Source: an uncultured virus (IMG/VR IMGVR_UViG_3300027747_004519)
Lineage: Duplodnaviria > Heunggongvirae > Uroviricota > Caudoviricetes
Length of the DNA stretch: 64,000 bases
Virus record (IMG/VR): IMGVR_UViG_3300027747_004519
Direction: 5' to 3' (one strand)
The position numbers and the translations under genes were made by a program. Below are positions 1 through 64,000 of the stretch, piece after piece; positions within the stretch are counted from its first letter, which is position 1; each line of letters starts with the position of its first letter. The notes beneath the pieces were generated by a model. The model did not search any database, was not told the DNA's origin, and was given only the letters and a program-made list of their open reading frames with translations.

Positions 1-10
1 GTAGAATACC

Positions 11-97
11 GGGGCTTCAATCAAAATACTACCGCCTAGCTTTAGGGCTGTGGCGACTAAGCTATTATAATCTGGCTTGTGTAGTATTGAGCTTTTT
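11..97 (+). ncRNA. Candidate structured small RNA, family 1 (bulged stalk plus two hairpins, C4/CI-like architecture)
   Basis: GGGGCTT(11-17)/GAGCTTT(89-95); 7-nt bulge; AATACTAC(25-32)/GTAGTATT(81-88); hairpins at 33-55 and 59-78; G-U pairs favour the + strand; TAGAAT at 2-7; T-run after. Confidence 0.5.
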
Positions 98-106
98 AAA
101 AAGAGT

Positions 107-148
107 AACCCGCCAGTTTAAGGATGCAATGCATAGCCTTGGCAGGTT
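107..148 (-). ncRNA. Candidate small RNA, family 2, copy A1
   Basis: Minus strand AACCTGCCA-AGG-CT-ATGC-att-GCAT-CCT-TAAAC-TGGCGGGTT; TGT-TATAAT about 10 nt upstream; T-run downstream. Confidence 0.5.
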
Positions 149-172
149 TTGTATGTTAATTATAACAAAACG

Positions 173-212
173 ACCCGACACTTTGAGGATGCTTAGCATA
201 GCCTTGTCGGGT
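173..212 (-). ncRNA. Candidate small RNA, family 2, copy B1
   Basis: Minus strand ACCCGACA-AGG-CT-ATGC-taa-GCAT-CCT-CAAAG-TGTCGGGT; TACAAT upstream; outer stem covaries with A1. Confidence 0.5.
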
Positions 213-345
213 TCTGTCTTTTGTATTGTAGCAAGGCTAAAGTTAGGACAAACCTATACCCTTTGCAAAACTTAACTTTTATGTTTTGACATCCTTTAGT
301 TATATTATAAATAATTTTATTGTTATAGGCAAATTTGTAGTATTG

Positions 346-421
346 GGCTAATCGTTTTGAATGCTTTCTGGTTCTAGCTGGATAGGACAGCCGATAATAA
401 TGTCGTTCAGCATAATTAGTT
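346..421 (+). ncRNA. Candidate structured small RNA, family 1, second member
   Basis: GGCTAAT(346-352)/ATTAGTT(415-421); 8-nt bulge CGTTTTGA; ATGCT/AGCAT; hairpins at 368-390 and 392-405. Same architecture as 11-97 but different sequence. Confidence 0.5.
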
Positions 422-437
422 GATTTTAAAAAAGAGT

Positions 438-479
438 AACCCGCCAGTTTGAGGATGCAATGCATAGCCTTGGCAGGTT
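438..479 (-). ncRNA. Candidate small RNA, family 2, copy A2
   Basis: Duplicate of A1 with bulge CAAAC. Confidence 0.5.
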
Positions 480-503
480 TTGTATGTTAATTATAACAAA
501 ACG

Positions 504-543
504 ACTCAACACTTTGAGGATGCTTAGCATAGCCTTGTCGGGT
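504..543 (-). ncRNA. Candidate small RNA, family 2, copy B2
   Basis: Duplicate of B1 with two substitutions in the outer stem. Confidence 0.45.
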
Positions 544-572
544 TCTGTCTTTTGTATTGTAGCTTAGCTTCA

Positions 573-720
573 AACATTCGCCCAATTAGCTCCGAACATT
601 TGCCCAATTAACTCCGAACATTTGCCCAATTAACTCCGAACATTTGCCCAATTAACTCCGAACATTTGCCCAATTAACTTCGAATATTTACTTAATTAAC
701 TCCGAACATTTGCCAGTTAA
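573..720. repeat. 22-bp tandem repeat AACATTTGCCCAATTAACTCCG, six copies plus a partial (iteron-like)
   Basis: Units start at 573, 595, 617, 639, 661, 683 and 705. Confidence 0.95.
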
Positions 721-1070
721 TCGCGATACTCACATCTTGTTATTTGTTCAATGTAATCTTTGTAACTCTGTGCAGTTTCTTCTTCGCAGTAAATTCGATA
801 ATCTTGCTCCGTTTTTTTAAGATTTTTTAATGTTTTTTTAACATATTCAATATCATTCCACTTAGAATCTTTAAATTCATTGATAATATTTTCTTGAAAA
901 TTTATCATTGCACATTTTTTGAGATAAAAATCATTAAAAAGTGTATTATCAAAACGGGCTACGGTTGAAACATAATCTATCCATTTATCAAAAAGGTCAA
1001 TAATTAATATTATTTGATCCTTAATTAAAGCTTGCTGTTGAAATAATTCTGTGTTTTTCATTTCCCTCAA
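717..1070 (-). CDS. Hypothetical protein
   Basis: 117-aa ORF overlapping the stop of the upstream gene. Confidence 0.6.
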   Translation of the reverse strand: MREMKNTELFQQQALIKDQIILIIDLFDKWIDYVSTVARFDNTLFNDFYLKKCAMINFQENIINEFKDSKWNDIEYVKKTLKNLKKTEQDYRIYCEEETAQSYKDYIEQITRCEYRD

Positions 1071-1405
1071 CTCTCCCAGTGATAACCAAAAATCTTGACG
1101 CCACCGGGGGCAAACGACATTAAAGCCAAGACGTAAGTCAGAAGAAAAAACATATCATTTGGGATATATTTCTCCTTTGGATCCTCTGACCCAAACATAA
1201 AGACATCGGCATAGTTGCAAATATATTCAGCTAGGCTAAGCTTTTTTTTTGAATTGTAGGGGTCTGAAAATTTCCGTTCGTTAATTTTGCTCAGACGCTC
1301 AAAATAACCATTGTCTGGATCACGTTCAAATTCTTGCTTGAACCTTTGAATTTGGATCTTGATTGCAATATTAAGTAGCTCGATTGTAGTAGGTATGGTG
1401 TGCAT
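1067..1405 (-). CDS. Hypothetical protein (likely start MHTIPT at 1405)
   Basis: ORF; the upstream in-frame part overlaps a structured leader. Confidence 0.6.
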   Translation of the reverse strand: MHTIPTTIELLNIAIKIQIQRFKQEFERDPDNGYFERLSKINERKFSDPYNSKKKLSLAEYICNYADVFMFGSEDPKEKYIPNDMFFLLTYVLALMSFAPGGVKIFGYHWES

Positions 1406-1512
1406 ATTTTGATTGATAAGACAAAGCCTGTGGGAGTTGCCAGACCACAGGCTCACAATAAGACAAAAAGGTAGGGAACTCTGGACTTGCATCCACCAAA
1501 TCAATATATCAA
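1406..1512 (-). promoter_or_regulatory. Extended -10 promoter and two-hairpin structured leader
   Basis: TGA-TATATT, then hairpin GGTGG..CTACC plus TTTTT, then hairpin AGCCTGTGG..CCACAGGCT. Confidence 0.4.
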
Positions 1513-1529
1513 ATTGCAAAAACCGCTAT

Positions 1530-2291
1530 TTACTCCCCATAACGCTGCAAGATGGTTTTGATCAAACCGTGCCTGACAATGTCATCTTTAGTAAAGTTGA
1601 CTATACCAATTTCGGGTATACCAGTTAAACGCTTAACCGCATCACTTAGACCGTTTACAGGGATATCAATATCCGATTGTTTGGGGTCACCCATAATCAC
1701 TATTTTGCTACCTGTACCTAATCGGGTAAGCGCGGTCTTGATTGCTTCTGGAGGCACATTTTGAGCCTCATCTAAAAGGATAATTGCATTGCGATAACTT
1801 GCCCCTCGAATATTAGCAAAAAGCACTGGTTCAATATTCTTTTTTTCGATATGGTAGCGACATTCACCTTCGCTCATAAACACTGTTAAGTTGAGCTTTA
1901 CCGGGTCTAGCATGGCAAAGGCTAATTTGTCTTCAGCTTCACCAGGAACAGCTCCTATATCGCGTTCCCATTTGGAGCCAACAAAGGGTTTTATATAATA
2001 GATTTTATCGATAGCTCCAGATTTTCTTTGATGAAATGCGTAGTAAAGAGCCAATAGGGTTTTGGCTGTACCTGGAGGCCCACTGGCAATAGTAATAGTG
2101 TTGTCAATTAGTGATTGTAAATACTTGCGTTGATTGTCGTTTTTGGGATGCAGAGTTTTGTATTCATTGCTTTGAGGAAAAGCTTCAGATTGCTGGAGAG
2201 AATTGGTGATAATTGCAGTTTCTTTTTTAGAGCGTCTTGTCTTTTTTTCACCAGCACTTGAGCCCTTGCGCAAAACCATATATTTAACCAA
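1530..2291 (-). CDS. phoH: PhoH-family ATPase
   Basis: GPPGTAKT P-loop, IRGASY, LLDEAQN, LTRLG, GDPKQSD, DIVRH motifs. Confidence 0.92.
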   Translation of the reverse strand: MVKYMVLRKGSSAGEKKTRRSKKETAIITNSLQQSEAFPQSNEYKTLHPKNDNQRKYLQSLIDNTITIASGPPGTAKTLLALYYAFHQRKSGAIDKIYYIKPFVGSKWERDIGAVPGEAEDKLAFAMLDPVKLNLTVFMSEGECRYHIEKKNIEPVLFANIRGASYRNAIILLDEAQNVPPEAIKTALTRLGTGSKIVIMGDPKQSDIDIPVNGLSDAVKRLTGIPEIGIVNFTKDDIVRHGLIKTILQRYGE

Positions 2292-2360
2292 ATTTTCTTA
2301 TATTTTAATATAAGTGTATTAAGCTTATTTTTTGAGCAATCAACCCAACCGAGGTAAAAG

Positions 2361-3017
2361 ATGGATAGTGATCTTAGACAATCAATCAGAAGTCGTAGCG
2401 TTCAATACCTGTTTAATACAGGCATGGTTTGCGCAATTGCTAGCAATCACCAAGAAGCCATAATCTATTTTGAATGCGCGGCTGCCAAGAATTTGCGGGA
2501 TTGGAAAATTTATTACAACTTGGCTTTATGCTACGCGGCTTTAGAAAAACACTTTGAGGCAATAAAGCTATTTCAAGCAGCTATTGACATAGAGCCCAAA
2601 GAAGGAAGGATTTATTTTTGTCTGGCAAATTCCTATAAAGATACTAAGCAATACGTATTAGCTATTGAGTATTTTGCAAAGGTGCGGACTTTGGATCTGA
2701 ACCATTTTGCCTCTTGGGTAAATGAGGGTCAATGCTGGCAAGAATTATCACAATACTCGGTTGCTGAAAGTTGCTTTATTAACGCCTATAGGATAGATGC
2801 TACTCGCTACGAAAGCTACCATGCTTTGGGCACTTTGTTTATTAGGCAGAAAGCATACGAAAGGGCAATTCAAGTGCTAACTTATGGTCTGCAAAATATG
2901 CCAGATCCTAGCTCTTTGCTTTATCAATGCAGAGCCAAAGTTCACCTGTTAGCCGGGGATGTTTTGGCACATCAAAGAGACCTCAACAGCGCTGAAAAAT
3001 ACGCCAAAAAAGCGTAA
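2361..3017 (+). CDS. Tetratricopeptide repeat protein
   Basis: 34-aa TPR periodicity (YYNLALCY..EAIKLFQAAIDIEP). Confidence 0.85.
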   Translation: MDSDLRQSIRSRSVQYLFNTGMVCAIASNHQEAIIYFECAAAKNLRDWKIYYNLALCYAALEKHFEAIKLFQAAIDIEPKEGRIYFCLANSYKDTKQYVLAIEYFAKVRTLDLNHFASWVNEGQCWQELSQYSVAESCFINAYRIDATRYESYHALGTLFIRQKAYERAIQVLTYGLQNMPDPSSLLYQCRAKVHLLAGDVLAHQRDLNSAEKYAKKA

Positions 3018-3064
3018 TTTGTGCTTGCATTAAAATTAACACTATCAATCAAAACAAGGAAATT

Positions 3065-4237
3065 ATGCTACAAGATTTTAGTTCTATAAGATGTATCAAG
3101 ACAACTGCATTAAAAAATTATAATGCTCGTGGTTGTTCAATGGTTATTACTCCAGATAATCAAAATATTATTATTGGAAATCATAATGGCACTATTAAGA
3201 TTTTTAATATAATTACTGGACAATGTTTAAAAACTTTAAAAGCTCATTTTACAGATCGTGCTAATTCAGATATTGATTCAATAGCAATTACGCCAGATGG
3301 ACAAAAGATAGTCAGTAGTAGTTATGATTACTGCATTAAAGTATGGGATTTTAATACTGGCAAATGTTTAAAAGACCTAGAACTTTCTCACAAAATGTCT
3401 TTTGGTTATGTAAAATCAATAGCAATTACGCCAGATGGACAAAAGATTGTCAGTGGAAATTCTGATGGCACTATTAAAATTTGGGATATAACTAATCTTG
3501 AATGTTTAAAAACTTTAGAAGGACATGGAGATTATGCTAATTCAGATGTTAATTCAATAGCAATCAGTCCAGATGGTCAATTTATTATCAGTGGTTGTGA
3601 TGCTGGCACTATTAAAATTTGGGATATAGATACTGATAAATGTTTAAAAACTTTAAAAGGATATACTTCGGTAACCTCGATAGTAATCACGCCAGATAAT
3701 CAAAAGATTGTTAGCAATGGTGAAAATAGATCAATCCAAATATGGGATTTAGCCAAAAGGGAAGGCTTAAAAGGGGAAGGCTTACAAACTACTTTAGGAA
3801 AACATGACGTCAAAGTAAAATTAATAGCAATTACGCCAGAATTAATAGCAATTATGCCAGATAGTCCATCTAGCGTCATTAGTGATTTTGATTTTTTGGA
3901 TTACTCTATTACGTTATACGACATAAACACTGATAAACATTTACCTTTAGAAGGTCATACAAGTTGGGTACGTCTTGTAGCAATCACTTCAAATGGTAAA
4001 TATATTGTTAGCGCAGATTGTAATAGTAATATTAAAATTTGGGAAATCAATCAAATGAAAAACAATGAAACAATTAAACCTGCCGAAAATACATTAAACC
4101 ATAGTCTACTTGAATTGCACCACAGAGTTAGCAGCGAAAAAATCTTAAGTAAAATTCAAACCAAAGAATATTCTGCTGTATTGCAAGAGCTGGCAAATCA
4201 AATTGAAGTCTACACTAAATTGCTTGAATTGCTTTAG
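3065..4237 (+). CDS. WD40 repeat protein, cyanobacterial type, with a helical C-terminal extension
   Basis: Repeated SIAITPDGQKIVSG..DGTIKIWD..CLKTLEGH. Confidence 0.92.
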   Translation: MLQDFSSIRCIKTTALKNYNARGCSMVITPDNQNIIIGNHNGTIKIFNIITGQCLKTLKAHFTDRANSDIDSIAITPDGQKIVSSSYDYCIKVWDFNTGKCLKDLELSHKMSFGYVKSIAITPDGQKIVSGNSDGTIKIWDITNLECLKTLEGHGDYANSDVNSIAISPDGQFIISGCDAGTIKIWDIDTDKCLKTLKGYTSVTSIVITPDNQKIVSNGENRSIQIWDLAKREGLKGEGLQTTLGKHDVKVKLIAITPELIAIMPDSPSSVISDFDFLDYSITLYDINTDKHLPLEGHTSWVRLVAITSNGKYIVSADCNSNIKIWEINQMKNNETIKPAENTLNHSLLELHHRVSSEKILSKIQTKEYSAVLQELANQIEVYTKLLELL

Positions 4238-4254
4238 TATTGCTGCATTAAAAT

Positions 4255-4557
4255 ATGAAAATTGAGCTAGATGCACTGGTAAAAAGTTTAAATATTTCTA
4301 ATGTTGATGAAGTTCTTCCTCAGTTACTTAAAGACAAAGACCCTAAGCACATTGCATGGTTAGGGGAGAAATTGCAGCAGCTTAACCCTACCAAGGAACT
4401 ACCTAAATTATATAGGTCTATAGTTGAATCTATCCATGGGCAAAAGCTGGAAATACTGGATAAATACGGTTTGACTATTATCCAATTAAAAGACTATGGC
4501 GCTGTTAAATTAAGCAATGACCTTACCTGTCGCAGCAGCGATTTAGTGATATATTGA
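4255..4557 (+). CDS. Hypothetical protein
   Basis: 100-aa ATG ORF following the WD40 gene. Confidence 0.6.
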   Translation: MKIELDALVKSLNISNVDEVLPQLLKDKDPKHIAWLGEKLQQLNPTKELPKLYRSIVESIHGQKLEILDKYGLTIIQLKDYGAVKLSNDLTCRSSDLVIY

Positions 4558-4560
4558 AAA

Positions 4561-4629
4561 TGGGCCTGGCCTAGGGGTAGTCGTAGACTGCCGACCCAAA
4601 CCGCACTAAGTGGCGGTTTTGTGTTTTTT
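4561..4629 (+). ncRNA. Candidate small structured RNA ending in an intrinsic terminator
   Basis: TGA-TATATT upstream; TGGG/CCCA closes hairpins CCT/AGG and GGTAGTC/GACTGCC; then AAACCGC/GCGGTTT and a T-run. Confidence 0.35.
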
Positions 4630-4785
4630 ATAATCAACTGCTTTAGTATTGTTGCTGGTATACTTGCTGATTTGACGGTTGTCTTGGGCAAAAATTAAAC
4701 AGAGAATCCAGTAGGTAAATGCCCATAATCATTCCTAGAAATGTTATTGCTGACAATATTACAAAACTAGTAAGTTCATCTTTAT

Positions 4786-5016
4786 TCATATTGCCTCGTT
4801 ATTGTTTTTTGAATACAAATCAATTATTTCTCTAGAGAGTTCTTGTTCTTGAAATTTAGGAACTGCCCCAGTATATTGATTAATACAGCCTGATTTTTTG
4901 GCATATTGACAAACCTTGTATTTTAATTGCTCTGGAGTAAGTGGCTTGCCTATTGAGGTAATAAATACTCCATCAATTTGCTTAATACTACAAACGCGGC
5001 AGGTCAAATCTTTCAT
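4786..5016 (-). CDS. Small Cys-rich protein resembling a conserved cyanobacterial hypothetical
   Basis: CRVC..VCQYAKKSGCIN motif. Confidence 0.6.
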   Translation of the reverse strand: MKDLTCRVCSIKQIDGVFITSIGKPLTPEQLKYKVCQYAKKSGCINQYTGAVPKFQEQELSREIIDLYSKNNNEAI

Positions 5017-5017
5017 A

Positions 5018-6040
5018 TCAAAAATCCCAATTAGATACAGTGGAGCTAGCTTGATAACTGGTTACTGTTGCCTCAAAAAAGTTGGTTTTGGTGCCAGCTT
5101 CTTTGCTCAAATCGCTAAACCTTTCTAGGTGCTGATAGGGGTTGTGACTGGGGTATTCTGATATTCTATAGCCAATGGCTTTTAGCCTGATTTCGGTCAA
5201 ATAATCGACATATTGCTTAGTGCTGGTTTTGGTAATTCCTAGGATATTATCTCCACAAATTGAATTATTCCAGTCAATTTCATTTTTGCCGGCAATTGCA
5301 AATAGCGCTTCTATTTGTCCATCCCAAATATCATTTTCTGGGTATTCGTTCATGGCGGATTTTACTAATTCCTGGTATAGCCTAATATGGCTCAGTTCAT
5401 CCCTGTGAATCAGCTTGATAATATCTGCCGTGCCAGACATTAAAGAGCGGCTAGCAAGGCTGTAAAAGAACATAAACCCACAGTAAAAATACAATCCCTC
5501 TAATATGTAATCGCTCACTAATGCTTTGAGGTAATTGTCAATATTGGGAGTATTTATAAAGTCTTGATAAGCACCTGCAATAAACTGGCATCGCTGCTCT
5601 AATATGGGGTCATCTCTCCAGAGCTCATAGATAGAATCGCGCTCATTTGCTGGCAAAACCGACTCAATAATATATTGATAACTTGCGCTGTGAAGAGCTT
5701 CTTGTGCTGTTTGTTCTGCCAAACATAGGCTGATCTCTGGAGCAGTAATAATTGTTTTTATATAGGGAATATTGTTAATTTGTATTGAATCCAAAAATAC
5801 TAAAAATCCCAATGTGCGGTTATATGCCGTACGTTCTGCCTCGCTCAGATTGGCATAATCTACCTTGTCTTGACTCAGGTCAATCTTTTGATGTTGCCAG
5901 AAATTAGAGCGCATCTGCTCCCATAGCCTAGAAGCCCAAGGGAAATTTAGATTATTAAGTTGACAAAGTCCGGTGGTATTGCCTTCAAATACTTGGCTTT
6001 TATTAGAGCCTTGAGGGTTAAATAGTAGCGTTTTTTTCAT
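5018..6040 (-). CDS. nrdB: Ribonucleotide reductase class Ia beta subunit (likely start MKKTLL at 6040)
   Basis: FLVFLDSIQ, QEALHSASY, LEGLYFYCGF, RDELSH, NFFEATVTSY. Confidence 0.95.
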   Translation of the reverse strand: MKKTLLFNPQGSNKSQVFEGNTTGLCQLNNLNFPWASRLWEQMRSNFWQHQKIDLSQDKVDYANLSEAERTAYNRTLGFLVFLDSIQINNIPYIKTIITAPEISLCLAEQTAQEALHSASYQYIIESVLPANERDSIYELWRDDPILEQRCQFIAGAYQDFINTPNIDNYLKALVSDYILEGLYFYCGFMFFYSLASRSLMSGTADIIKLIHRDELSHIRLYQELVKSAMNEYPENDIWDGQIEALFAIAGKNEIDWNNSICGDNILGITKTSTKQYVDYLTEIRLKAIGYRISEYPSHNPYQHLERFSDLSKEAGTKTNFFEATVTSYQASSTVSNWDF

Positions 6041-6356
6041 ATGTTTCCTGTTGAGTTTTGAGCATATTTGCGCTTGTGGTTTGATACCACAATGCGTCTT
6101 TAGCCATTGCAATTAACAATTCTTGGGAGCAACTAGGCAAAATCTTTTCTAGTGCAATTAAGCTAAATTGCCTTTCGTAAGATACAGCGTGTTTATCCTC
6201 AATTTGCATCAAATTTTGGTGATACAATTTGTGATTTTCAAGGATGGTTTCAATGATTTTATTAACAGGATAAGTCTTCATTTCTTGGCAAAATATCTCA
6301 ATTTGTAGGGATTGTTCCAGCGTTGGTACTTGTGGATATGGAATATTTTTAAACAT
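6018..6356 (-). CDS. nblA: Tandem two-domain NblA-like phycobilisome degradation protein
   Basis: Two NblA-like segments: PTLEQSLQIEIFCQEMKTYP.. and VSYERQFSLIALEKILPSCSQELL.. Confidence 0.5.
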   Translation of the reverse strand: MFKNIPYPQVPTLEQSLQIEIFCQEMKTYPVNKIIETILENHKLYHQNLMQIEDKHAVSYERQFSLIALEKILPSCSQELLIAMAKDALWYQTTSANMLKTQQETYEKNATI

Positions 6357-6723
6357 ACAGCCTCCTTTTGGGATGATTGTTAATTAAATCTGCGCATATA
6401 GACTTAGCTTGGTTGTAATAAAACACTTCTAGTAATTTATCCCCAGACTCACTATAGAAAGCAACGTCATCAGGTAAATCCATCAATTTATCTTGATACA
6501 ATCTGAGCGCGTCTAAGGTCAATTGTCCCTCTGGGCTTGGATGATATTTTGCTTTCAAAAGAGTTTCTAGCCCAGCGATAATATCAAACTTAACAAGTAC
6601 ATATTTTTTACTGGGATATGTATCGTCCGGGTCAATATTGAACAAAAACCAATGTAAAAAATTGATAATTTCCGTATCGTGCTGGGCAATAGTTGCCGGA
6701 GAAATGGTGGCAGTAAGTGTCAT
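6349..6723 (-). CDS. Hypothetical protein
   Basis: ORF translationally coupled within the operon. Confidence 0.65.
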   Translation of the reverse strand: MTLTATISPATIAQHDTEIINFLHWFLFNIDPDDTYPSKKYVLVKFDIIAGLETLLKAKYHPSPEGQLTLDALRLYQDKLMDLPDDVAFYSESGDKLLEVFYYNQAKSICADLINNHPKRRLYV

Positions 6724-6938
6724 GTTTGTTGACTTAAATACTCAAATTCATTGGCTGCATCAAGTAATCTTTGAATGTACTCAGAAGGTACTTTAAAACC
6801 ATCTTGGTCTTTCAGTAATTCTAAGCGAGGAAACATTTCGTTGCAAGTATGGATAATATTGCATATACAAATTAATCTTCTTTCATAAATTAATTGTTTT
6901 TTATTTTGATCGTCTTGATTGGTGGCAGTAAGTATCAT
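6720..6938 (-). CDS. Hypothetical protein, K(I/V)PS paralog family
   Basis: KVPSEYIQRL motif shared with the next two genes. Confidence 0.65.
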   Translation of the reverse strand: MILTATNQDDQNKKQLIYERRLICICNIIHTCNEMFPRLELLKDQDGFKVPSEYIQRLLDAANEFEYLSQQT

Positions 6939-7198
6939 TACTCTAACTTCTCCAGTTGTTGAAATAAATTTAATAGTTCTTCAATACATTCACTGGGGAT
7001 TTTGCAATAAGAATAATTTTCTTTTTTCTTTAATAGCCTTGTTTTGCGTAAAAGATTACCAGAGGCATTAGTAATTTCACCTAAAAGTTCACAGATTACT
7101 CTTGGATCGGATTTTAATTTTCTTTGAGATTGATCATCGTGATTGGTACGGATAAAATGAAACATTGTTGTATCTCCTAAATCAATTTTCTTCTGCAA
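6938..7198 (-). CDS. Hypothetical protein, K(I/V)PS paralog family
   Basis: KIPSECIEEL motif. Confidence 0.65.
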   Translation of the reverse strand: MQKKIDLGDTTMFHFIRTNHDDQSQRKLKSDPRVICELLGEITNASGNLLRKTRLLKKKENYSYCKIPSECIEELLNLFQQLEKLE

Positions 7199-7505
7199 GC
7201 ATATCTAAATTGGCATACAACTCATCCAGCTTTGTAATATATTTGCTGGGAATTTTGTAATTATAGATATCGCCATTTTGCTCCAGTGATTCGACATTTT
7301 CTAGTAAATCAGCGCAGCTATTGACAATATCTTGCATAATTGTTAGCAACTCTTGCCCAATTTCCGGGTCATCATCGTCGCTGCTGTTGTCAATTTTTTT
7401 TAATGCGTTGAATATTTGTATTTGCTGTCGGTCTAGGTAATATTTGAACAGAAACCCTATAGCAAACCACAAAATAGCACTCAGGCTAAAAATTAAAAAA
7501 GTCAT
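7182..7505 (-). CDS. Membrane-anchored hypothetical protein, K(I/V)PS paralog family
   Basis: N-terminal hydrophobic helix; KIPSKYITKL motif. Confidence 0.65.
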   Translation of the reverse strand: MTFLIFSLSAILWFAIGFLFKYYLDRQQIQIFNALKKIDNSSDDDDPEIGQELLTIMQDIVNSCADLLENVESLEQNGDIYNYKIPSKYITKLDELYANLDMLAEEN

Positions 7506-7678
7506 TTGCGTTCGTAATAATCATTTATTTTTGTAACAATAGAACCAAAATTAGAGATAATTTCCAATCTTAGTGTTTTGTCTTTAATACCTGCTATTCG
7601 AAAGCTTAAGTAACAAACTCCAAATAGAAAACCAATTACCCATCCCAAACCAATTCCAAACAAAAACCACCAGCCCAT
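7502..7678 (-). CDS. Small membrane protein
   Basis: MGWWFLFGIGLGWVIGFLFGV transmembrane helix; AGGAG ribosome-binding site upstream. Confidence 0.6.
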   Translation of the reverse strand: MGWWFLFGIGLGWVIGFLFGVCYLSFRIAGIKDKTLRLEIISNFGSIVTKINDYYERK

Positions 7679-7689
7679 TTTAATTCTCC

Positions 7690-9882
7690 TTAATTTGCAC
7701 AAAAACTACAATCTGGGGTGAAATCATCTTTTTGAATTGTTCGCACATAATATACCGCTTTTACTCCAAATTCCCAGGCAAGAAATAGCGTCTCAAATAT
7801 GTGCTTAGCATCAACCTTATTGAGGTTAAAAAGCAGTTCCATAGAGATTCCAGCGTCGATATATTGCTGAATATATGCCACGGTTTTTACTATTACCTTT
7901 TGGTCTAATTGTGAATTTTCTTCATAATACCAAAGCGCTTGGTCATAAAATGGCGGTGCAATTGGCGCTGAACCTTTGGCTTTATCGTAGAAAAACTTGC
8001 TATACACTGGCAAAATTGAAGCTGTACATCCTTGAATTAAACTACTACTAGTATTGGGAGCTATTGCCAAAAGCTGGCTGTTTCTAATGCCAAACAATTT
8101 AAGCTCCTCAAATAGTCTTTCCCATTTAGCTTTTTCCTCTAGGGAATTAGTTTGATTTTTATGCCAATTGAGTGTTCTGCTATTAATAAGTCCTTTGCTC
8201 CAGAGTGAGCCTTTATAAGCAGGATATGCTCCTCTGAGCTTAGCTAGTTTAACGGAAGCTTTAGTGGCACTATACAAAATTGACCTAAACAAATCTTGTA
8301 TTTCCTGTTGGTTATCCTTGTAAGAGTAGCGACGTATTGCTAACCAATCAGCCAGTCCCATGGCACCTAAGCCTAATACTCTGTATTTGCTGTGATGAGC
8401 TTGAGCTATATCTATTGGGGGATTGCCAAGCTCTAGGCTATTGTCTAGAAGCTCTACGCAAATGCCAGTAATTCTCTCCAATTCACTATCAGCTATATTG
8501 GCAAGATTGAGACTGATTAAATCGCAACAATGCGCCTCAGTTGCAGAGACGTTGCTAAAGCTTTCTGTGCAAAGATTGACACAGGGAATTAGCCCAGCGT
8601 GTTGATTAGGATTTGCTTGGTTTATTGTGTCTTTGAAAGCCAAGTAGGGCAATCCAGTTTCTATCTGGGTGCGCATAATTTGCTTGAACAAATCTTTGGC
8701 ATTTACTTTCTTGTAGAGTGTGATTTTTCCATCCGCAATTGCCTTTTCTACCAAGGTGTAAGCTGAGGTGAAATCATCACCCCAAATCTGTGGCAAATCT
8801 AGATTAAGCTTTTGCTTGACCTCAAAAGGATCTACTAAGTACCAATTTGCATTAAAGCGCACCCGGTTCATGAACGCATCGGGTATTACTAGCTGAGGGA
8901 AAATATCAAAAGCCTTGAGCCTTTGGTCTCCGTGCTCGGATTGCATCTCTAGAAAAGCTGGCACATCTAGGTGCCAAATATCTAAAGCTACCGTAACCGC
9001 GCCTGCTCTTTTACCACCTTGGTTGACTGCCTGGGCAATATCGTTAAGAATTTTTACCCAAGGTACAACCCCACCAGAGCTGTTAGCTCTGCCAGCAACT
9101 GTAGCGCCGGTGGCTCTGATTTTGCTTAATCTGATTCCTATCCCACCGCCACGCTTGGATATGGATGCAGCCTGCGCCCAAGTTTGGCTAATATGCTCTA
9201 AATTATCCTCAGTATCCAAAATAAAGCAGCTAGTTACTGATGGGTTTGGCAGTCTCAAATTAGCCAACATTGGAGTAGCTAAAGAGATTTTTCTTAGAGC
9301 GATTAGCTGGTAAACTTCCTTAGCAAAAGCTAACTTGTCTCCCTCATGTTTAGCTGCTAGTAAAAGAGCGCTGACTAAAAAACATTCTTGGGGTAATTCG
9401 TCTTTTATTAAGTAGCGAGTAGTTAGCAGTTTTGCTCCGGCATAATCGTAATCTTTGTCCAAATCCGGGTCTATCCAATTGGTGGAAAGTTCAATTTCTT
9501 CTAAGGTGTAAACCTGTAAAAGCTCTTGATTGTAAATACCCTTGGCAAGCTTGGAGCGTATGGCTTTAGCGCTGGTATTGTAGACGTCGCCTTGGTCATA
9601 AAACCTATTGGCTCTAATGGTTTTCCACAAATCCCAAATTAGCAATCTGCCGGCAACATAGCGCCATTTAGCTTCTTGTGGAGTAGTCAGCTCTAGCGCG
9701 TGTGCTATTAAATCCCCCTGGATTTTAATAGTAGTGATTTGATTTTCTTGCTTGGCACTAAAAAGAGATTCAAGCTCTAGTGGATTGGTCAAACCATCGC
9801 AAGCCCACTCCACTACTTGTCTGATTTTGGTGATGTCGAATTGCGTGATTGTTCCGTTACGATGAAGTACTGTTTTAGTCAT
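7690..9882 (-). CDS. nrdA: Ribonucleotide reductase class Ia alpha subunit with ATP cone (likely start MTKTVL at 9882)
   Basis: SLATPMLAN, TSCF, GGGIG, NQGGKRAGA, NLCTE, AIAPNTSSS, C-terminal CSFCAN. Confidence 0.95.
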   Translation of the reverse strand: MTKTVLHRNGTITQFDITKIRQVVEWACDGLTNPLELESLFSAKQENQITTIKIQGDLIAHALELTTPQEAKWRYVAGRLLIWDLWKTIRANRFYDQGDVYNTSAKAIRSKLAKGIYNQELLQVYTLEEIELSTNWIDPDLDKDYDYAGAKLLTTRYLIKDELPQECFLVSALLLAAKHEGDKLAFAKEVYQLIALRKISLATPMLANLRLPNPSVTSCFILDTEDNLEHISQTWAQAASISKRGGGIGIRLSKIRATGATVAGRANSSGGVVPWVKILNDIAQAVNQGGKRAGAVTVALDIWHLDVPAFLEMQSEHGDQRLKAFDIFPQLVIPDAFMNRVRFNANWYLVDPFEVKQKLNLDLPQIWGDDFTSAYTLVEKAIADGKITLYKKVNAKDLFKQIMRTQIETGLPYLAFKDTINQANPNQHAGLIPCVNLCTESFSNVSATEAHCCDLISLNLANIADSELERITGICVELLDNSLELGNPPIDIAQAHHSKYRVLGLGAMGLADWLAIRRYSYKDNQQEIQDLFRSILYSATKASVKLAKLRGAYPAYKGSLWSKGLINSRTLNWHKNQTNSLEEKAKWERLFEELKLFGIRNSQLLAIAPNTSSSLIQGCTASILPVYSKFFYDKAKGSAPIAPPFYDQALWYYEENSQLDQKVIVKTVAYIQQYIDAGISMELLFNLNKVDAKHIFETLFLAWEFGVKAVYYVRTIQKDDFTPDCSFCAN

Positions 9883-10678
9883 ATTGCTGTCTAAAAAGAT
9901 AAGTATATTTATCAAGCCTTGAATCGGCATATTTGGTATGTACCAGAAAATCAGAAAACCTTAGTATTCTGATTACATAATCAATTGCTTGAGGCTCAAT
10001 ATCAAGCTGATAAAAGCTAATAATTGCAGTAGCATCAATTGCTTCAAATTGCTGGGCATGATCAACAATATTTTTAGGTGATAACAAGCTATTGTATCTT
10101 GCCTGCTCATTTAGCTTTTCGCCTGTATATTTCAAATATTTACGATAAAACCCGGTGGATTTTAATTCCTTAAATATTTGCTCATCGGGCCAGTTGATTT
10201 GCTTGAGATATTGGTCAATCATTTCTAGCACTCTTTGCTTATCCCATGGGTCTACCAAGGGTACAGGTTCTTCGCCTTTTTCTAGGGTTTCGTAATATTC
10301 ATTGTTGTTTGGCACAAGATGATTTAGTATTTTTTGAGCAGTGATATATGATTTGTTTTGCACAAAATCACAGACTATCTGCTGCCAATTTTTGGGCAAA
10401 TCCTCCAGCAATTCGTTGCAATCCCAAGGATTGTTATCCATGGGTTTCTCTTTAACGGGCAGAGCTTTTCTGGTAATAACTGTATAGAGGTATCTTTGGG
10501 CAATCTTGGGGTCTTGAGCGCCATATAACTTGTTAAGCCTTTGAGCTTCTTTGATTTGGCTAGGAGCTGCTTTTTTGAGCAGCAATTCATAATTAATTTG
10601 ACTTTTTGGAACTCTAGGTTTTTTGGTTTTTTTAGGAGCAACTGATTCAAATATCAAACTCTGTTGTACTGCAAACAT
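9875..10678 (-). CDS. Hypothetical protein (likely start MFAVQQ)
   Basis: Long ORF; shares an LxKxYG..P.I..RYL motif with the upstream gene. Confidence 0.7.
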   Translation of the reverse strand: MFAVQQSLIFESVAPKKTKKPRVPKSQINYELLLKKAAPSQIKEAQRLNKLYGAQDPKIAQRYLYTVITRKALPVKEKPMDNNPWDCNELLEDLPKNWQQIVCDFVQNKSYITAQKILNHLVPNNNEYYETLEKGEEPVPLVDPWDKQRVLEMIDQYLKQINWPDEQIFKELKSTGFYRKYLKYTGEKLNEQARYNSLLSPKNIVDHAQQFEAIDATAIISFYQLDIEPQAIDYVIRILRFSDFLVHTKYADSRLDKYTYLFRQQYD

Positions 10679-10680
10679 AT

Positions 10681-11604
10681 TTAATCTAGTTTCAATGGTA
10701 ATTTTTTTGTGTAATTTCTTCGCACATATTGCTCGCAATTAAAGCAAAAAATGTTTAATTTGCCGCGAGATGCAGTTTCGAATCCTGAGCATTTTGGACA
10801 TTGCGCTTTAATATTAAATTTGAGTTTGCTGGGATCCTTGTGGCTATACATATTGCAATTTTTGCAGTACATGTAATCTTTGCCGTGTGATTTGGTATTG
10901 TGGCTAAAACACTTTGAGCATTGTAGGGCAGTTGAAGATTTAATTTTGCTGGGATCCTTGTGGCTATACTTATTGCAATCCCTGCAATGGATTTGATCTT
11001 TATTTATAAGTCTGGTATTGTGACTAGTGCATTTTGGACATTGTATTTTAGGTTTAATCCGGCTGGGGTTCCTTTGACTATGAGTATTGCAATCTTTGCA
11101 ATAGATTTGTATTCGACCGTCAAATCGGGTATTGTGACTATTGCATTTTGGACATTGCAGTGTGGTTTTAGATTTATGTTTGCTGGGATCCTTGTAATTG
11201 TACTTATTACAATCTTTGCAATATATGGAATTTTTGCCGTTTGATTTAGTATTGTGATTGGAGCATTTTGGGCATTGTATTGCAGGTTTTACTGCATGCT
11301 TTGGCTTTTCTTCCGTAATATATTTTTTGCAATCATGACAGTACATCCTAGGGTTTCCCGCGGTTGTCTCAGTATGCTTACGTGTGTGGGTACTTTGGCA
11401 ATCTGGGCAAGGTTTGCCAGGGGTAAAAGTAGGCAAACCAAGATTGCTAAGTTTTGCTGGAGGGGTAGACATCACTTGCAGATATCTCTCTCCAATGCCT
11501 GGCGCTTCATGCCCGTAGGTTTTCTCAAGATAAGCCACCATTTGAGCTATGGTTGGCTCTAGTAATAAATGTGTTTTTACGCTGCTGCGCTGTTTGGCAA
11601 CCAT
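10681..11604 (-). CDS. Protein with six InsA-like zinc-ribbon repeats
   Basis: Six CxxC..N/HT...CxxC units at about 40-aa period. Confidence 0.85.
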   Translation of the reverse strand: MVAKQRSSVKTHLLLEPTIAQMVAYLEKTYGHEAPGIGERYLQVMSTPPAKLSNLGLPTFTPGKPCPDCQSTHTRKHTETTAGNPRMYCHDCKKYITEEKPKHAVKPAIQCPKCSNHNTKSNGKNSIYCKDCNKYNYKDPSKHKSKTTLQCPKCNSHNTRFDGRIQIYCKDCNTHSQRNPSRIKPKIQCPKCTSHNTRLINKDQIHCRDCNKYSHKDPSKIKSSTALQCSKCFSHNTKSHGKDYMYCKNCNMYSHKDPSKLKFNIKAQCPKCSGFETASRGKLNIFCFNCEQYVRRNYTKKLPLKLD

Positions 11605-14600
11605 GACCGCACCTCCAATATTTCTACAAATTGACTAATAGCTTTGCCATTTACTGGCAAGATTTCAACTGCGTTTTTCCCCCTGAGACTGGGAATTTCG
11701 CAATCAGCACCGGCAACTCCAACTAACCAGTAGGTACGACCGCGATAAATCACCAATTGCCCCGACTCCCAATCAAGCCAGGGGGGTCTTGGGATAATCG
11801 GTCTAAATTCTTTAATTGCGGATATCTCACCTAGGTCTAGTGCTAGTATTCGATCTTGCACTTCTTTAGCGCTGTGATGCCACGCTAGGTTAAACTCAGC
11901 TTTATTGTCTTTGTACTTAGTTAGTAATTCACCATAACGACCGCTAGATCGGATAGCCTCGAGCTCATCAATAATTTCTCCTACCAAGTCGTCATCAATT
12001 TCATGCTCAATGGCTTGAGCATTTGAAGGCTCGGGTTTGGGTATTTCCGGCAAAGTAATATCCGGCTCAGGATTGACTATCTCTGGCAGGCTATCTATTG
12101 GTTCTACGGGTTTAGGCATTTTTGGCTCAGCGTTGATATTTTGTTCATAACGAGTGCTAAAAGGTATCTCCAGATTTTCGGCAGGATCATCCTGCTCAAA
12201 GGGTTCTGGAGAAATATCAAATTTATCTAGCCTGATTTCAATACATCTAGTATTTTTGGATTGATAGAGCTTCTGATTACTATCAGGGTTAAGGTTGTTT
12301 ACCTCCCAAGCCTGAAACTCCCTTTGGCTAGTGGCTAGCAGTTGCCAGCCATCGTTGCGACCGTTATTCTGCTCGTTGTCTGCCTTGATTTGCTGAACGT
12401 CGTATTGCACCTGATAAATACGCTCAAAAATGGGCCAGACCGATTGGAGCTTGATTGCTGCTATCCTCTGCCCATTTTGTTTTTGAATCTCACGGTAATT
12501 CCACGGGCCAATTAATGAACGAGATTCCAAGTCCCTCAGTTTCTCCACAAAATCTTGCAGTGAAGATTTGCCGCTATCTTGGTCGTTTGCCACGCGACAC
12601 AATACAGTACTAACATAGTTCATAATTTGCTCTTCAGATAGCCCAGCATAAGGAGCTAATTTGAGAGCGTAAAAAGTCAAGATAGAAAGGTTTGGACTAA
12701 TCCTTCTGTGAGCCTGTGGTAGAAACTTGTCAATTCTTTGTCGTATGGTTTCGACCTGAGTATTGTCGTAACCAAATTTAAGCAGCAGTTGAAACGCGCC
12801 ACTGGCTTGGTCTAGCAGATCCATGGTGAGATCGTCAAAATCACTTTGATCTTTACCAATCTCGGCATCTCTAAAAAAAGGAATCCTGTTGAAGCGCGTC
12901 ATTATCGCCGCACCATCACGTCCAATGGCGTGGTTACTGGTAACAATGATCGAGCTCAAAGGCTTTTGATAGTTGCCCCTTTTGACCCTTGCCTCACCGT
13001 CGTAGATCTTTTTAGTAGTCTCGTCAAATGCTGGATCTTTTTTGGGATCTTCAATTGTGTAGGAGAGACCGCCCAAGTATTTCAGGTTTTCAAATAGGGC
13101 GCTATCGCTGCAATCCCCAGCAGACCCGGTTTTGTGCAATCCGAGTAAAGCTCTGGCAACTTTGGAGGCTGTGGATTTACCGCCACCGCTATCGCCAATT
13201 GCGTTAGTCATGGGCACATGCCCGCGCGCGCGATGGATTTTCTGGTAATGCAAACCCATCACCTGAGAGGCTACTAGAAACAGAGCTGGGTAAACGTTCT
13301 GCTCCCTTAGTGCTCTACGCATTGCCCTAAGCACCTTGCCCAAAATATCAGGATTTGGTGGCAGGATTTTAGGGTTAGGAATCTCATCTCCTTCTCCGTA
13401 GGTTTTGTTAAAAATTACGCCTGAACGCTCAGAGCTACAGACTTCACCTTCTGGAGTAAATTGAATATCTTCAAATACCCAGTAACCCTCTTTGCCATCT
13501 GAGCTTCTGGGCTGTTGACCCCGGCAAGCTGAAAGGATATGGCGCTTACCTCCATTTTTTATATAGTCCTCCTTCTTGGCTGCAATCAATTCACTTAGCT
13601 GATCCAGCTTGAGGTTATTCATCAGGGTTGAACCGTAGCCTGAAGAAAAAGCCCTGGTCAAATCAGCCAATCGGTGCATTGAGGTATCTCTAATCAGCAC
13701 CCTTGCTTTTTTTGGATTTTCCACCTCTTGGATTTCTACCAGTAGTCCGGGGTTTTGGGAGTATTCGTCATCCAAAATATCAACTACATCAAAAGTAAAA
13801 TTGGTATAAGGCTTGAACTTCTGGACTAAAATCTTCTTGATTTTGTTTTTGGCGTCAAGCTCTGGAGTTCTCGATCCGTCTGATTCGAGGGTGTATTTAG
13901 GCTCTAATTTATCTTCAATTCTGCCAATTCGTCCGTCGACTACCACAAAACCGTGAGGCTCAATTGGAAAGGTTTCCTCTCTGATTTCTCCTGAGACTGT
14001 GGCTACTTGCACAGTGGCTACCTTGTGAGCTGGAGCCATCTGCTTGCGAGTCCACGCGCTCAGCACATTATCCCAAGCCTCACTATCTAAGCAAGAATTA
14101 GGATCTCCTTTTTCGGCAGAGCGCCAAATAGTTTTGAGCTCCATTTGAGGTAATGGAGGGTTACACCTCAAACTGGCAATATGAAATAATTCTCTAGCGC
14201 TCTCGGTATAATCGACCCCTTGGCTTTGAGCTCGGTTTTCTGCTCCAATCAAATCTCTGGCAAGAGCAGCTAAACCATTGTTGCGTCCACCTTCCCCAAC
14301 CCCGCTATTGATAATTTCTTGGTGCTTTTTGGAAATCAGCTTAGATAGAGGGATTGCCCCTACTGCGTAAACTTGAGAAGCTAGGCTAGGTTTGCTCACT
14401 GGATCAGTTGGAGCGCTGTTAAAACTTAATAAAAAATCTATTATCCACTGGGGGCAATCAGCAATAGATGCTTCACTAGGTGAGCATCCATCAACCCATC
14501 GATATCTACCTGTGTGGGGATGCTTGCCAGCGATAACCGATTGCATTCCCTTTAAACGAAATTCTAATAATTCTTCTGGTGCGCAAGAAATTTGTTTAGA

Positions 14601-14954
14601 AGATATTTTTATTTCTTCGGGGTATTTATAAAGCAGTTGCCTGCGATGAGGCTTACCACTACTAAAAGAAACTGTATGTGCTAATGGCTCATTTAGACCG
14701 GATATCTCGCAAGCTTTAGCAAAAGCGCTTTCACCGTCCAAATCAATAGCAATCAGACCAGTTCCTAAGACTACTCCAATTGCCTCAACTTTTCTGTAAG
14801 TTTTAAATCCGTTGCTCTGATAAAGCTCAATAAATCTCTCTAGCGTATAGCCAGAATTCTGCCATCCTCCTTCACAAGGTGTTTTATTGCCCTGTACGGG
14901 GATAAACCTTGAGCCAAGGTTGAGTAATTCTAGCTGCGATCCCTCTAAAAACAT
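11577..14954 (-). CDS. Bifunctional primase-polymerase (Prim-Pol/PriCT) fused to a helicase-like P-loop domain
   Basis: IAIDLDG, GKHPHTG, GEGGRNN (PriCT), GDSGGGKST Walker A. Confidence 0.85.
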   Translation of the reverse strand: MFLEGSQLELLNLGSRFIPVQGNKTPCEGGWQNSGYTLERFIELYQSNGFKTYRKVEAIGVVLGTGLIAIDLDGESAFAKACEISGLNEPLAHTVSFSSGKPHRRQLLYKYPEEIKISSKQISCAPEELLEFRLKGMQSVIAGKHPHTGRYRWVDGCSPSEASIADCPQWIIDFLLSFNSAPTDPVSKPSLASQVYAVGAIPLSKLISKKHQEIINSGVGEGGRNNGLAALARDLIGAENRAQSQGVDYTESARELFHIASLRCNPPLPQMELKTIWRSAEKGDPNSCLDSEAWDNVLSAWTRKQMAPAHKVATVQVATVSGEIREETFPIEPHGFVVVDGRIGRIEDKLEPKYTLESDGSRTPELDAKNKIKKILVQKFKPYTNFTFDVVDILDDEYSQNPGLLVEIQEVENPKKARVLIRDTSMHRLADLTRAFSSGYGSTLMNNLKLDQLSELIAAKKEDYIKNGGKRHILSACRGQQPRSSDGKEGYWVFEDIQFTPEGEVCSSERSGVIFNKTYGEGDEIPNPKILPPNPDILGKVLRAMRRALREQNVYPALFLVASQVMGLHYQKIHRARGHVPMTNAIGDSGGGKSTASKVARALLGLHKTGSAGDCSDSALFENLKYLGGLSYTIEDPKKDPAFDETTKKIYDGEARVKRGNYQKPLSSIIVTSNHAIGRDGAAIMTRFNRIPFFRDAEIGKDQSDFDDLTMDLLDQASGAFQLLLKFGYDNTQVETIRQRIDKFLPQAHRRISPNLSILTFYALKLAPYAGLSEEQIMNYVSTVLCRVANDQDSGKSSLQDFVEKLRDLESRSLIGPWNYREIQKQNGQRIAAIKLQSVWPIFERIYQVQYDVQQIKADNEQNNGRNDGWQLLATSQREFQAWEVNNLNPDSNQKLYQSKNTRCIEIRLDKFDISPEPFEQDDPAENLEIPFSTRYEQNINAEPKMPKPVEPIDSLPEIVNPEPDITLPEIPKPEPSNAQAIEHEIDDDLVGEIIDELEAIRSSGRYGELLTKYKDNKAEFNLAWHHSAKEVQDRILALDLGEISAIKEFRPIIPRPPWLDWESGQLVIYRGRTYWLVGVAGADCEIPSLRGKNAVEILPVNGKAISQFVEILEVRSWLPNSAAA

Positions 14955-15058
14955 GTTTAAAAATAATTAGGCTTTACAGAAATAATTCACTGTAGTAAAA
15001 ATCTTACTCTATTACAGAGCAAAAAAAAAGGCCCACCTTGGGAGATGGGCAAAAAACA

Positions 15059-15391
15059 TTAAACCCGCTCTGCATCATATTGAGCCTGAGCTTTTTCTAG
15101 AGACATGCCTCTAAGCGCATACTCAAGCAGATAAGGTTTGACTTGAAGAGCTTGGGCAAACTCAACAAAAATTTCTCTAGCCTTGGCAAATTCAAAGCCA
15201 CGGGGGAAAACGTAACGTTTAATTAACACTGGCTCATCATTGTTGAAAAAGAGGCAATACTGCTTTTCAAATATCCCGAGGTGCACTTCAGTAGTGGAAT
15301 TTAATCTGACTCCACAAATAAAACTAGGGGTAAAAGCTTTAACATGAACAACTGTATTAGACGCGGGTTTGACTTTTAGTAAAGTAGGCAT
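15059..15391 (-). CDS. Hypothetical protein
   Basis: ORF divergent from the HTH gene; terminator-like hairpin at about 15020-15056. Confidence 0.65.
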   Translation of the reverse strand: MPTLLKVKPASNTVVHVKAFTPSFICGVRLNSTTEVHLGIFEKQYCLFFNNDEPVLIKRYVFPRGFEFAKAREIFVEFAQALQVKPYLLEYALRGMSLEKAQAQYDAERV

Positions 15392-15480
15392 GGTAGTATT
15401 GAATGTAGGTTACTGTAATAAATATACAAGAGCTTGCATAATAAATGCAATAGTTTAAACAAATATTGTTACAAAAGTTA

Positions 15481-15684
15481 ATGAAAAGGATACATACCAA
15501 AATTAGGGTATTGCTAGCGCAACGAGATCTTACCCAAGAGGAATTAGCTAAAAACTCTGGCGTGGCATATGGAACTATTAACCGTCTCTCTCAAAACAAA
15601 ATTAAAGGAGTGACTTTTGAAGTCCTAGAAAAACTTTGTGCTTACCTAGAATGTGACATAACAGATATTCTTGAACTAAAGTAA
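15481..15684 (+). CDS. XRE/Cro-family HTH transcriptional regulator
   Basis: LTQEELAKNSGVAYGTINRL..LEKLCAYLECDITDIL. Confidence 0.9.
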   Translation: MKRIHTKIRVLLAQRDLTQEELAKNSGVAYGTINRLSQNKIKGVTFEVLEKLCAYLECDITDILELK

Positions 15685-15707
15685 TTATACTCCAATCACA
15701 ATATTAA

Positions 15708-15735
15708 TCCCGGGGGCTACCACCTCGGTTTTTTT
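15708..15735 (+). terminator. Intrinsic terminator
   Basis: CCGGGGG/CCTCGG hairpin plus T7. Confidence 0.7.
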
Positions 15736-15751
15736 GTGTCTATCCAATTGG

Positions 15752-16062
15752 TCTTCACAGCATCTTCACAGTCTTCACGCGTCTTCACCTCGATTTGTGA
15801 AGATGGAAAACTCGCTCTAGGCAAGGCTTTTAATTCTCTTTTACTTTACTCTTCACTATCTTCACAAGAAAATATATATATATAAGAATAAAAAAGGAAA
15901 TCAGAAAAATACATAAAGCCCCTACGTGTAAGAGTATTTTTATTTTTCTGTGAAGAGCGTGAAGATGACTTTAAAAAGTCCTAAAAAGCTTACCTTGTAT
16001 GGATTGCAGCTCTTCACAGAACGAAGTGAAGACGCGTGAAGACTGTGAAGACGTTGTGAAGA
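15752..16062. repeat. Putative replication origin: 14 TCTTCAC/GTGAAGA heptamers mirrored around an AT-rich core
   Basis: Order 4F,1R,2F | AT-rich | 2R,1F,4R; close to the primase-helicase gene. Confidence 0.8.
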
Positions 16063-16213
16063 TAACCCCAGCTAATACACAAATTAATTGATCCATACGT
16101 TCGCTAGTATGTACACATTGGTCTAGAATAAAATTGGACTGTGAGGCGATTTGCTTTACTTCCAAACAAAAATAATTAAAATTGTAATTACGGCAACAAA
16201 TAGGAGAATAATC

Positions 16214-16582
16214 ATGCTCAATCAAATTGAGGTCAAAAACTTTAGCCAGCTAGTGGGTTTTTTTCGAGACAACGGTGGGCATCCCAATTCAGCAGTTATT
16301 TTGGGCAGTCAGCTTAATCACTGCACTTACTTTTCTGGCAAGCAGATAGCAGATGCTTCACGCCAAAGCGCCAATCTAATCTCGATGCTCAAGAAAGCCA
16401 AGCTTACCGAGATTAAGACTACCCAGTTGGATAAAATCCTAACTGCGCTTCCTTGGGAAATGAGGATCGCTTTTTTTGGAGAGTGGTTATCCCAACTGGA
16501 CAAATTTGATCAAGTAGTAAAAAAAGACCCTAGCTTACTAGAGTCCTTTTTAGGTTCGCAACCACCAGAAATTGGCGGTTAG
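16214..16582 (+). CDS. Hypothetical protein
   Basis: AGGAG ribosome-binding site before ATG 16214. Confidence 0.7.
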   Translation: MLNQIEVKNFSQLVGFFRDNGGHPNSAVILGSQLNHCTYFSGKQIADASRQSANLISMLKKAKLTEIKTTQLDKILTALPWEMRIAFFGEWLSQLDKFDQVVKKDPSLLESFLGSQPPEIGG

Positions 16583-16881
16583 CATGCTTTATTTAGCAAA
16601 GCTTGCCTGAACTCCAATAGCTCTAGTGTTGCCTCCAGATTCCTATTGCACAGGAGAGCAGCAGAGCGAAACGCGTCGCCACCCCAAATATCGATTTCCC
16701 TATCAATTGCTACTAGAGTTGCAAAATCTTCGTGAGCATCAATTGTCACTGGGAACGTATGCTCTATGATTTGATATTCTTGCTTAGGTCGCTCTATTGC
16801 TGTGAGCATTTCTTCCTCTTGAGTTACTTCAACCCAGATAGTTGCACCTGTGATCACGTGTTCTAATTTGATTGCAAACAT
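16579..16881 (-). CDS. ArdA-like antirestriction protein (short form)
   Basis: Acidic; W..EE..I..EYQIIEHTFPVTIDAHEDF resembles the ArdA segment EYAIHDYELPFEIDEY; own TTGACA-17-CAAAAT promoter. Confidence 0.45.
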   Translation of the reverse strand: MFAIKLEHVITGATIWVEVTQEEEMLTAIERPKQEYQIIEHTFPVTIDAHEDFATLVAIDREIDIWGGDAFRSAALLCNRNLEATLELLEFRQALLNKAC

Positions 16882-17095
16882 TTCCCTAAATTTTCCCTAA
16901 ACTAAATTAAATAGATTGATATTTTGAGTAGTAGACAAAATTGTGTCAATACCAAAATAAGCTTTCCAGCTAGGTTTCAACGGATTAGGGAAGGTTGAAG
17001 ATGTTTTGTTGATGAATTGTGAGTAAATTAAGACAAATGCCTCAAAGCCTTACACACCAATACCCTTAAAACCATCTTCCCTAAACCTTCCCTAA
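16882..17095. other. Putative attP with integrase arm-type sites
   Basis: TTCCCTAA pairs at 16882/16893 and 17077/17088 (11-bp spacing) and an inverted copy at 16985, just downstream of the integrase. Confidence 0.7.
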
Positions 17096-17208
17096 CTCTA
17101 TTTTTTCAAAAATCAATCAACTTGCTGTGGAATCAATCAAAAAATCAATAAGTTTACTCGTGTTATAGTAAATTTGTTTGGTTGTTTTGATTGATGTTGG
17201 GGCTGGTA

Positions 17209-18318
17209 TTAAAGCCCCTTTTTAGATTTTGATTTAATATTCTTGTTCATCTCCATCCAAGCTTGATTATGATGGCTTTCATCAAAGAATCTTAAATAGG
17301 ATTCCCAGTGAATTTTTAAGCTGTGCCCCATCCACTTTGAGGCAATAGCGGCATCTACTCCCAATAAAGAGCAACGCACCGCATACGCGTCTCTAAAATG
17401 ATATGGACTCATTGTCCTTATTTTAAGTCGTTTTGTTTCTCTTAGAAAGAGTTTGTATATTCTAGTGCCGTAATCGTAGTTAATAAATCGTGTTTTGTAT
17501 ATCGGATCATGCTTTTCGTATAATTTCCAGCGATTTACCCAATCCCCAGGTACAGGATAAACTAACCGAGCGCCAGTTTTTGTATTGTCGCTTACCTTCA
17601 CAACATAAGGCTCTATATGCGCTCTGGAAAGATCTAATTCTATTAACTCATGACTGCGTAAACCATAGGCTGCAAGTGTGCCAAAAATCCACCTGTAATC
17701 CTCCTTGACTGAATCGACAAAATCAATTAGTTCTAAATCACTGGGAAGTTCTCGTTTGACTTTCACTTTCCAACTCACTTTTAATTGGTGTAAAGTGTTT
17801 GCTATGCCAGCAAATTTGAACAATTGAATATAGTAATTGAGCAGCATATCACGCCTAGGAGCATCTACCTGATAAGCGCTAATAATTGGAATTATGGCTT
17901 TTTCGCTTAAGGGCTCATCTGGAGCAAGTCGACTAAATGCGTTCCCATAACTAATCCCGTAAACATACTCTCGTTTAATGTTTTTTTGATGAGTAAGCCA
18001 GTAATGTTCTTCAAATTCTGCAATCCATTGAGACGCTGGCTTAGTGCCTAGTATGCCGTTTTGCAGGTAATCACCCCAGCTAAATTGATTGAGCACTAAC
18101 CTAGATTCAATCTCTTGAGCTCTAGCTAGAGCTATTTTTAATCCCTGTGGGTTGGCAGCTAAACCAGTGCTTAGCTCATATTGTCGAGGTAATACTCCCT
18201 CATTGGGTTTAGGCGGTAAAGTGCCCCTCAGATATACTCGATTATTTTTAATTCTTAATTTGATTTTGCTTAATCGCAGGTTGATTTTTATCAGTTCCTC
18301 TGTCAGCTTTTTGTCCAT
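17209..18318 (-). CDS. int: Tyrosine integrase, cyanobacterial XisA/XisC-like family
   Basis: YLRGTLPPKP arm domain; YGLRSHE, TKTGAR, YHFRDAYA, MGHS, catalytic Tyr in WESY. Confidence 0.92.
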   Translation of the reverse strand: MDKKLTEELIKINLRLSKIKLRIKNNRVYLRGTLPPKPNEGVLPRQYELSTGLAANPQGLKIALARAQEIESRLVLNQFSWGDYLQNGILGTKPASQWIAEFEEHYWLTHQKNIKREYVYGISYGNAFSRLAPDEPLSEKAIIPIISAYQVDAPRRDMLLNYYIQLFKFAGIANTLHQLKVSWKVKVKRELPSDLELIDFVDSVKEDYRWIFGTLAAYGLRSHELIELDLSRAHIEPYVVKVSDNTKTGARLVYPVPGDWVNRWKLYEKHDPIYKTRFINYDYGTRIYKLFLRETKRLKIRTMSPYHFRDAYAVRCSLLGVDAAIASKWMGHSLKIHWESYLRFFDESHHNQAWMEMNKNIKSKSKKGL

Positions 18319-18376
18319 TTTTTGCAGTTTTTTTGATTGTGATATTTTTTAGGATATCAATCAAATACACCAATAA

Positions 18377-18592
18377 ATGAAAAGTTTTACAATACAAGTA
18401 CAATGGATCGACGTGGCAACTGCTGCGCAATTATCAGGGATCAAGCAACATTTATTCTATTTGCAAATCCGCAAGGCTAAAAACTTTCCAGGACATAGCC
18501 CGTTTAAACGAGGTGAACATTGGCGCCAAGTCAGCGATAAAAAGCTTCAGATAAATATAGAAAAATGGCTGGAGGCTTTAGATAAACTGTAA
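18377..18592 (+). CDS. Excisionase-like winged-HTH protein
   Basis: Small, basic, divergent from int; WIDVATAAQLSG..FKRGEHWR. Confidence 0.6.
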   Translation: MKSFTIQVQWIDVATAAQLSGIKQHLFYLQIRKAKNFPGHSPFKRGEHWRQVSDKKLQINIEKWLEALDKL

Positions 18593-19236
18593 TGCAAGAT
18601 ATACCCAAACGCCAATATCCTTTTGTTCACCCCAGTTGGATTAGCAGCTATTTAGCTGGAGATAATCAATGTCAGCTAGCGATGTATTTTAAATCAAACT
18701 ATTTCCTCCCCAAGCGTCAATCGGATTTTAATTTGGAGGCTTACAAAATCAAACACAATACTCTGCTTGACCAGAGCGCACGTGAACTTACAGAGCAGGG
18801 CTATGACGTTTTTAGGGAGCATGAAAACGAGTACAGAGTCAACACTGAATCTGGGGTCATTCTTGCCTGCAAACCAGATATTGTAGCCAAAATGTTTGAC
18901 AAATATTTGGTGGTAGATATAAAAACTGGTAAACCCAGAGCCAAAGACATAGCACAAGTGCAATTGTATATGTGCACAATTCCTACTGTGACGCTTCACG
19001 GAATTAAAACTATACCAAGCGGACTAATAGTCTATCCTGACCATAGTTTTGAGGTTTATCCAAATTCTATTTCTACCAAATGGAAACGTTTTGTTACTAG
19101 GCTGTTAAAAACTGCAACGCAATCCGAATTACCACCAGCTAGCCCATCTTGCCATGAATGCAAATATTGCGCTGTGGCTTCGTTTTGTGATAAGAAAAGC
19201 AAATTAATACCGGAGGCTCAGGTAAGCTTTGAATAG
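18592..19236 (+). CDS. PD-(D/E)XK nuclease, Cas4-like
   Basis: KPDIV..VVDIKTG..QVQLY; Cys cluster C..CKYC....FC. Confidence 0.85.
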   Translation: MQDIPKRQYPFVHPSWISSYLAGDNQCQLAMYFKSNYFLPKRQSDFNLEAYKIKHNTLLDQSARELTEQGYDVFREHENEYRVNTESGVILACKPDIVAKMFDKYLVVDIKTGKPRAKDIAQVQLYMCTIPTVTLHGIKTIPSGLIVYPDHSFEVYPNSISTKWKRFVTRLLKTATQSELPPASPSCHECKYCAVASFCDKKSKLIPEAQVSFE

Positions 19237-19579
19237 CCCTGTTTTGACATTATCTAAATTGACCGCAATTACTATTATCAGTGGGATTACTCCAGAAAAA
19301 ACAGAGTTTTTTGAAAAAGCTAGTTTTTATTGGAGCTACCCAGAGCACCACTGGGTAAAACCTTGTAATAAATTTTCAGGAACCCTAAAATACTTGATCG
19401 AACATAATATGAAAACTGTTATCTGGACGGAAGTACTAGAAGTTATTGATTTAACTTTAAAATCCGAACCAGATGATGACAAGATTATGTTTTACCGATT
19501 AAGCAAATTTGGAACTCAAGCTTGTCACGGAAATTTACTTCGCAGGTTGCGATTTGAGCGCGGACTAGACGTTAGGTAA
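19229..19579 (+). CDS. Hypothetical protein
   Basis: ORF coupled to the nuclease gene. Confidence 0.55.
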   Translation: MNSPVLTLSKLTAITIISGITPEKTEFFEKASFYWSYPEHHWVKPCNKFSGTLKYLIEHNMKTVIWTEVLEVIDLTLKSEPDDDKIMFYRLSKFGTQACHGNLLRRLRFERGLDVR

Positions 19580-19594
19580 TTTAATTTTAAATTT

Positions 19595-19966
19595 TTATAT
19601 AAAATCTTTAAAATATTTAATTACACTTTCAGTTGTTAGGAAAACTTCTTTAGGATAAACAGCGCAATTAATAGAATTTATTTTAAAATTATCTATAAAA
19701 AAATTCATATCATGAACTGTCCTAGACTCTGGTTTTTTTCCAGACTTTTTAAGATGTTCAGATTGAAAAAGTCTCATTGCAGCAGTTAAAGGTATAGTAA
19801 ATACCCAAGATATGCAGTTTTTATGGTTACAAGCGGTAAGTTTATCAATATCGACGCTGCCAATAATATAACTTAAATTTTCTATAAATTGACTTTGTTT
19901 TAATTCAATATCTTCATAATTTAAATTAGTTTTAATAATTATTGTTATATATTTTTCGGTTAACAT
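19595..19966 (-). CDS. Hypothetical protein
   Basis: ATG with ribosome-binding site inside the 50-bp repeat. Confidence 0.6.
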   Translation of the reverse strand: MLTEKYITIIIKTNLNYEDIELKQSQFIENLSYIIGSVDIDKLTACNHKNCISWVFTIPLTAAMRLFQSEHLKKSGKKPESRTVHDMNFFIDNFKINSINCAVYPKEVFLTTESVIKYFKDFI

Positions 19967-20467
19967 ATGTTCCTTTATTTATCCTGTTTGTACTTGTAGC
20001 CTAATCTATATGCCCTAATCTTCTAAAGTTTATTAGTAGAAAAAACTTTGGACAAGCTTTTTCTTTTTTTATATCTTTCCAAAGCTTTAAATAAAAATCC
20101 TTTTCTTTTGGTTCTAAAAAAAAATAAATATCTGGATATCTATTGAAAATATCCTTATGTAATTCCCCTAAATTATTAAAATTTCCGCTTGCAACATCTT
20201 CATCCCCTATTTTAGTTAATTCCACCATTTTTAGATTAGTAACTACAACGTCTAAATACTTACAAAAAGGATCGATACCAACACGAGTTTTTGGACAAAA
20301 TCTTATTACACTATTTACTGAAAACCACATACTGTCCCCTGTTGGCTTTTGTAAAATTGAAGTTTTTTTGCCGTTTGCAATATCAGCAAAATATTCATTA
20401 GGTAGCATTAAATGTCTCATATGTTCCTTTATTTATCCTGTTTGTACTTGTAGCCTAATCTATATGC
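19964..20467. repeat. Exact 50-bp direct repeat (19964-20013 and 20418-20467) flanking the ASCH gene
   Basis: CATATGTTCCTTTATTTATCCTGTTTGTACTTGTAGCCTAATCTATATGC present twice. Confidence 0.95.
20001..20420 (-). CDS. ASCH/PUA-like domain protein
   Basis: YFADIANGKKTSI..DEDVASGNF.NLGEL. Confidence 0.7.
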   Translation of the reverse strand: MRHLMLPNEYFADIANGKKTSILQKPTGDSMWFSVNSVIRFCPKTRVGIDPFCKYLDVVVTNLKMVELTKIGDEDVASGNFNNLGELHKDIFNRYPDIYFFLEPKEKDFYLKLWKDIKKEKACPKFFLLINFRRLGHID

Positions 20468-21991
20468 TTCTTTTAGTTCTTTATCTTGTTCGTACGCGCG
20501 GTTTAATGTATAAGCTTTTTCTAGCTCGATGCCCAAATATCCTAAATGGTCTGGAGCAATTGTAGGGTTATCTGCTGCTATCTCTCTGACAATCGTCAAT
20601 GGCAATTTACCACGGTAAGTATTGAGAAGTTCGCCATTGCCAGCAGTTGTTTGGTGCACTATGATTTCTTGCAGATTGAACTCAACAATAAAGCTACCCA
20701 CAGGATCTGCAAAATTGGGCTTGCATAATTTCCTGTATTGCCTCTTTACAATTGCTTGGGCATCGTGCCAATCGTCTTGGTAAATATGGGCGCTCTGGCT
20801 AATTGTAATCAATTCCCCTGCCGATATATCAAGCTTTTGGGCTACCTCAATCTGAAGGCATCTAAGCGCCATGGTATTGGCTACCCAAGCGCTGTACATG
20901 TCGTTACTTCTGAAAGTGGCAGTCAAGGTTAATTTCCCCTGAACAACTCTAAACCAAAGGTGATTTAGACAAGGCGTATTCTTGGTTTGCTTGCCGTCAA
21001 TTGTTGGATCCCACAAGGAAATCGCAGCATTAGAGCAATTGAAATCTCCTCCACTTTTAGCGTCAGCGTTTAATTTTTCAATCACCTGCTCAACCTGATC
21101 CACGCCAAAATGTGACCTGATCCTTTGCCCGTAAGTATAGCTCACATCCCCAAGATTAGCAGGGTCTGAAAATTCAGCTAGATAGTTTTGAAAAAACTCT
21201 GGAGCAATTGGCAAGTAATCAGCAAACTCTAACCCATCTGGCTCTTCTGTAATCACTACAACCAAATCTATCAACTCACGCCACAACCCGTAACTACTTT
21301 CTCGGATTAATCCAGAAGTCGTTATCCTGTGGAGAATTTTAACCCAAGCTTGAGCTATGGTTTTTGTCTCAATTCTGTGAGCAAATGGAGAAGCTGGTAA
21401 AACCTTACTAGGAACAAACTCAGTCTCAGGATACGCTCTAGGATAAGCCCAGTGAGTTTTGATTTTGGTGATAGCATTGTTAACAACAAATGTTCTTGTG
21501 ACACAAGCTTCCACGCTGTAATTGAGTATGCAACTCACGTTCTGCCTGATATCCTCTAAAGCTTCACTAGGAATTTCAATATCAATATAAGCCCGGACTT
21601 GAGAATTCACTACCCAGCAGGGCTTACCAAGATCGCTAGATCCTTCTTCAAAACCCTTAACAAAAAAATCATACAAAGCTTGAACCCCACCGGCATTAAC
21701 ATCCTCTTTGGTGCATCCCACACACAAAATATGAGTGATATAGGGATTGGCTAGGATATTGCGCAATAGTGGAGATAGACCGCGAGTAGGGCTATACAAA
21801 TTACCAATAGCAGCGTAATAGTCCGGGTCAAGTTGCTTGGCTATTATTGCCGCTGGCGTCCATCCAGTTACTACCACAATAGAGCCATGTCCGCAAATTA
21901 CCTGATTACCCTGGTATAGCGGACGGTAGGTTTGATTTACTATCTGTTGATCCGAATCCGCCACGTTTGTTAAATCTGGGGTCATTTTCAA
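20429..21991 (-). CDS. thyA: Thymidylate synthase, cyanobacterial three-domain type (MtrA-like + ThyA + DUF4346-like)
   Basis: AAIGNLYS, YTYGQR, PCL, FRSNDM..W.AN, SAHIY, HLGYLGIELEKA. Confidence 0.88.
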   Translation of the reverse strand: MKMTPDLTNVADSDQQIVNQTYRPLYQGNQVICGHGSIVVVTGWTPAAIIAKQLDPDYYAAIGNLYSPTRGLSPLLRNILANPYITHILCVGCTKEDVNAGGVQALYDFFVKGFEEGSSDLGKPCWVVNSQVRAYIDIEIPSEALEDIRQNVSCILNYSVEACVTRTFVVNNAITKIKTHWAYPRAYPETEFVPSKVLPASPFAHRIETKTIAQAWVKILHRITTSGLIRESSYGLWRELIDLVVVITEEPDGLEFADYLPIAPEFFQNYLAEFSDPANLGDVSYTYGQRIRSHFGVDQVEQVIEKLNADAKSGGDFNCSNAAISLWDPTIDGKQTKNTPCLNHLWFRVVQGKLTLTATFRSNDMYSAWVANTMALRCLQIEVAQKLDISAGELITISQSAHIYQDDWHDAQAIVKRQYRKLCKPNFADPVGSFIVEFNLQEIIVHQTTAGNGELLNTYRGKLPLTIVREIAADNPTIAPDHLGYLGIELEKAYTLNRAYEQDKELKEAYRLGYKYKQDK

Positions 21992-22403
21992 TTAGGTTAA
22001 ATTCTGTAGTGATGTTGTGATGTATTACTAGTTGAGCTATAGCTTTTTCAGCTTTGAGCAGAATTGGCTTGTGCAAACTATATAAAGCCAGCAGTAGCTC
22101 TCCAGTGTAAGTGGGGTCGATAATGCCTACTGTATTAGCTAGCGCAACTCCCTTTTTTATTGTGGAGCTCCTAGGGTAAAGCCCAAACCAGTGATCAGTA
22201 GTTGGAGGGGCTAATATCACTCCAGTAGGCTGTAATGGTACGCGATACTCGTCCCGCTCATTGTCGTAGGGAATTTGGCTATAGGGATAGACCCAAGTGT
22301 CATGGGTCAGGTAAATATCAAAACCAACATCAGTAGGATTGTGCTTGATTAGTTGCTTCCCTGGACAATGCGGCAAGCGCAAATAATCTATTGAAATTGC
22401 CAT
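21906..22403 (-). CDS. dut: Trimeric dUTPase (likely start MAISID)
   Basis: GFDI, PRSS, GIIDPTYTGE, IAQLV, RGGFGST. Confidence 0.93.
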   Translation of the reverse strand: MAISIDYLRLPHCPGKQLIKHNPTDVGFDIYLTHDTWVYPYSQIPYDNERDEYRVPLQPTGVILAPPTTDHWFGLYPRSSTIKKGVALANTVGIIDPTYTGELLLALYSLHKPILLKAEKAIAQLVIHHNITTEFNLIENDPRFNKRGGFGSTDSKSNLPSAIPG

Positions 22404-22511
22404 AGCTCTCCACAAATTTGATTGATTTCTGTTCAATTTTATCAATAAGCTTAAACAGCAAAAAACCCCAGAAAAATTGGGGTTGTAAGTATATTTTGTT
22501 AGCAATAAATT

Positions 22512-22928
22512 TTAATTATATGCAAAGTTTTTAACTACTTGATTGCACCATTGGCTTCTTTCTTCAGGATCGTAACCACAAACTAAACACACGTCTAAAA
22601 CCTCACCAATTGGATTGACTGTCCACCAATAAAATTTTGTGTTTCCCAGCAAGGTTGTTTCGTTGTCTTCTGGCAACGTCGTATAGAATTTGACCTCTCC
22701 TTTTGGTGTGTTGACAACGCTTTTTAGAATTGCATAAAGATTTAATATTTCTGGAGTAACTTCATATTTGAATGCCGTATAAAGCAAATCTCCAGCTTGT
22801 ATTACGCCAACCTCCACCGGTTCTAATTCTTGTCTTGGGTGATTAATTTTGTTTAACGTGCACAAACGTGGTTGGCTGCCAATTACCCAAGACCATAACC
22901 TATCGGATTTTTGCATTTTAATCCACAT
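22512..22928 (-). CDS. Hypothetical protein
   Basis: ORF downstream of a TTGACT-17-TAAACT promoter; start uncertain. Confidence 0.55.
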   Translation of the reverse strand: MWIKMQKSDRLWSWVIGSQPRLCTLNKINHPRQELEPVEVGVIQAGDLLYTAFKYEVTPEILNLYAILKSVVNTPKGEVKFYTTLPEDNETTLLGNTKFYWWTVNPIGEVLDVCLVCGYDPEERSQWCNQVVKNFAYN

Positions 22929-23056
22929 TGATGTTCATTTCTAATCTCCTAATCTTTAACTTTTTGTAGTTTATGCGATATTTTTCAGAAAGTCAATACC
23001 TATTTTAAAGATTTTTCAATCAAGGTATACTAATAATATTTAATACTATTACAAAG

Positions 23057-23623
23057 ATGGTCTCTAAGCTACCAGAAGAAAATAAATCTTGGGCTCAGCT
23101 TGATAAGGAGCCACTTGATTGGTATTTAAAATTTATTGCCTATTACCTGCCTGGGGTGATAGATGAAAGCGACTCTCTTCAAAGCGCTTATTATAATTAT
23201 CTGCTATCTACCGGCAAAAAACCGGGGTCTCTCAGCGCTCTAAAGATTCCTAGAGAATGGATAAAAGTTTGCACTGATTACCAGTGGAGACAACGAGCTA
23301 TTGACTTCAAACGGGCTCAGGCTGCTGAAATAGTCGAGCGCGAATCAGCATTAATTTTCGATATTATCAAAAAACGAATAGAACTAGTCCAACTTGATAC
23401 AGAGCGCGTTGGCTATCTTGCCGAGCAATTTGATCAGGCTTATAGAGGTACCCATCTAGGTTTTAAGCGTCCAATCGATACTTTAAATTGTATCAAGGCA
23501 GCCCAAGCCCTGACCGAAAACAACCAACTGGCTATCAACCTGCTAGCTGAGCTCACTGGTATTAAAGAGCTGTTGGCAGAAAAAGAAAAACAACTCAGGG
23601 CTGCCGGTGAAACTAACTCTTAA
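23057..23623 (+). CDS. Probable terminase small subunit
   Basis: Directly upstream of and overlapping TerL; W....YQWRQRA..F motif. Confidence 0.65.
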   Translation: MVSKLPEENKSWAQLDKEPLDWYLKFIAYYLPGVIDESDSLQSAYYNYLLSTGKKPGSLSALKIPREWIKVCTDYQWRQRAIDFKRAQAAEIVERESALIFDIIKKRIELVQLDTERVGYLAEQFDQAYRGTHLGFKRPIDTLNCIKAAQALTENNQLAINLLAELTGIKELLAEKEKQLRAAGETNS

Positions 23624-25046
23624 AGATTGGGGGCAACGGGTTTATCTAGATCGGACTTACCGTAACAGTCCCTCGCAAGCCAACAAATCTCACTTGTTAC
23701 CTATCCCCACAACTTGGCTAGAGTTTGCCAAGATTTGCAAGATTCGTTCTGGCGATGGGATTATATTTTTTGATCCCTATGAGTATCAAGTCAGGTTAAT
23801 ACAGCAAATTGAGACTCATCCTACTACAGTAATTACCAAAACTCGGCAGCTAGGAATCACCGAAACAATAATCAACTATTTTCTATTCAAAGCTTTAAGC
23901 AACCCCGGATACCTAGCAGTAGTATTTTCCAAATCCCAATCTGATACCAGTAATATCGCTAAAAGACTTAGGCGGACTATTGAGTTTTTGTATCAGTACT
24001 GCGAAACTAAAACCGACTCACTGACCGATATTGAATTTAAAAACGGTGGCAGAATCCTTTTTAGAAACTCTACTCCCAATGGCGCCAGGGGACTAGAATC
24101 TGTATCCGACATTTTATTTGACGAATCGGCATTTGTGGAGGAAATAGAGGAAATCTACAAAGCGTCGATCCCCTGTACCACGATGATGGGCGACCGTGCC
24201 AAAATTATCATCCTCTCTACCCCTAACGGGCAGTCAGGCTGGTATTGGGACAAGCTGGCTAACAATAACGATAACGTGGACATATTGGAGCTTTGCGAGA
24301 AAATCAAAGCTGAGGAAGTGGTACCCTGCCAATACTGGACTGATAAAAACAATTGGTGCAAATTTGTCCTTCACTGGTTAGATCATCCTAAATTTAAGCT
24401 CAAAAAAGCCACTTATTTGGAGGATTTACAAAAGCAGTATGGCGCTCCGATGGAAGTAATCGAGCAGGAATATAATTTGTCGTTTACCAGTGCCGAGTCC
24501 ATAATATTTAGTAATGATTTAATACGCACTGTCAATACAGGTAACTGGGAAAAAGAAGTAGACCTCGACGCGTCTTACTATATCGGCATTGATACTAGCT
24601 TATTGGGCTTAGATTATTGCGTGGCAACTGTTTTAAAATCCACTGGGGATAAATTGTATTTGGTGGATATGTATCGCAAACGCAAGCAAACTAACGATTA
24701 TCATATTTACCAGTTAACCGAATTAATACAAAAATATAACCCTGTAGCTGTGGGAATTGAGGTGAATAGCGGAGGACAAATTTATTTTGAACAGCTTACA
24801 AAATCTAACATCAATACCAATATTGAGCCAGTAAAAACCACTGCTGTGTCCAAGCCAGTGTTTATTAACAGGCTACTGCTAATACTGGAAAAAACGCAGC
24901 TTATAATCCCTAATGACCGGGTTGTGATAGAGGAATTCCTAAGCTTTAGAAATACCGATGGGAAGCTTCAAGCCATCGCTGGCAGGCACGATGATATCAT
25001 TATGAGCTTAGCTTTTGCATTGTCAATAACTCAGGTTGTTGTGTAA
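23607..25046 (+). CDS. terL: Terminase large subunit
   Basis: KTRQLGIT, ILFDESAF, LSTPNG, IGIDTS, HDDIIMSLA. Confidence 0.95.
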   Translation: MKLTLKDWGQRVYLDRTYRNSPSQANKSHLLPIPTTWLEFAKICKIRSGDGIIFFDPYEYQVRLIQQIETHPTTVITKTRQLGITETIINYFLFKALSNPGYLAVVFSKSQSDTSNIAKRLRRTIEFLYQYCETKTDSLTDIEFKNGGRILFRNSTPNGARGLESVSDILFDESAFVEEIEEIYKASIPCTTMMGDRAKIIILSTPNGQSGWYWDKLANNNDNVDILELCEKIKAEEVVPCQYWTDKNNWCKFVLHWLDHPKFKLKKATYLEDLQKQYGAPMEVIEQEYNLSFTSAESIIFSNDLIRTVNTGNWEKEVDLDASYYIGIDTSLLGLDYCVATVLKSTGDKLYLVDMYRKRKQTNDYHIYQLTELIQKYNPVAVGIEVNSGGQIYFEQLTKSNINTNIEPVKTTAVSKPVFINRLLLILEKTQLIIPNDRVVIEEFLSFRNTDGKLQAIAGRHDDIIMSLAFALSITQVVV

Positions 25047-25115
25047 TTTCTGGTAAAAATTGGGGTTTTTAGGTCTTGATATTATTGAGGTTATCAATCA
25101 TACCGACAACCATAT

Positions 25116-25826
25116 ATGAGCAATCTTACAGCTTTTGATTTTAACTCCAATCAAGTCCGCACAGTGTCTATTGAAGGACAACCTTGGTTTGTTGCCAAGG
25201 ATGTGTGCAATGCTTTGGACATTCTCAATACCAGTCAGGTTGTGTCCAAATTAGATGAAGACGAAAAGCTGCTATATCTAATGTATATAGCAGGTCAACA
25301 ACGAGAAACAGTTTTGGTTTCAGAATCCGGCATGTATTCTCTCGTTCTCAAATCTCGCAAACCCGAAGCCAAAGCCTTTAAGAAATGGATTACCGCAGTA
25401 GTGCTCCCCTCAATCCGTCAAACTGGAGGCTATCAAGTTGAGCCTCAAACCCCTAGGCAGTTGCCACCGGTAAGAGACGTAGTGGATTATGCCAAATCGC
25501 TGGCTGTAATAACCACTACTGCCATGCCAGCAGCACTCAAGCAAGCTTTCCTAGATCGCCTTGGGGATGAGATGATTACTACTAAAATCCCTGGGCAAAT
25601 AGCCACCGCACCTAGATTAGTAGGAGTAGTGCAAAAAGCAGAAGAGCTAGGCTACAAATTGGATCACAGTCAGAGGGTGCGGATTGGCAAATTAGTAAAA
25701 GACACTGGACTTTCATATACCAGAGAGGAAAGATATTGCAACGGGCAAATGCGACCGATCAATTGCTACGAGGACGGGCCCGAACTAGAAAGCGCAATAC
25801 ACAGTGTTTTTGCCCAACTGAACTAA
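25116..25826 (+). CDS. BRO-N domain antirepressor-like protein
   Basis: PWFVAKDVCNAL..VSESGMYSLVLKSRKPEAKAFKKWIT..VLPSIRQTGGY. Confidence 0.92.
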   Translation: MSNLTAFDFNSNQVRTVSIEGQPWFVAKDVCNALDILNTSQVVSKLDEDEKLLYLMYIAGQQRETVLVSESGMYSLVLKSRKPEAKAFKKWITAVVLPSIRQTGGYQVEPQTPRQLPPVRDVVDYAKSLAVITTTAMPAALKQAFLDRLGDEMITTKIPGQIATAPRLVGVVQKAEELGYKLDHSQRVRIGKLVKDTGLSYTREERYCNGQMRPINCYEDGPELESAIHSVFAQLN

Positions 25827-25845
25827 GCTATACTATACACAACAC

Positions 25846-25895
25846 AACTCACCCAGCTATGTCGCAATAGGTACCTGCAAACGGTGGGTTCTTTT
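25846..25895 (+). ncRNA. Candidate small RNA, family 2, distant member
   Basis: TATACT at 25829; AACTCACC-CAG-CTATG...CTG-CAAAC-GGTGGGTT-CTTTT, same architecture as copies at 107-543. Confidence 0.5.
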
Positions 25896-25988
25896 GTGCT
25901 TATACACAAACGCACTACAGATCAATTATCCATACAGTAGATTGTACAGATATCAATACACTAAGTATATTTGCCTATAAAACAAGAT

Positions 25989-26255
25989 ATATGGAAACCT
26001 GATAAATCCGGCTGCTGGCGACAGAATATCTTATATATTCTATTTCAATACGATTACCGGTACGACACTCGATACGATTATCAATACAATATCCATACGG
26101 AAACCTGATGAATCCGGCTGCTATCGACAGAATATCTTATATATTCCCTTGTCGGTACGATTACCGGTACGATAACCCGTACAAATACCCGTACAGTATA
26201 TATACGAATTCCTGATAATTTCTGGCAAAATCGACAAAATATCTTATGTATTTCC
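25989..26255. repeat. Three about 52-bp imperfect repeats at 106-107-bp period, interspersed with about 12-bp TACGA units
   Basis: CCTGAT..CGACA(G/A)AATATCTTAT at 25998, 26104 and 26211. Confidence 0.85.
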
Positions 26256-26356
26256 CGGGTATCCGTACGTTTATCAATACGATTACCGACACATATAAGT
26301 AAAATCTCAAAATATCTAGAAATATATAAGAAAGTTTATAGAAAAATACCCAAAAT

Positions 26357-26401
26357 TAGGTATAAATACCTATTGATTTTCTAGGGTATATCGCATATTA
26401 T
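26357..26401 (+). promoter_or_regulatory. Operator palindrome TAGGTATAAATACCTA abutting a sigma70 promoter (TTGATT-17-TATTAT)
   Basis: Same operator at 37319, 41973, 59862 and 60131. Confidence 0.85.
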
Positions 26402-26431
26402 ATATATATAAGCCCGATAAGGAGGTTCGTT

Positions 26432-26680
26432 ATGTCCCAGTCCACCCAGTCCGTTTCCGAGTTCGTTCAAGCGCTTCGCGCTTCCCGCCAGCCCGAGTGG
26501 GCAGAGGCCGGTTTCTCCTCTTTTGAGGAGTTTGCAGCCCGTGAGTCTGCTCTTATGAGCACTCCCGTGCGCGTGTGGATCGAGTGGAAGCGTTTGTCCG
26601 CTATTGATACCGCCGCTGCGGATGCGTATATCCTTAGCGCGCCCATGATCGACGAAGATGGCGAGGAGTATTATCCCTAG
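26432..26680 (+). CDS. Small acidic orphan protein in a promoter-ORF-terminator cassette
   Basis: AAGGAGG ribosome-binding site; acidic C-terminus DEDGEEYYP. Confidence 0.8.
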   Translation: MSQSTQSVSEFVQALRASRQPEWAEAGFSSFEEFAARESALMSTPVRVWIEWKRLSAIDTAAADAYILSAPMIDEDGEEYYP

Positions 26681-26689
26681 GGGTTCGCC

Positions 26690-26717
26690 CTCCCCCGAAA
26701 GGGGGATTTTTTTTTGC
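26690..26717 (+). terminator. Intrinsic terminator, essentially identical copy at 59601-59627
   Basis: TCCCCC-GAAA-GGGGGA plus T9. Confidence 0.92.
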
Positions 26718-26826
26718 TCATAGGTAGGAATGCCTATGGGGTTTTTTATGGGCAATAGTATATATGCTGTTAGTAGTTGCGCACCAATGCCGTTTGACTG
26801 CTGCTATACATAAATCTCCTATTAAT

Positions 26827-27177
26827 TTAAAGCACTTTGTGCAACTCGGCAGCGGCCGCATCAACCCAAGGTCTAGCTGGAATTACCGTACCGCTTGCCA
26901 GTGTCGCGCCCTCATGTACTATGATCGCATGATCGCACTGATAGCTATAGACTACCTCGGTAGGAGATACTCGAGATACGTTTAGGCTATCGCGCAGCTC
27001 TCCAGTATCGACTATATCCCTGGGTGAACCTACTATAGAACCGTTGCGCCTGTGGGTATCGTTGGGCCATCCCCATTTTTGCTGGTCAATTTGGGCTAGT
27101 TGCTCTTGCTCAAACAATTCGACCACAGCTTGAAAATTTTGCTCTATTACGCTCTCTGCAAATTCCCAGTTAATCAC
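26827..27177 (-). CDS. HK97 gp10-like neck/tail-completion protein
   Basis: PRDIVDTGELRDS..HEG..PARPW. Confidence 0.75.
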   Translation of the reverse strand: MINWEFAESVIEQNFQAVVELFEQEQLAQIDQQKWGWPNDTHRRNGSIVGSPRDIVDTGELRDSLNVSRVSPTEVVYSYQCDHAIIVHEGATLASGTVIPARPWVDAAAAELHKVL

Positions 27178-27440
27178 GTTGTCAGTAGCTCCTTAAGTTT
27201 GATTTTCTCGTCATCTGATAAAAGCTTGGCTGCCATCTGCAATGCGTCTTTGGGGTAGACCTGCCTAAAAATATTTAGCTGTTTTTGGCTGTTAAATTTT
27301 TGATAGATTTTGTCTTTGTAGATAGCTCCTTCTGGAGGCTCAACAGGCTCAAACAAATCAGGATTGATACAAATGCGCAGATCTTGAGCTATCGCTTCAA
27401 TTGTCTCTGTTGCCAGCCATTGCGCTCTAGATAAAATCAT
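27174..27440 (-). CDS. Hypothetical protein
   Basis: Translationally coupled ORF. Confidence 0.6.
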   Translation of the reverse strand: MILSRAQWLATETIEAIAQDLRICINPDLFEPVEPPEGAIYKDKIYQKFNSQKQLNIFRQVYPKDALQMAAKLLSDDEKIKLKELLTT

Positions 27441-27960
27441 TAATTTTAGGAGTATTTACAGGTTTTTCTACAGCCAAATCATATATTCGTGGAGGTCTAG
27501 CAGTGGCAACTATCAAAGATTGCGTGATTGCGTCAGACTGGTTGACTATGGCTCGTTCTAAAATTTCCTTGTCGGTCTTGGATAGCTTGTCTAGTTTGAG
27601 GTACTGGCAAGATAGCGATTCAATTAAGACAGCATAGGCAGCCGCAGGATCAAAAATGTAATTCTTGTTGTCTTCTAGATTTAAAACCTTACAATTTGCT
27701 GGCAAATCTTGCCGGTAATTTGCTTTAAAAAAGTCAGCTATTTTTTTGCTTTTAAATACTATATTAATTTTACGATACAGACCAATATCTATAGGCTCAA
27801 TAAAAACTTTATTTAGCTCAGTGAGATTAGCCAACCGTTTAAATTTCTTTACCTCAAATACCTTATCCTCGCCAGCAAAATCTACCTGAGCGCAGGCTAA
27901 AGATTGAGAATTTAAATTAATGCCAGATGTGCCAATGCCCAGAACCATTACTTGCAGCAT
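27427..27960 (-). CDS. Hypothetical protein resembling a degenerate TerL nuclease domain
   Basis: VLGIGTSG and SDAITQSLIVA parallel TerL YIGIDTS and HDDIIMSLAFA. Confidence 0.5.
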   Translation of the reverse strand: MLQVMVLGIGTSGINLNSQSLACAQVDFAGEDKVFEVKKFKRLANLTELNKVFIEPIDIGLYRKINIVFKSKKIADFFKANYRQDLPANCKVLNLEDNKNYIFDPAAAYAVLIESLSCQYLKLDKLSKTDKEILERAIVNQSDAITQSLIVATARPPRIYDLAVEKPVNTPKINDFI

Positions 27961-28141
27961 ATTTAAAACAAAACCCTCTTGGGCAAAAGGGTTCAAAACA
28001 TTATTTAAAAGATGATATACCCCAAGAGGTATACACAAGTTTTATTTTATCGCAAAAACAAAACCCACCAATTTGTAGTTTTTGGAGGGTTCTTGAAATA
28101 ATAGGAGATCGCTCGATTATACCAATCAAACACCAAATCAA

Positions 28142-28822
28142 TTATACACTAACTAGCTTAGGTTTGCTTGACATACTATTAGAGACCGCTTGACGCTTGG
28201 CTTTCACCTTCTTTGCTGGCAACTGCTCATGAGTTGAAATCGTTGCTTTGTGAACCAACTGTCCATCCTCAAAATCAGCTTTGATTACTGTAAAGCTAGC
28301 TTTAATTTTGGTCTTTTTGCTAGGTCTAAACGCTGGCTCATCCCAGCTAATCGGCAGGTAACTATTTTTAAAAAACTGCTTAACTTCAGCTTGAGCGTTG
28401 CGGTAAATTGTAAAATAATTTCCTTTGAGGATCGGCACATTTTGCCAGACTCCTTTAAGCAAAAACCCCTCTGGCTCTTGAGGCTGAGTAGGATACCAGT
28501 AAAGCAATCTAAAATAATATTCCTTGCGCACTGGATGATATTGAGGATAGACTTTGAGCCATACTGGTAGGGTTTGCTTTAGATAGTATGGGTCTTGCTG
28601 GCTTGCCATGAAATCCAACAGCTTTGATTGCATATACTGGCAATTGTTCTTAAGAAACAATTTGTATTTTTTATCAAGAAGCAGGTAAAACAAACAGACA
28701 TCCTTGCCGTCTTTTTGCTCTATTCTGTATGAGATTGCTCCTTGAATCAAGCCAATTGCCTGATAGAAATGATCCTCTGGCGGGGTAATCTTGCGCTTAA
28801 TTGGTTTAGGTAATTTGCTCAT
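28142..28822 (-). CDS. Conserved cyanobacterial hypothetical protein (basic)
   Basis: FYQAIGLIQG..WLKVYP..FLLKGVWQ. Confidence 0.7.
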   Translation of the reverse strand: MSKLPKPIKRKITPPEDHFYQAIGLIQGAISYRIEQKDGKDVCLFYLLLDKKYKLFLKNNCQYMQSKLLDFMASQQDPYYLKQTLPVWLKVYPQYHPVRKEYYFRLLYWYPTQPQEPEGFLLKGVWQNVPILKGNYFTIYRNAQAEVKQFFKNSYLPISWDEPAFRPSKKTKIKASFTVIKADFEDGQLVHKATISTHEQLPAKKVKAKRQAVSNSMSSKPKLVSV

Positions 28823-29937
28823 TATTTTACAATGTCTATTGGCATAATCAAAATTAAGGAATTGGTGTTTTCTTCTTCTTGCTCTGGAGTGATAATTACT
28901 GGCTTGGTAGACTGATTTAATTTAATTCGTATTGAATCAGAACTGACAGATTGAATAGCCTCAATCAAATATTTGATATTGAAGGCGATAATCAAAGAAG
29001 TCAGCCCATTGCCCTTAGCTGGTTCAATTGCCATAACTTCTTGACTGGAGTTAACTTCATTTTTCGCGCTGAGCTCTAATTCCCTGTGGCTAATACTAAA
29101 TTCAACTATATTTTTATTAGAAAATAATGCCACGCGTTCTAGTGAGCTCAATAGCTCCTTGCGGTTGATTGTAAATTCTAATTCAAATTTCTTAGGCACT
29201 AGGGACTCATATTGAGGATAATTTCCCTCAAGCTTTCTGGTAATCACAATATCTCCAGAAGCTAGGGTTATGCGCAGCCATGCCGAATCTATCTCTAGAG
29301 AAACCACCGAGCCTTCTAGTAGTCGGTTGATTTTTTGCAAGCTAGCTCCTGGTATCACTACCTCAAAAGCTTTTTCCCCAGAATCACAACTGCTTGCTTG
29401 CACAGCCAATTTGTGACTATCAGTAGCGGCTGCTACAAGACTTTGCTGCTCAGATAAATATTTAAAATCAACACCAGTGAGAATCTGTTTACTCGGCTCA
29501 TTAGTATAGAAAGAACCAGTAAATTTTATAAGTTGCTTGAGCAACTTGGGATCTATATCAAATTTGATTTCTGGCGTGATAGCAGGCAGGCTTATATAGT
29601 CTTTGTAATTGCCTCCGGCAATTTGATAGCTGCCAGTAGAAGCTGTGATTGTCGTTAAACATTTTTCATCCACATGGAATCTGATATCTCCAGAGAGGCG
29701 GCTCATCAAATCGCTCAATATCTGCTTATTTATCGCTACAGAGCCCGGTTTAACTACAGTGGCTTGAGATTGTGCCACGCATCCTGATTGTAGGTCAAAC
29801 CCTGTAAAAGTGACTTGTTTGTCTTTTGCTTCAATCAGGACTGTTTTGAGAATTGGGTTATTGGGATTGGCTGGAACAAAGGCAGCAGCTTTGCTCAATG
29901 CTTGATACAGTAGTGCTTTAGTGGTTATAAATTCCAT
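28822..29937 (-). CDS. dnaN: DNA polymerase III beta sliding clamp
   Basis: PILKTVLIEA, LTGV, AATDSHKLA, LEGNYPQY, IAFNIKYL, LIMPI. Confidence 0.95.
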   Translation of the reverse strand: MEFITTKALLYQALSKAAAFVPANPNNPILKTVLIEAKDKQVTFTGFDLQSGCVAQSQATVVKPGSVAINKQILSDLMSRLSGDIRFHVDEKCLTTITASTGSYQIAGGNYKDYISLPAITPEIKFDIDPKLLKQLIKFTGSFYTNEPSKQILTGVDFKYLSEQQSLVAAATDSHKLAVQASSCDSGEKAFEVVIPGASLQKINRLLEGSVVSLEIDSAWLRITLASGDIVITRKLEGNYPQYESLVPKKFELEFTINRKELLSSLERVALFSNKNIVEFSISHRELELSAKNEVNSSQEVMAIEPAKGNGLTSLIIAFNIKYLIEAIQSVSSDSIRIKLNQSTKPVIITPEQEEENTNSLILIMPIDIVK

Positions 29938-30006
29938 GAGACATTATTTGTGTTGATTGATTTACCTTGATTGTACAATAAGCTAGCGATTAGCCAAGTG
30001 ATCCAT

Positions 30007-30043
30007 ATACCTATTGACAAGGGAGATAACAACCCTTTAGAAT
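30007..30043 (+). promoter_or_regulatory. Promoter TTGACA-18-TAGAAT preceded by operator half-site ATACCTA
   Basis: ATACCTA-TTGA junction as in the full operators. Confidence 0.6.
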
Positions 30044-30090
30044 CAAAATTACTCAACAGAGTAAAAATAACATTACGAGCAACAAATACC

Positions 30091-31038
30091 GTGAGCAACA
30101 CTACTGGCAACTTTAACGAGTTTGAAAACGAAATCGCCCAGCCCCTAGTCCGCCCTTGGGTTCAGGTAGTGAACGTCAAAAACGATTCACTAAAAAACAT
30201 TGCAAAAGACAACAAACCTTGGGGGTTTTTCCTAGCGCAAGAGCAAGCCACTGATGTGGGATTTGAGCCTGATAACAATTGGGATGATATTGATATAGAA
30301 TTTGTTGACGATGAACCAACACATGGGTATCTAACCAAATCGCCAAGGTTTGTTGTAATTCAGCGTTCACGTCCCGAAGCATACAAAAAAAATTCTTATG
30401 GAAATTGGCGATACGAAGGGCTGTATTTTGGAGATTCTGCCAATTCAGCATCAACCAATTACCACGAATTAATTAAAGGTCTCAGCTCCGATGATCAAAA
30501 AAGCTGGCGTTCAATCACGCGATACCTTTTGATGTTTGTTGATGAAAAAAATCAGCCTCTTCACAGCAAACCATTACAACTCAAATTAAAGGGCGCTGGA
30601 GGATACGCAATTGGACAAGCTATTGTAGATACTTATGTCAATTTTGAAAAGTCCTATTTTGCCAGCATCAAAAAACCGCATTCTATAATCTCACCGGCTG
30701 GCAGAGCTCGCATTGTGATTGACCTAAAACTGGGTTTGGAAAAGCCCGGCGCCAACAGTCCTCAGATTGTTGTTGAGACCCTATCTACTCCTAGCGTTGC
30801 TCTGGGCAAATTTCAAGAAGTTGACAGCAAGGGTAAAACTGTCAAGCATTTTGGGGTGAGCCTTGATTCTATGCTTGTTAGCGCTTCTACTAGCTTTGGT
30901 GCTCAGCTTAGGGATTTGCACCAAGACAATTTAGAATTTGCCTTGCCCGGTGGCAAAAAGGCTCAAGCTATTGTTAATACGGTTGATGATGAACTAGAAA
31001 CTGTTGACGATGAAAATGCTGATTTGATGCCGTTCTAA
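30091..31038 (+). CDS. DUF5895-like cyanobacterial protein, probable ssDNA-binding (GTG start)
   Basis: PRFVV..RYLLMFVDEKNQPLH..PLQLKLKGA; acidic tail ending DLMPF. Confidence 0.65.
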   Translation: MSNTTGNFNEFENEIAQPLVRPWVQVVNVKNDSLKNIAKDNKPWGFFLAQEQATDVGFEPDNNWDDIDIEFVDDEPTHGYLTKSPRFVVIQRSRPEAYKKNSYGNWRYEGLYFGDSANSASTNYHELIKGLSSDDQKSWRSITRYLLMFVDEKNQPLHSKPLQLKLKGAGGYAIGQAIVDTYVNFEKSYFASIKKPHSIISPAGRARIVIDLKLGLEKPGANSPQIVVETLSTPSVALGKFQEVDSKGKTVKHFGVSLDSMLVSASTSFGAQLRDLHQDNLEFALPGGKKAQAIVNTVDDELETVDDENADLMPF

Positions 31039-31097
31039 TAACTTTACAAGCTGGGCTAATCACCCAGCTAAAACTATCAATCTTAGGAGAATACCCC

Positions 31098-31391
31098 ATG
31101 AATAATACCGCTTATGCGCTTGATGCAATGGCGCGTACATTTGCAAGCCACTGGTTAGAAAAATGCGAATTTACAAAGCAAAATAATGATTATGTTGCAT
31201 TTTCTAAAACATTAATGCCTTTTATGCAAGAGTTAACCGGCATCAAATCAAATGTTTGGGTATTAGCATCAACAAAAGAAATTGTAAATGCGTTAATTGA
31301 TGTTTACAATAATGCATCGCACAATGAAGATATTTGTTTAATTTCAACAGAATACTATCAAAAAGTATCTGATTTATTGGAACAAATATAA
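31098..31391 (+). CDS. Hypothetical protein, WLxxC paralog family
   Basis: HWLEKCE..ISTEYYQKV. Confidence 0.7.
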   Translation: MNNTAYALDAMARTFASHWLEKCEFTKQNNDYVAFSKTLMPFMQELTGIKSNVWVLASTKEIVNALIDVYNNASHNEDICLISTEYYQKVSDLLEQI

Positions 31392-31447
31392 CTTTTACAA
31401 GCTGGGCTAACCCCCAGCTAAAATTATCAATCTTAGGAGAATCGCTT

Positions 31448-31849
31448 ATGTTATCAATATCACCAAAGCAAAATTTAGTGATATTAGATGTTTCTATATG
31501 GGCTAATAGCTGCAAAATAGAAGGAGATTTTTGCAAATTTACTTATGGTTTTTTGCGAAAAATTAAACAAATTCTCGTAGAACATTGTGAGTTTTCTGAT
31601 GATGATTTGCCACATTATGATGAATTAATAGAGGCTTTGTGGTTAGTAGATAAATTTGTCTACGCTGAAAATGCACTTGATGCGTACAATGCTAATTCGA
31701 TTTGTATTATTCCTGTGCAATATCATGAAATGGTATTGTCTGCACTTAAAGCCAAGGTTTTAGTTGATGGAAAACTTTTAAGTCTTGAGGAAAGGTATAG
31801 GTGGCCTAAGCAACTTGGTGACTCCACTGCATTGTGGTCTTTTGATTAA
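31448..31849 (+). CDS. Hypothetical protein, WLxxC paralog family
   Basis: ILVEHCE..IIPVQYHEMV. Confidence 0.7.
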   Translation: MLSISPKQNLVILDVSIWANSCKIEGDFCKFTYGFLRKIKQILVEHCEFSDDDLPHYDELIEALWLVDKFVYAENALDAYNANSICIIPVQYHEMVLSALKAKVLVDGKLLSLEERYRWPKQLGDSTALWSFD

Positions 31850-31900
31850 TTAACCTTACAAGCTGGGCTAATCACCCAGCTATCTACATAAGAAACAATT

Positions 31901-32212
31901 ATGCCGTCAGAAGAAGAATTATTAGCTCTAGTCCACAACTGGTTAGCAGATTGTCAACTTATAGAGCCTCAAAATGAACAAGAATTGCCCTACTATATCT
32001 ATCCAGTGGAGTATTCTGATCAAATATTCGATCAATTAAAACTGTGGGATGGCTATCACATCAAATGGCATTTGTTTTTTTTGTTAAAAGCTTTAGAGCA
32101 AATGCTGGACGTTTCTTGGTATGAAGATTCTAGTCCTTTGCATGTTTGTACTGAGCCCGGAATTTACCAAGACATTGTCAAATTTACAACCCCAATACAA
32201 AAAAGGATATGA
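31901..32212 (+). CDS. Hypothetical acidic protein, WLxxC paralog family
   Basis: VHNWLADCQ. Confidence 0.7.
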   Translation: MPSEEELLALVHNWLADCQLIEPQNEQELPYYIYPVEYSDQIFDQLKLWDGYHIKWHLFFLLKALEQMLDVSWYEDSSPLHVCTEPGIYQDIVKFTTPIQKRI

Positions 32213-32613
32213 CAGAATCACTAAAACAATTGTTAGACCTTGTCCAAGATTGGCTTAAGGATTGCCAAGAAGATTTTCAAAATATAGAGTATTTTGAAAA
32301 CGAGGAGGATGACGAATTTATTGTCAGTAAAATCTATGTTTTTGACACAGTTTATTTGTTTGATTTGGATGAAGAATTGGATCGCTGGAAAGAAGTTGAG
32401 CTTTGCTCAGACAGTTTGACAGACCAATTATTGATCCTGCTTGTGCAGGCTTTATATGATGCTAGCTCGTGCGATCCAAATAGTTTTAATCCCTCCAAAT
32501 ACTATATTGATGCAGAATATTACGACAAAATCTCCAGTATTGTAAAATCAATACATGCAGACATTAACAACACTGGCGACAATAAAATCGGCTCTCTTCA
32601 ATTGGATTGCTGA
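32209..32613 (+). CDS. Hypothetical highly acidic protein, WLxxC paralog family
   Basis: VQDWLKDCQ..IDAEYYDKI. Confidence 0.7.
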   Translation: MTESLKQLLDLVQDWLKDCQEDFQNIEYFENEEDDEFIVSKIYVFDTVYLFDLDEELDRWKEVELCSDSLTDQLLILLVQALYDASSCDPNSFNPSKYYIDAEYYDKISSIVKSIHADINNTGDNKIGSLQLDC

Positions 32614-32872
32614 TTGTGTTTATATCGACAAATATTACAGGTTTGATGTTAGTTATATTGCCCAGTTCAACCAGTTGATTGGGCAATTTGAAGATCATAG
32701 AATTGACGATAACTTGACCCCATATTCTCCACAGCTTAAGGGTCAAGATAAACTAGTTGATTTGTTATTGGGCATAGTTGTAAATGCCGAAATCACAGGC
32801 AAGGATCAAGCAATAATTGCTCAAATATTTCTCAATAAAGCTAAAGAATTACTAGCTCAATCCCTTCTTTAA
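32555..32872 (+). CDS. Hypothetical protein, WLxxC paralog family
   Basis: LFNWIADCV. Confidence 0.7.
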   Translation: MQTLTTLATIKSALFNWIADCVYIDKYYRFDVSYIAQFNQLIGQFEDHRIDDNLTPYSPQLKGQDKLVDLLLGIVVNAEITGKDQAIIAQIFLNKAKELLAQSLL

Positions 32873-33136
32873 TTTAATCAACTCGACATAGTACCAAAAG
32901 GGATCCTCTTTGGGAGCTTTATTGTGTAGTTCCTTAATTGAGCCTAGGCAAATACAATCTTTTCCAGGGATTGAAAGCCATCTGATTATATTGTCGCGGT
33001 CTATATAAATTTGTTTGGTGGAATCCCAGTTGTTCTCTATGCAGTCTGAAATTATTTTGTTTAGCTTTCTAGCCGCTCCGTGGATATCAACTTCAATCAG
33101 GCTCTGACTTGGTTCCCAATTTAACGATTTGGGCAT
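32852..33136 (-). CDS. Hypothetical protein
   Basis: 94-aa ORF. Confidence 0.5.
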   Translation of the reverse strand: MPKSLNWEPSQSLIEVDIHGAARKLNKIISDCIENNWDSTKQIYIDRDNIIRWLSIPGKDCICLGSIKELHNKAPKEDPFWYYVELIKLKKGLS

Positions 33137-33560
33137 GCAGTTCTGTTACTCCAGTAATCTCTTTAAAAATTCTTGGTGGCAATAGTCCGCTATCTCTAGC
33201 TTTGATTATTATTTGCGCCGTCTTGGGATCTATTAATTCAGCCTGCTCTATTGAGCGCAGGTCAAAAGGTAGAAAATCTTGCAAGTCTTTGCCAGCAGAT
33301 TTTTCATGATCCCTGATGTACTCGTACGCCATATAAGCAAGGTTTGCCGCGCTTAGCGATTGAGCGTTTATTTCTTCAGCCTTGACTTTCTTTACCCCTT
33401 GCCAAATCTTAATGATCTGGTTTTTGGGCATATTGTAAAAATCATCCAGAGGCAATCCATAGGCAATCCATTGAAAAAAAACTTGCTCCCAATCCGGCTG
33501 AGGCAGATTGTAATATTCAATCTGAGCCTCGATTAGATTGTCGCTCAGTTCTGCTTCCCC
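33093..33560 (-). CDS. Tail assembly chaperone T part, reached by -1 frameshift
   Basis: Frame opens right at GGGGAAG (33560-33554) in the last codons of the upstream gene and runs 155 sense codons. Confidence 0.7.
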   Translation of the reverse strand, partial: GEAELSDNLIEAQIEYYNLPQPDWEQVFFQWIAYGLPLDDFYNMPKNQIIKIWQGVKKVKAEEINAQSLSAANLAYMAYEYIRDHEKSAGKDLQDFLPFDLRSIEQAELIDPKTAQIIIKARDSGLLPPRIFKEITGVTELHAQIVKLGTKSEPD

Positions 33561-34189
33561 TCACTAGAGCTCCATCCGTTAATCTCGTTAGTCACAAAAC
33601 CAGCAAGGGCTGAGCGCAAGCCACTGTGGAGATTGCGCACATTCTCGCTGGTAAAAGCAACACTGGATTCTAATCTTTTGCCGGAGAGAAACAGGGATAT
33701 TAACGCTACGTAATAGTTATCAAAACTTGTATTGTAATTAGCTTGCACTTGATCGTACTGCTCATTATAGGGAGCTAGTCGCTCGGCAATAGCTGCGTTT
33801 TCCTGCTTTAAATCCCTTTTAGCCTGGGCAAGTTTGGCTTTATCAGACTCTAGAGAGAGCGCGTCAATTTCCTCTAAAAGCTGCGGTGAAGTACGAGATG
33901 TGACCTCGCTAGGAGTTAAGCCAGTGCTTTCAGAGATCAGCTTGATTGTATTGAAATACTGCTTGGCACAATCTAGATAAGCCTCGTGAGTTTCTTGAAT
34001 TGCCTCATCTTCGCTGGGATGAATTCCGTTGCGCTTGAGCAGGCTAAGCCCGATTGTCCCTTCTTTATTTTGATTGACTATCTTATCGAGCAGGTCAAAT
34101 TCTGGAGAGTTGTAGCTAAATTCGATCCACTCCGGCTTGATTTCTAAAAAATAAGTACTTGGCTTGAATTTACTAAGCAGTGAAGTCAT
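33545..34189 (-). CDS. Tail assembly chaperone G
   Basis: Downstream of the tail tube gene; ends EGKQN over a slippery site. Confidence 0.7.
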   Translation of the reverse strand: MTSLLSKFKPSTYFLEIKPEWIEFSYNSPEFDLLDKIVNQNKEGTIGLSLLKRNGIHPSEDEAIQETHEAYLDCAKQYFNTIKLISESTGLTPSEVTSRTSPQLLEEIDALSLESDKAKLAQAKRDLKQENAAIAERLAPYNEQYDQVQANYNTSFDNYYVALISLFLSGKRLESSVAFTSENVRNLHSGLRSALAGFVTNEINGWSSSEGKQN

Positions 34190-34479
34190 GATTGAATTGA
34201 TAGTTCAAAATTGGTGAGTAAACGCGCTGAGCTTTGATGTTGAAGCTCGCGAGGTATTACTATTTTAATACGTTGAGATTTTATCTCATCTGGGTATAAA
34301 ATCACAATATTTTGTCTGATATCTGGAGCAAAATAGCAAAAATTAACCAGGAGTTTTTGTCTGTACCTCCTGGCATTTGCTATCCAAATGAAATCGCCAT
34401 CACTCCAGTGAGAGCGCAATATCTCAAATTGATTTTGTTGCTTAGTAAGTAAAATATTCAAGACCGCCACTAGGCTCAA
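34186..34479 (-). CDS. Hypothetical protein of the tail operon
   Basis: Translationally coupled ORF. Confidence 0.55.
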   Translation of the reverse strand: MSLVAVLNILLTKQQNQFEILRSHWSDGDFIWIANARRYRQKLLVNFCYFAPDIRQNIVILYPDEIKSQRIKIVIPRELQHQSSARLLTNFELSIQS

Positions 34480-35392
34480 GATTCACCGTCTGCTGATAAA
34501 ATCCATTTCTTTGTACAGATTCAGGCAATCCGGCAATAATCGCTTCAAAAGAGTAGCCACCGCGTTGGTTACCTTTGAGTACAGTAACATAAACATATTG
34601 TCCGGCAAGGTTGGCCTTTTGAAGGATTTTTAGCGCAGGATCCCCATAAACCTGGGTTCCTTGAGTTGAGGAGCTGGCATCAATACCCACTACAGCTTTT
34701 TGATAAAAGAATCCAGAGCTGAAGTTGAGCTCCTGAATAATGTCGGGTTTTTGGTCAAAGTTCAGCTGATTTGCGCTCAATAGCGGAACATACGCTTTTA
34801 ATTGAGCAGTAGCGGTAACAGCAATAGCGTACTGACTAGGTAGAATTGGCACACCTGCGCTACCTGCTGGAGTGTATTGAGATACGTATACAGGTTTGAC
34901 TACTCCAGAATCAATAAATGGAATTCTGGTACCTTCGTAAAGATCAATTGTTGATGTGTTTTTTAAAACCAACTCGTTAGTACCAACAGAAATAGCACCA
35001 GTTGAGTTGATAAATCCGGTAATAGCAGCAGTAGTACCACTTGAGCCATAACCAGTTCCGCCAACTAAATCAGTAAAATCAGTAACCACACCGCCTACTA
35101 CAACCAAAGTGGCGCTAGCGCCCGAACCTGTGCCAGTAAAAGCGATTACCGCGCTATCAACATAACCACTTCCACCGTTGGTAATTTGAATATCAGTGAT
35201 CACACCATTGGTTACGGTAACAGTCGCGGTGGCACCTGTACCTATTGCAGTTGCATTAGCTTTTATTTCAATCAAAGTGTAAGGGACAGTGGCACCACGG
35301 GAATACGCAGGAGAAATCAAGAGCTTAGTATCTTGCCCAGGGGTAAAAGAGCTTTTATTACTGATAACGGTAGAATAATTTAAAACGGCCAT
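34442..35392 (-). CDS. Major tail tube protein with a G/T-rich insertion
   Basis: Beta-rich; ITNGGSGY/GGTGY repeats; GYSFEAIIAGLPESV..TVNLEPSG; upstream of the G/GT pair. Confidence 0.7.
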   Translation of the reverse strand: MAVLNYSTVISNKSSFTPGQDTKLLISPAYSRGATVPYTLIEIKANATAIGTGATATVTVTNGVITDIQITNGGSGYVDSAVIAFTGTGSGASATLVVVGGVVTDFTDLVGGTGYGSSGTTAAITGFINSTGAISVGTNELVLKNTSTIDLYEGTRIPFIDSGVVKPVYVSQYTPAGSAGVPILPSQYAIAVTATAQLKAYVPLLSANQLNFDQKPDIIQELNFSSGFFYQKAVVGIDASSSTQGTQVYGDPALKILQKANLAGQYVYVTVLKGNQRGGYSFEAIIAGLPESVQRNGFYQQTVNLEPSGGLEYFTY

Positions 35393-35447
35393 ATTTAATC
35401 CAAATACCTTAATCGATTAAGTTTATTTGTATTTTAACATAGGCGTA

Positions 35448-36074
35448 TTAAGTCATTAAATACCAACTAGCCGCTGTGATTTTGACTGTTGTGGTTTCGT
35501 AAACTAGACCGCTGCTGAGCTGGGTATAAGGCACCGTTCGAGGCTGATCAATAATTATAAAAAAGTTGGAGGCGAGTAATTTAGTTACCGCCAGCTGGTT
35601 TGTTTTTCCTGTGTCGTACTGCCTGAGTGTCAGCGTGTATTTTTCGTAAAGCTCCAATACGTTACTAAAAGCCGATTGCGGTGAAAGATCGCTTTCTCTA
35701 GAAATTATCACCTCAATTCCAGATTTTTCCTTCACCCTGTACTCTGTAGGCAAGGCTGGTGGCTCAGTCCAGATCGAAGGGAAAGTCTTAATTACTGTGT
35801 TTCCTTTAACTAATTCGTATTGCCCAAGCTCGGATTTTAAGAGTTTTTTGATTGTATCGCTGAGATATTTGAAACGAACATCAATTTGAGCTTGAGTGGG
35901 CAATTGAGGCAAAACTAGTGGAGGTGGAGCTAACGTAACCGGATTAGCTGCTGAACTATTTAAAGATTTTAAATTAAAAATCGCTGTAACCTGTGGAGTA
36001 ACCTGCTGCAAATCAGCAGTATCCACTGTGAGAATATAATCACCTGATCCGCTCAAAGTAACTCGTAAAACCAT
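35448..36074 (-). CDS. Probable tail terminator/neck protein
   Basis: Lies upstream of the tail tube gene; SGIEVII..LRQYD. Confidence 0.5.
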   Translation of the reverse strand: MVLRVTLSGSGDYILTVDTADLQQVTPQVTAIFNLKSLNSSAANPVTLAPPPLVLPQLPTQAQIDVRFKYLSDTIKKLLKSELGQYELVKGNTVIKTFPSIWTEPPALPTEYRVKEKSGIEVIISRESDLSPQSAFSNVLELYEKYTLTLRQYDTGKTNQLAVTKLLASNFFIIIDQPRTVPYTQLSSGLVYETTTVKITAASWYLMT

Positions 36075-36176
36075 ATGTATTAAAAATATAAATAATACAC
36101 TTATCTTATCAATAACAATAGCCCTGGCAATTGCCAAGGCTACATTGTACAAATCTTAAAGTCAACTTCTATTATA

Positions 36177-36662
36177 CTAGGCAGCTAGCAGATGCGAAAT
36201 CTTCCTAGTGATTGCTCTTTGAGATGCAATCGCATCTGCCACGTCAAAGCGAAAATTCTCAAATTGCAAAGTGACCTCATTGCAGTGAAATTCTACTGCC
36301 CAAGAGCGAACCGATATTGAATCCCACTTGTGAGTAATAACAATTTGGTAATTGCCACGGTTGTAACGCAAGCCTGTAACCGCGTGACCATCGCTGGCTA
36401 TATCTACAAAATTCTCCAGTTTGACTGTTGTGTCTAGTGAATTAAAAACATAGCCAACCCTTTGGATTTCTTTCTGACACAGGTTGACAATTGACAACCA
36501 ATCGTCTGTAGTTGTTGGTGCGAAACTGCCAATTCTGGCAAGGTAGCCTAAAAGGACATTGTCCTCTAAAGATTTAGTTAACTGGCAAATCCTCACAACT
36601 TCAGATAGCTCAAGGTTTTGAATATAGAAATATAGCTGGCTGGTAGTATTGATTGCTTTCAT
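36177..36662 (-). CDS. Hypothetical protein (early operon)
   Basis: AGGA ribosome-binding site before MKAINTT. Confidence 0.65.
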   Translation of the reverse strand: MKAINTTSQLYFYIQNLELSEVVRICQLTKSLEDNVLLGYLARIGSFAPTTTDDWLSIVNLCQKEIQRVGYVFNSLDTTVKLENFVDIASDGHAVTGLRYNRGNYQIVITHKWDSISVRSWAVEFHCNEVTLQFENFRFDVADAIASQRAITRKISHLLAA

Positions 36663-36678
36663 GGTTTTTTTCCTAAAT

Positions 36679-36900
36679 TTAAAATCCGACTTCACTGGCT
36701 GCTTCTAGAGATTCTACTAGATCAGCGATTACCTCTTTTGAGGCAATAAGATTAAATGTGTCTGTGGCGTCACAGACGGCAGAATGGACAAGGTAATTAA
36801 ATGGGTTTCTGATGATTTCGTTACGTAGTCCGTTGAGGACAAATACGTCCCCTTTAGCGGTTCTGTAATAAAGCTTGCCGTCACGTACAAATAGCTCCAT
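36679..36900 (-). CDS. Small hypothetical protein (early operon)
   Basis: AGGAG ribosome-binding site. Confidence 0.7.
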   Translation of the reverse strand: MELFVRDGKLYYRTAKGDVFVLNGLRNEIIRNPFNYLVHSAVCDATDTFNLIASKEVIADLVESLEAASEVGF

Positions 36901-36947
36901 GATTTTCTCCTAGGTTTGATGGTGGGGCTATTGCAAGCCCCTAATAT

Positions 36948-37250
36948 TTATTTCTTTAATACTGCGGTAACAAAAACGTCTGTGACGTTTCCTTCGTTGT
37001 CCTCGTAGTTTTCTATGGATTTGATCAATAGTGTCCCTTTGGAGGTTTTGTAAGTCTCTCCAACTTTTGGAAAAAGGCTAACATAGTCAAATCCAATCCC
37101 GCGCATTGGTGGCTCTTCACAAAAAACAAACCAAGTGTCGGCAGCAGCTTTAATCGACTCACCAAACCTCTCGGTGTATTTAGCAAAGCCTTTGCCAGTA
37201 AATTTGCAAAGGACGCCTTCAAAAGTAGTAGCGGTAGTAATAGCGTTCAT
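36948..37250 (-). CDS. Small orphan protein, first gene behind an operator-bearing promoter
   Basis: AGGAG site; MNAITT start shared with 41659-41901. Confidence 0.75.
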   Translation of the reverse strand: MNAITTATTFEGVLCKFTGKGFAKYTERFGESIKAAADTWFVFCEEPPMRGIGFDYVSLFPKVGETYKTSKGTLLIKSIENYEDNEGNVTDVFVTAVLKK

Positions 37251-37336
37251 GTCGTATCTCCTAATTGATTTAATTTCTTAACTTTCTATAGCTTATACGA
37301 TTTTTTGTTGGGGGTCAATAGGTATTTATACCTAAT

Positions 37337-38062
37337 TTAAGATAAATCTCGATAATAGGGAAATTCGTTGATTAATTCTTGATAAACATCTGGGGAATCG
37401 CGTTTTAATTTAGCAACTCGCCCCCAGTTTGCGCCCAAAGTACCAAGCGCCGAACCATTTCTTGTGTTAGGGTCTAAATCGTATTGACTGGGATATTCCA
37501 ACTCGAACATATTAATGTAGTGCCATATATCCTGCGTTTTCCACCATCCGACTGGGCAACAATAAGTTAATCCCCTAGCTGGATATATTAAACCTCTAGA
37601 CCTTAAAGATTCGTATCTTCCTCTAGCTTCTTGCGCGCGCAAGCCCATAGCGACGCCTTTAATATTGTTGTTTTCTTGATATTCCTCCAGAGGATCATAG
37701 AAAATTGCAGATCTATTTGAAACTTTGTTGAATTGATTAAAATCGTCTCTTTGCCTGTGTGCGGTAAACCTAGAAATGATTGGACAAAGCTCTACTGCGT
37801 TTGGCATTTTGCGCACTATTTCAATTGATTCTGCCCAGTCTCCCAAATTTCCAAATTGCCCTTTATTTACCCACACGTTGGGACAATTTGGATAAATTGT
37901 GGTGATTAGGTGGCTAGTCACAATTGAATCTTTACCACCTGAAACCGAACAATAAACTTGATAATCACAAAGCTCTAGCCACTGCTTGATTAAATCTAGA
38001 GCTTTGTTGATTTTAGGCTTGAGCCAAGGGATTTGTAAGCCAGAGCCTTTGCTAAGAGGCAA
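37337..38062 (-). CDS. cysH: CysH-like (PAPS reductase family) protein of type IV-B CRISPR-Cas
   Basis: SVSGGKDS PP-loop, GLRAQEARGR, CCPVGWWKTQDIW; follows csf3. Confidence 0.88.
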   Translation of the reverse strand: MPLSKGSGLQIPWLKPKINKALDLIKQWLELCDYQVYCSVSGGKDSIVTSHLITTIYPNCPNVWVNKGQFGNLGDWAESIEIVRKMPNAVELCPIISRFTAHRQRDDFNQFNKVSNRSAIFYDPLEEYQENNNIKGVAMGLRAQEARGRYESLRSRGLIYPARGLTYCCPVGWWKTQDIWHYINMFELEYPSQYDLDPNTRNGSALGTLGANWGRVAKLKRDSPDVYQELINEFPYYRDLS

Positions 38063-38732
38063 GACAATTCTCCTGCTTAATATTCACGCTTGGTACCCAG
38101 CAAAGAGTTGTAGATTCGTGGTGCCAGCTTGGTAATTTCCAAGCTGCTAGTTGTTTGTGCTCAGGCAATTTAGGAGTAAATAGCTCTACTGGAACCGGTC
38201 GTCTAAGCCTGTTGTCTGGTCCAATTATTGACCAATCCCCTGGAATTTCTTGAGCAGTCCAGCTAGTAACCAAGCCATATCCTTGGCTGCGTTTTTTGCC
38301 TAGGTGAGTTACGTTTCTGAGCAATCTTAAAATTGTCTCTTGCTCTCCTACCACGAACCAGTCAATTCTACTAATCGTACGCAAAAAAAGTGGCATATCG
38401 TAAGACTTGAACTGCCCTTGACTTGTATCTACCTTGGCTTTCTTTTTGCCCCAGTCTAAGTGCCTATCCTGGTAGTCCCAGCGCTTACGAAAATTGACTT
38501 GCTCTTCTTTGCTGTAAAGATAGTGTGGAGAGCTACAGTGATAAAATCCCAATTTGTTTTTTAGTAGGGGTAAATCTATCTGTGTTATCTCTTCAAGTTT
38601 TTGTGGATTGGGATCTAGTAGCCCTAGTTCTTCTCTGAGCTTATATTCAATCAATCCTTCAATCGCTGGAGAAAGGCTGTCAGTAGTGGCTAAAGGTCGT
38701 GAAAGGTGCGCTGTAATTTGTAAAGGAGTCAT
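38052..38732 (-). CDS. csf3: Type IV CRISPR Csf3 (Cas5 group)
   Basis: PLQITAHL, GQFKSYDMP, WFVVG, HLGKKRSQGYGLV, RRPVP, PSWH. Confidence 0.9.
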   Translation of the reverse strand: MTPLQITAHLSRPLATTDSLSPAIEGLIEYKLREELGLLDPNPQKLEEITQIDLPLLKNKLGFYHCSSPHYLYSKEEQVNFRKRWDYQDRHLDWGKKKAKVDTSQGQFKSYDMPLFLRTISRIDWFVVGEQETILRLLRNVTHLGKKRSQGYGLVTSWTAQEIPGDWSIIGPDNRLRRPVPVELFTPKLPEHKQLAAWKLPSWHHESTTLCWVPSVNIKQENCLAS

Positions 38733-39886
38733 CCTAGTATACCTGCAATTTCGTTTGAATTTTGGTCTAAATATTGTTCGTATTCGTGAAGATATTGAAT
38801 ATACCTAGCCTGTTGTTTGGCTGAGCGCTCAGTCAAGGTATGTTTGCCTTCTTGTACCAGCATCCAATCCCCTGTTTCACCCTCACTGGAATAATAGATT
38901 TTAGCTGCAACCTTACCACAGCCTGTATTAGCTTGCCCACCAACATAAGGTGAATCTGCCCAAGCCAATATAGCCCGAGCAATAAACCCCTCCTCGACAT
39001 CTGTGATATATCCGTCCCACCGAGAATACAAAGTTGCGCCTTGCTGTATTAACCATGAACCCATAATCATCTGATTACTCTTGGGTTTTTCCTTTTTAGT
39101 TTCTCCAGAATCAAAGAGCGTTTGTTGAACTTTGCCGGCTGATGGTAAAAGGTGCTTTACCAAATTGGGGTCATGATGAGAATCCCGTCTGGTTTTTTGT
39201 ATATAGGTAAGCCAGTGTGGGTAGGGTCTAAGTTTTTGCTCTAAAAAGGGTAGCCAATATTTTAAGGTTTCCTTGTAATCTAAACCAGTACTGGTGGATT
39301 CCTTGCCAGATAAAAAAGCTTGCACTCGTTCTGCTTCTAAAGTCCTTTTGGCGTTTTCAATTTGAGTTAAAGCTTCAATTACTTCAACTGGCAAAGCTGG
39401 CTTAAAAGTATTAAAAATTGCTAATGCGCTTTCGTAGCAGACCAGCGCGGCATCACCCACATTGAGCCTACCGCCAATCATTTGGGCATCAGTAGCACCA
39501 AAAACCCCTTTAGGTTTGGCTGTTCCTAATAAAGAAATTGGTGGTAAGAATTGCCTAATTTTTTTATCTAATTCAAGATTATTAGAAGTCCCGCCATCAA
39601 GAGCGCCCCCACAAAAAAGTGCATGATGCAAAAGTGGATTTACTGTGATTTTTAGGCGAGAGAGCATATCGTCAATTCCCACTCTGCGCAATATTCTATT
39701 TCTCAATGAATTGCCGGATAAGCAGAATATAGGAGTAGGTTCACCTTCAATATCAGTAAGTGTGACCGTCCGCAAATTGGCTTGATTGCCCACGGTCTCG
39801 CCAATATGACTCAAAGGAGCTAAAGTTTCTAAGACAAGGTGAAAAGTAATGCGATGGCGCTTATCTGGATTGTAAGTACTAAACAT
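38729..39886 (-). CDS. csf2: Type IV CRISPR Csf2 (Cas7 group)
   Basis: PLSH, SGNSLR..LRR, LFCGGAL, PPISLLG, GRLNVG, TRRD, QMI, VGG..TGCG. Confidence 0.92.
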   Translation of the reverse strand: MFSTYNPDKRHRITFHLVLETLAPLSHIGETVGNQANLRTVTLTDIEGEPTPIFCLSGNSLRNRILRRVGIDDMLSRLKITVNPLLHHALFCGGALDGGTSNNLELDKKIRQFLPPISLLGTAKPKGVFGATDAQMIGGRLNVGDAALVCYESALAIFNTFKPALPVEVIEALTQIENAKRTLEAERVQAFLSGKESTSTGLDYKETLKYWLPFLEQKLRPYPHWLTYIQKTRRDSHHDPNLVKHLLPSAGKVQQTLFDSGETKKEKPKSNQMIMGSWLIQQGATLYSRWDGYITDVEEGFIARAILAWADSPYVGGQANTGCGKVAAKIYYSSEGETGDWMLVQEGKHTLTERSAKQQARYIQYLHEYEQYLDQNSNEIAGILG

Positions 39887-40394
39887 CGAAAGTGTCTCCT
39901 TGATTTTCTTGTGTATTGTTTTGCCAATTAAGCTTCTCTTCTTCGTGCTTGAGCCTCACGTATAGAGTTACTAGTTGAGGTCTATTTAAGCAAACCTTCA
40001 GAACGTGCCTTTCAGTAATTCCGTACTCAATGCGCCATTGGTGAATCAATTGCTCCCAATCTTGATAGGCTAAAGCTTGATCTTTGTTGAATTGTTGCAA
40101 ATCACCCAAGCTGCCATCTTCTGAAATAGCAGCTCTTAGGACAACCTGATTAGGTTGAACTATCTGGCGCCAGATATTGGGCTTGAGCGTAGGGACTGAA
40201 AGCTTGAGCGAAAGATTCACTAAATAGTCACTAAGGCTTCTTGAAGGTGTGGCAGCGTTTTGTATAGAAGACTGCATGTACTCCCAAGTTTTTAGCCCGT
40301 TTGCTGCTGAACTGGTATCTCGGCACCTAAAAACCCAATAGCTTAAAGCAGCAGCTAGTGAAGTAATCCTATCGTCTGTAGCAAATCCAAGCAT
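39879..40394 (-). CDS. Type IV-B small subunit (Cas11/Csf4-like)
   Basis: Helical 171-aa protein immediately upstream of csf2. Confidence 0.7.
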   Translation of the reverse strand: MLGFATDDRITSLAAALSYWVFRCRDTSSAANGLKTWEYMQSSIQNAATPSRSLSDYLVNLSLKLSVPTLKPNIWRQIVQPNQVVLRAAISEDGSLGDLQQFNKDQALAYQDWEQLIHQWRIEYGITERHVLKVCLNRPQLVTLYVRLKHEEEKLNWQNNTQENQGDTFDV

Positions 40395-40445
40395 ATTACT
40401 AGTATGGTTTGATTGATTTATATCAATATATCAATTACTAAAAAT

Positions 40446-41096
40446 ATGAATTTTTGCTATTTGTGTGGAGCTTCTGGCGCCACTAAATCACTAAGCTTAA
40501 AAGATAGCTTTACAGCTCACTCTAGGGCCAAAGTGCCAGAATCTAAGCTTTGGTGCGATAGGTGCGCTTGGGTAATTCCCATGCGCGTCAAGTATTACAA
40601 TCCCAATACCAAAAAGGAAGGGCTTTTATTTTCTCGCACCTTTAGCTGGCTGCTTTCCAACCAGCAATCCTATCCAATTTTTGAAGGTGATCGCGTGCAT
40701 ACTTTGCCCAATAGATCGCTAATCAGGCAGTGGCTTATAAATCCACCTGAGCCACCTTTTACAATTGCTATAGCTGAAAGTGGGCAAAAACATATTCTAT
40801 TTCTAGCCCAAGAAGCTCAAGAAAAAGATAGATTCCCTGTGCTTTTCGAATTGGATTTACTGGAAATTGATCGAGCTAAATTTACAGAAAATCTAGAGCA
40901 ATTTGAATTATTAATGAGCTGGGAGCTTACGAAGACAGAAATACTCAGCGGAAACTACAAATCACAAAACCTGCTCAAGCTTCACAGCAATCCTGAATTC
41001 TGGAAAGCAGAACAAGTCCTAGCACCAATTAGAGGAACTAGAGTTTTTGAATTAATTTCACACGTCGCTTGTAATAAGCAAGCAGAGATGGACTAA
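40446..41096 (+). CDS. csf1: Type IV CRISPR Csf1 (Cas8-like), divergently transcribed
   Basis: CYLCG..SFT..CDRC; NPPEPPFTIAIAESGQKH. Confidence 0.88.
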   Translation: MNFCYLCGASGATKSLSLKDSFTAHSRAKVPESKLWCDRCAWVIPMRVKYYNPNTKKEGLLFSRTFSWLLSNQQSYPIFEGDRVHTLPNRSLIRQWLINPPEPPFTIAIAESGQKHILFLAQEAQEKDRFPVLFELDLLEIDRAKFTENLEQFELLMSWELTKTEILSGNYKSQNLLKLHSNPEFWKAEQVLAPIRGTRVFELISHVACNKQAEMD

Positions 41097-41610
41097 CTGC
41101 TATGCCTGATTTGAATTGAAACTCTCTAATGATCTCTTTATCCCGAGCGCCTCGATTTTCTCTAAGCAGTTGGCACAAGAGCTCTTGTTGCTCTTTACTA
41201 AGCAATCTTCTAGGAGCAACAATCTTTTTATCGTGAGGTTCTACCTCAAATGCGATTGATCTGACTTGTGCTAATTTACGCCTTTGGTAGCAAACTTGAT
41301 AATCTGGGTATTTTGCCCCAGTGCGCTCAAAAAGCAATTGAGCTATCTTTTTGCAGGATAGCTTAGTGTGCAACTCAAAAACCTGGCTTAATACTTGCTG
41401 CTGATCTTTGGTCAGTATTTTCTTATTACCCTGATTAGGATGTCGTCTGAGTGCCAGCGTTCCTTCTAATTCAACTTGTCTAATAAATCGATTAAGTGTG
41501 CCAGTGCTAAGCCCTAAATCGCGCTCAGCCTGCCTAATCGACTTATCGGAATCTTTCCAGTATTGGTAAAATTTCAGCTTTTGCTCAGGTGTGTAAGATT
41601 TTCCAGGCAT
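41038..41610 (-). CDS. IS630-like multi-HTH DNA-binding protein without a DDE domain
   Basis: SIRQAERDLGLSTGTLNRF plus two LxK(D/E)QQ(Q/E).L..L HTH repeats. Confidence 0.7.
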   Translation of the reverse strand: MPGKSYTPEQKLKFYQYWKDSDKSIRQAERDLGLSTGTLNRFIRQVELEGTLALRRHPNQGNKKILTKDQQQVLSQVFELHTKLSCKKIAQLLFERTGAKYPDYQVCYQRRKLAQVRSIAFEVEPHDKKIVAPRRLLSKEQQELLCQLLRENRGARDKEIIREFQFKSGIAVSPSLLAYYKRRVKLIQKL

Positions 41611-41637
41611 AAAAAAAACAGGCTAAGCTTAGCCTGT
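41611..41637 (-). terminator. Intrinsic terminator
   Basis: ACAGGCTAAGCTTAGCCTGT palindrome plus a T-run on the minus strand. Confidence 0.75.
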
Positions 41638-41658
41638 GAAAATATTTTAAATTGTAAC

Positions 41659-41901
41659 TTAAGACTCTAGCCCTTGCTGAAAAAGTTCAATAGCTTCAAT
41701 TGTGGAGGCAAGGTTTTCAACAACGTCAGCGTTTAACACTTCGTCAAACGCGCTAGCGTCTGCTGGCAAATGCTTGACAACTTCCCAGCAATTGTCTGTA
41801 TAGTAATTTGGTGAGGACACCAAGTAAACAGCCTTGTCGGTAACAAAATAGATTTCAGTTTCAGTGCTGTAAAATCCGGCTTCAGTAGTAATAGCGTTCA
41901 T
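41659..41901 (-). CDS. Small acidic orphan protein in a promoter-ORF-terminator cassette
   Basis: 80 aa, D/E-rich, MNAITT start. Confidence 0.75.
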   Translation of the reverse strand: MNAITTEAGFYSTETEIYFVTDKAVYLVSSPNYYTDNCWEVVKHLPADASAFDEVLNADVVENLASTIEAIELFQQGLES

Positions 41902-41999
41902 CTCGTATCTCCTAATTGATTGATTAATTTCTTAACTTTCTATAGCTTAAGCTATTTTTCGTTGAAGGTCAATAGGTATTTATACCTAATTTTGGAAAT

Positions 42000-42638
42000 T
42001 TAAAAAAACCAGCCTGCTCCAAAGTGTTTTCTTCCGCCCAAACCCTTTTGCTGCAAGGTTATTGAATCTTGCTCAGATAATCGAGAAGCAATCACGCCAA
42101 ATCCCAAAATTGCCCTATCATGGATCTTGAGCGAACTGACCCTAGTAAAATCCAGTCTTGCGGTAACGCCAATTGTCTCTAGCGCTTTATTGCATGTGTG
42201 CCAAAATTTATCAACCGGAGGATTGGCGTAGTCCCAAATCCCTGGTAATTTAAAAGTCACAATTCTAGCTTGCAACCTGCTTTTTGGCTCTATCTCCTTC
42301 AGTCCGGGATTAATTAATTTTATTTGGTGATTTCTGATATTTAGAATTTTACCTGCTAAAGCTTGCTGGTAATAGGCAGTGTCGCACCCTTTGGCTCTTA
42401 GCCTGAGCCTTGATCCGTCGTTGATTTTAATTAGTCCAGGTGGATCTGATTTGCCTGGGATTGAGCAGAGCAACGCATCCTCTGGTAAATCGCCAGCGAT
42501 TGCCTTGATTGCACTATATAGAGAAAATCCATTGTCTGCTGGCAAGGATGAGCCTGATACTTTAAATTCTAATTCTAGAAATTGCTCTAGCACAGAATCG
42601 GATTGTTTATTTCTTTCGGTAACTAAATTTGTAAGCAT
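42000..42638 (-). CDS. cas6: Cas6 endoribonuclease, I-MYXAN Cas6/Cmx6-like
   Basis: LPADNGFSLYSAI, SRLRLR, LAGK.L.I, L.ARIVTFK, LSEQDSI.LQ, G-loop GLGGRKHFGAGWF. Confidence 0.92.
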   Translation of the reverse strand: MLTNLVTERNKQSDSVLEQFLELEFKVSGSSLPADNGFSLYSAIKAIAGDLPEDALLCSIPGKSDPPGLIKINDGSRLRLRAKGCDTAYYQQALAGKILNIRNHQIKLINPGLKEIEPKSRLQARIVTFKLPGIWDYANPPVDKFWHTCNKALETIGVTARLDFTRVSSLKIHDRAILGFGVIASRLSEQDSITLQQKGLGGRKHFGAGWFF

Positions 42639-42640
42639 TA

Positions 42641-42775
42641 CTAGGTAAGGGTTTTGATTGATTCGTTTAGTGTTTTTAGTGCTTGAGCCATTGCCAATTT
42701 AGCCAGTTGGATGTCGACTTCGACTATCTCGCCAGCTTTGTTTTTAAGCAGTATTTTTTGCTTATTTTGTGCCAC
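42641..42775 (-). CDS. Small hypothetical protein (GTG start likely)
   Basis: GAGGAG ribosome-binding site before GTG GCA CAA. Confidence 0.45.
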   Translation of the reverse strand: MAQNKQKILLKNKAGEIVEVDIQLAKLAMAQALKTLNESIKTLT

Positions 42776-42941
42776 GGCGTAAGCTCCTCTCTTGGTTAAT
42801 CTGCTCAATTGTCCACAGTTGCAGACCTTGCTTGATTGCTTTTTGTCGCAATTCAACCAGCTCCTTTGCAAAATCTGATTGATAAGGGCTTAGCGCAGAA
42901 TTGGTTTGGTTATTTCTTTCGGGAACTAAATTTGTAAGCAT
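42762..42941 (-). CDS. 59-aa protein not in the ORF track; shares its first codons with cas6
   Basis: MLTNLVPERNNQ..FAKELVELRQKAIKQGLQLWTIEQINQERSLRRG. Confidence 0.6.
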   Translation of the reverse strand: MLTNLVPERNNQTNSALSPYQSDFAKELVELRQKAIKQGLQLWTIEQINQERSLRRGTK

Positions 42942-42956
42942 TACTAGGCAAGGGTT

Positions 42957-43280
42957 TTACGCAACGCCTTTGATTGTATCAGCAATTAAATTAAGCCAAT
43001 CTGGGCAGATCATATCCTCTGCCAATTGAAAAACTCTCCATCCGTGAACTAAATTGAGGTTGTGTTTTTCGTAGGATTTGAGCAAGCCAGATCCGCTAGT
43101 GTGCCTCGATTTGTGCCAAATTTGTCCTTCAATCTCTATCCCCACTTTGGTGGCAGTATGGGCAAAATCTAATCTAAATTTCCTGCCGGGAATTGATTTG
43201 ACCTCGCGCTCTAGGGCAATTTCTGGATAGAGCTCTCGCCAACTGCGCTCAAAATAATCCTCTAAGTGGGAGCTAGGCAT
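42957..43280 (-). CDS. Vsr/DUF559-like endonuclease
   Basis: RKFRLDFA..KVGIEIEG..H..GWRVF. Confidence 0.8.
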   Translation of the reverse strand: MPSSHLEDYFERSWRELYPEIALEREVKSIPGRKFRLDFAHTATKVGIEIEGQIWHKSRHTSGSGLLKSYEKHNLNLVHGWRVFQLAEDMICPDWLNLIADTIKGVA

Positions 43281-46047
43281 TAGTAATTTGCACCTCAGTA
43301 TAATTGCCGTAACCAGTGATTGAACTTTGCTGGTATATCCTAAAAAATTTATTGGCAACACTATTATTTAAATCGACTGATTGTTGAGCCTGAGTATAAA
43401 TAAAAGAATTGACATTGCTTACGTAATAGGTATTCACTAAAACCCTATTGGTTTGATTTTGAGCGTAAATCACCCAAACTTCAATTTTAAAAGCGCTGAT
43501 TTCTCCAGAAGCAAACCCAATATCAACATAGTCTAATAGACCGCCGTTTTGATATGTTCTCCTATACCAAGACAAGGTTATATCGCCGTTGCTAGCTTTA
43601 GTTTGCTTGACGCCTGTAACGTTGTATGGCGTGGCAGATTGAGCCTTATAGTTGATTGTCACAATATCTGTAATATCTGGTTCGGTTTGGTCATAAGGTA
43701 CAATTTTAAATTCTACGTTTTTGCCAATATCTCCTTGTTTTGTTGCAAGTTGAGTAACATTATTTAAAAGTATGGCGCTCTCTCCGACAACGTGAGTTCC
43801 TGTTAATCGTTCTGTCCCTTTTGCTCCTCTGATTAAATAAGAAATTTGATAAACATTATTTGGTTTAACCAGCACATCTCTAAAGGCTATAATCTCTTGC
43901 CCAATTAAAATTAAATTTTCCCCTGCCAAAAACGCGTCATCCGTGACAGATTCAAATATAGAATTTGGCGCGTAAATATCAATTCTTGTATAGGGGTCAA
44001 TTACTCCAGTTGGACCATTTGATATAGGAGTACTGTAAACAATTCCTGTAGCGCTGCTACCTTTGACCGTGATAGATTCATTAAAAGTCAAGCCATTGTC
44101 GGTAGAGACAAATACTGTTCCTGTGGAGAAATTGGAAACGCTCTCAACCGCAAAATATATTCCTAGAGGATTGTCTGAATTTTTCAATACTGGAATATCC
44201 AATACATGCAGAATGCCTTCAGTGTAAGAGCTGACATTAGAATATGGCTTAGCGACTTGGGGTGTGTAGTTGGAAACGACTTGTGTTATTGCGTAATAGT
44301 TATTATCGTTTCTAGGGTCATAACTGATTGTATTACTGTCGTTAAATCCTGGTGTTGTATCGCTTGTTTGTACTGTGGCGACTATTACTCCATGATCCCA
44401 ATCAAAAAGCGGAGACCCTTGGCTCCATAACGCTTGTGGTATTGCTAGTGGAGCATCTGGATAATTAATATAAATTGTGGGATCGCCAATAAAGCAACTG
44501 GTATTAAAAACAGGAACAGGGCTAGACTGTTGAAATTCAGGAACGTTGCTAACTTCGGGAAACCCCAGCGGGTTTTGTGAGTAACTACTATTAGGACCAA
44601 ATACTAAAGAAAAAACCCCGTCGCCTCTTTGTACTCCTTGATAAATTATTTGCAAATTGTCGGCATGCCCAACAAAGGGATGAGTAGTCCGAGTGTAGTA
44701 AACTACACTACCTGGAGGATAGGCATGCCCGTCGGACATAAAAATCCAACTGAGATTCCTAACCGCGATCCATACGAAAAAATTCTTGACAACAGAAACA
44801 ATAGGACTTAAATATTGATTGCCTTCAATCTGGCAAAGGTAATCAGCGCTCAGTAGCTTTTTAGTAATCTGCAATTGCACTACTCTTGATCCTATATTGA
44901 GCCCTATGACATCGCCTAGGTGCAACTTGGTATACCAGCAAGGCAGCAAATTTATTCCGCTAAAAGTATTGCGTTGTGAGGCTACCTCGCCAATAATCCG
45001 GTTTGCAAGCCCCTCCATAAAAGTAGGATTTGCCCAGGCTCTAGTCTGAATTGAAAGTGGATTGTTAGATTTAGCCAAGGGGTTACCTGCTGAAACTACC
45101 CACTGGCTATAGTTATCACCAAGGTTTCTAAAGCTGATTTGCACTTCGGAGGGCATCTCGCGCTTGTGTTGAATTTTCTCTTGGAACAGGTCTGGAGATT
45201 TGCCGGGGGTATTGCGAGCGCCCAGATTATTTAAAGCTAGGTTGAGCGATACAGATGGTCTGGTCTTTTGGAGCAGTTTAAAAACGCCATTTTCCTCTCT
45301 GTGAGTCAGGAAAAATAATCTACAAATCTCGTTTAAATAATCAGCGTAGGTTTCGCCTGTGCGCTGAAAAAGCAGTCCTTCAATCTGCTGTCCTGCTGGC
45401 ACATCTGATAAATCTAGCTTGTTTGTATCAAACCCTGCACTAGTAAAGATATCTTGGATTATTGACCTAATTGTGGGATTAGCTCCTCCCTTGCCGTAGA
45501 CAAGTACATCCACCTTGGGGAACCCCGCGCCATTAAAATCTGAAAGCGGATAACGATTAAAAGTGATATAGGATCTGCCTCTAAAAGCTGGTATCGCGTT
45601 ACCTTCAACAGAAGAAATTACAGAGGAAATTGGTTGATTTAGAGTCCCTAAAAAAACCTCACTATGTCGGACAAAATTAGCTGATTTTTTCTGAACAGTC
45701 TCTTTGCTGTAGACTTGCACTCCATTGCACCAAACGCACCTGAGATCGCTAATTTCTCCACCGATCATATAAGCGCAGGTCATATAGTACTTATAATCTC
45801 TTGTCCTAGCGCCAAACCCCTTACCTCCACCGCCATTTACAGTTTGGATTAAATTCTGCCCCCAGAACATTGAAAGTCCATCAATTCGGACGTGTCCATA
45901 TGATTGGGAAATTGGCGCCCCATATTCGGCAGTAGCCCTCAAAGCCAATGGGTCAAGCTTATTTTTATTTTGAATTGGAGTCAATAAATTAGCTATTAAA
46001 TTACCTACCAAGGAGGTAACAACTGGAATTACAATGGCTGTCGACAT
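43273..46047 (-). CDS. GTA-type baseplate/host-specificity tail protein (megatron-like)
   Basis: YGAPI..YGHVR, PAFRGRSYI, LIGQEIIAF..LIRGAKGTE, SWYRR. Confidence 0.85.
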   Translation of the reverse strand: MSTAIVIPVVTSLVGNLIANLLTPIQNKNKLDPLALRATAEYGAPISQSYGHVRIDGLSMFWGQNLIQTVNGGGGKGFGARTRDYKYYMTCAYMIGGEISDLRCVWCNGVQVYSKETVQKKSANFVRHSEVFLGTLNQPISSVISSVEGNAIPAFRGRSYITFNRYPLSDFNGAGFPKVDVLVYGKGGANPTIRSIIQDIFTSAGFDTNKLDLSDVPAGQQIEGLLFQRTGETYADYLNEICRLFFLTHREENGVFKLLQKTRPSVSLNLALNNLGARNTPGKSPDLFQEKIQHKREMPSEVQISFRNLGDNYSQWVVSAGNPLAKSNNPLSIQTRAWANPTFMEGLANRIIGEVASQRNTFSGINLLPCWYTKLHLGDVIGLNIGSRVVQLQITKKLLSADYLCQIEGNQYLSPIVSVVKNFFVWIAVRNLSWIFMSDGHAYPPGSVVYYTRTTHPFVGHADNLQIIYQGVQRGDGVFSLVFGPNSSYSQNPLGFPEVSNVPEFQQSSPVPVFNTSCFIGDPTIYINYPDAPLAIPQALWSQGSPLFDWDHGVIVATVQTSDTTPGFNDSNTISYDPRNDNNYYAITQVVSNYTPQVAKPYSNVSSYTEGILHVLDIPVLKNSDNPLGIYFAVESVSNFSTGTVFVSTDNGLTFNESITVKGSSATGIVYSTPISNGPTGVIDPYTRIDIYAPNSIFESVTDDAFLAGENLILIGQEIIAFRDVLVKPNNVYQISYLIRGAKGTERLTGTHVVGESAILLNNVTQLATKQGDIGKNVEFKIVPYDQTEPDITDIVTINYKAQSATPYNVTGVKQTKASNGDITLSWYRRTYQNGGLLDYVDIGFASGEISAFKIEVWVIYAQNQTNRVLVNTYYVSNVNSFIYTQAQQSVDLNNSVANKFFRIYQQSSITGYGNYTEVQITNA

Positions 46048-46439
46048 ATTCTATAAATTTTGTATATTTTAGGAACCCAAAAAGTATTTGGTATTATCTG
46101 GACGCCGCGCTCTAAATCCGCATGAATCATCATTTCATTTTCAAGAGCTAAGCCCACGTGCCCGGCAATATTGCCCATTTTAAATAACAAAATATCTTCA
46201 GGTTGGTATTGCTCTACTGACACAAATTGAGCCAAAGAATCAAGCGTTTGGGCAATCTGATTAAACCTAGGAATTCTGTGATAATTTCCTAATTGATAAT
46301 CTTGAGAAACCACTCCGTATTCTTTGCCTACTCCCAATAAAAAGCCCACACAATCGCAACCAACGCCCTTGACGGATTGATTGTGTCTCCATGGTGTACC
46401 TTGCCACTGTTTGGCTATTTCGCTAATAGATAAAGCCAT
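46029..46439 (-). CDS. NlpC/P60 tail peptidase
   Basis: WQGTPWRHN..GVGCDCVG..HVG..MIHA. Confidence 0.92.
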   Translation of the reverse strand: MALSISEIAKQWQGTPWRHNQSVKGVGCDCVGFLLGVGKEYGVVSQDYQLGNYHRIPRFNQIAQTLDSLAQFVSVEQYQPEDILLFKMGNIAGHVGLALENEMMIHADLERGVQIIPNTFWVPKIYKIYRICRQPL

Positions 46440-46441
46440 AG

Positions 46442-48406
46442 TTACCCCATTGAAGCAGTAGATGAATTATAAAAATCATTGGTAGGCATAAAGCGCCCTT
46501 GGGCAGGTTCACCGCCAAAATTAATATAGTTATTGTATAGGTTTTTACAAGTTTCAAATCGCTTATTACAACCGCCTCTAAGCCTTATCGTATCACCTAC
46601 AGCCGGGTCATAAAAAAGCGCATTATTTAATACTAGGATTAACAAACCAGTCTGGGTTTGTGAACCATTAAAAGCAAGGTCGTAATAGTTATCGAAAATA
46701 GCATATTCTAACCCAGCGTTCGCTCCGCTATAAAAGTAAATTGAGCCATAGGATAGGACGTGAGCCGCAATTGCTGTATCGCAATGAATAAAAAATTGAC
46801 GCCTATTATTAAAGCCATTCCCCCCTTGGATTACTTGCGCGTCCCATTGGAAATTATTAATATCTAAAGTGCAATAACTATCAGGTCTTGCTGGCACATC
46901 ACAAAAATTATATCTGCACAGAAATTGCGTTTTTACCGAGACATTTTTTCTAAGCAAGCTGGCAGCTTTGGTTAAATTCTCCATCTTGAAATAGGTATCA
47001 GTCGAGGTGATTTCTCCTACAAATCCTTCTTGCTCAACCACACAATCGCTTAGACTCGCCGGTGGATTAGTGTAGTCCACAACTGCCACAGTGATAGTTG
47101 CTTCATCAAACTTGCCAGAGGCTAGCTGCGCTTCTGTTATTTCGCTGTGAATAATCGTTTTGATCTCTTGATTGTCTACCGAGATATCTACAGTCTTTTG
47201 TACAGCGCTGGGGTCAAAAGCAGTAGATGCTTTGTACACCACACCACCAATTGTGATATCACGATCTGAAGTAGTAAAGCCATGTACCTCAGTTGTACCG
47301 ATTAAGGGCACAGTGATATTACAGACCCTAGCAAGTGTCAGCAAGGAAGCGCTGAGAATATCCGACGGGAACAGCATTGGAGAATCCTCAAGTGGATTTC
47401 CCGATGCGAACATGTACAAATCTATTGGAGCAATTTGATAGATATTATTGGTAGATTGCAAAACATAATTTAAATCTTGAGACCAAAATCTAGTCAAATA
47501 TTGATTAGTAGAATCAGTATAATTGCTGTAGTAAAAATAAGCGCCATTGCCTTTGTTGGCTAACCAGAATCCTAAGAGTGATTCAAATTGAGATTGACTA
47601 AAAGTGCGTCTTTGAGCTAAAGTAATTTTTGTCCAGGGCTGAGCAATCCTAGGTGTCCGCTTGTTGTAACCGCTGCTGAGAGTGACAATCTCTGTATCAA
47701 AATTTGTAGCAGTTTGATTGTTGGCAGTAAAATCTAAATTATTGGGAAATACTACTTTATTTTGTCCAGAGTTTGGGCTATCTACCAAGCTATCTTTAGG
47801 GTAAATAAAAGGAATTACCTTAATCTCTTTTAGTATTAGTTTATTGATTTGATAAACATCAAGGCCAGCTATTGTATATTCCAGTTCATCCCCATCAAAG
47901 GTCACAGGAACATAAAAGCGGAAATCCAAGGGGAAATAGTTAGTTGAAGCCGCAGGAGCGCTAGGCAAAACAATTTTTCCGGTATTGTAATCAATCACAC
48001 AATCAGATACGTTGTAGCCAGGTACATTAAGCACGGTCTCAGGTCTGGCAATTGCTCTAAAATGAGCGCAATTTCCCACCACATAAAGTTTACAAAGTTG
48101 GAATTGAGTTCGAAAACCATCTGGCAACGGATACAATACGCCTTGCCCGTTGCTGGCTATATAATCGCTCCTATCTTGATAAAGAAATTCAAGGTCAGAG
48201 CCTAATTTGTTTTTGAAAAAATCCAGTATTGTGGTTAATTCACCTAGAGTTAGTATTTTTCTGGCAATGTTAAAGGATCTTAAAGGGTCTTGCCATTTGA
48301 TTAACCTTTGCTCAACGCCAGAGCTGTTAATCAAAATAGTATTAGAAAAACTAATAGTAGTAGTAATTCCAGTTGCTTCTATTAAGGGAAAAATACTTTG
48401 AGGCAT
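46442..48406 (-). CDS. Fused distal-tail (two DUF2460-like) and hub (DUF2163/BR0599-like) protein
   Basis: SGVEQR..W, FYVPVTFD; second LSSGYNKR..PW; GFTTSDRDI, GCNKRFETC..NFGGEP. Confidence 0.8.
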   Translation of the reverse strand: MPQSIFPLIEATGITTTISFSNTILINSSGVEQRLIKWQDPLRSFNIARKILTLGELTTILDFFKNKLGSDLEFLYQDRSDYIASNGQGVLYPLPDGFRTQFQLCKLYVVGNCAHFRAIARPETVLNVPGYNVSDCVIDYNTGKIVLPSAPAASTNYFPLDFRFYVPVTFDGDELEYTIAGLDVYQINKLILKEIKVIPFIYPKDSLVDSPNSGQNKVVFPNNLDFTANNQTATNFDTEIVTLSSGYNKRTPRIAQPWTKITLAQRRTFSQSQFESLLGFWLANKGNGAYFYYSNYTDSTNQYLTRFWSQDLNYVLQSTNNIYQIAPIDLYMFASGNPLEDSPMLFPSDILSASLLTLARVCNITVPLIGTTEVHGFTTSDRDITIGGVVYKASTAFDPSAVQKTVDISVDNQEIKTIIHSEITEAQLASGKFDEATITVAVVDYTNPPASLSDCVVEQEGFVGEITSTDTYFKMENLTKAASLLRKNVSVKTQFLCRYNFCDVPARPDSYCTLDINNFQWDAQVIQGGNGFNNRRQFFIHCDTAIAAHVLSYGSIYFYSGANAGLEYAIFDNYYDLAFNGSQTQTGLLILVLNNALFYDPAVGDTIRLRGGCNKRFETCKNLYNNYINFGGEPAQGRFMPTNDFYNSSTASMG

Positions 48407-48498
48407 ATTGCTTGTTTTAATTGTGTCTTACTAATAGTATCAAATTGCAATTTTTCTTTAGTGATATTCTAGGAATAGCAAAATGCATTGTAACTACT

Positions 48499-51192
48499 AT
48501 GTCGATTAAAATTACTCAGCCAATTCCAGGTACGTATCAATTCGCTATAGATCCAACAGATTTAGCAAAAATCAAAACAGACATCACGGGAATTTTTGCT
48601 CTAACCAATTTACAAAACAACATTCCAACTCCGGCACCAAGCAACAGAAGAAAGCTGGGCATCAACTTTTCAAAAAGCCCTGAGCTTTACGCCAATTTAA
48701 TAAATATTACGCCTTACCCTTGGGCTGTTGGCACTAACAACAATCAATATTTAAGCGCCAATCAAGTAGTAAACGGCAATCCCACAGTGGATTCTAGTAT
48801 CTATTTTGCCAACAGTAAATCTGGCACATATTTAGTGCAATTTACTGGCAAAGCTAAAGTTTTTATTGGCTATCAAAACGTCACTTGGTCTGTGCCTGGG
48901 GTTAATCTCTCTAGCAACCCAGCTAATACCTTATCGATAGGGCAAGGCTACGATCCTATTACAAATAAAACCACTGCTCAATTTACCTTTAATAACCCCG
49001 GCACCCCTTTTTATATAGCCTTTCTGCAAACCACTGGGGGGGTTCAAAATGTCTATTTGATGCAGCCTAAAGCTGATGGGAATCCACATCCTGTAGGGCA
49101 GATTTTCAGCGAAAAAGCTTTAGGTATTGCCGCTAAAGTAACAGGAATTCGGCATATGGATAGCGCGGCAACTAATATCAATTTAACCACAGACTGGAGT
49201 GATCGCACTACTCCAAATTGTTGGAGCTGGGGTAATAATTCTACGCTAAATCAAATAATAGGTAAAGGTCCGACCGCAATTTATACTCAAAACGACGCAA
49301 TCGGACTACAAACTGAAATTCCTTGGGAAGTATTGATAGCACTAGCTAATCAAACTCAGACTGATTTTTATCTAACTATTCCTATATTGGCAAGTCTTGA
49401 TTATCTCCAGAAACTCGCTAATCTTTTCAAGTACGGTAGCGATGGAGTCAATCCCTATACCTCGACTCAAACTAACCCAGTTTGGTCTCCACTTAATAGT
49501 ACTAGCAAATTGTATATTGAGTACAGTAATGAGCTTTGGAACAATGCTTTTGTAAACGCTTTTACTCAAGATGTCGGTTGGGCTAATCAGCTTTCTCAAA
49601 GAGCTTATTATAATTTTCTGAATAATATACAGAACGATTCTAGCTATCCCGGTGGAGGCAATCAAGGCTATTTAGACGGGCAAGCAATGAGCGCGTTCAT
49701 AAGCGCCAATCATCTAGCGGACAATTTTGCTCAATCTACGTTTACTCCAAATGCTGCGCCAATTTATCCTAAAGTTGCTCCAAGTTGGTTTAGCAAAGTA
49801 AATGGTGCCAGCTTTGGCTGGTCAATTGGTCCGGTTTGGGTAGCCCTCAGGCTCAAGCAAATAAGCGATATCTTTAAATCAACTTTTGGTGAAACTGCAA
49901 TAGAGGCTTCAAGTCCTACTGCTCAAATCAAGCCAATACTAGAGTGGCAGTACGGAGATGCTGGCGGAATTGGCGATCGAGGTTTGAAATTTATTCAAGA
50001 TACTTTCACTGCTCATCCAGTGCGCTACTATTTTGCAGGCGGTGGCGCAGGTTGGTATGCGGATGTCCTAGTTGGAGGCTATAGCCAAGTTGGGTTTACA
50101 AACAATAATTTCAATGGCAGTACTACTGGATGGATTACCACTGGCAGCACTAGTCTTGTATCAAAATCCACTAAGCCTGATATTCCGGGAGAGGTAATTT
50201 TTGTTGCTTTAAATGGCGCGAACCAATCTGGTAATACAGTTACTCTAACCACAACGTCGCCACATTCTTTTGTAGTCGGAGATCAGGTTTTAGTGGAATA
50301 TGTGGGCTTGCAAGGCTATAGCAATCTAGACCCAATAAATACTTGGGACAAGACACCTAAACCAGTTACTATCACTGCTGTTACTGCCAATACTATTTCT
50401 TACAATCTGGCAATTACAGGATTAGCGGCATCTGTCGCTGGACAAATCCAAGGAGTGAGCGCTGGGGATTATTGCTTGCAGCTAAACAAAAATGGGCAAG
50501 TATCCCAAACAGTTATTTTTAATGGTGGCTGGGCAAATATTGCTTTTTATGCGGATCAAGAATTTGGAGCGGGAATGACCGTATCGCTGACTCCGGTAAA
50601 TGGGGGGCCAGCTATCAACAACGGACAACCTTTGCTTTATTCAGAAGGCGGGAACATGGCTGTTGGACCTGAAGGTAGGGGATTCCAATTCTGCAAAACA
50701 ATTGCCTTTAATACAGGTAACAGTAATTATCAATACAACGTTACTTTTATTAATAATTCACTTAATCCTGTCTATCTAACTGGCTTAGGAATACAATCTG
50801 TCAATACAATGTTTGCTGAAGCTGCCAATCCTCAAGTAATTGCTTCTCTTAATCTGAGCAGCCGGACTATACCAGCAGATAAAGCTTTAATCACTAAATA
50901 CAATCTAGGGGAATTAGTAGGCTACGAGGGGGGATGGGATTTCAATCAGAATATTACTAATGATGATAGTAAAGCGTACACAATTACTCAGGGTAATTCA
51001 GGCTATAGTTCCAATGTGCCAAACGTAGGGTATTATGCCAACTTAGATCCCCGTAATACAGCTTTCTGTCAAGCAACGTACGATCAGTTCTTTGCCTCCG
51101 GTGGCAACTATCCCTTTATCTATCAGGCTATAGATAATCCTAATAGCTGGGGTGTATCAGATGCTAATAGTCCAAAACTAAATGTAGTATAG
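48499..51192 (+). CDS. Glycoside-hydrolase-like tail spike/depolymerase
   Basis: RHMD..TN, PWEVLIALAN, LYIEYSNELWN, YEGG. Confidence 0.65.
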   Translation: MSIKITQPIPGTYQFAIDPTDLAKIKTDITGIFALTNLQNNIPTPAPSNRRKLGINFSKSPELYANLINITPYPWAVGTNNNQYLSANQVVNGNPTVDSSIYFANSKSGTYLVQFTGKAKVFIGYQNVTWSVPGVNLSSNPANTLSIGQGYDPITNKTTAQFTFNNPGTPFYIAFLQTTGGVQNVYLMQPKADGNPHPVGQIFSEKALGIAAKVTGIRHMDSAATNINLTTDWSDRTTPNCWSWGNNSTLNQIIGKGPTAIYTQNDAIGLQTEIPWEVLIALANQTQTDFYLTIPILASLDYLQKLANLFKYGSDGVNPYTSTQTNPVWSPLNSTSKLYIEYSNELWNNAFVNAFTQDVGWANQLSQRAYYNFLNNIQNDSSYPGGGNQGYLDGQAMSAFISANHLADNFAQSTFTPNAAPIYPKVAPSWFSKVNGASFGWSIGPVWVALRLKQISDIFKSTFGETAIEASSPTAQIKPILEWQYGDAGGIGDRGLKFIQDTFTAHPVRYYFAGGGAGWYADVLVGGYSQVGFTNNNFNGSTTGWITTGSTSLVSKSTKPDIPGEVIFVALNGANQSGNTVTLTTTSPHSFVVGDQVLVEYVGLQGYSNLDPINTWDKTPKPVTITAVTANTISYNLAITGLAASVAGQIQGVSAGDYCLQLNKNGQVSQTVIFNGGWANIAFYADQEFGAGMTVSLTPVNGGPAINNGQPLLYSEGGNMAVGPEGRGFQFCKTIAFNTGNSNYQYNVTFINNSLNPVYLTGLGIQSVNTMFAEAANPQVIASLNLSSRTIPADKALITKYNLGELVGYEGGWDFNQNITNDDSKAYTITQGNSGYSSNVPNVGYYANLDPRNTAFCQATYDQFFASGGNYPFIYQAIDNPNSWGVSDANSPKLNVV

Positions 51193-51215
51193 AATTAAGT
51201 AAATGCGTAAAACAT

Positions 51216-51932
51216 ATGGCTAGTAATTTAATTTCGCTCAAGCAACTTGATGGTTTTATTCACGCTTATATTATCCTAAGTGGGATAAGTGTTTCTGGCA
51301 ATTCAAGTAATATTTCTAATGCTCTTGCCACTGCTTGTAACACGGCAGGAAAAGGAAACACTAGCGTCACTTTTCGACCATTTACAACATACGACGAAGG
51401 GCAAGGAATTCAAACGGGATCTACTAGATTACAGATTTATGACGCAATTGATAAATCTGAATTTAAAGATTCACTTGGTAATTTTGTCTACGGAAAATTA
51501 TCTTATTCTAGCCCTACTTGGACTTTAAGTTTTTACACATTGGTTTCTGGTGTGGAGACTGCTTATTCTTTTGCTTCAGCTACTGCTATTAGCGTAAATA
51601 TAATTTACGTTTTCAGCTTAGCAACTTTTCCTCCAGATGCTTTTACTAAAGTTGGTGTAGTTGAACTAGATAGCGCAACTGGAACCAACAGGGAAGTACG
51701 ATCAATTAGAGAGGTGCTCACTGTGAGTGCCACCAATACAATCTCACAGGAATTAACCTACGTGCCTTTATACGGGGTGACGTTTAGGGTTAATACAATT
51801 CCTTATCAAACTACCGATATTGCCCCACTCTTTTCTGTCACCAGTAAAGCAATTACGATCAATCCCAACAACGGATTTAGTATTACAACAAGTGATACTG
51901 TAACCGCAAATTATGAGTACAATCCTTTATAA
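51216..51932 (+). CDS. Virion structural protein
   Basis: S/T-rich; VYGKL....WTLSFYTL..GVETAYSF. Confidence 0.6.
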   Translation: MASNLISLKQLDGFIHAYIILSGISVSGNSSNISNALATACNTAGKGNTSVTFRPFTTYDEGQGIQTGSTRLQIYDAIDKSEFKDSLGNFVYGKLSYSSPTWTLSFYTLVSGVETAYSFASATAISVNIIYVFSLATFPPDAFTKVGVVELDSATGTNREVRSIREVLTVSATNTISQELTYVPLYGVTFRVNTIPYQTTDIAPLFSVTSKAITINPNNGFSITTSDTVTANYEYNPL

Positions 51933-51934
51933 TT

Positions 51935-52333
51935 ATGGTAAAACTGATTGAAGCCAAACAAATTTCAATTGGCAAAAAAACTAGTTCTATTAGTCCTGTA
52001 ATCACAGCAGGCGGCACATACTCTGGCACAATCACCTTACCCAAATCCTGCGCGTTATTTTCAATTAGCTGTTCTACGACATGCCGGGTTAGGCTCTACA
52101 ACAATACAGCCTCTCAAAGCGCAGACAGCACTAGAGCGCTTGGCGTTTCTGCTACTAGCGGAACTGGGGTAATTTTTGAAATAAACGACACTTTTAAGAT
52201 TTTTAATCCTGTGCCTTTCCCGATAAATGCAGAAACCCCAGCTTCCACCAGCTATCCGATCACAATTACTAATAATGGCACCACTGGTGTAATCACCGTT
52301 GCAATCACATACATCGAGTCATTGGAGAACTAA
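51935..52333 (+). CDS. Virion structural protein
   Basis: S/T-rich; RVRLY....SADSTR. Confidence 0.6.
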   Translation: MVKLIEAKQISIGKKTSSISPVITAGGTYSGTITLPKSCALFSISCSTTCRVRLYNNTASQSADSTRALGVSATSGTGVIFEINDTFKIFNPVPFPINAETPASTSYPITITNNGTTGVITVAITYIESLEN

Positions 52334-53121
52334 TGCCAGCAACTCAATCTACTAGTAATCCCTATTCCAGCGTCACCGTAACCCAGACCACGCTAACAAA
52401 CTGTATTGCTGCTGCTTTTGCGGCAATCACTGCTACCAATACAAATATTACTCTGTATCAAAACTCCTCCAACGCTGGTATAAACTATTTAGTTTACGCC
52501 TGCACCAATCCAATTGGTTCAGGCACGTATAATACAGTTTATCTGGCAATTACCGTAGCAAGTGCGGGATCTGTTACTTTATATTCTTACGAGACATGGA
52601 ATACCAGTACTTTTACTGGAACTAATGGCGTTAACTCTGTTGCCACAAGTAGTGCGCTTAGCTCTTGGGGAAACTTGGCATATTATACTTACACTGATAA
52701 TGCCAGCTACGGCTTAGTACTAATTACAAACGTTGCACAAACAGTTTATATTATCATGGGTTACTGTGCAACTGTGGCTAATAATGCCTTTCAGTCGGAA
52801 AATACAATGCCTAGTACTGTTGGGATTTCTAGTAATAATCTAACGGCACCTCAAATATTGCCAACTACTAGAACAAGCACTAGTTCAATTGGTAACGCGA
52901 TATTTACTCCATCTTTTGGAACTCAAGGTACTAACTCCTACGCTAACAACCCTGTTATCAATTACCCAATTAGCTTAAACGGTCTTGGCGCACTCTCAAA
53001 CGATCTGGGCTTGACAACTTACGCCTTTAACCTTAAAGATACGGTAACAATTGGTTCTCAGATCTGGACAAAGGTTTCGTTTAGTGGAACAAACTTAGGG
53101 TTATTTGTAAGGACTACTTGA
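52333..53121 (+). CDS. Virion structural/fibre protein
   Basis: Very T/S/N-rich, translationally coupled. Confidence 0.6.
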   Translation: MPATQSTSNPYSSVTVTQTTLTNCIAAAFAAITATNTNITLYQNSSNAGINYLVYACTNPIGSGTYNTVYLAITVASAGSVTLYSYETWNTSTFTGTNGVNSVATSSALSSWGNLAYYTYTDNASYGLVLITNVAQTVYIIMGYCATVANNAFQSENTMPSTVGISSNNLTAPQILPTTRTSTSSIGNAIFTPSFGTQGTNSYANNPVINYPISLNGLGALSNDLGLTTYAFNLKDTVTIGSQIWTKVSFSGTNLGLFVRTT

Positions 53122-53122
53122 T

Positions 53123-53266
53123 ATGGCAAATTACACTGGATCACTTAGCAATATCAAAACTCAAAGTGCCATTGTTGCTCGGATCTGTTACTTGGCTAAT
53201 GTTGTGCCAACCAGCCAAAGGGTTATCACGACCGGACAACTTTGGCCCTTGGGAGTAAATCAATGA
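53123..53266 (+). CDS. 47-aa protein not in the ORF track
   Basis: MANYTGSL..TGQLWPLGVNQ; fills the gap and overlaps the next ATG (ATGA). Confidence 0.6.
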   Translation: MANYTGSLSNIKTQSAIVARICYLANVVPTSQRVITTGQLWPLGVNQ

Positions 53267-54234
53267 GTATTGTATTACATTTAACCAAAACCGATAATTT
53301 AAATTTGCTAGATGCCAGTGGTAATTCGGTAGATTTATCAATTGAGCAAGGAGCAGATTACAACAAAATTGTAATTCAGGTGGGCCCCGGGGATTTGACA
53401 ACAATTGACCCTAACTATAATCCTTTGAGTGCGACAACTGGGCATAGAAACTATACGCGTATACTTGAAGGATCTATACGCAAAAACTATGCAAATTTAG
53501 AGCCAAATGAACCGGCTCTTACTAATTGGTTATTTAGTACTTTTATTTACGATTTGACAACAGATTTAACAACAATAGTTCCTATATTATCTGCTAGCCA
53601 AACCGCTAGTTTGCCTTATACCAGCAACAGAAAAACGATTAAAGATGCAGCAATCCCTGGTTACAACGTTTTAGTTTACGACCTCTGGCTTGGTACAACA
53701 GCTAAAGTCGATCAAATTATAGATTGGGGAGCACATATACCCATCTCTCAGGTAAATTTACCAATTCCCTCCACTGGACAGCTAATCAATTTAATTCCAA
53801 TAATTGAAAAAGCTTTTAATTATCAAAAAGTACCAATTCTAATAGGAATTAATAATCTTTGGTATTTTAATTATGATCAAAATGGCAATTTAATTAATGA
53901 TCAAAATGGCAATCCGATTCCAGCTGGCTCATTGCGCGGGATAACAGATTTAGCTTTAGCCACGGATTTTCCTTCTAATATCACGTACGCTCAATTGGTT
54001 GAGCGCGGAATCCATTATATTGATAATCAAGACGGTACTATTATTTTATTGCCGGGAACAGCGCTAGACAATCCACGGGCTGCAAGCTCGTTAACTTCTT
54101 TGTTTTCTTTTTCGGCCCATTTGCTCCTTGAAAATGAAAAAATTGCATTAGGCTATATTGAGGTAAGCCCTAGGGTAACTGAGCCTAATCAAGGGTTCGA
54201 TTGGAATTATGATTTAAATTTTACTAATGGCTAA
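53263..54234 (+). CDS. Structural protein, BppU-like N-terminus
   Basis: DLSIEQGADY..LSASQTASLP..YDL..G.IEVSPRVT. Confidence 0.6.
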   Translation: MSIVLHLTKTDNLNLLDASGNSVDLSIEQGADYNKIVIQVGPGDLTTIDPNYNPLSATTGHRNYTRILEGSIRKNYANLEPNEPALTNWLFSTFIYDLTTDLTTIVPILSASQTASLPYTSNRKTIKDAAIPGYNVLVYDLWLGTTAKVDQIIDWGAHIPISQVNLPIPSTGQLINLIPIIEKAFNYQKVPILIGINNLWYFNYDQNGNLINDQNGNPIPAGSLRGITDLALATDFPSNITYAQLVERGIHYIDNQDGTIILLPGTALDNPRAASSLTSLFSFSAHLLLENEKIALGYIEVSPRVTEPNQGFDWNYDLNFTNG

Positions 54235-54532
54235 CAACTATACTACTCAAGCTGGCTCACCTACTGTTGTCACAGTTTTAGTAAACCCCAGTGGTTTTGC
54301 TATAAATCAAGTTCAGCTGATATCCGAATATGTCGACAATTTCACGCCAACTTCAAGGCAAACTCAATTTACACTAAGGCATATCCCCTTGAGGCCTACA
54401 GAAACTCTGCTGTTTGTAAACGGGCAACAGCAGAGTTTTGGAGCTCAATATTATATTAATGGGATCAACTTGATCTGGACTGGAACTTTTACTTTAGAGC
54501 CTACCGACTCTTTATCGTTTTACTACAGCTAG
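54227..54532 (+). CDS. Small structural protein
   Basis: QTQFTL..LFVNGQQQ..Y.I.G..L.W. Confidence 0.6.
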   Translation: MANNYTTQAGSPTVVTVLVNPSGFAINQVQLISEYVDNFTPTSRQTQFTLRHIPLRPTETLLFVNGQQQSFGAQYYINGINLIWTGTFTLEPTDSLSFYYS

Positions 54533-56013
54533 CTAGTTGGAGGTGTGAAATTCGCAATATAGATCCCTTTGCGATAAACCCTAAATTGCTCCACAAGTCC
54601 GTTAATTTTCCAAACAATGCCAGCATCTCCGTTAGCGCCAATTATAAAAGGCGTTGAATTGCTATTGTACTGTGTAAAGTCAGTGGTTGTCTGTAGCAAT
54701 GTACCATTTAAAAATAGACGTCTTTGTCCAGCTAACCGGGATATAGCGTAGTGATACCAAGTATTAAGGGCAATTGTTGTCGTGCCATTAGTACTTAGCG
54801 TGTTTGCTTCCCAAAGAGCATTAGAACTAAAACTTGCATTTGTTGGGTTGACTGTAGCTAAAAAGCTATATCCGCCCGATTGCCATTTACTAAATAGCGT
54901 GTTATTTCCGCTGGCATTAAAAGCGGCAAGCCTGAACCAAAGGGCTATTGTATAATCTCCAGAGCCAAAATTGAAAATATTATACGCAGATTGTCCGCTT
55001 GCTATACTAATATAGCTATTGCCATCAAACGCGCCAGATTTTGTATTAATATTGCTGACAGTGGAGATAGTTACTCCAGTATTGGTTATTATTGAATCGC
55101 TAAGCGCCCAATTATCTAGCGCAGTATTGGTCAAGGGCAAACTAGCAAAATTAAGTTCAAGTGGATATGCCGGATATAATTCGGATCCACTACTAATCGG
55201 AGTCCAAGCCGATAAATTACGGCTATCAGTTTGATAAAAATAAAGCTTGTTAGCATTTTGGCTAAACCAACTTGTACCTTGAGTTGGATTGCTTGGTGGA
55301 GTGCCGCTAAAAATTGTGGCAGAGCCACTGCTACCACCGCCTGAACTGATTTGCTGTAAGGTATAAGCTGTGCCTTGGGCATTCACTACAGGGACAAATC
55401 CGGCTGATGCTAGAGTTGGCAAGGGTAATCCAGGTTGTAGGGTATAAGCTGTGCCTGCGCTGTTGATTACTGGAGAAAACCCTGCTTGCGCTTGACTAGT
55501 TGCTGGCAGTGTTGGTATAGTTTGCCATTTTAATCCTAGGGTTTGAGTACTATCTGCTTGCAGAAAAGTTCCAGTAGTTCCTATTGGAAGCCTTGACGGT
55601 GCGCCGTTAGCTCTGCCGACATAAATATCACCAAGGGTAGTTAAGGGATTGGTGCTGCCACCGCTAGCTCCCGTATTAATTGGGCTCCAAGCGCCGCTAC
55701 GGTAGATGTACCACACTTGCTCATCAATCACCATAACCACAAGCCCTTCGTAAGGCTGAAAGTACAAAGGCAAAGAGTTATAATACAAAACTAATTGATT
55801 GGCTTTATTAGCCCAATCACCTGTGGATCCCGTGGCGGGAATTAGATACAGCGATTCGTTCGCAGGTGAGCTAGGTGGCGTGGTAAGAGCCCTAGTGAGC
55901 GCGCTACGGGTCAAAACGCTAGTAGCTAGTAAGGCGTTATTGATTACCTGCTCTTTGAACTCTTGGCTCTTGTCAACTAGCGGGATATTATTATTTAAAA
56001 TATATTGAGTCAT
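54529..56013 (-). CDS. Tail fibre: DUF2793-like N-terminus plus LamG/ConA-like lectin domain
   Basis: SQEFKE..N.AL..TPPSSP..YLIPA..TGDW; GDYTIALWF..LNTWYHYA..LFLNG. Confidence 0.85.
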   Translation of the reverse strand: MTQYILNNNIPLVDKSQEFKEQVINNALLATSVLTRSALTRALTTPPSSPANESLYLIPATGSTGDWANKANQLVLYYNSLPLYFQPYEGLVVMVIDEQVWYIYRSGAWSPINTGASGGSTNPLTTLGDIYVGRANGAPSRLPIGTTGTFLQADSTQTLGLKWQTIPTLPATSQAQAGFSPVINSAGTAYTLQPGLPLPTLASAGFVPVVNAQGTAYTLQQISSGGGSSGSATIFSGTPPSNPTQGTSWFSQNANKLYFYQTDSRNLSAWTPISSGSELYPAYPLELNFASLPLTNTALDNWALSDSIITNTGVTISTVSNINTKSGAFDGNSYISIASGQSAYNIFNFGSGDYTIALWFRLAAFNASGNNTLFSKWQSGGYSFLATVNPTNASFSSNALWEANTLSTNGTTTIALNTWYHYAISRLAGQRRLFLNGTLLQTTTDFTQYNSNSTPFIIGANGDAGIVWKINGLVEQFRVYRKGIYIANFTPPTS

Positions 56014-56056
56014 ACTTGGCTTGTATTGATTGTTACTTGTTTGATTTTAGCAACAA

Positions 56057-56767
56057 TCAAAAAACCGGTTTGGCTCTATATTTCCTAAAGGGTAAAAGCA
56101 GATAATCTGGCACTTTATAAGCAGATGCTTCAGAGCTATTAAAGCTTACAGTGAGATCGTCAAATGGACCTTGGATGCTTGATACTCCAGAATATTGCTT
56201 GCTTTGTAAATACTTACCAATTTCACAAGCTGCTATTTTTAAATTTGTTATTTCTGGTGTGGGTTTAGTAAAGTTTAAGCCTGCCCAATATTGACACCTA
56301 ATTTCTGTGGCGACCGGACGAATACTTTGACTGAACTCTGGGTAATTGTAAAAATAAGTTTGAGTTAAAAATAAAGAAAGCAATCCATTTGTGTCAATTT
56401 GCACCATATTATTATCCAAGGTGCGCCAATCTTGCACTGGCACGCCTCGCCCATAATAATTAAGCATATTGCCTATCCTGACCTGAAAATGAGCCTTATA
56501 TAGATCGTTGCCCGTAAAACTGATCCGAGAAGTTGGATCTACTGAAGAATTGAATACTAAAGGTCTAAAACTTAAAAAAGTATTTTGTACTTTAACTGCA
56601 AGAGATTTGATTTCTGTATATTGCGTAATACCTAAAACTCTATTGGCGCCGGATGGAGATTCAATAGTATAGTTAATCAGATTCACTAAAGAGCCTAGCT
56701 GAGCCCCGTCAAGAGAGCTCCAGCTAGGTACAAAAGTTAGGGCATCGTTTATGCTCAGCAGCCCCAC
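56057..56767 (-). CDS. Head-tail adaptor (gp6-like)
   Basis: Downstream of the capsid gene; YWAG..LKIAA..LLLPFRKY. Confidence 0.65.
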   Translation of the reverse strand: MGLLSINDALTFVPSWSSLDGAQLGSLVNLINYTIESPSGANRVLGITQYTEIKSLAVKVQNTFLSFRPLVFNSSVDPTSRISFTGNDLYKAHFQVRIGNMLNYYGRGVPVQDWRTLDNNMVQIDTNGLLSLFLTQTYFYNYPEFSQSIRPVATEIRCQYWAGLNFTKPTPEITNLKIAACEIGKYLQSKQYSGVSSIQGPFDDLTVSFNSSEASAYKVPDYLLLPFRKYRAKPVF

Positions 56768-56771
56768 AATT

Positions 56772-57056
56772 TTACTCCTTAATAAACTGACAATCTGGCA
56801 GCTCGTTAGGACAAACTAACTGTCCATAGCCATCACTGTTCTTTTTGGATCCACATTGGGCGCAAACTTTAAGCCCGTTTCCGATCCACAGCAAATAGTC
56901 TGCAGAATTGCGAAAATTGACAAAGTCTGAACCTACCCTCTTGGCTTTACTAATTTTACCTGGGGAATTAATCTGCTCGGTTACTATTTCGGGAGCAGAG
57001 GGCTGCTTGAGCCCATCTGCTTTAGTAGTACCGTTTTCGTTGGGTACTGCTGGCAT
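56772..57056 (-). CDS. Small Cys-containing protein after the capsid gene
   Basis: CAQC..CPNELPDC. Confidence 0.6.
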   Translation of the reverse strand: MPAVPNENGTTKADGLKQPSAPEIVTEQINSPGKISKAKRVGSDFVNFRNSADYLLWIGNGLKVCAQCGSKKNSDGYGQLVCPNELPDCQFIKE

Positions 57057-57067
57057 TTTATTTATCC

Positions 57068-58909
57068 TTAAGCCAGAGTATCAGTAGTGCGAATTTGGAA
57101 TACTCGCAACTGTTGAGGAACCGTTGAACTATCAGAATAGCCAGTGGGATCCACATCGAGAGCTGCAAAACCCTCCTCAGATCTCCAGATGAACGAGTTA
57201 ATACGATTATAGTTGGTAACTTCGTTTTTACGAATTTCAAAAGGAGTACCAACACCGCGTCCAACCGCAGCATTACCAAAGGCGTAGCTAGTGCGAGTAA
57301 GCACGTTTGAAGTTGCACCGATAGTCTCGGTTTGCACACCTTCTGTACCAGCTATACCAACACTAAACGCGTTGGATTGGAAAATGTGGAAGTTGTAGTA
57401 AGTACCGATGTAGCCAGGGACTCTAGATCCGTTTACAGGTTGAACAACTCCGGGGTTTAGGATTGAAGTCATTCCCTCAATTTCATCTTTTGAAGCAATT
57501 CTGTAAAGTCCGGCTAAGCTATTTAGGAATTGAGCGGCAGCAGTAGGATGCAGCACCAACGCGTAACAACCGTCAGCAAAAGATTCGACTTGGCGACCCA
57601 ACATGTAAGCGTAAAGTTGAATCAGGAATTCTTTGCTAAGTACTCCAGATGGGTTTGCTGTGGTACTTACAGCAACGCTAGAGCCTGCGGTCGCAACGTT
57701 ACTGTTATTGTTGTAAAGTTTGACGCTTGTACCAGCATAAAGAGATCTTATTTTGAGATCTTCAAAATAAGCGTAACTTTGTCCTAAGTTGCGTTCCAAA
57801 AGATTCATCAAATCAAGCATGGAGTACGCTAGAACAAAGCTAGGCAAAGAAACTGGCTGGTTAACAGTACTTGGTTTACCTAATCCGTATTCTTTAAGAG
57901 TGATAGGTACTGTACCTGAGCTGATTTGTTGCAATGTGTTGTCCAGTGTGACAAAACTACCACTGCCGCTCAATTCCCAATCCGCTGGGTTAGAGGAAGC
58001 GGCTGAATAAGCAACTCGAGGAACCAGTACGTTAGATCCTTCGCCCTTGAGGTAATTAAATTCAGTTTGGGCGAATTGCCAAAACACAAAACGAGCTCTA
58101 TGAGTAGTTCGGATGATAGAACTTAGTGAATCAAGAAAAGCGCCAGAAATATCGCTTGCTTGAGTACTTGCTTGCTTTACGATTTCAGGGCTTGGGTTTA
58201 ATCCTTGAAGCAGTCCGTTTTTCTTAGCAAAAGCTTCAAGGTCTTTGATAAGCGAGTCTCTGTTTTCAGCCGCAAACTTATCAGCTTCACGAAAATCGTT
58301 CATCATATAGGCGTTGCCTAGTGAAGAGCGCTTGAGTACTGCAACAGATTTTTGTTTAATCGCTTCAAATTCGGCAAAGGCGCCAACCATGCGATCAGAA
58401 GTAGTAGATGTCAAAACGTTCAAAGCGGGAGTCTTAGCTTGTACCACTGGATTTGGGTTACCGTGTAGTTTGAATACTTCAGCCATACGCTTTTCAGCGA
58501 TTTTGGCATCTTTGAGCTTTGTATTGGTTTGTTTAAGTTCTGATTGAATACTTTCGATCTGTTCGCTGGTTTTGGCGGTCAAAGCTTCAAGGGTTGCCTT
58601 GTAGCTTTCGAGCTCTTGCTGGTGAGCCAAGTCTCGCTCTTGTAGGGTTTTTTCAATTTCTAATTCTTTGGCTTTGAGCTCAACTGCTAGCTTTTCTCCT
58701 TGGATTGCTGTGGCAGCATCGATAGCCTGCTTGATAAGGTCAGCGTTGCTAATTGCAGAAGCAGATGGGATAACTTCTTCTTGTTGCTGCTTAACTGCTT
58801 TTACGCTGTTGATCGAATTGGCTAAATCGTTTGTATTAACAATTTGTACCTGGTCGTTAGGGAAATTTAAATTTTCCTTAACTTCCGTGCGCACGGAACG
58901 TCTAGGCAT
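57068..58909 (-). CDS. Major capsid protein with N-terminal coiled-coil scaffold
   Basis: Coiled-coil N-terminus; ITLKEYG, YALVLHP, IGTYYNF, FG..AVG. Confidence 0.8.
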   Translation of the reverse strand: MPRRSVRTEVKENLNFPNDQVQIVNTNDLANSINSVKAVKQQQEEVIPSASAISNADLIKQAIDAATAIQGEKLAVELKAKELEIEKTLQERDLAHQQELESYKATLEALTAKTSEQIESIQSELKQTNTKLKDAKIAEKRMAEVFKLHGNPNPVVQAKTPALNVLTSTTSDRMVGAFAEFEAIKQKSVAVLKRSSLGNAYMMNDFREADKFAAENRDSLIKDLEAFAKKNGLLQGLNPSPEIVKQASTQASDISGAFLDSLSSIIRTTHRARFVFWQFAQTEFNYLKGEGSNVLVPRVAYSAASSNPADWELSGSGSFVTLDNTLQQISSGTVPITLKEYGLGKPSTVNQPVSLPSFVLAYSMLDLMNLLERNLGQSYAYFEDLKIRSLYAGTSVKLYNNNSNVATAGSSVAVSTTANPSGVLSKEFLIQLYAYMLGRQVESFADGCYALVLHPTAAAQFLNSLAGLYRIASKDEIEGMTSILNPGVVQPVNGSRVPGYIGTYYNFHIFQSNAFSVGIAGTEGVQTETIGATSNVLTRTSYAFGNAAVGRGVGTPFEIRKNEVTNYNRINSFIWRSEEGFAALDVDPTGYSDSSTVPQQLRVFQIRTTDTLA

Positions 58910-59138
58910 TATATATACTCCAGTTGATATATTATTACTAATTACATTTATACCATAAATACGTATTAGCTGTATTTAACGTACCTAAGCATATAGTTAC
59001 TAATAGCAACTAGAGCTATTGCCTAGCAATCTTTTACAAAAGCCAGTAGTTTTGCCGGCAACAGAAAAACCCCTAGAGCGCACTTTAGGGGTAGAATTAT
59101 TATTAAATTAGAAATACTGCAACAAGAACAACTAAACC

Positions 59139-59600
59139 ATGTCGATTGAACTATTCAAAGCTGACCTTGACGATTTGATATTAATAGCTCACCTAGTAAC
59201 CCATCCAACCAAAGCGCTCAATCGTAGAGAGCAGCTACTTACTAGGATTCTGTGGCAGGCTGACAGCAGGCAGATAGAGGGTAGATTTTTGCAAAACCTT
59301 GGCTCAATTAACAGGTTGCAGGCAGAATTGGTCAAAGCCCATGGCGCTCTGGTATACGTCAAGAGCGATCATAGCCAGCGCTTTTGCCAGAGAATGTACT
59401 CGATAGATACAAGCAGTTGGGATAATCGTTTTGCCGGCAACGGATTCCACCAAGATTTAAAACGAGAATACCGCAGGCAGATTGACGCGGCGCTGGCACA
59501 ATTTAACAAAGATCTCTTGGAGTTACTACAGCAGGAAATATCCAAGCATTACCCGTACATCTGGGGGTACATTGAATCTTCTGCGTATTTCTCCAGATAG
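59139..59600 (+). CDS. Hypothetical protein
   Basis: 153-aa ATG ORF. Confidence 0.65.
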   Translation: MSIELFKADLDDLILIAHLVTHPTKALNRREQLLTRILWQADSRQIEGRFLQNLGSINRLQAELVKAHGALVYVKSDHSQRFCQRMYSIDTSSWDNRFAGNGFHQDLKREYRRQIDAALAQFNKDLLELLQQEISKHYPYIWGYIESSAYFSR

Positions 59601-59627
59601 GCAAAAAAAATCCCCCTTTCGGGGGAG
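59601..59627 (-). terminator. Intrinsic terminator, twin of 26690-26717
   Basis: TCCCCC-GAAA-GGGGGA plus T8 on the minus strand. Confidence 0.9.
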
Positions 59628-59635
59628 TCTGTGGA

Positions 59636-59800
59636 CTACAGCCAGGGCCACCAACCTCTGGCTTTGAGCTCCCTGATGGAAGCTTGTGCGCTACCCAAGT
59701 CGGGAGCTTGTGGCTCGGGCTCGCCTTTAAGACGACGGGCAGTGCGGGCTACTTGTTCTTGCTGAACGAGGTCTAGGATTTCTTCAGGTGCGGTAAACAT
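59636..59800 (-). CDS. 54-aa orphan protein not in the ORF track, in a promoter-ORF-terminator cassette
   Basis: AAGGAG site; MFTAPEEILDLVQQ..LKARGWWPWL. Confidence 0.75.
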   Translation of the reverse strand: MFTAPEEILDLVQQEQVARTARRLKGEPEPQAPDLGSAQASIRELKARGWWPWL

Positions 59801-59809
59801 GAGCGGTAT

Positions 59810-60180
59810 CTCCTTATCGGGCTTATATATATATAATATGCGATATACCCTAGAAAATCAATAGGTATTTATACCTAATTTTAGGTATTTTCTTATAAAC
59901 TTTCTTATATATTCCTAGATATTTTAAGATTTTACTTATGTATAGCGATAATTGTATTGATAAACGTACGAATACCCGAAAAATACATAAGATATTCTGT
60001 CGATTTTGCTAAAACTCATCAGGATTTTGTATATCTGTTGCTATGTATCAATACAGTCATTACAATATATAAGCAAAATCTTAAAATATTTGAAAATACA
60101 TAAGATATCCTATAAAAAAATATTCAAAATTAGGTATAAATACCTATTGATTTCCTAGGGTATATCGCATATTATATATA
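59810..60180. promoter_or_regulatory. Back-to-back operator-bearing promoters; 59810-60034 is an inverted copy of 26200-26424
   Basis: Operators at 59862-59877 and 60131-60146, each with TTGATT-17-TATTAT. Confidence 0.88.
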
Positions 60181-60237
60181 GGCGAAAGAGGAAATGCCTC
60201 ACGCCACCCGTACCTTAACAATTTATAGGAAACCATC

Positions 60238-60540
60238 ATGCGTTATACTACCGCCGACGTTAAAGACCTTTTTTCCGTTGTTCCCGCTAGCGAGTTTAAC
60301 AAAACCGATATCGAGGAATTAGCCCAGAGTATCCTGCAAACCGGTGGCTGTCTAGCCCGACCCATCATCCTCAAGCAGATTCACCTAGAATCCCTTGAAG
60401 TGGTTGCAGGGCACCTCAGCTACCACGCAGCAGTCAAAGCCCGCGAGTTGGATCCTAGAAAGTGCGAGATGATCAACGCCTTCGTGGTGTCCGAAGATCA
60501 AATCGAGACTATCAAGTCTCAGCTTGCCATCTACAACTAA
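60238..60540 (+). CDS. Stand-alone ParB/Srx-like N-terminal domain, cyanobacterial type
   Basis: IEELAQSILQTGG..PIILK..EVVAGH..YHAAVKARELDPRK.EMINAFVV. Confidence 0.8.
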   Translation: MRYTTADVKDLFSVVPASEFNKTDIEELAQSILQTGGCLARPIILKQIHLESLEVVAGHLSYHAAVKARELDPRKCEMINAFVVSEDQIETIKSQLAIYN

Positions 60541-60598
60541 ATACCTTAAAACCCCTCCACTAACGAGGGGTTTTATAATACCTACAAGGAGAAATTAC

Positions 60599-60937
60599 AT
60601 GGGATTATCACAATCAGAAGAACTGCAAATTGCAGCAGCATCCGAGCTTATCAATCAAGGAATTGCGCTCATCGTGCCAGAAAAAGCAATATACCAGGCT
60701 ACCTACAAGGCTATATGCTATTGGTCAGTACTGGATGAAAACTTTATTACCAGCGCTGAAATTGCCAAGCGCACTGAGCAAGCCAGGGGGTTAGCGACCT
60801 TGCCCGGTCAGATTTCGCACATCCATATCTACTTGAGGATACTCCAAGCCAATGGGGTATCTATCAAGTGTGAAGAAAAGCAAGTGCGAGGCAAGCCAAA
60901 GTTATGGGCTAGCTCAGGCACATCTTCTGGGCAATAG
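60599..60937 (+). CDS. Hypothetical protein, possible HTH
   Basis: AAGGAG site; ITSAEIAKRT. Confidence 0.6.
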   Translation: MGLSQSEELQIAAASELINQGIALIVPEKAIYQATYKAICYWSVLDENFITSAEIAKRTEQARGLATLPGQISHIHIYLRILQANGVSIKCEEKQVRGKPKLWASSGTSSGQ

Positions 60938-61586
60938 AGCTATTGAGCACTCTGGCACTGGGACAATTGCCAGCCATTACCAAAGAGAGCTCCGCAGTAT
61001 CAATGTAGCCTCCACGAATCCAGTAGGGGGCTATATTTTCAGCTTTTACATTGCCGTGGATCTTGCCCACTGGCAAATAGTGCGGACAATCGTCATCCTC
61101 AAAGCTTGTATTGCAAATTGGACAGTAAGTTTGTTTATCGCTAAAGCCACCGATAGAAGCGTTAATTTTTCGGTTGTATTGCAGATCGTTAGTAATCGGG
61201 TGAGAGGTTTCCGTGACAACGTGGCACAGCAACTGATACAGTCCCTCTTGTTCTAGAATCTTGCTATCAATCTCGGGTCTAGGTGAGCGAGAAAGCATAT
61301 ACTCTTTAAGCTCAGGCGAGGGATTGGCATAATGCAATAGTGTTGCATCGTACACAAAACCGCACTGCTTGAGAACATCTTCCCAATCGTGATCTAACAT
61401 TAGTGGCTTGCCAGGGTAAGTGCGGGCCATCTGCTTAATGCTTGGCAAATCCCACCGAAACAAATCACAATGCAACAGATTATTACTAGCCAGGATATGA
61501 AAAGTACTAATGTCAGAATCGCTATATTCTGGGTGTCCATGCGGACGAAAACTATTAATTTTATTTAAAGTATCTGGATTTATCAT
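60909..61586 (-). CDS. Prohead maturation protease
   Basis: GKPLMLDHDW, ASIG, CPIC..CPHY, ELSLV. Confidence 0.8.
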   Translation of the reverse strand: MINPDTLNKINSFRPHGHPEYSDSDISTFHILASNNLLHCDLFRWDLPSIKQMARTYPGKPLMLDHDWEDVLKQCGFVYDATLLHYANPSPELKEYMLSRSPRPEIDSKILEQEGLYQLLCHVVTETSHPITNDLQYNRKINASIGGFSDKQTYCPICNTSFEDDDCPHYLPVGKIHGNVKAENIAPYWIRGGYIDTAELSLVMAGNCPSARVLNSSIAQKMCLS

Positions 61587-62253
61587 AAATTTGCTCTATA
61601 AGTATATCTAAACTATTATAGAGCAAACGTTCTTTAGGCATAGTATAGCTCTGGCTAAATTCAAAGTAGCACCGGCAATGGGAGCGACACTCACACTTTT
61701 CACCAACTGCTGGTAGTGAGCCCATAGGTTGCCAGCCAGCTTCAGCGTATTTTGGGCAATCAGCGCAGGGCTCTTTAGAGCTCAGTAACCTGCGCTCCCA
61801 CTTATAACCAGCGTCTGCATAAGAGTCCCTAGTTGCATTATTGAAAACAGTATGGGCAGCTTGTAAATACTGATTAGCCCTAGCTTGAATCTGGGCATCC
61901 GAAAGCTTGCCAGCATGCACATCTCGAGTGAAATTGCGCAAGAAAGTATATTGCTTTTGCAAATGGCGCCCTACGTTTGCCCAATCCGAAGTTGTAGCGG
62001 TGGGATTGGCAACTTTGTATGAACAGACCGTCACTTCCCTGATCGCATCAGCCAACTTGTTTTCCCAAGCAGCAATAGGGATTTTGCCAGAGCTATAATC
62101 TTGGTTTATCTGGGCAAAAGTACCCTTGTAGCTATCGATAAAATTCTGAGTGGCATCTCGCACTTTCGAGGTAGAAATGAACTGTCCTTTTTTGTTGCCA
62201 TCTGTGTAGTGGTAGCGCTGAGTGCGTTTGTTAAAAGAGAAGTTAGGAGACAC
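61561..62253 (-). CDS. MuF/gpF-like head morphogenesis protein
   Basis: QYTFLRNF..ARANQY..ERR.L..CADC..GWQP..C.CRSHCRC. Confidence 0.75.
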   Translation of the reverse strand: MSPNFSFNKRTQRYHYTDGNKKGQFISTSKVRDATQNFIDSYKGTFAQINQDYSSGKIPIAAWENKLADAIREVTVCSYKVANPTATTSDWANVGRHLQKQYTFLRNFTRDVHAGKLSDAQIQARANQYLQAAHTVFNNATRDSYADAGYKWERRLLSSKEPCADCPKYAEAGWQPMGSLPAVGEKCECRSHCRCYFEFSQSYTMPKERLLYNSLDILIEQIYDKSRYFK

Positions 62254-63154
62254 AAGCCATCTCCAGTTGTTTGACAGGGAAAAGCTCTGGAAAGCATAAG
62301 CGCTGCTTTTTATAAAGATCTAGTATGTAAGGATCTTGGCAGTTAGAATCTTTAATCCAAATGGACTCAGTGCGCTTTTTGTCTAGGTCTTGTCGCTTAG
62401 CTGCGCTCATCGTGGCAGCAAAATCTACTCTAGCCCAATCTGCCGGCACAACATCGTTAGGATAGCAACTCAATACAAATGAGCCTTTGATGTTTTTAAG
62501 TGTATCAATAAGGTCAATAAAATCCTCTCTGGTATAACCAGCGTAATGACCTTGATCTGCATCAATATAAGGCGGATCTATATAAAAAAGAGTTTGAGGA
62601 CTATCCCATCTTTTAATGCAAGCTAGCGCGTCTTCGTTGCTAATATGCGTTTGGGCAATTCGCTCTAATACTGCTTTGAGCCTTGCTTTGTGGTTATTAA
62701 AAGTTATTGCCTCATTGTGACTTTTAACGCTGGTTCTCCAGCCTCCAAACATTTTGTTTGCAAAGCTCATATTGCATTGCAGATAGACTGCCCAAGCAAT
62801 ATCTAAAGGATTATTTGAGGTTCGCTCTTTTAATATTTTTCTTGCTTTCTTGTGGTCGCTTTGGCTATATAGCGTTGCGTCAATTCTGGCAAAGAACTGC
62901 TCTGGCTGCTCTTTAGCCACTCGGTACATTGTTATAAGATCGTCATTAACGACGTTAATGACCTCACGATAATTATCGTTGTTTCCTGTGTGTAAATAGG
63001 GTTTGGCAAAAAGCATCGTTGCGCCTCCACAGAATGGCTCAACATAGACTGTATGCTGTGGAAAATGGGGCAGTATTTTTGAGACTAATCTTTGCTTGCC
63101 TCCATAGTAGGAGACAATCGGTTTATGATGCACTTTTGCTATTGTCATCTTCAA
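62243..63154 (-). CDS. dam: D12-class N6-adenine DNA methyltransferase
   Basis: YYGGKQRL, YVEPFCGG, FYIDPPY. Confidence 0.9.
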   Translation of the reverse strand: MKMTIAKVHHKPIVSYYGGKQRLVSKILPHFPQHTVYVEPFCGGATMLFAKPYLHTGNNDNYREVINVVNDDLITMYRVAKEQPEQFFARIDATLYSQSDHKKARKILKERTSNNPLDIAWAVYLQCNMSFANKMFGGWRTSVKSHNEAITFNNHKARLKAVLERIAQTHISNEDALACIKRWDSPQTLFYIDPPYIDADQGHYAGYTREDFIDLIDTLKNIKGSFVLSCYPNDVVPADWARVDFAATMSAAKRQDLDKKRTESIWIKDSNCQDPYILDLYKKQRLCFPELFPVKQLEMACVS

Positions 63155-63323
63155 TCTCAGCTTCTACAAGGTTTTTAAATTCATCCGGAGCGTGTTGCTG
63201 CCATGCTTTGAGCGCCTCGGATATCACCTCTGGAGTCAGTTTAGATTTGGCGCTGAGATCATGAAACGAGCCCAAGCCTTCGTCTTCGTTGCTCTGCTGG
63301 TTCAATATTGGATTGCTGCTCAT
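63123..63323 (-). CDS. Small acidic hypothetical protein
   Basis: ORF between portal and methyltransferase. Confidence 0.55.
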   Translation of the reverse strand: MSSNPILNQQSNEDEGLGSFHDLSAKSKLTPEVISEALKAWQQHAPDEFKNLVEAEIEDDNSKSAS

Positions 63324-63999
63324 TTGGTTGTGCTCCTTCGTTTATTAATCCAGTTTGTTGAATGTCCCAGATGGGCCACTCTATCCTATAGCGCCCATTT
63401 TCTAGATACCAATCGTAGCCCTTGCGCAATACTAGTTCAGTGTCGCAAACCTGCTTGATAGCCTTGGATAGGATTGAGCACCAAGACTGACGCATCCTGC
63501 CATATTTGCGGGCAGGTTCACCGGCAATATCCCGAGCTCCGGTATTATCTAGCCCAGGGAAAAACCACACTGGAAAGCCAGCGGGTATAATTTCGTATTT
63601 CCAATAATTGCAAACTTCAATCAAATTTCCTAGGTTTGGACTGGAGCTTTGAAGCATTTTAAGCTCTGTATTATTGAATAAGAACAAATCTGTAATGATC
63701 CCATCTAGCTGGCGGTTCTGGTAACTCTGTATATAAATTTGGCGATCCTGTTCGTCAAACTCGGGTGGTAATACATGCAAAATTGGATTTACACCTAAAG
63801 CTTTAGCTGCTTGGGCTAGAGCCAATGTTGCTTCTTTGAGATTGCCCCAAGCTTGCAGCGATTGCGCAAAAATCGATTGACCATAGAGAAACTGTCTATC
63901 GTGGCGCAAATGAACTATCTGGCAAGCGTCAAATTCTGCATCAGGATCGCGCGAGCTCATAAAGCGTCTTTGGTCAAATCCCTCTAGAAATCCTTGGTC
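63259..63999 (-). CDS. Portal protein, C-terminal part (runs off the window)
   Basis: QIVHLRH..LYGQS; frame open to the window edge; upstream of MuF, protease and capsid. Confidence 0.8.
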   Translation of the reverse strand, partial: DQGFLEGFDQRRFMSSRDPDAEFDACQIVHLRHDRQFLYGQSIFAQSLQAWGNLKEATLALAQAAKALGVNPILHVLPPEFDEQDRQIYIQSYQNRQLDGIITDLFLFNNTELKMLQSSSPNLGNLIEVCNYWKYEIIPAGFPVWFFPGLDNTGARDIAGEPARKYGRMRQSWCSILSKAIKQVCDTELVLRKGYDWYLENGRYRIEWPIWDIQQTGLINEGAQPNEQQSNIEPAEQRRRRLGLVS

Positions 64000-64000
64000 T

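Follow-up and report, generated by a model that had tools for sequence, protein, structure and literature searches.

The left end of a 64,000-nt stretch of DNA from an uncultured virus of the Caudoviricetes (the window, which we analysed at its full length) carries a set of short, repeated hairpins, each behind a promoter-like box, and this raises the question of what such RNAs would do for a phage. The source phage is an uncultured freshwater siphovirus whose TerL is nearest to those of Nodularia phages. A first-pass annotation of the sequence had described five copies of a small RNA motif that it did not recognise, and had named a protein decoy, an antitoxin mimic and a Cas6/Csf substrate as candidate roles.

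The genuine bulged hairpins are four in number, all on the minus strand and arranged as two tandem B–A pairs (Table 1). Nor are they an independent set: there are two unit types, A and B, which are identical at 39/52 positions, and each has been doubled via one 331-nt duplication. Positions 93–232 and 424–563 form a 140-nt direct repeat of 97% identity with two ~65-nt units in each copy, and the four units make up a repeat family (D2) with identities of 71–100%. The supposed fifth copy, on the plus strand at 25846–25890, was rejected, as it scored 10.7 bits (E ~1) with our covariance model R1 and had no match in Rfam to the family identified below; it starts 20 nt past the stop of a Bro-N ORF (25116–25826), is followed by UUCUUUUGUG and looks like the terminator of that gene. 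An R1 match of 21.3 bits at 28054–28093(−) consists of an ordinary 9-bp hairpin and a U-run, lacks the inner motif and was not accepted as a member. A tRNA-like or tmRNA piece was also dismissed, ARAGORN having returned nothing for the window or for 14 loci.

Table 1. Features of the hairpin cassette at the left end of the window (the window's copies were among the sequences used to build R1, and the R1 scores here are not independent)
Feature	Position	Strand	Evidence or remark
GC-rich hairpin, 5′ half	1–18	minus	Completed just past the window edge, then UCUUGUUUG; read from L105 640–700
A1 tail UUACUCUUUU	99–108	minus	
A1 abiF-type hairpin	109–146	minus	Rfam abiF 108–146(−), 22.8 bits; R1 68.8 bits
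A1 −10 box TATAAT, with TGn	159–164	minus	
B1 tail UCGUUUUGUU	164–173	minus	
B1 abiF-type hairpin	174–211	minus	R1 68.2 bits; fold; outer stem CCCGACA/UGUCGGG fully paired
B1 −10 box TACAAT, with TGn	225–230	minus	Relatives read TATAAT (G228A)
Non-coding spacer, 191 nt, between B–A pairs	233–423		Promoter-like sites on both strands; absent from relative L107
A2 tail UUACUCUUUU	430–439	minus	Same tail in Abi_2-linked L097 and L001
A2 abiF-type hairpin	440–477	minus	Rfam abiF 439–477(−), 24.8 bits; R1 72.5 bits
A2 −10 box TATAAT, upstream TGn (extended −10)	490–495	minus	12 nt from outer stem
B2 tail UCGUUUUGUU, terminator-like	495–504	minus	Overlaps TGn of A2 extended −10
B2 abiF-type hairpin	505–542	minus	R1 match 495–546(−), 61.2 bits; fold
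B2 −10 box TACAAT	556–561	minus	13 nt upstream of outer stem
6.5 tandem 22-bp repeats	573–714		Immediately precede the B2 promoter on the RNA strand

The layout that had been proposed for the unit proved correct: a −10 box is followed by an A/C-rich leader, an outer stem, a 3-bp AGG/CCU stem, the conserved GGCUAUGC, an apical hairpin and a 5-nt bulge, which reads CAAAC, CAAAG or UAAAC. The C–A mismatch seen on the plus strand in the A copies is, as also noted, a U–G pair on the minus strand. The statement that the outer stems stay paired holds for B1 and fails in part for B2, where folding sets CCCGACA against UGUUGAG with one G–U and one C–A; given this C–A mismatch, at least one copy may be decaying. 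In the alignment (A4, which was fitted to the covariance model) the outer stem is 97.5% paired, with compensatory changes in four of its six pairs, and 24 of the 26 distinct apical segments fold. The internal-loop letters AAGGCUA and CCUCAAA are invariant across phyla. In addition, the stems contain numerous G–U pairs, where the opposite strand would have A–C, and it is this asymmetry, together with the pairing and the compensatory changes, that marks the motif as an RNA and not as a double-stranded DNA element. A TAnnnT hexamer lies 12–14 nt upstream of the stem in 7/7 copies from the phage group to which the window belongs, and in 9/11 cellular copies. The earlier view of the units as functional, strand-specific RNAs with their own promoters is probably right.

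An origin or packaging element acting at the DNA level, with the hairpins extruded as cruciforms or single-strand hairpins alongside the 22-bp iterons and bound by a phage protein, might be suspected from the adjoining tandem repeats and from three assemblies that break there, and the anti-AbiF element of phage sk1 is mapped to its cos site according to PMC13064643. We consider this explanation very improbable, as the pairing is strand-asymmetric and as the same motif lies before chromosomal Abi_2 genes and in other phages that have no iterons.

The motif can be named. From covariance-model matches and alignment, we assign the window hairpins to the abiF RNA family, Rfam RF03085 (alias AbiFr or RCd22). 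The Rfam abiF model, which is independent of R1, is the best cmscan match for both A copies, although below its gathering cut-off of 37 bits (Table 1); the B copies are not among the matches listed. It is also the best match for a podovirus-like copy (L013, 25.9 bits) and for two cellular copies, one Abi_2-linked (L081, 27.1 bits) and one not (L054, 29.8 bits), and since these three likewise fall below 37 bits, the gathering cut-off misses a whole branch of the family. At gathering thresholds Rfam gave no match in the window or in 11 related loci, and the abiF match surfaced only when an E-value threshold was applied to short stretches. In the cmscan alignments of 439–477(−) and 108–146(−), and with the four copies aligned with Abi_2-linked copies, the features of the 37-nt consensus are found: the 6-bp stem CCCGCC/GGCGGG, the AAG...CU inner stem and the 3′ bulge CAAAU. 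The family thus shares with the window the order CCCGCC–AAG...CU–CAAAY–GGCGGG, with a single-stranded bulge on the 3′ side, and also a promoter of its own and a U-rich tail. A2 is identical at 47/53 positions (89%) to the Abi_2-linked cyanobacterial copy L097, against only 39/52 to its own neighbour B. The window differs from the family in its apical hairpin, which is longer than the Rfam consensus (15 versus 13 nt), and from known abiF RNA loci in having four copies, each with its own −10 box, and no abiF/Abi_2 gene after them. RCd22 is described in PMC12373285 as two motifs 19 nt apart, which resembles the tandem pairs of the window.

The cellular setting of this RNA is consistent. At seven loci on cellular or plasmid DNA (L001, L040, L077, L081, L097, L099 and L101) this hairpin is followed, after 10–75 nt and in the same orientation, by an Abi_2 gene; of the ORFs tested at these loci, 7/7 were Abi_2 (PF07751, E 1e-51 to 1e-60). 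Other cellular copies (L054/L095, L076, L098 and L100) have no Abi_2 after them, so that the RNA may have uses beyond AbiF control. Only 8/151 sampled cyanobacterial genomes had a match, and blastn of positions 60–740 returned one match among plasmids and none in the phage collection. In PMC12373285 the abiF RNA is characterized as the antitoxin of AbiF/Abi_2 toxins.

In the phage no such toxin gene follows the RNA. A metagenome scan yielded three sequences, L105–L107, of which L105 is a contig that reaches past the left edge of the window, its positions 1–666 being 100% identical to window positions 666–1. Beyond the edge come a terminator, a small ORF in the opposite orientation and then the tape-measure gene, and no Abi_2 gene lies downstream of the hairpins either in the window or in this extension. 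The hairpin begun at positions 1–18 and its following UCUUGUUUG are probably the terminator that closes the RNA cassette. An HMM built from the seven linked Abi_2 proteins, which recovered both positive controls, gave no match at E≤10 when run in all six frames against the window and 77 viral loci (280,671 nt for the loci). PF07751 had no match in seven phage records, including G003 (100% complete) and G002 (96% complete). An RNA antitoxin in an operon with its toxin, i.e. a type III toxin–antitoxin locus of the AbiF type, is therefore found in neither the window, L105 nor the phage records; what the 64-kb window, L105 and G002 contain is a look-alike of a host-type RNA antitoxin without the toxin. 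At the left edge, a frame open on the minus strand (…KPDYNSLVATALKLGGSILIEAPVFY) bears a loose resemblance to the N-termini of Abi_2 proteins, and was rejected as Abi_2 because it has no ATG, GTG or TTG start, meets a stop five codons past the window in L105 and is not found by the Abi_2 HMM.

AbiF/Abi_2 proteins are widespread abortive-infection defences that have recently been shown to be RNA-controlled HEPN toxins. The abiF RNA is reported to bind and block this RNase toxin in type III toxin–antitoxin abortive infection, RCd22, with its two abiF motifs, to neutralise AbiF in trans by direct binding, and AbiF to be a homodimer with two RNAs (PMC12373285). Phage PhiTE of Pectobacterium is described as evading ToxIN through expanded pseudo-antitoxin repeats (PMC3475682). 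By analogy with this pseudo-ToxI, we propose, at a probability of roughly 55%, that the window hairpins are trans-acting antitoxin mimics directed against host AbiF, which is also the role that the evidence appears to favour among the three candidates of the first-pass annotation. Host RNA polymerase would transcribe ~55-nt single-hairpin RNAs from the σ70-type −10 box of each unit, and read-through would yield ~120-nt B–A tandem RNAs. The conserved single-stranded CAAAC bulge would then occupy the RNA-binding groove of the host AbiF dimer, so that AbiF may stay inhibited once the host's own labile antitoxin is no longer made, and abortive infection would fail as a result.

Several known systems bear on this proposal. 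Pseudo-ToxI (PMC3475682) and the window hairpins are both carried by a phage, both resemble a type III RNA antitoxin with no toxin beside it, and both shift in repeat number between close phage relatives; the target of pseudo-ToxI is ToxN, whereas the target here would be the HEPN protein AbiF, and the anti-defence activity shown for PhiTE is for the window hairpins a prediction. ToxI units are described as 36-nt pseudoknot repeats excised by the toxin, whereas the window units are stand-alone hairpins with their own predicted promoter. RNA anti-CRISPRs (Racrs) are likewise solitary, repeat-like viral RNAs that mimic the RNA partner of a defence nuclease, but as described in PMC10651486 they mimic CRISPR repeats and act on Cas proteins, whereas the window hairpins match an antitoxin. 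A phage-borne hairpin at the cos site of lactococcal phage sk1 is reported to inhibit AbiF (PMC13064643, citing Rince 2000 and Zilberzwige-Tal 2025); that source states it to be dissimilar to the AbiF ncRNA, of which the window hairpins are close copies. An abiF sRNA has also been found by Rfam in the genome of a cyanophage, the T4-like cyanomyovirus S-CREM1 (PMC9964418); it occurs there once, as against four times here, and is discussed, in the excerpted text of that report, as a possible regulator of host metabolism with no link drawn there to the AbiF toxin or to anti-defence. Our literature search returned no claim of phage-borne orphan abiF RNAs as anti-defence; Zilberzwige-Tal 2025, which is possibly relevant, lay outside its coverage.

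Because a U-rich tail follows every one of these GC-rich hairpins, we also considered that they are mainly transcription terminators or 3′-end stabilizers, those of the window ending the leftward PhoH operon and those of the podovirus-like phages the capsid gene transcript, with the abiF likeness inherited and no activity against a toxin. Judged by eye, the B tails suit an intrinsic (Rho-independent) terminator, for which a U-run within 0–2 nt of a GC-rich stem is expected, as they begin 1 nt past the stem; cellular abiF RNA is reported in PMC12373285 also to trigger premature termination upstream of abiF; and the 12 podovirus-like copies, on ~40-kb contigs, lie just downstream of the capsid gene with a −10 box at the motif in only 1/12. 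Yet a terminator scan of positions 1–1500 found no site, the A tails place UUAC ahead of the U-run, and a plain terminator needs neither the invariant loop letters kept across phyla nor a −10 box for each of four copies, while a separate canonical hairpin with a U-run stands ~80 nt further on. We therefore regard a mainly terminating role as unlikely.

Comparison with relatives bears on whether the hairpins could be functionless relics of a decayed phage AbiF locus that once served superinfection exclusion, as in Clostridioides difficile prophages. AbiF systems do occur in prophages (PMC12373285), B2 has a destabilizing mismatch and the region is recombinogenic: copy number differs among near-identical relatives, with two pairs in the window, one pair in L107 and, in G002, a hybrid unit and the beginning of another. 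The substitutions in the relatives' contigs (n=8), however, fall in loops and spacers, in the −10 box (towards consensus) or downstream, and they spare every stem and bulge; each of the four window copies has retained its promoter, its two internal loops and its tail; the six-frame search detected no Abi_2 remnant; and absence of the toxin is seen again in several unrelated phage groups, among them one with a complete 40-kb genome. Decay to relics is on this evidence a doubtful explanation, to which we give little weight.

The suggestion of a Cas6/Csf substrate fared worst, and we find it scarcely credible that the hairpins serve the phage as guide-like RNAs or decoys for its own Cas6 or type IV Csf complex. 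The window does encode Csf1, Cas11, Csf2, Csf3, Cas6 and a PAPS-reductase-like protein, with no CRISPR array or matching repeat in the window. But the hairpins lie ~38 kb from the Csf genes, Csf2 and Cas6 are present together in only one of five motif-bearing phage records and both absent from the other four, and the consistent cellular partner of the motif is Abi_2.

The recurrence of the motif raises the more tentative possibility that abiF RNAs without a toxin form a class of RNA anti-defence genes, widespread in unrelated phages but previously overlooked, which neutralise AbiF/Abi_2 HEPN toxins by mimicry. Such a class would include, among others, the Nostocales-type siphovirus group and the ~40-kb podovirus-like phages, where the RNA would be expressed as the last part of the capsid transcript. 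On this reading the divergent A and B units of one cassette would either occupy both RNA sites of the AbiF dimer or cover two host AbiF variants, and the changes in copy number would mark an ongoing arms race. Since PMC12737573 describes Cas13 as descended from AbiF, these RNAs would be the toxin–antitoxin counterpart of RNA anti-CRISPRs. If active, they would supply ready-made natural RNA inhibitors of the AbiF/Abi_2 toxin family and, after PhiTE, a second clear example of mimicry of an RNA antitoxin, and the orphan abiF motif would be a genomic marker predicting AbiF-escaping phages and AbiF-carrying hosts. The ~40-kb contigs were rejected as T7-like cyanopodoviruses because their capsid protein is only 27–30% identical to those of Pelagibacter, Pseudomonas and other podophages.

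A search of viral sequences with a 32-nt string from the window gave no match, and a search for RNA runs containing window positions 1–760 listed none. Neither of the phage records G001 and G002 extends the window, as G001 begins at window base 5 and G002 stops inside the repeat. The 22-bp repeats upstream of the B2 promoter, which may be part of the RNA cassette or of a replication origin, are present in fewer copies in the relatives.

The four minus-strand hairpins A1, B1, A2 and B2 (A and B denoting unit types; see the table) had been described in the first-pass annotation as an RNA motif of unrecognised family, but they can be assigned to the known abiF RNA family, RF03085, the antitoxin RNA of the AbiF toxin. 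Rfam at its gathering thresholds gave zero matches, and a distant blastn search of plasmids gave one 58-nt match, which maps to a Picosynechococcus plasmid, ~75 nt ahead of a same-strand gene annotated as ‘Abi family protein’. When Rfam was rerun with an E-value threshold on short stretches, RF03085 (consensus 37 nt, CCCGCCAAG[13]CUCAAAUCGGCGGGU) was the top match in every copy tested, with scores of 22.8 bits for A1, 24.8 for A2, 25.9 for a podovirus-like locus (L013), 27.1 for an Abi_2-linked locus (L081; Abi_2 is PF07751, the AbiF family) and 29.8 for a cyanobacterial MAG copy not linked to Abi_2 (L054); the B copies were unlisted in this search. All five scored copies fall below the Rfam gathering score of 37 and, because the Abi_2-linked copy also fails, the cut-off misses this whole branch and not just the copies in the window. 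In addition, the A units share an identical tail, UUACUCUUUU, with the Abi_2-linked loci L097 and L001, and A2 matches L097 at 47 of 53 positions, compared with 39 of 52 for the neighbouring B unit. The closest cellular copies to B are proteobacterial (43/52 identical).

Each copy of a 140-nt direct repeat contains two ~65-nt units, giving four that are 71–100% identical to one reference and are arranged on the minus strand in the order B2, A2, a 191-nt spacer, B1 and A1. Every unit has a -10-like hexamer (TATAAT in A, TACAAT in B, preceded by TGn in three of the four), an A/C-rich spacer of 12–13 nt between hexamer and outer stem, a 7-bp outer stem, a 3-bp inner stem (AGG/CCU), a CU bulge, an apical hairpin of 4 bp whose triloop varies, a 5-nt 3′-side bulge (CAAAC, UAAAC or CAAAG) and a terminal U-rich tail. 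The layout claimed earlier for these four copies is thus borne out on the minus strand, and the outer stems are generally paired as stated, except that B2 contains a C-A mismatch besides one G-U. Copy number varies between near-identical relatives: contig L107 has a single B-A pair, without the 331-nt duplication, and phage record G002 has one hybrid unit (5′ arm of B, 3′ arm of A) followed by the spacer, its contig stopping at the next promoter. None of the eight substitutions inside the repeats, taken from relatives' contigs, falls in a stem or bulge, which is a hint only, as these contigs cover the region partially. On the RNA strand, tandem 22-bp units abut the B2 promoter on its upstream side; they are fewer in G002 and L107 and may represent iterons of an origin or an array bound by a regulator.

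Table. Coordinates of features in the window
Feature	Position	Strand	Detail
Hairpin A1	109-146	minus	
Hairpin B1	174-211	minus	
Hairpin A2	440-477	minus	
Hairpin B2	505-542	minus	
140-nt direct repeat	93-232 and 424-563		copies 97% identical
Substitutions, apical loops	130, 460		
Substitutions, promoter-to-stem spacers	155, 214, 218, 219		
Substitution, -10 box	228		to TATAAT
Substitution, downstream	97		
22-bp tandem units	573-714		6.5 units, AACATTTGCCCAATTAACTCCG
114-120-nt tandem repeat	10768-11290		about 3.5-5 copies
Zinc-ribbon ORF	10684-11604	minus	
Claimed fifth copy	25846-25890	plus	
107-nt repeat	25989-26255		~2.4 copies
Plain hairpin	28054-28093	minus	9 bp, ACCCUCCAA/UUGGUGGGU, U-run
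PAPS-reductase-like gene	37340-38062		
Type IV Csf3/Cas5	38055-38732	minus	
Type IV Csf2/Cas7	38732-39886	minus	
Cas11	39882-40394	minus	
Csf1/Cas8	40413-41093	plus	
Cas6	42003-42638		
68-nt direct repeat	42588-42655 and 42891-42958		91% identical
134-aa ORF	42957-43361		

A structure alignment of 35 matches fitted to the model (34 distinct rows) had the outer stem 97.5% paired, compared with 92.6% in an unfitted MAFFT alignment, and the 3-bp stem invariant. Both-sided changes occur at four of six outer-stem pairs (e.g. CCCGCC/GGCGGG versus CAUUGCC/GGCAAUG in contig L143), none of 500 column shuffles reached the observed covariation score, and pairing dropped to 31–60% in all slid registers. 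Nearly all distinct apical segments (24/26) fold into a 3–6-bp hairpin with differing loops. G-U is frequent among the pairs and would become A-C on the opposite strand, which is why we read the element from the window's minus strand; this strand asymmetry of pairing also speaks against an origin or packaging DNA element acting with the 22-bp iterons. A TAnnnT box precedes the outer stem by 12–14 nt in all seven copies from the window's phage group and in 9/11 cellular copies, and in one of 12 podovirus-like copies. It is the podovirus-like context that best suits a plain terminator or 3′ stabiliser, a role that would leave the invariant internal loops, the four promoters and a separate downstream terminator unexplained.

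The proposed fifth copy, on the plus strand, did not prove to be a relative, scoring 10.7 bits (E about 1) with R1, our covariance model, and returning no abiF match from Rfam. R1 was built from 22 sequences, including the window's own copies, and its E-values are rough owing to short model calibration. This hairpin begins 20 nt past the stop codon of a Bro-N ORF, with a U-run behind, a position which suggests that it is the Bro-N gene's terminator. Just downstream lies a 107-nt repeat, within which 12-nt GTACGATTACCC-like repeats are embedded. Another plain hairpin, between two minus-strand ORFs and with a TATAAT box ~30 nt upstream, resembles the abiF units in its outer stem and flanks and lacks the inner motif (R1, 21.3 bits).

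In cells the hairpin is partnered with the toxin gene. The downstream ORFs encoded Abi_2 at all seven loci tested (L001, L040, L077, L081, L097, L099 and L101; E 5e-51 to 4e-60). A looser pattern with the outer stem dropped, scanned through one genome each of 185,579 species, found 52 places, only five with a fully pairing outer stem; three of these, one each in an alphaproteobacterium, a gammaproteobacterium and another proteobacterium, have an ORF starting ~20–25 nt past the U-rich tail. R1 matched 8 of 151 sampled cyanobacterial genomes at E<=0.001, and three of the six cyanobacterial matches of at least 50 bits sit 10–13 nt before an Abi_2 ORF. What follows the remaining three is a gene for a type I restriction specificity subunit (Methylase_S, E 6e-9), a short open-ended ORF that matched no Pfam entry at E <= 0.01, or no recognisable feature. 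As L098 (cyanobacterial genome G085) and L095/L054 (G008) carry abiF-type hairpins with no Abi_2 behind, cellular orphans exist as well and may sit in defence islands.

The abiF motif RNA is reported to be AbiF's antitoxin: the Clostridioides difficile RNA RCd22, whose two abiF motifs are separated by 19 nt, binds the toxin directly and neutralizes it in cis and in trans, the homodimeric toxin holding two RNAs (PMC12373285). Bases of one single-stranded bulge in the RNA are described as blocking the HEPN active site (PMC12737573), and the conserved CAAAY bulge is likely the counterpart of this inhibitory bulge.

In the phage sequences searched, by contrast, Abi_2 was not detected. The window ends 92 nt past A1, and metagenome contig L105, 100% identical to window 1–666, runs 4.6 kb further leftward without an Abi_2 gene behind A1; ~80 nt past A1 stands a GC-rich hairpin trailed by a U-run, then an opposite-strand ORF of 63 aa and, beyond it, a tape-measure-like gene of >1,420 aa. 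An Abi_2 HMM built from seven hairpin-linked proteins gave zero six-frame matches at E<=10 in 77 viral loci (280,671 nt) and the whole window, with both positive controls at E<1e-140. PF07751 was missing from all seven phage records searched (G001–G007), among them the window relatives G001 and G002 (the latter 96% complete) and G003 (100% complete, with terminal repeats). A degenerate hairpin-derived pattern found 31 viral loci, ~27 having the complete motif, with outer stems and loops that differ between them, and the looser pattern found the true motif in 30 of 40, none of the 30 having an Abi_2-like ORF behind it.

The phages that carry the motif belong to more than one lineage. Pfam and PADLOC matches mark the window as a tailed phage encoding PhoH, both ribonucleotide reductase subunits, prim-pol, DNA polymerase III beta clamp, Bro-N, tail and baseplate proteins, Cas4, Cas6 and a large terminase nearest to those of siphophages of Nodularia (42% identity) and Cylindrospermopsis; DNA sequencing runs that contain the hairpin stretch carry freshwater, aquatic or plain metagenome labels. 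In ~40-kb podovirus-like contigs, whose capsid is only 27–30% identical to named podophages, the motif lies just past the major capsid gene, and further carriers include the low-GC 68-kb contig L025, 29–44-kb contigs (L009/L020) and the 78-kb L143 (77.6 kb), where it precedes a tRNA-like sequence. The B2 mismatch would be compatible with a relic of a lost AbiF locus, but the recurrence of the motif in unrelated phages and the intact promoters argue against this.

In L143 and L014, a look-alike of a tRNA 5′-part (…GTAGCTCA…GGTAGAGC…) follows within about 10–130 nt of the hairpin. Podovirus-like loci (L002, L003, L005, L013, L027 and others) carry two more repeated modules <=130 nt from the motif, one consisting of GTGGTGTGAC, a 4–6-bp stem whose letters covary (~10 examples by eye) and an invariant GAGAGA loop, the other of the fixed word GCGACACCTGC; neither gave an Rfam family in the single locus searched (L013), and possible identities are promoters of the phage, terminators or processing sites.

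We therefore put forward, as a testable anti-defence hypothesis, that these abiF RNAs are phage antitoxin mimics. The phage would transcribe them early from host-type promoters, and they would bind a putative host AbiF dimer as its own antitoxin does, keeping AbiF inhibited once the host's synthesis of its antitoxin fails; the pairing of two unit types in each cassette could fill the dimer's two RNA sites or suit two host variants. Precedents are the reported trans-neutralization by RCd22 (PMC12373285), pseudo-ToxI of PhiTE, which also evolves via repeat expansion (PMC3475682), and an unrelated cos-site hairpin of phage sk1 reported to inhibit AbiF (PMC13064643). Phage genomes are already known to contain abiF RNA: three bacteriophage genomes appear in the Rfam listing, and the single copy in the T4-like cyanophage S-CREM1 is treated as a possible host regulator (PMC9964418). 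In the literature searched, which did not extend to Zilberzwige-Tal 2025 (AbiF/Cas13), we met no description of toxin-less, promoter-equipped, multi-copy phage abiF RNAs as anti-AbiF decoys.

The hairpins had also been suggested as substrates for Cas6 or the type IV Csf proteins that the phage encodes, an idea disfavoured by the absence of both from four other motif-bearing phage records. The window does encode a type IV CRISPR-Cas effector set with Cas6 and a PAPS-reductase-like gene (37340-42638), and no CRISPR array was found anywhere along its length; the same Csf2 and Cas6 occur in the relative G002. One copy of a 68-nt direct repeat overlaps the Cas6 5′ end and the other lies ~300 nt upstream, beside a 134-aa ORF. 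Elsewhere, a 114–120-nt tandem repeat within a zinc-ribbon ORF is a repeated Cys-rich protein module.

Follow-up and report, generated by a model that had tools for sequence, protein, structure and literature searches.

The locus described here raises the question of how a type IV-B CRISPR effector that travels with its own Cas6 would obtain guide RNA when no CRISPR array lies in the same DNA. It is located in a 64,000-nt stretch (the window) of an uncultured Caudoviricetes virus (IMGVR_UViG_3300027747_004519), which is phage DNA and represents most of its carrier, a genome estimated at about 80 kb of which it covers about 64 kb. The window aligns with positions 15209-78965 of the 79733 nt of a relative (G003), leaving about 15 kb outside it; the two run colinear, with 82-96% identity, and the G003 genome is 96% complete. 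The window phage is a temperate cyanophage encoding an integrase and an anti-repressor, and it also carries a gene for a Cas4-like nuclease (18592-19236).

Gene content of the type IV-B locus

The initial annotation had recognized cas11, csf2, csf3 and a cysH-like gene on the minus strand, csf1 on the plus strand and a Cmx6-type cas6, and both coordinates and family profiles agree with these six assignments, all reading frames being intact. The minus-strand operon begins with cas11, encoding the type IV small subunit (39879..40394; PADLOC Cas11_2_IV, E 9.2e-14), followed by csf2 for the Cas7 backbone subunit (38729..39886; Csf2_0_IV, E 4.1e-38), csf3 for the type IV Cas5 (38052..38732; Csf3_0_IV, E 1.5e-45, with a TIGR03116 match at E 9.4e-13 that lies under that model's cut-off) and, in last position, the gene for a cysH-like, CasCysH-type PP-loop protein (37337..38062; PF01507, E 3.7e-11). 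Divergent from cas11, csf1 occupies 40413..41096 on the plus strand and encodes a large-subunit-like protein with a CxxC...CxxC pattern (PADLOC Csf1_0_IV, E 5.4e-28). Its start is likely the ATG at 40446 rather than the TTG at 40413; the profile and the relatives begin aligning at this ATG, the relatives from residue 12. The cas11/csf1 gap, earlier put at roughly 50 bp, measures 51 nt from the ATG and 18 nt from the TTG, and 904 nt separate the stop-codon ends of csf1 and cas6, as the estimate of about 0.9 kb had it.

The AF2 model of Csf2 (pLDDT 82) retrieved type IV Csf2 chains as its top Foldseek matches, including the type IV-A chains 8rc2_D (E 2.7e-14) and 8rfj_D (E 2e-10) and the type IV-B chain 7jhy_a (E 5.6e-6). 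By sequence, Csf2 is only marginally similar to the type IV Cas7 proteins of solved structure (E 0.03-0.08; 0.084 for the remote 7JHY Csf2), so the IV-B label depends on profiles, fold and gene content. The same five genes (csf1, cas11, csf2, csf3 and cysH-like) form the type IV-B system of Mycobacterium sp. JS623 (7JHY), which likewise resides on a mobile element and likewise has no helicase, nuclease or adaptation genes; the locus is an intact nuclease-less type IV-B gene set on a phage. Its carriers are cyanophage-like viruses and not actinobacterial plasmids. The cysH-like translation contains the PP-loop SGGKDS and lacks the cysteine motif of ECGLH type at the C terminus; in both respects it agrees with the published description of CasCysH. 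The allele is 51% identical to that of G003, though the adjoining csf3 is 99% identical. Type IV-A (csf1-3, Cas6/Csf5, array and DinG) resembles the system proposed here as a Cas6-processed, array-guided, nuclease-less type IV effector. In contrast to type IV-A, the window module has cas11 and a cysH-like gene but neither DinG nor another helicase.

Three further elements occupy 41038-41999. An HTH protein with only the N-terminal domain of IS630-like transposases (41038..41610, minus strand; HTH_32, E 7.9e-8; transpos_IS630 positions 9-101 of 299) is restricted to the window and one relative (G002), being missing from G003 and every other relative, and is not a conserved member of the system. 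An 80-aa ORF (41659..41901, minus strand) shares its N-terminal start, MNAITT, and its upstream cassette with a second small ORF at 36948-37250 and is not conserved alongside the module. The cassette itself (41902..41999, minus strand) is a promoter cassette, with the hairpin TAGGTATAAATACCTA, a TTGACC -35-like box and an RBS; it recurs at 37251-37336, with a copy of the hairpin near 26344-26376, and does not represent a CRISPR repeat.

Cas6 and its linkage to the type IV-B genes

The cas6 gene (42000..42638, minus strand) belongs to the Cmx6/type I-B-MYXAN family (PF09559, E 6.8e-41) and scores 113.8 bits against TIGR02807 (cas6_cmx6), above the curated cut-off of 98.85. Its product carries the G-rich loop GLGGRKHFGAGWF, intact as first described, and retains 24 of 24 invariant columns in a family alignment of 17 sequences. 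The His of the common DHGY motif is replaced by Asn, a substitution shared with the type I-B Cas6 of known structure. We regard the protein as a predicted nuclease, catalytic competence being beyond what sequence can tell. The nearest solved structure is a type I-B Cas6 (8fcj_B, E 1.2e-12), presumably from a CRISPR-associated transposon. Membership in the Cmx6/type I-B family sets the protein apart from the Cas6/Csf5 of type IV-A; PADLOC matches were to Cas6-named families and to no Csf5-named family, in a library that may hold no Csf5 model. The first approximately 17 codons of cas6 are duplicated at the 5' end of the ORF at 42762-42941.

The initial annotation had proposed that this phage joined a processing nuclease to a IV-B backbone, and had named a lack of csf-cas6 linkage in related phages as one refuting outcome. 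The linkage withstands this comparison. Cas6 adjoins IV-B genes in all 21 IMG/VR viral contigs with a Cas6 alignment: cysH and/or csf genes were found by tblastn in 19, and the other two stop just upstream of a Coq4-like gene that elsewhere lies between cysH and cas6. The commonest order is cas11-csf2-csf3-cysH-(Coq4-like)-cas6, and the phage Cas6 proteins accompany csf genes and not type I genes. The position of cas6 shifts among lineages while its membership in the module is retained: it sits between csf2 and csf3 in G006, after cysH-orf255 in G004, G005 and the ~52% clade, and about 0.5-0.9 kb past csf1 in the window and G003. In one lineage without Cas6 (L026, L028), 34 residues of the Cas6 N terminus survive as a stub between cysH and csf1, suggesting secondary loss and not late gain. 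The pairing is long-standing, is found widely in a large phage clade and was lost again in that lineage, and the idea of a single phage having acquired it does not hold.

Between the window and G003, both array-less, dN/dS is 0.03 for csf2, 0.036 for csf3, 0.088 for csf1 and 0.11 for cas6, and these four genes are under purifying selection. This bears on whether the locus is a decaying remnant that has lost its array and whose cas genes are heading for loss. Such decay would fit the missing array and the Cas6 stub of the related lineage, but six intact reading frames, the low dN/dS values and the recurrence of the array-less state in two complete genomes (G008, G009) already disfavour it, and we consider it very improbable.

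Arrays and candidate guide sources

No CRISPR array was detected in the window by TRF, a repeat search, a k-mer chain scan or pair scans (23/26 and 22/28; five shuffles gave 0 matches in the 22/28 scan). Neither the window nor G003 contains a solitary or host-type repeat, and the window yielded no Rfam match and no tRNA. At the thresholds applied, profile screens of the 12 ORFs of the locus and of the 72 others found no cas1, cas2, cas3 or dinG, and the P-loop of PhoH gave trivial Cas3 profile matches only. The window is thus as devoid of arrays and of cas1, cas2 and dinG as initially reported.

The premise of an array-less system, however, does not extend to the relatives. Among six near-complete genomes that have the module, three contain small arrays, which lie at a distance of tens of kb to the cas operon and differ in their repeat from genome to genome: G005 has a 5-repeat array and, immediately upstream of csf1, a degenerate mini-array of 2 repeats; G006 has an 8-repeat array together with degenerate arrays; and G007 has a 5-repeat array. 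None was found in G003 (clear throughout, including 1-15209), G008 or G009. The Cas6 proteins of G007 and the array-less G008 are 95% identical, indicating that the same enzyme persists with or without an array in cis. In this lineage arrays are small, distant from the operon, unaccompanied by adaptation genes, and gained and lost. The three repeat types (GTCACC...GGTAAC, GTTGCAAAT...GGAAAC and CTTCCAATC...TTTCAC) fold weakly and are otherwise unlike one another, but have a common TTGG(A/T)A core at one end (TTGGTAAC, TTGGAAAC, ATTGGAAG (reverse strand)), which would fit a common crRNA handle; the window shows no excess of this motif, with 4 matches where 5.2 would be expected. The 15 + 3 spacers of the three phage genomes gave zero matches, and 181 cyanobacterial spacers from 13 arrays no convincing ones, among the phage genomes and loci compared, so that no target emerged.

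Type IV-B is defined in three sources as being without Cas6 and arrays (PMC8175902, PMC12669027, PMC11656645), whereas in these phages Cas6 belongs to the conserved operon, and arrays occur in three of six near-complete relatives. Exceptions have already been published. Twelve rare IV-B loci with Cas6, like that of the window, were described in a paper the main text of which does not contain the stem 'cyanobacteri' (Pinilla-Redondo et al. 2020, PMC7038947). Fuxivirus, a virus of Bathyarchaeia, is described as carrying IV-B with a cysH-like gene, Cas4 and no adaptation module (Duan et al. 2024, PMC10848311), resembling the window phage with its Cas4-like gene; unlike the latter it is archaeal and has a 2-repeat mini-array, and 'Cas6' is absent from the text of that paper, whereas the phage module has a conserved Cas6.

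The arrays of relatives make the lineage look crRNA-guided rather than laden with arbitrary RNA. The latter reading, to which we assign a low probability, would have the filament form on phage or host transcripts, or on the hairpins at 95-553, after Cas6 processing, and function without guide-target pairing. It agrees with the array-less window, with the heterogeneous non-CRISPR RNA bound to the solved Mycobacterium complex (PMC7937560, PMC8175902) and with a review according to which the function of IV-B 'might not involve target recognition' (PMC11656645). The hairpins, suggested earlier as Cas6 substrates, lend it no support: with long stems, 25-nt loops, subsequent T-runs and abutting 22-nt tandem iteron-like repeats, they have the appearance of paired hairpins of terminator type and are unlike every Cas6 repeat; they are present only in the window and G003, being absent from the other relatives compared (G004, G005, G006 and the L026-L028 loci). 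The three arrays and their common repeat end likewise favour guides.

Guides could also be encoded in cis, by a small array in the approximately 15 kb of genome that the alignment to G003 places outside the window, as the distant arrays of G005, G006 and G007 would allow. We judge this quite unlikely: G003, colinear and nearly complete, is array-less in the corresponding segment too, and the window counterpart of the G006 array region (25827-26380) contains 107-nt repeats, 92-95% conserved with G003, without repeat-spacer units.

Another candidate source is the host. Outside these phages the Cas6 family is almost wholly cyanobacterial and found near host arrays; of 80 loci kept, 13 had an array within 8 kb. 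An unlikely but already published proposal for IV-B (PMC7038947, PMC8175902) is that of a sponge anti-CRISPR, in which the phage Cas6 would take host pre-crRNA into nuclease-less Csf complexes and starve host type I-B/MYXAN interference. The lack of arrays in the window and G003 would suit it. A sponge needs no arrays of its own, however, and half of the near-complete relatives have them, with repeats unlike the host consensus (...GATGCCGTAAGGCGTTGAGCAC). The closest cellular sequences are just 44-47% identical to the window Cas6, so its recognition of host repeats is hypothetical. Furthermore, host guides directed against phages would lead such a complex to bind the genome of the very phage that encodes it, and, as PMC7038947 points out, a five-gene effector with CysH is expensive next to known anti-CRISPRs.

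Proposed function of the module

We consider it reasonably probable that the locus represents a phage IV-B branch with an ancestral operon including a Cmx6-type Cas6, that it is crRNA-guided, and that its guides here come most likely in trans. The initial reading thus stands as to a phage IV-B system with a Cmx6-type Cas6 in an array-less window, and is not supported as to a pairing made by this phage and an array-less system. Cas6 would cleave repeat-bearing transcripts to crRNAs, Csf3 would cap the 5' handle derived from the repeat, Csf2 and Cas11 would build the filament along the guide, and Csf1 would complete the complex. With no array in 64 kb, Cas6 and effector are most likely fed in trans, by pre-crRNA that either the host or co-resident relatives supply from their arrays, barring an array in the approximately 15 kb outside the window. 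The window phage may hijack host crRNAs; a precedent, according to a review, is the binding of host crRNAs via Cas6 by CRISPR-associated transposons (PMC11656645). The G006-type repeat, the sole type searched there, was not found in 401 sampled cyanobacterial genomes.

The loaded complex would bind complementary nucleic acid belonging to competing elements. Since the module has no nuclease or helicase, its effect would be either to block transcription or replication or to work through the CysH-like PP-loop protein as an ATP-using enzyme. Given the integrase and anti-repressor genes, the module most likely serves competition among mobile elements or superinfection exclusion in the lysogen.

Gene content and subtype of the module

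The ORFs of the initial annotation were all recovered in place, and family profiles (PF01507, PF09559, TIGR02807 and the PADLOC csf/cas11 set) agree with the identities proposed there. The minus strand encodes a cysH-like gene (37337-38062; PF01507, E 3.7e-11), csf3 (38052-38732; PADLOC Csf3_0_IV, E 1.5e-45), csf2 (38729-39886; Csf2_0_IV, E 4.1e-38), cas11 (39879-40394; Cas11_2_IV, E 9.2e-14) and cas6 (42000-42638; PF09559, E 6.8e-41; TIGR02807, 113.8 bits with a cut-off of 98.85), and the plus strand encodes the large-subunit-like csf1 (40413/40446-41096; Csf1_0_IV, E 5.4e-28). By PADLOC profiles, the window therefore holds the type IV effector trio of csf1, csf2 (Cas7) and csf3 (Cas5) together. 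The NCBIfam models for csf1, csf2 and csf3 also match these proteins, with scores under their equivalog cut-offs, so the window Csf proteins stand far from the type IV reference set. With a profile built from relatives of Csf2, solved type IV Cas7 proteins were reached at E 0.03-0.08 only. An AlphaFold model of Csf2 (38-sequence alignment; pLDDT 82, pTM 0.79) had its best Foldseek matches among type IV-A Csf2 chains (8rc2_D, E 2.7e-14), with further matches to the IV-B chain 7jhy_a (E 5.6e-6) and to type III Csm3 (about 1e-7).

The CysH-like protein keeps the PP-loop SGGKDS and lacks the C-terminal ECGLH-type cysteine motif; IV-B CasCysH is described likewise, with the PP-loop kept and the catalytic C-terminal cysteine motif missing (PMC8175902). 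The window cysH-like gene is only 51% identical to the copy in the related virus genome G003 (locus L006, 11825-12553) and the adjoining csf3 is 99% identical, pointing to an allele swap whose breakpoint falls where csf3 meets cysH within the operon. The HTH gene and small ORFs between csf1 and cas6 showed no conservation with the system among relatives.

Among 84 window ORFs scanned with PADLOC (12 in the locus and 72 others), no cas1, cas2, cas3 or dinG was identified, nor any match to a DinG/RecD helicase or an effector nuclease. The locus shares with type IV-B the cas11 gene, the adjacent cysH-like gene and the lack of helicase, nuclease, cas1 and cas2, and it classifies by gene content as IV-B. 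It differs from type IV-A in having no array in the window, and it is not IV-A because it lacks DinG and its Cas6 belongs to the Cmx6 family rather than being Csf5-type. In current classifications and reviews, type IV-B is characterized as being without Cas6 and without arrays (PMC8175902, PMC12669027, PMC11656645). The window locus departs from this description in encoding Cas6, and its clade departs from it in carrying arrays, which occur in the related genomes G005, G006 and G007 and neither in the window nor in G003. Pinilla-Redondo et al. record 12 IV-B loci with Cas6 as rare exceptions (PMC7038947), and the archaeal virus described by Duan et al. combines IV-B with a mini-array and has no Cas6 (PMC10848311). 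Our literature search returned no paper linking type IV-B or Csf genes to cyanophages.

Phage context and linkage of Cas6 with type IV-B genes

The window is about 64 kb long, leaves about 15 kb of its ~80-kb genome uncovered and is colinear with positions 15209-78965 of G003, an IMG/VR record of 79.7 kb, at 82-96% identity. It is a phage sequence, with genes for a large terminase, tail proteins, ribonucleotide reductase, PhoH, a thymidylate synthase-like protein, a primase-polymerase, a sliding clamp, an integrase and an anti-repressor. Among named phages, the terminase is most similar to those of Nodularia and Cylindrospermopsis phages (34-42% identity), and because the Cas6 family is almost entirely cyanobacterial, 'temperate cyanophage' appears a reasonable label, one that names no particular host. 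A Cas4-like PD-(D/E)xK nuclease (18592-19236, plus strand; PADLOC Cas4, E 6.3e-14; PF01930, E 2.5e-7) adjoins the integrase gene (17209-18318). Cas4-like nucleases are frequent in phages, so a tie between this gene and the IV-B module is no more than possible. The archaeal IV-B virus Fuxivirus encodes a Cas4 too (PMC10848311).

In 50,697 GenBank phage records, no match to the locus (megablast) or to Csf2 (tblastn) was found, and a Csf2-alignment scan of species-representative genomes gave 129 pattern matches and no confirmed relative; across these searches, relatives of the module appear confined to metagenomic collections. The Csf2 family has 263 relatives at E <= 1e-5. Since 'hypothetical protein' is the sole name and the Pfam column is empty among the 120 of these 263 matches listed, a common cyanophage accessory module goes unannotated.

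The cas6 gene of the window lies about 0.9 kb from csf1 and is intact, and its product belongs to the Cmx6 family (TIGR02807 above the curated cut-off), scoring 140.8 bits against PF09559 (cut-off 26.7). It contains the C-terminal G-rich loop GLGGRKHFGAGWF and retains 24 of 24 invariant columns in an alignment of 17 Cas6 sequences. No His is universally conserved in this alignment, and the DHGY His is replaced by Asn both in the window protein and in its nearest solved structure, the type I-B Cas6 8fcj_B (E 1.2e-12), an entry that we take to come from a CRISPR-associated transposon. The first ~17 codons of cas6 (MLTNLVTERNKQ..., 42588-42638) and the 5' end of ORF 42762-42941 upstream of it (MLTNLVPERNNQ..., 42887-42937) are duplicates, and this N-terminal extension is missing from other Cas6 proteins; the duplicated end looks like an insertion scar.

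The initial annotation had called for csf-cas6 linkage to be sought in related phages, and it held for every viral Cas6 locus recovered. A scan of IMG/VR with Csf2 recovered eight contigs, five of which, representing four lineages, encode a Csf2 65-100% identical to that of the window and carry a Cmx6-type Cas6 in each module, in three arrangements. In the reverse scan with the Cas6 alignment, all 21 viral contigs recovered have Cas6 beside IV-B genes: cysH and/or csf were detected in 19, and the remaining two stop immediately upstream of a Coq4-like gene whose place elsewhere is between cysH and cas6. The usual order is cas11-csf2-csf3-cysH-(Coq4-like)-cas6. The three contigs without Cas6 form two lineages with Csf2 46-48% identical to that of the window; no Cas6 was found in the complete 86-kb genome G418, and loci L026 and L028 retain a 34-residue N-terminal remnant of Cas6 exactly between cysH and csf1. 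The linkage across the Cas6 contigs, together with this remnant, indicates that Cas6 is an old component of the phage clade that was secondarily lost in places.

The Cmx6-type family is nearly all cyanobacterial. In a neighbour-joining tree of six phage and 77 cellular sequences, calculated without support values, phage Cas6 proteins occupy at least three positions, each closer to cyanobacterial Cas6 than to other phage Cas6, which tentatively suggests exchange between phages and hosts with several captures.

The Coq4-like gene is a conserved gene of ~230-258 aa in many relatives (L007 12800-13576, L008 13147-13914, L152 7224-7916 and others) and is missing from the window. Its match to Coq4 (PF05019) is weak, at 24-28 bits with a cut-off of 22.9 in two of three proteins tested, and it is possibly a further accessory of this IV-B variant. 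Locus L027 (12695-14714, minus strand) belongs to a complete phage genome of 86 kb and carries, besides its main IV-B operon and ~3 kb away from it, another Csf3-like gene, which is partial (PADLOC Csf3_0_IV, E 3e-26). This gene lies immediately upstream of a separate ORF of 467 aa, which it overlaps by 8 nt and which encodes thymidylate synthase and pterin-binding DUF4346 domains.

Arrays, hairpins and other repeats

An array was taken to be two or more ~25-40-nt direct repeats with unique spacers of about the same length between them; four methods identified none in the window, and searches for Rfam families and tRNAs in the window were likewise negative. Six near-complete genomes bearing the module were surveyed for arrays. 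G005 (100% complete, with direct terminal repeats) has five repeats and four spacers at 17193-17512 and a degenerate two-repeat unit immediately upstream of csf1 (45940-46046), whose identity to the main repeat is 69-78% by hand count. G006 (81% complete) has eight repeats at 42019-42571 and degenerate arrays at 44.4-45.5 kb, all situated between phage genes, and G007 (95% complete) has five repeats at 46613-46914, within a stretch that is missing from G008, to which the flanking stretches are 92-97% identical. G003 (96% complete), G008 (100%) and G009 (97%) have no array. An ORF over the G005 mini-array was considered as a homologue of the 120-aa ORF beside csf1 in G006, a cupin, and was rejected for want of homology.

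The three phage repeat types are mutually dissimilar, weakly folding and unlike the cyanobacterial consensus (...GATGCCGTAAGGCGTTGAGCAC) found beside cellular Cas6 genes. One end of all three carries the core TTGG(A/T)A, possibly a common crRNA handle; this motif is not enriched in the window or in G003. Searches of the window with the G005, G006 and G007 repeats and with host-type repeats gave nothing above chance, and none was found in G003 either; matches of 12-13 nt at window position 60470 and at G006 position 34865 were rejected as chance and are without a hairpin. Repeat scans of IMG/VR returned the source contigs and single chance 17-mers only, and the G006-type repeat, the sole type searched there, was not found in 401 sampled cyanobacterial genomes. 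Adaptation genes were absent from the scanned flanks of every contig. The spacers of the phage arrays matched none of the phage genomes compared, and 181 host spacers gave no convincing match.

Pair scans of the window detected just the 63-nt hairpin units at 95-553, which are adjacent and spacerless, a 22-nt tandem repeat (573-714) and a coding repeat at 55351. The hairpin elements comprise two pairs of adjacent units with long stems, 25-nt loops and T-runs, lying beside the 22-nt repeats. The suggestion in the initial annotation that such hairpin RNAs serve as substrates of Cas6 or the complex found no support; the elements are confined to the window and G003 among the relatives compared, and they are unlike any Cas6 repeat. 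Two hairpin units (95-222) form a block of 140 bp that recurs at 426-553, after which come 6.5 copies of the 22-nt repeat; the region 95-714 aligns with the G003 contig end and is a possible origin or genome terminus.

Two further repeats were considered and set aside. A ~105-bp repeat after cysH and after cas6 was rejected as a recombination scar, being a promoter/hairpin/RBS cassette that is present in G003 too, where it also follows cas6. In the window this cassette (37251-37336, 41902-41999 and ~26344-26376) consists of a palindromic hairpin (TAGGTATAAATACCTA), a TTGACC box and an RBS, precedes small genes and looks like a phage promoter/operator module. The 554-nt noncoding region 25827-26380 adjoins the terminase genes and contains a 107-nt unit in 2.4 copies as well as 12-nt tandem repeats. 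Despite its positional match to the G006 arrays it was rejected as an array, its 107-nt repeats being conserved with G003; the region is 92-95% conserved with that genome, where part of it occurs twice.

Guide supply and possible function

The identities of the module genes and the linkage of Cas6 with IV-B are near certain; the guide source and effector output of the module we infer. Comparison of the window with G003 gave dN/dS values of 0.03 for csf2, 0.036 for csf3, 0.088 for csf1 and 0.11 for cas6, and of 0.41 for cas11, a value resting on just five differences. On these values, the module genes are maintained in the two genomes despite no array being seen in either. The Cas6 proteins of G007, which has an array, and G008, which has none, are 95% identical; the module thus persists both with and without an array in cis, which is consistent with a supply of guides in trans. 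According to one review (PMC11656645), CRISPR-associated transposons draw on crRNAs of the host by way of Cas6. The same review states that IV-B may not recognize targets at all. That Cas6 is kept under selection and that about half of the near-complete genomes have small arrays argues that at least this IV-B branch is crRNA-guided. In this phage the complex may act as a sponge for host crRNAs or retarget them, as the initial annotation had proposed; the arrays of relatives favour a system that uses guides over a pure sponge.

The finding is real and broader than initially supposed. We lean towards a conserved phage-borne lineage combining IV-B with Cas6 that is probably crRNA-guided, with the window phage among its apparently array-less members. 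As matched pairs with and without an array exist in this lineage, for example G007 and G008, the guide question is directly testable. In a more specific scenario, which we consider rather unlikely, the Cas6 of array-less members of the lineage, among them the window phage, G003, G008 and G009, would capture pre-crRNAs of the host or of co-resident elements into a nuclease-less Csf/CysH complex, turning host immune memory into a tool for excluding rivals or disarming it. If true, such pre-crRNA capture would give type IV-B its first natural RNA partner and function.
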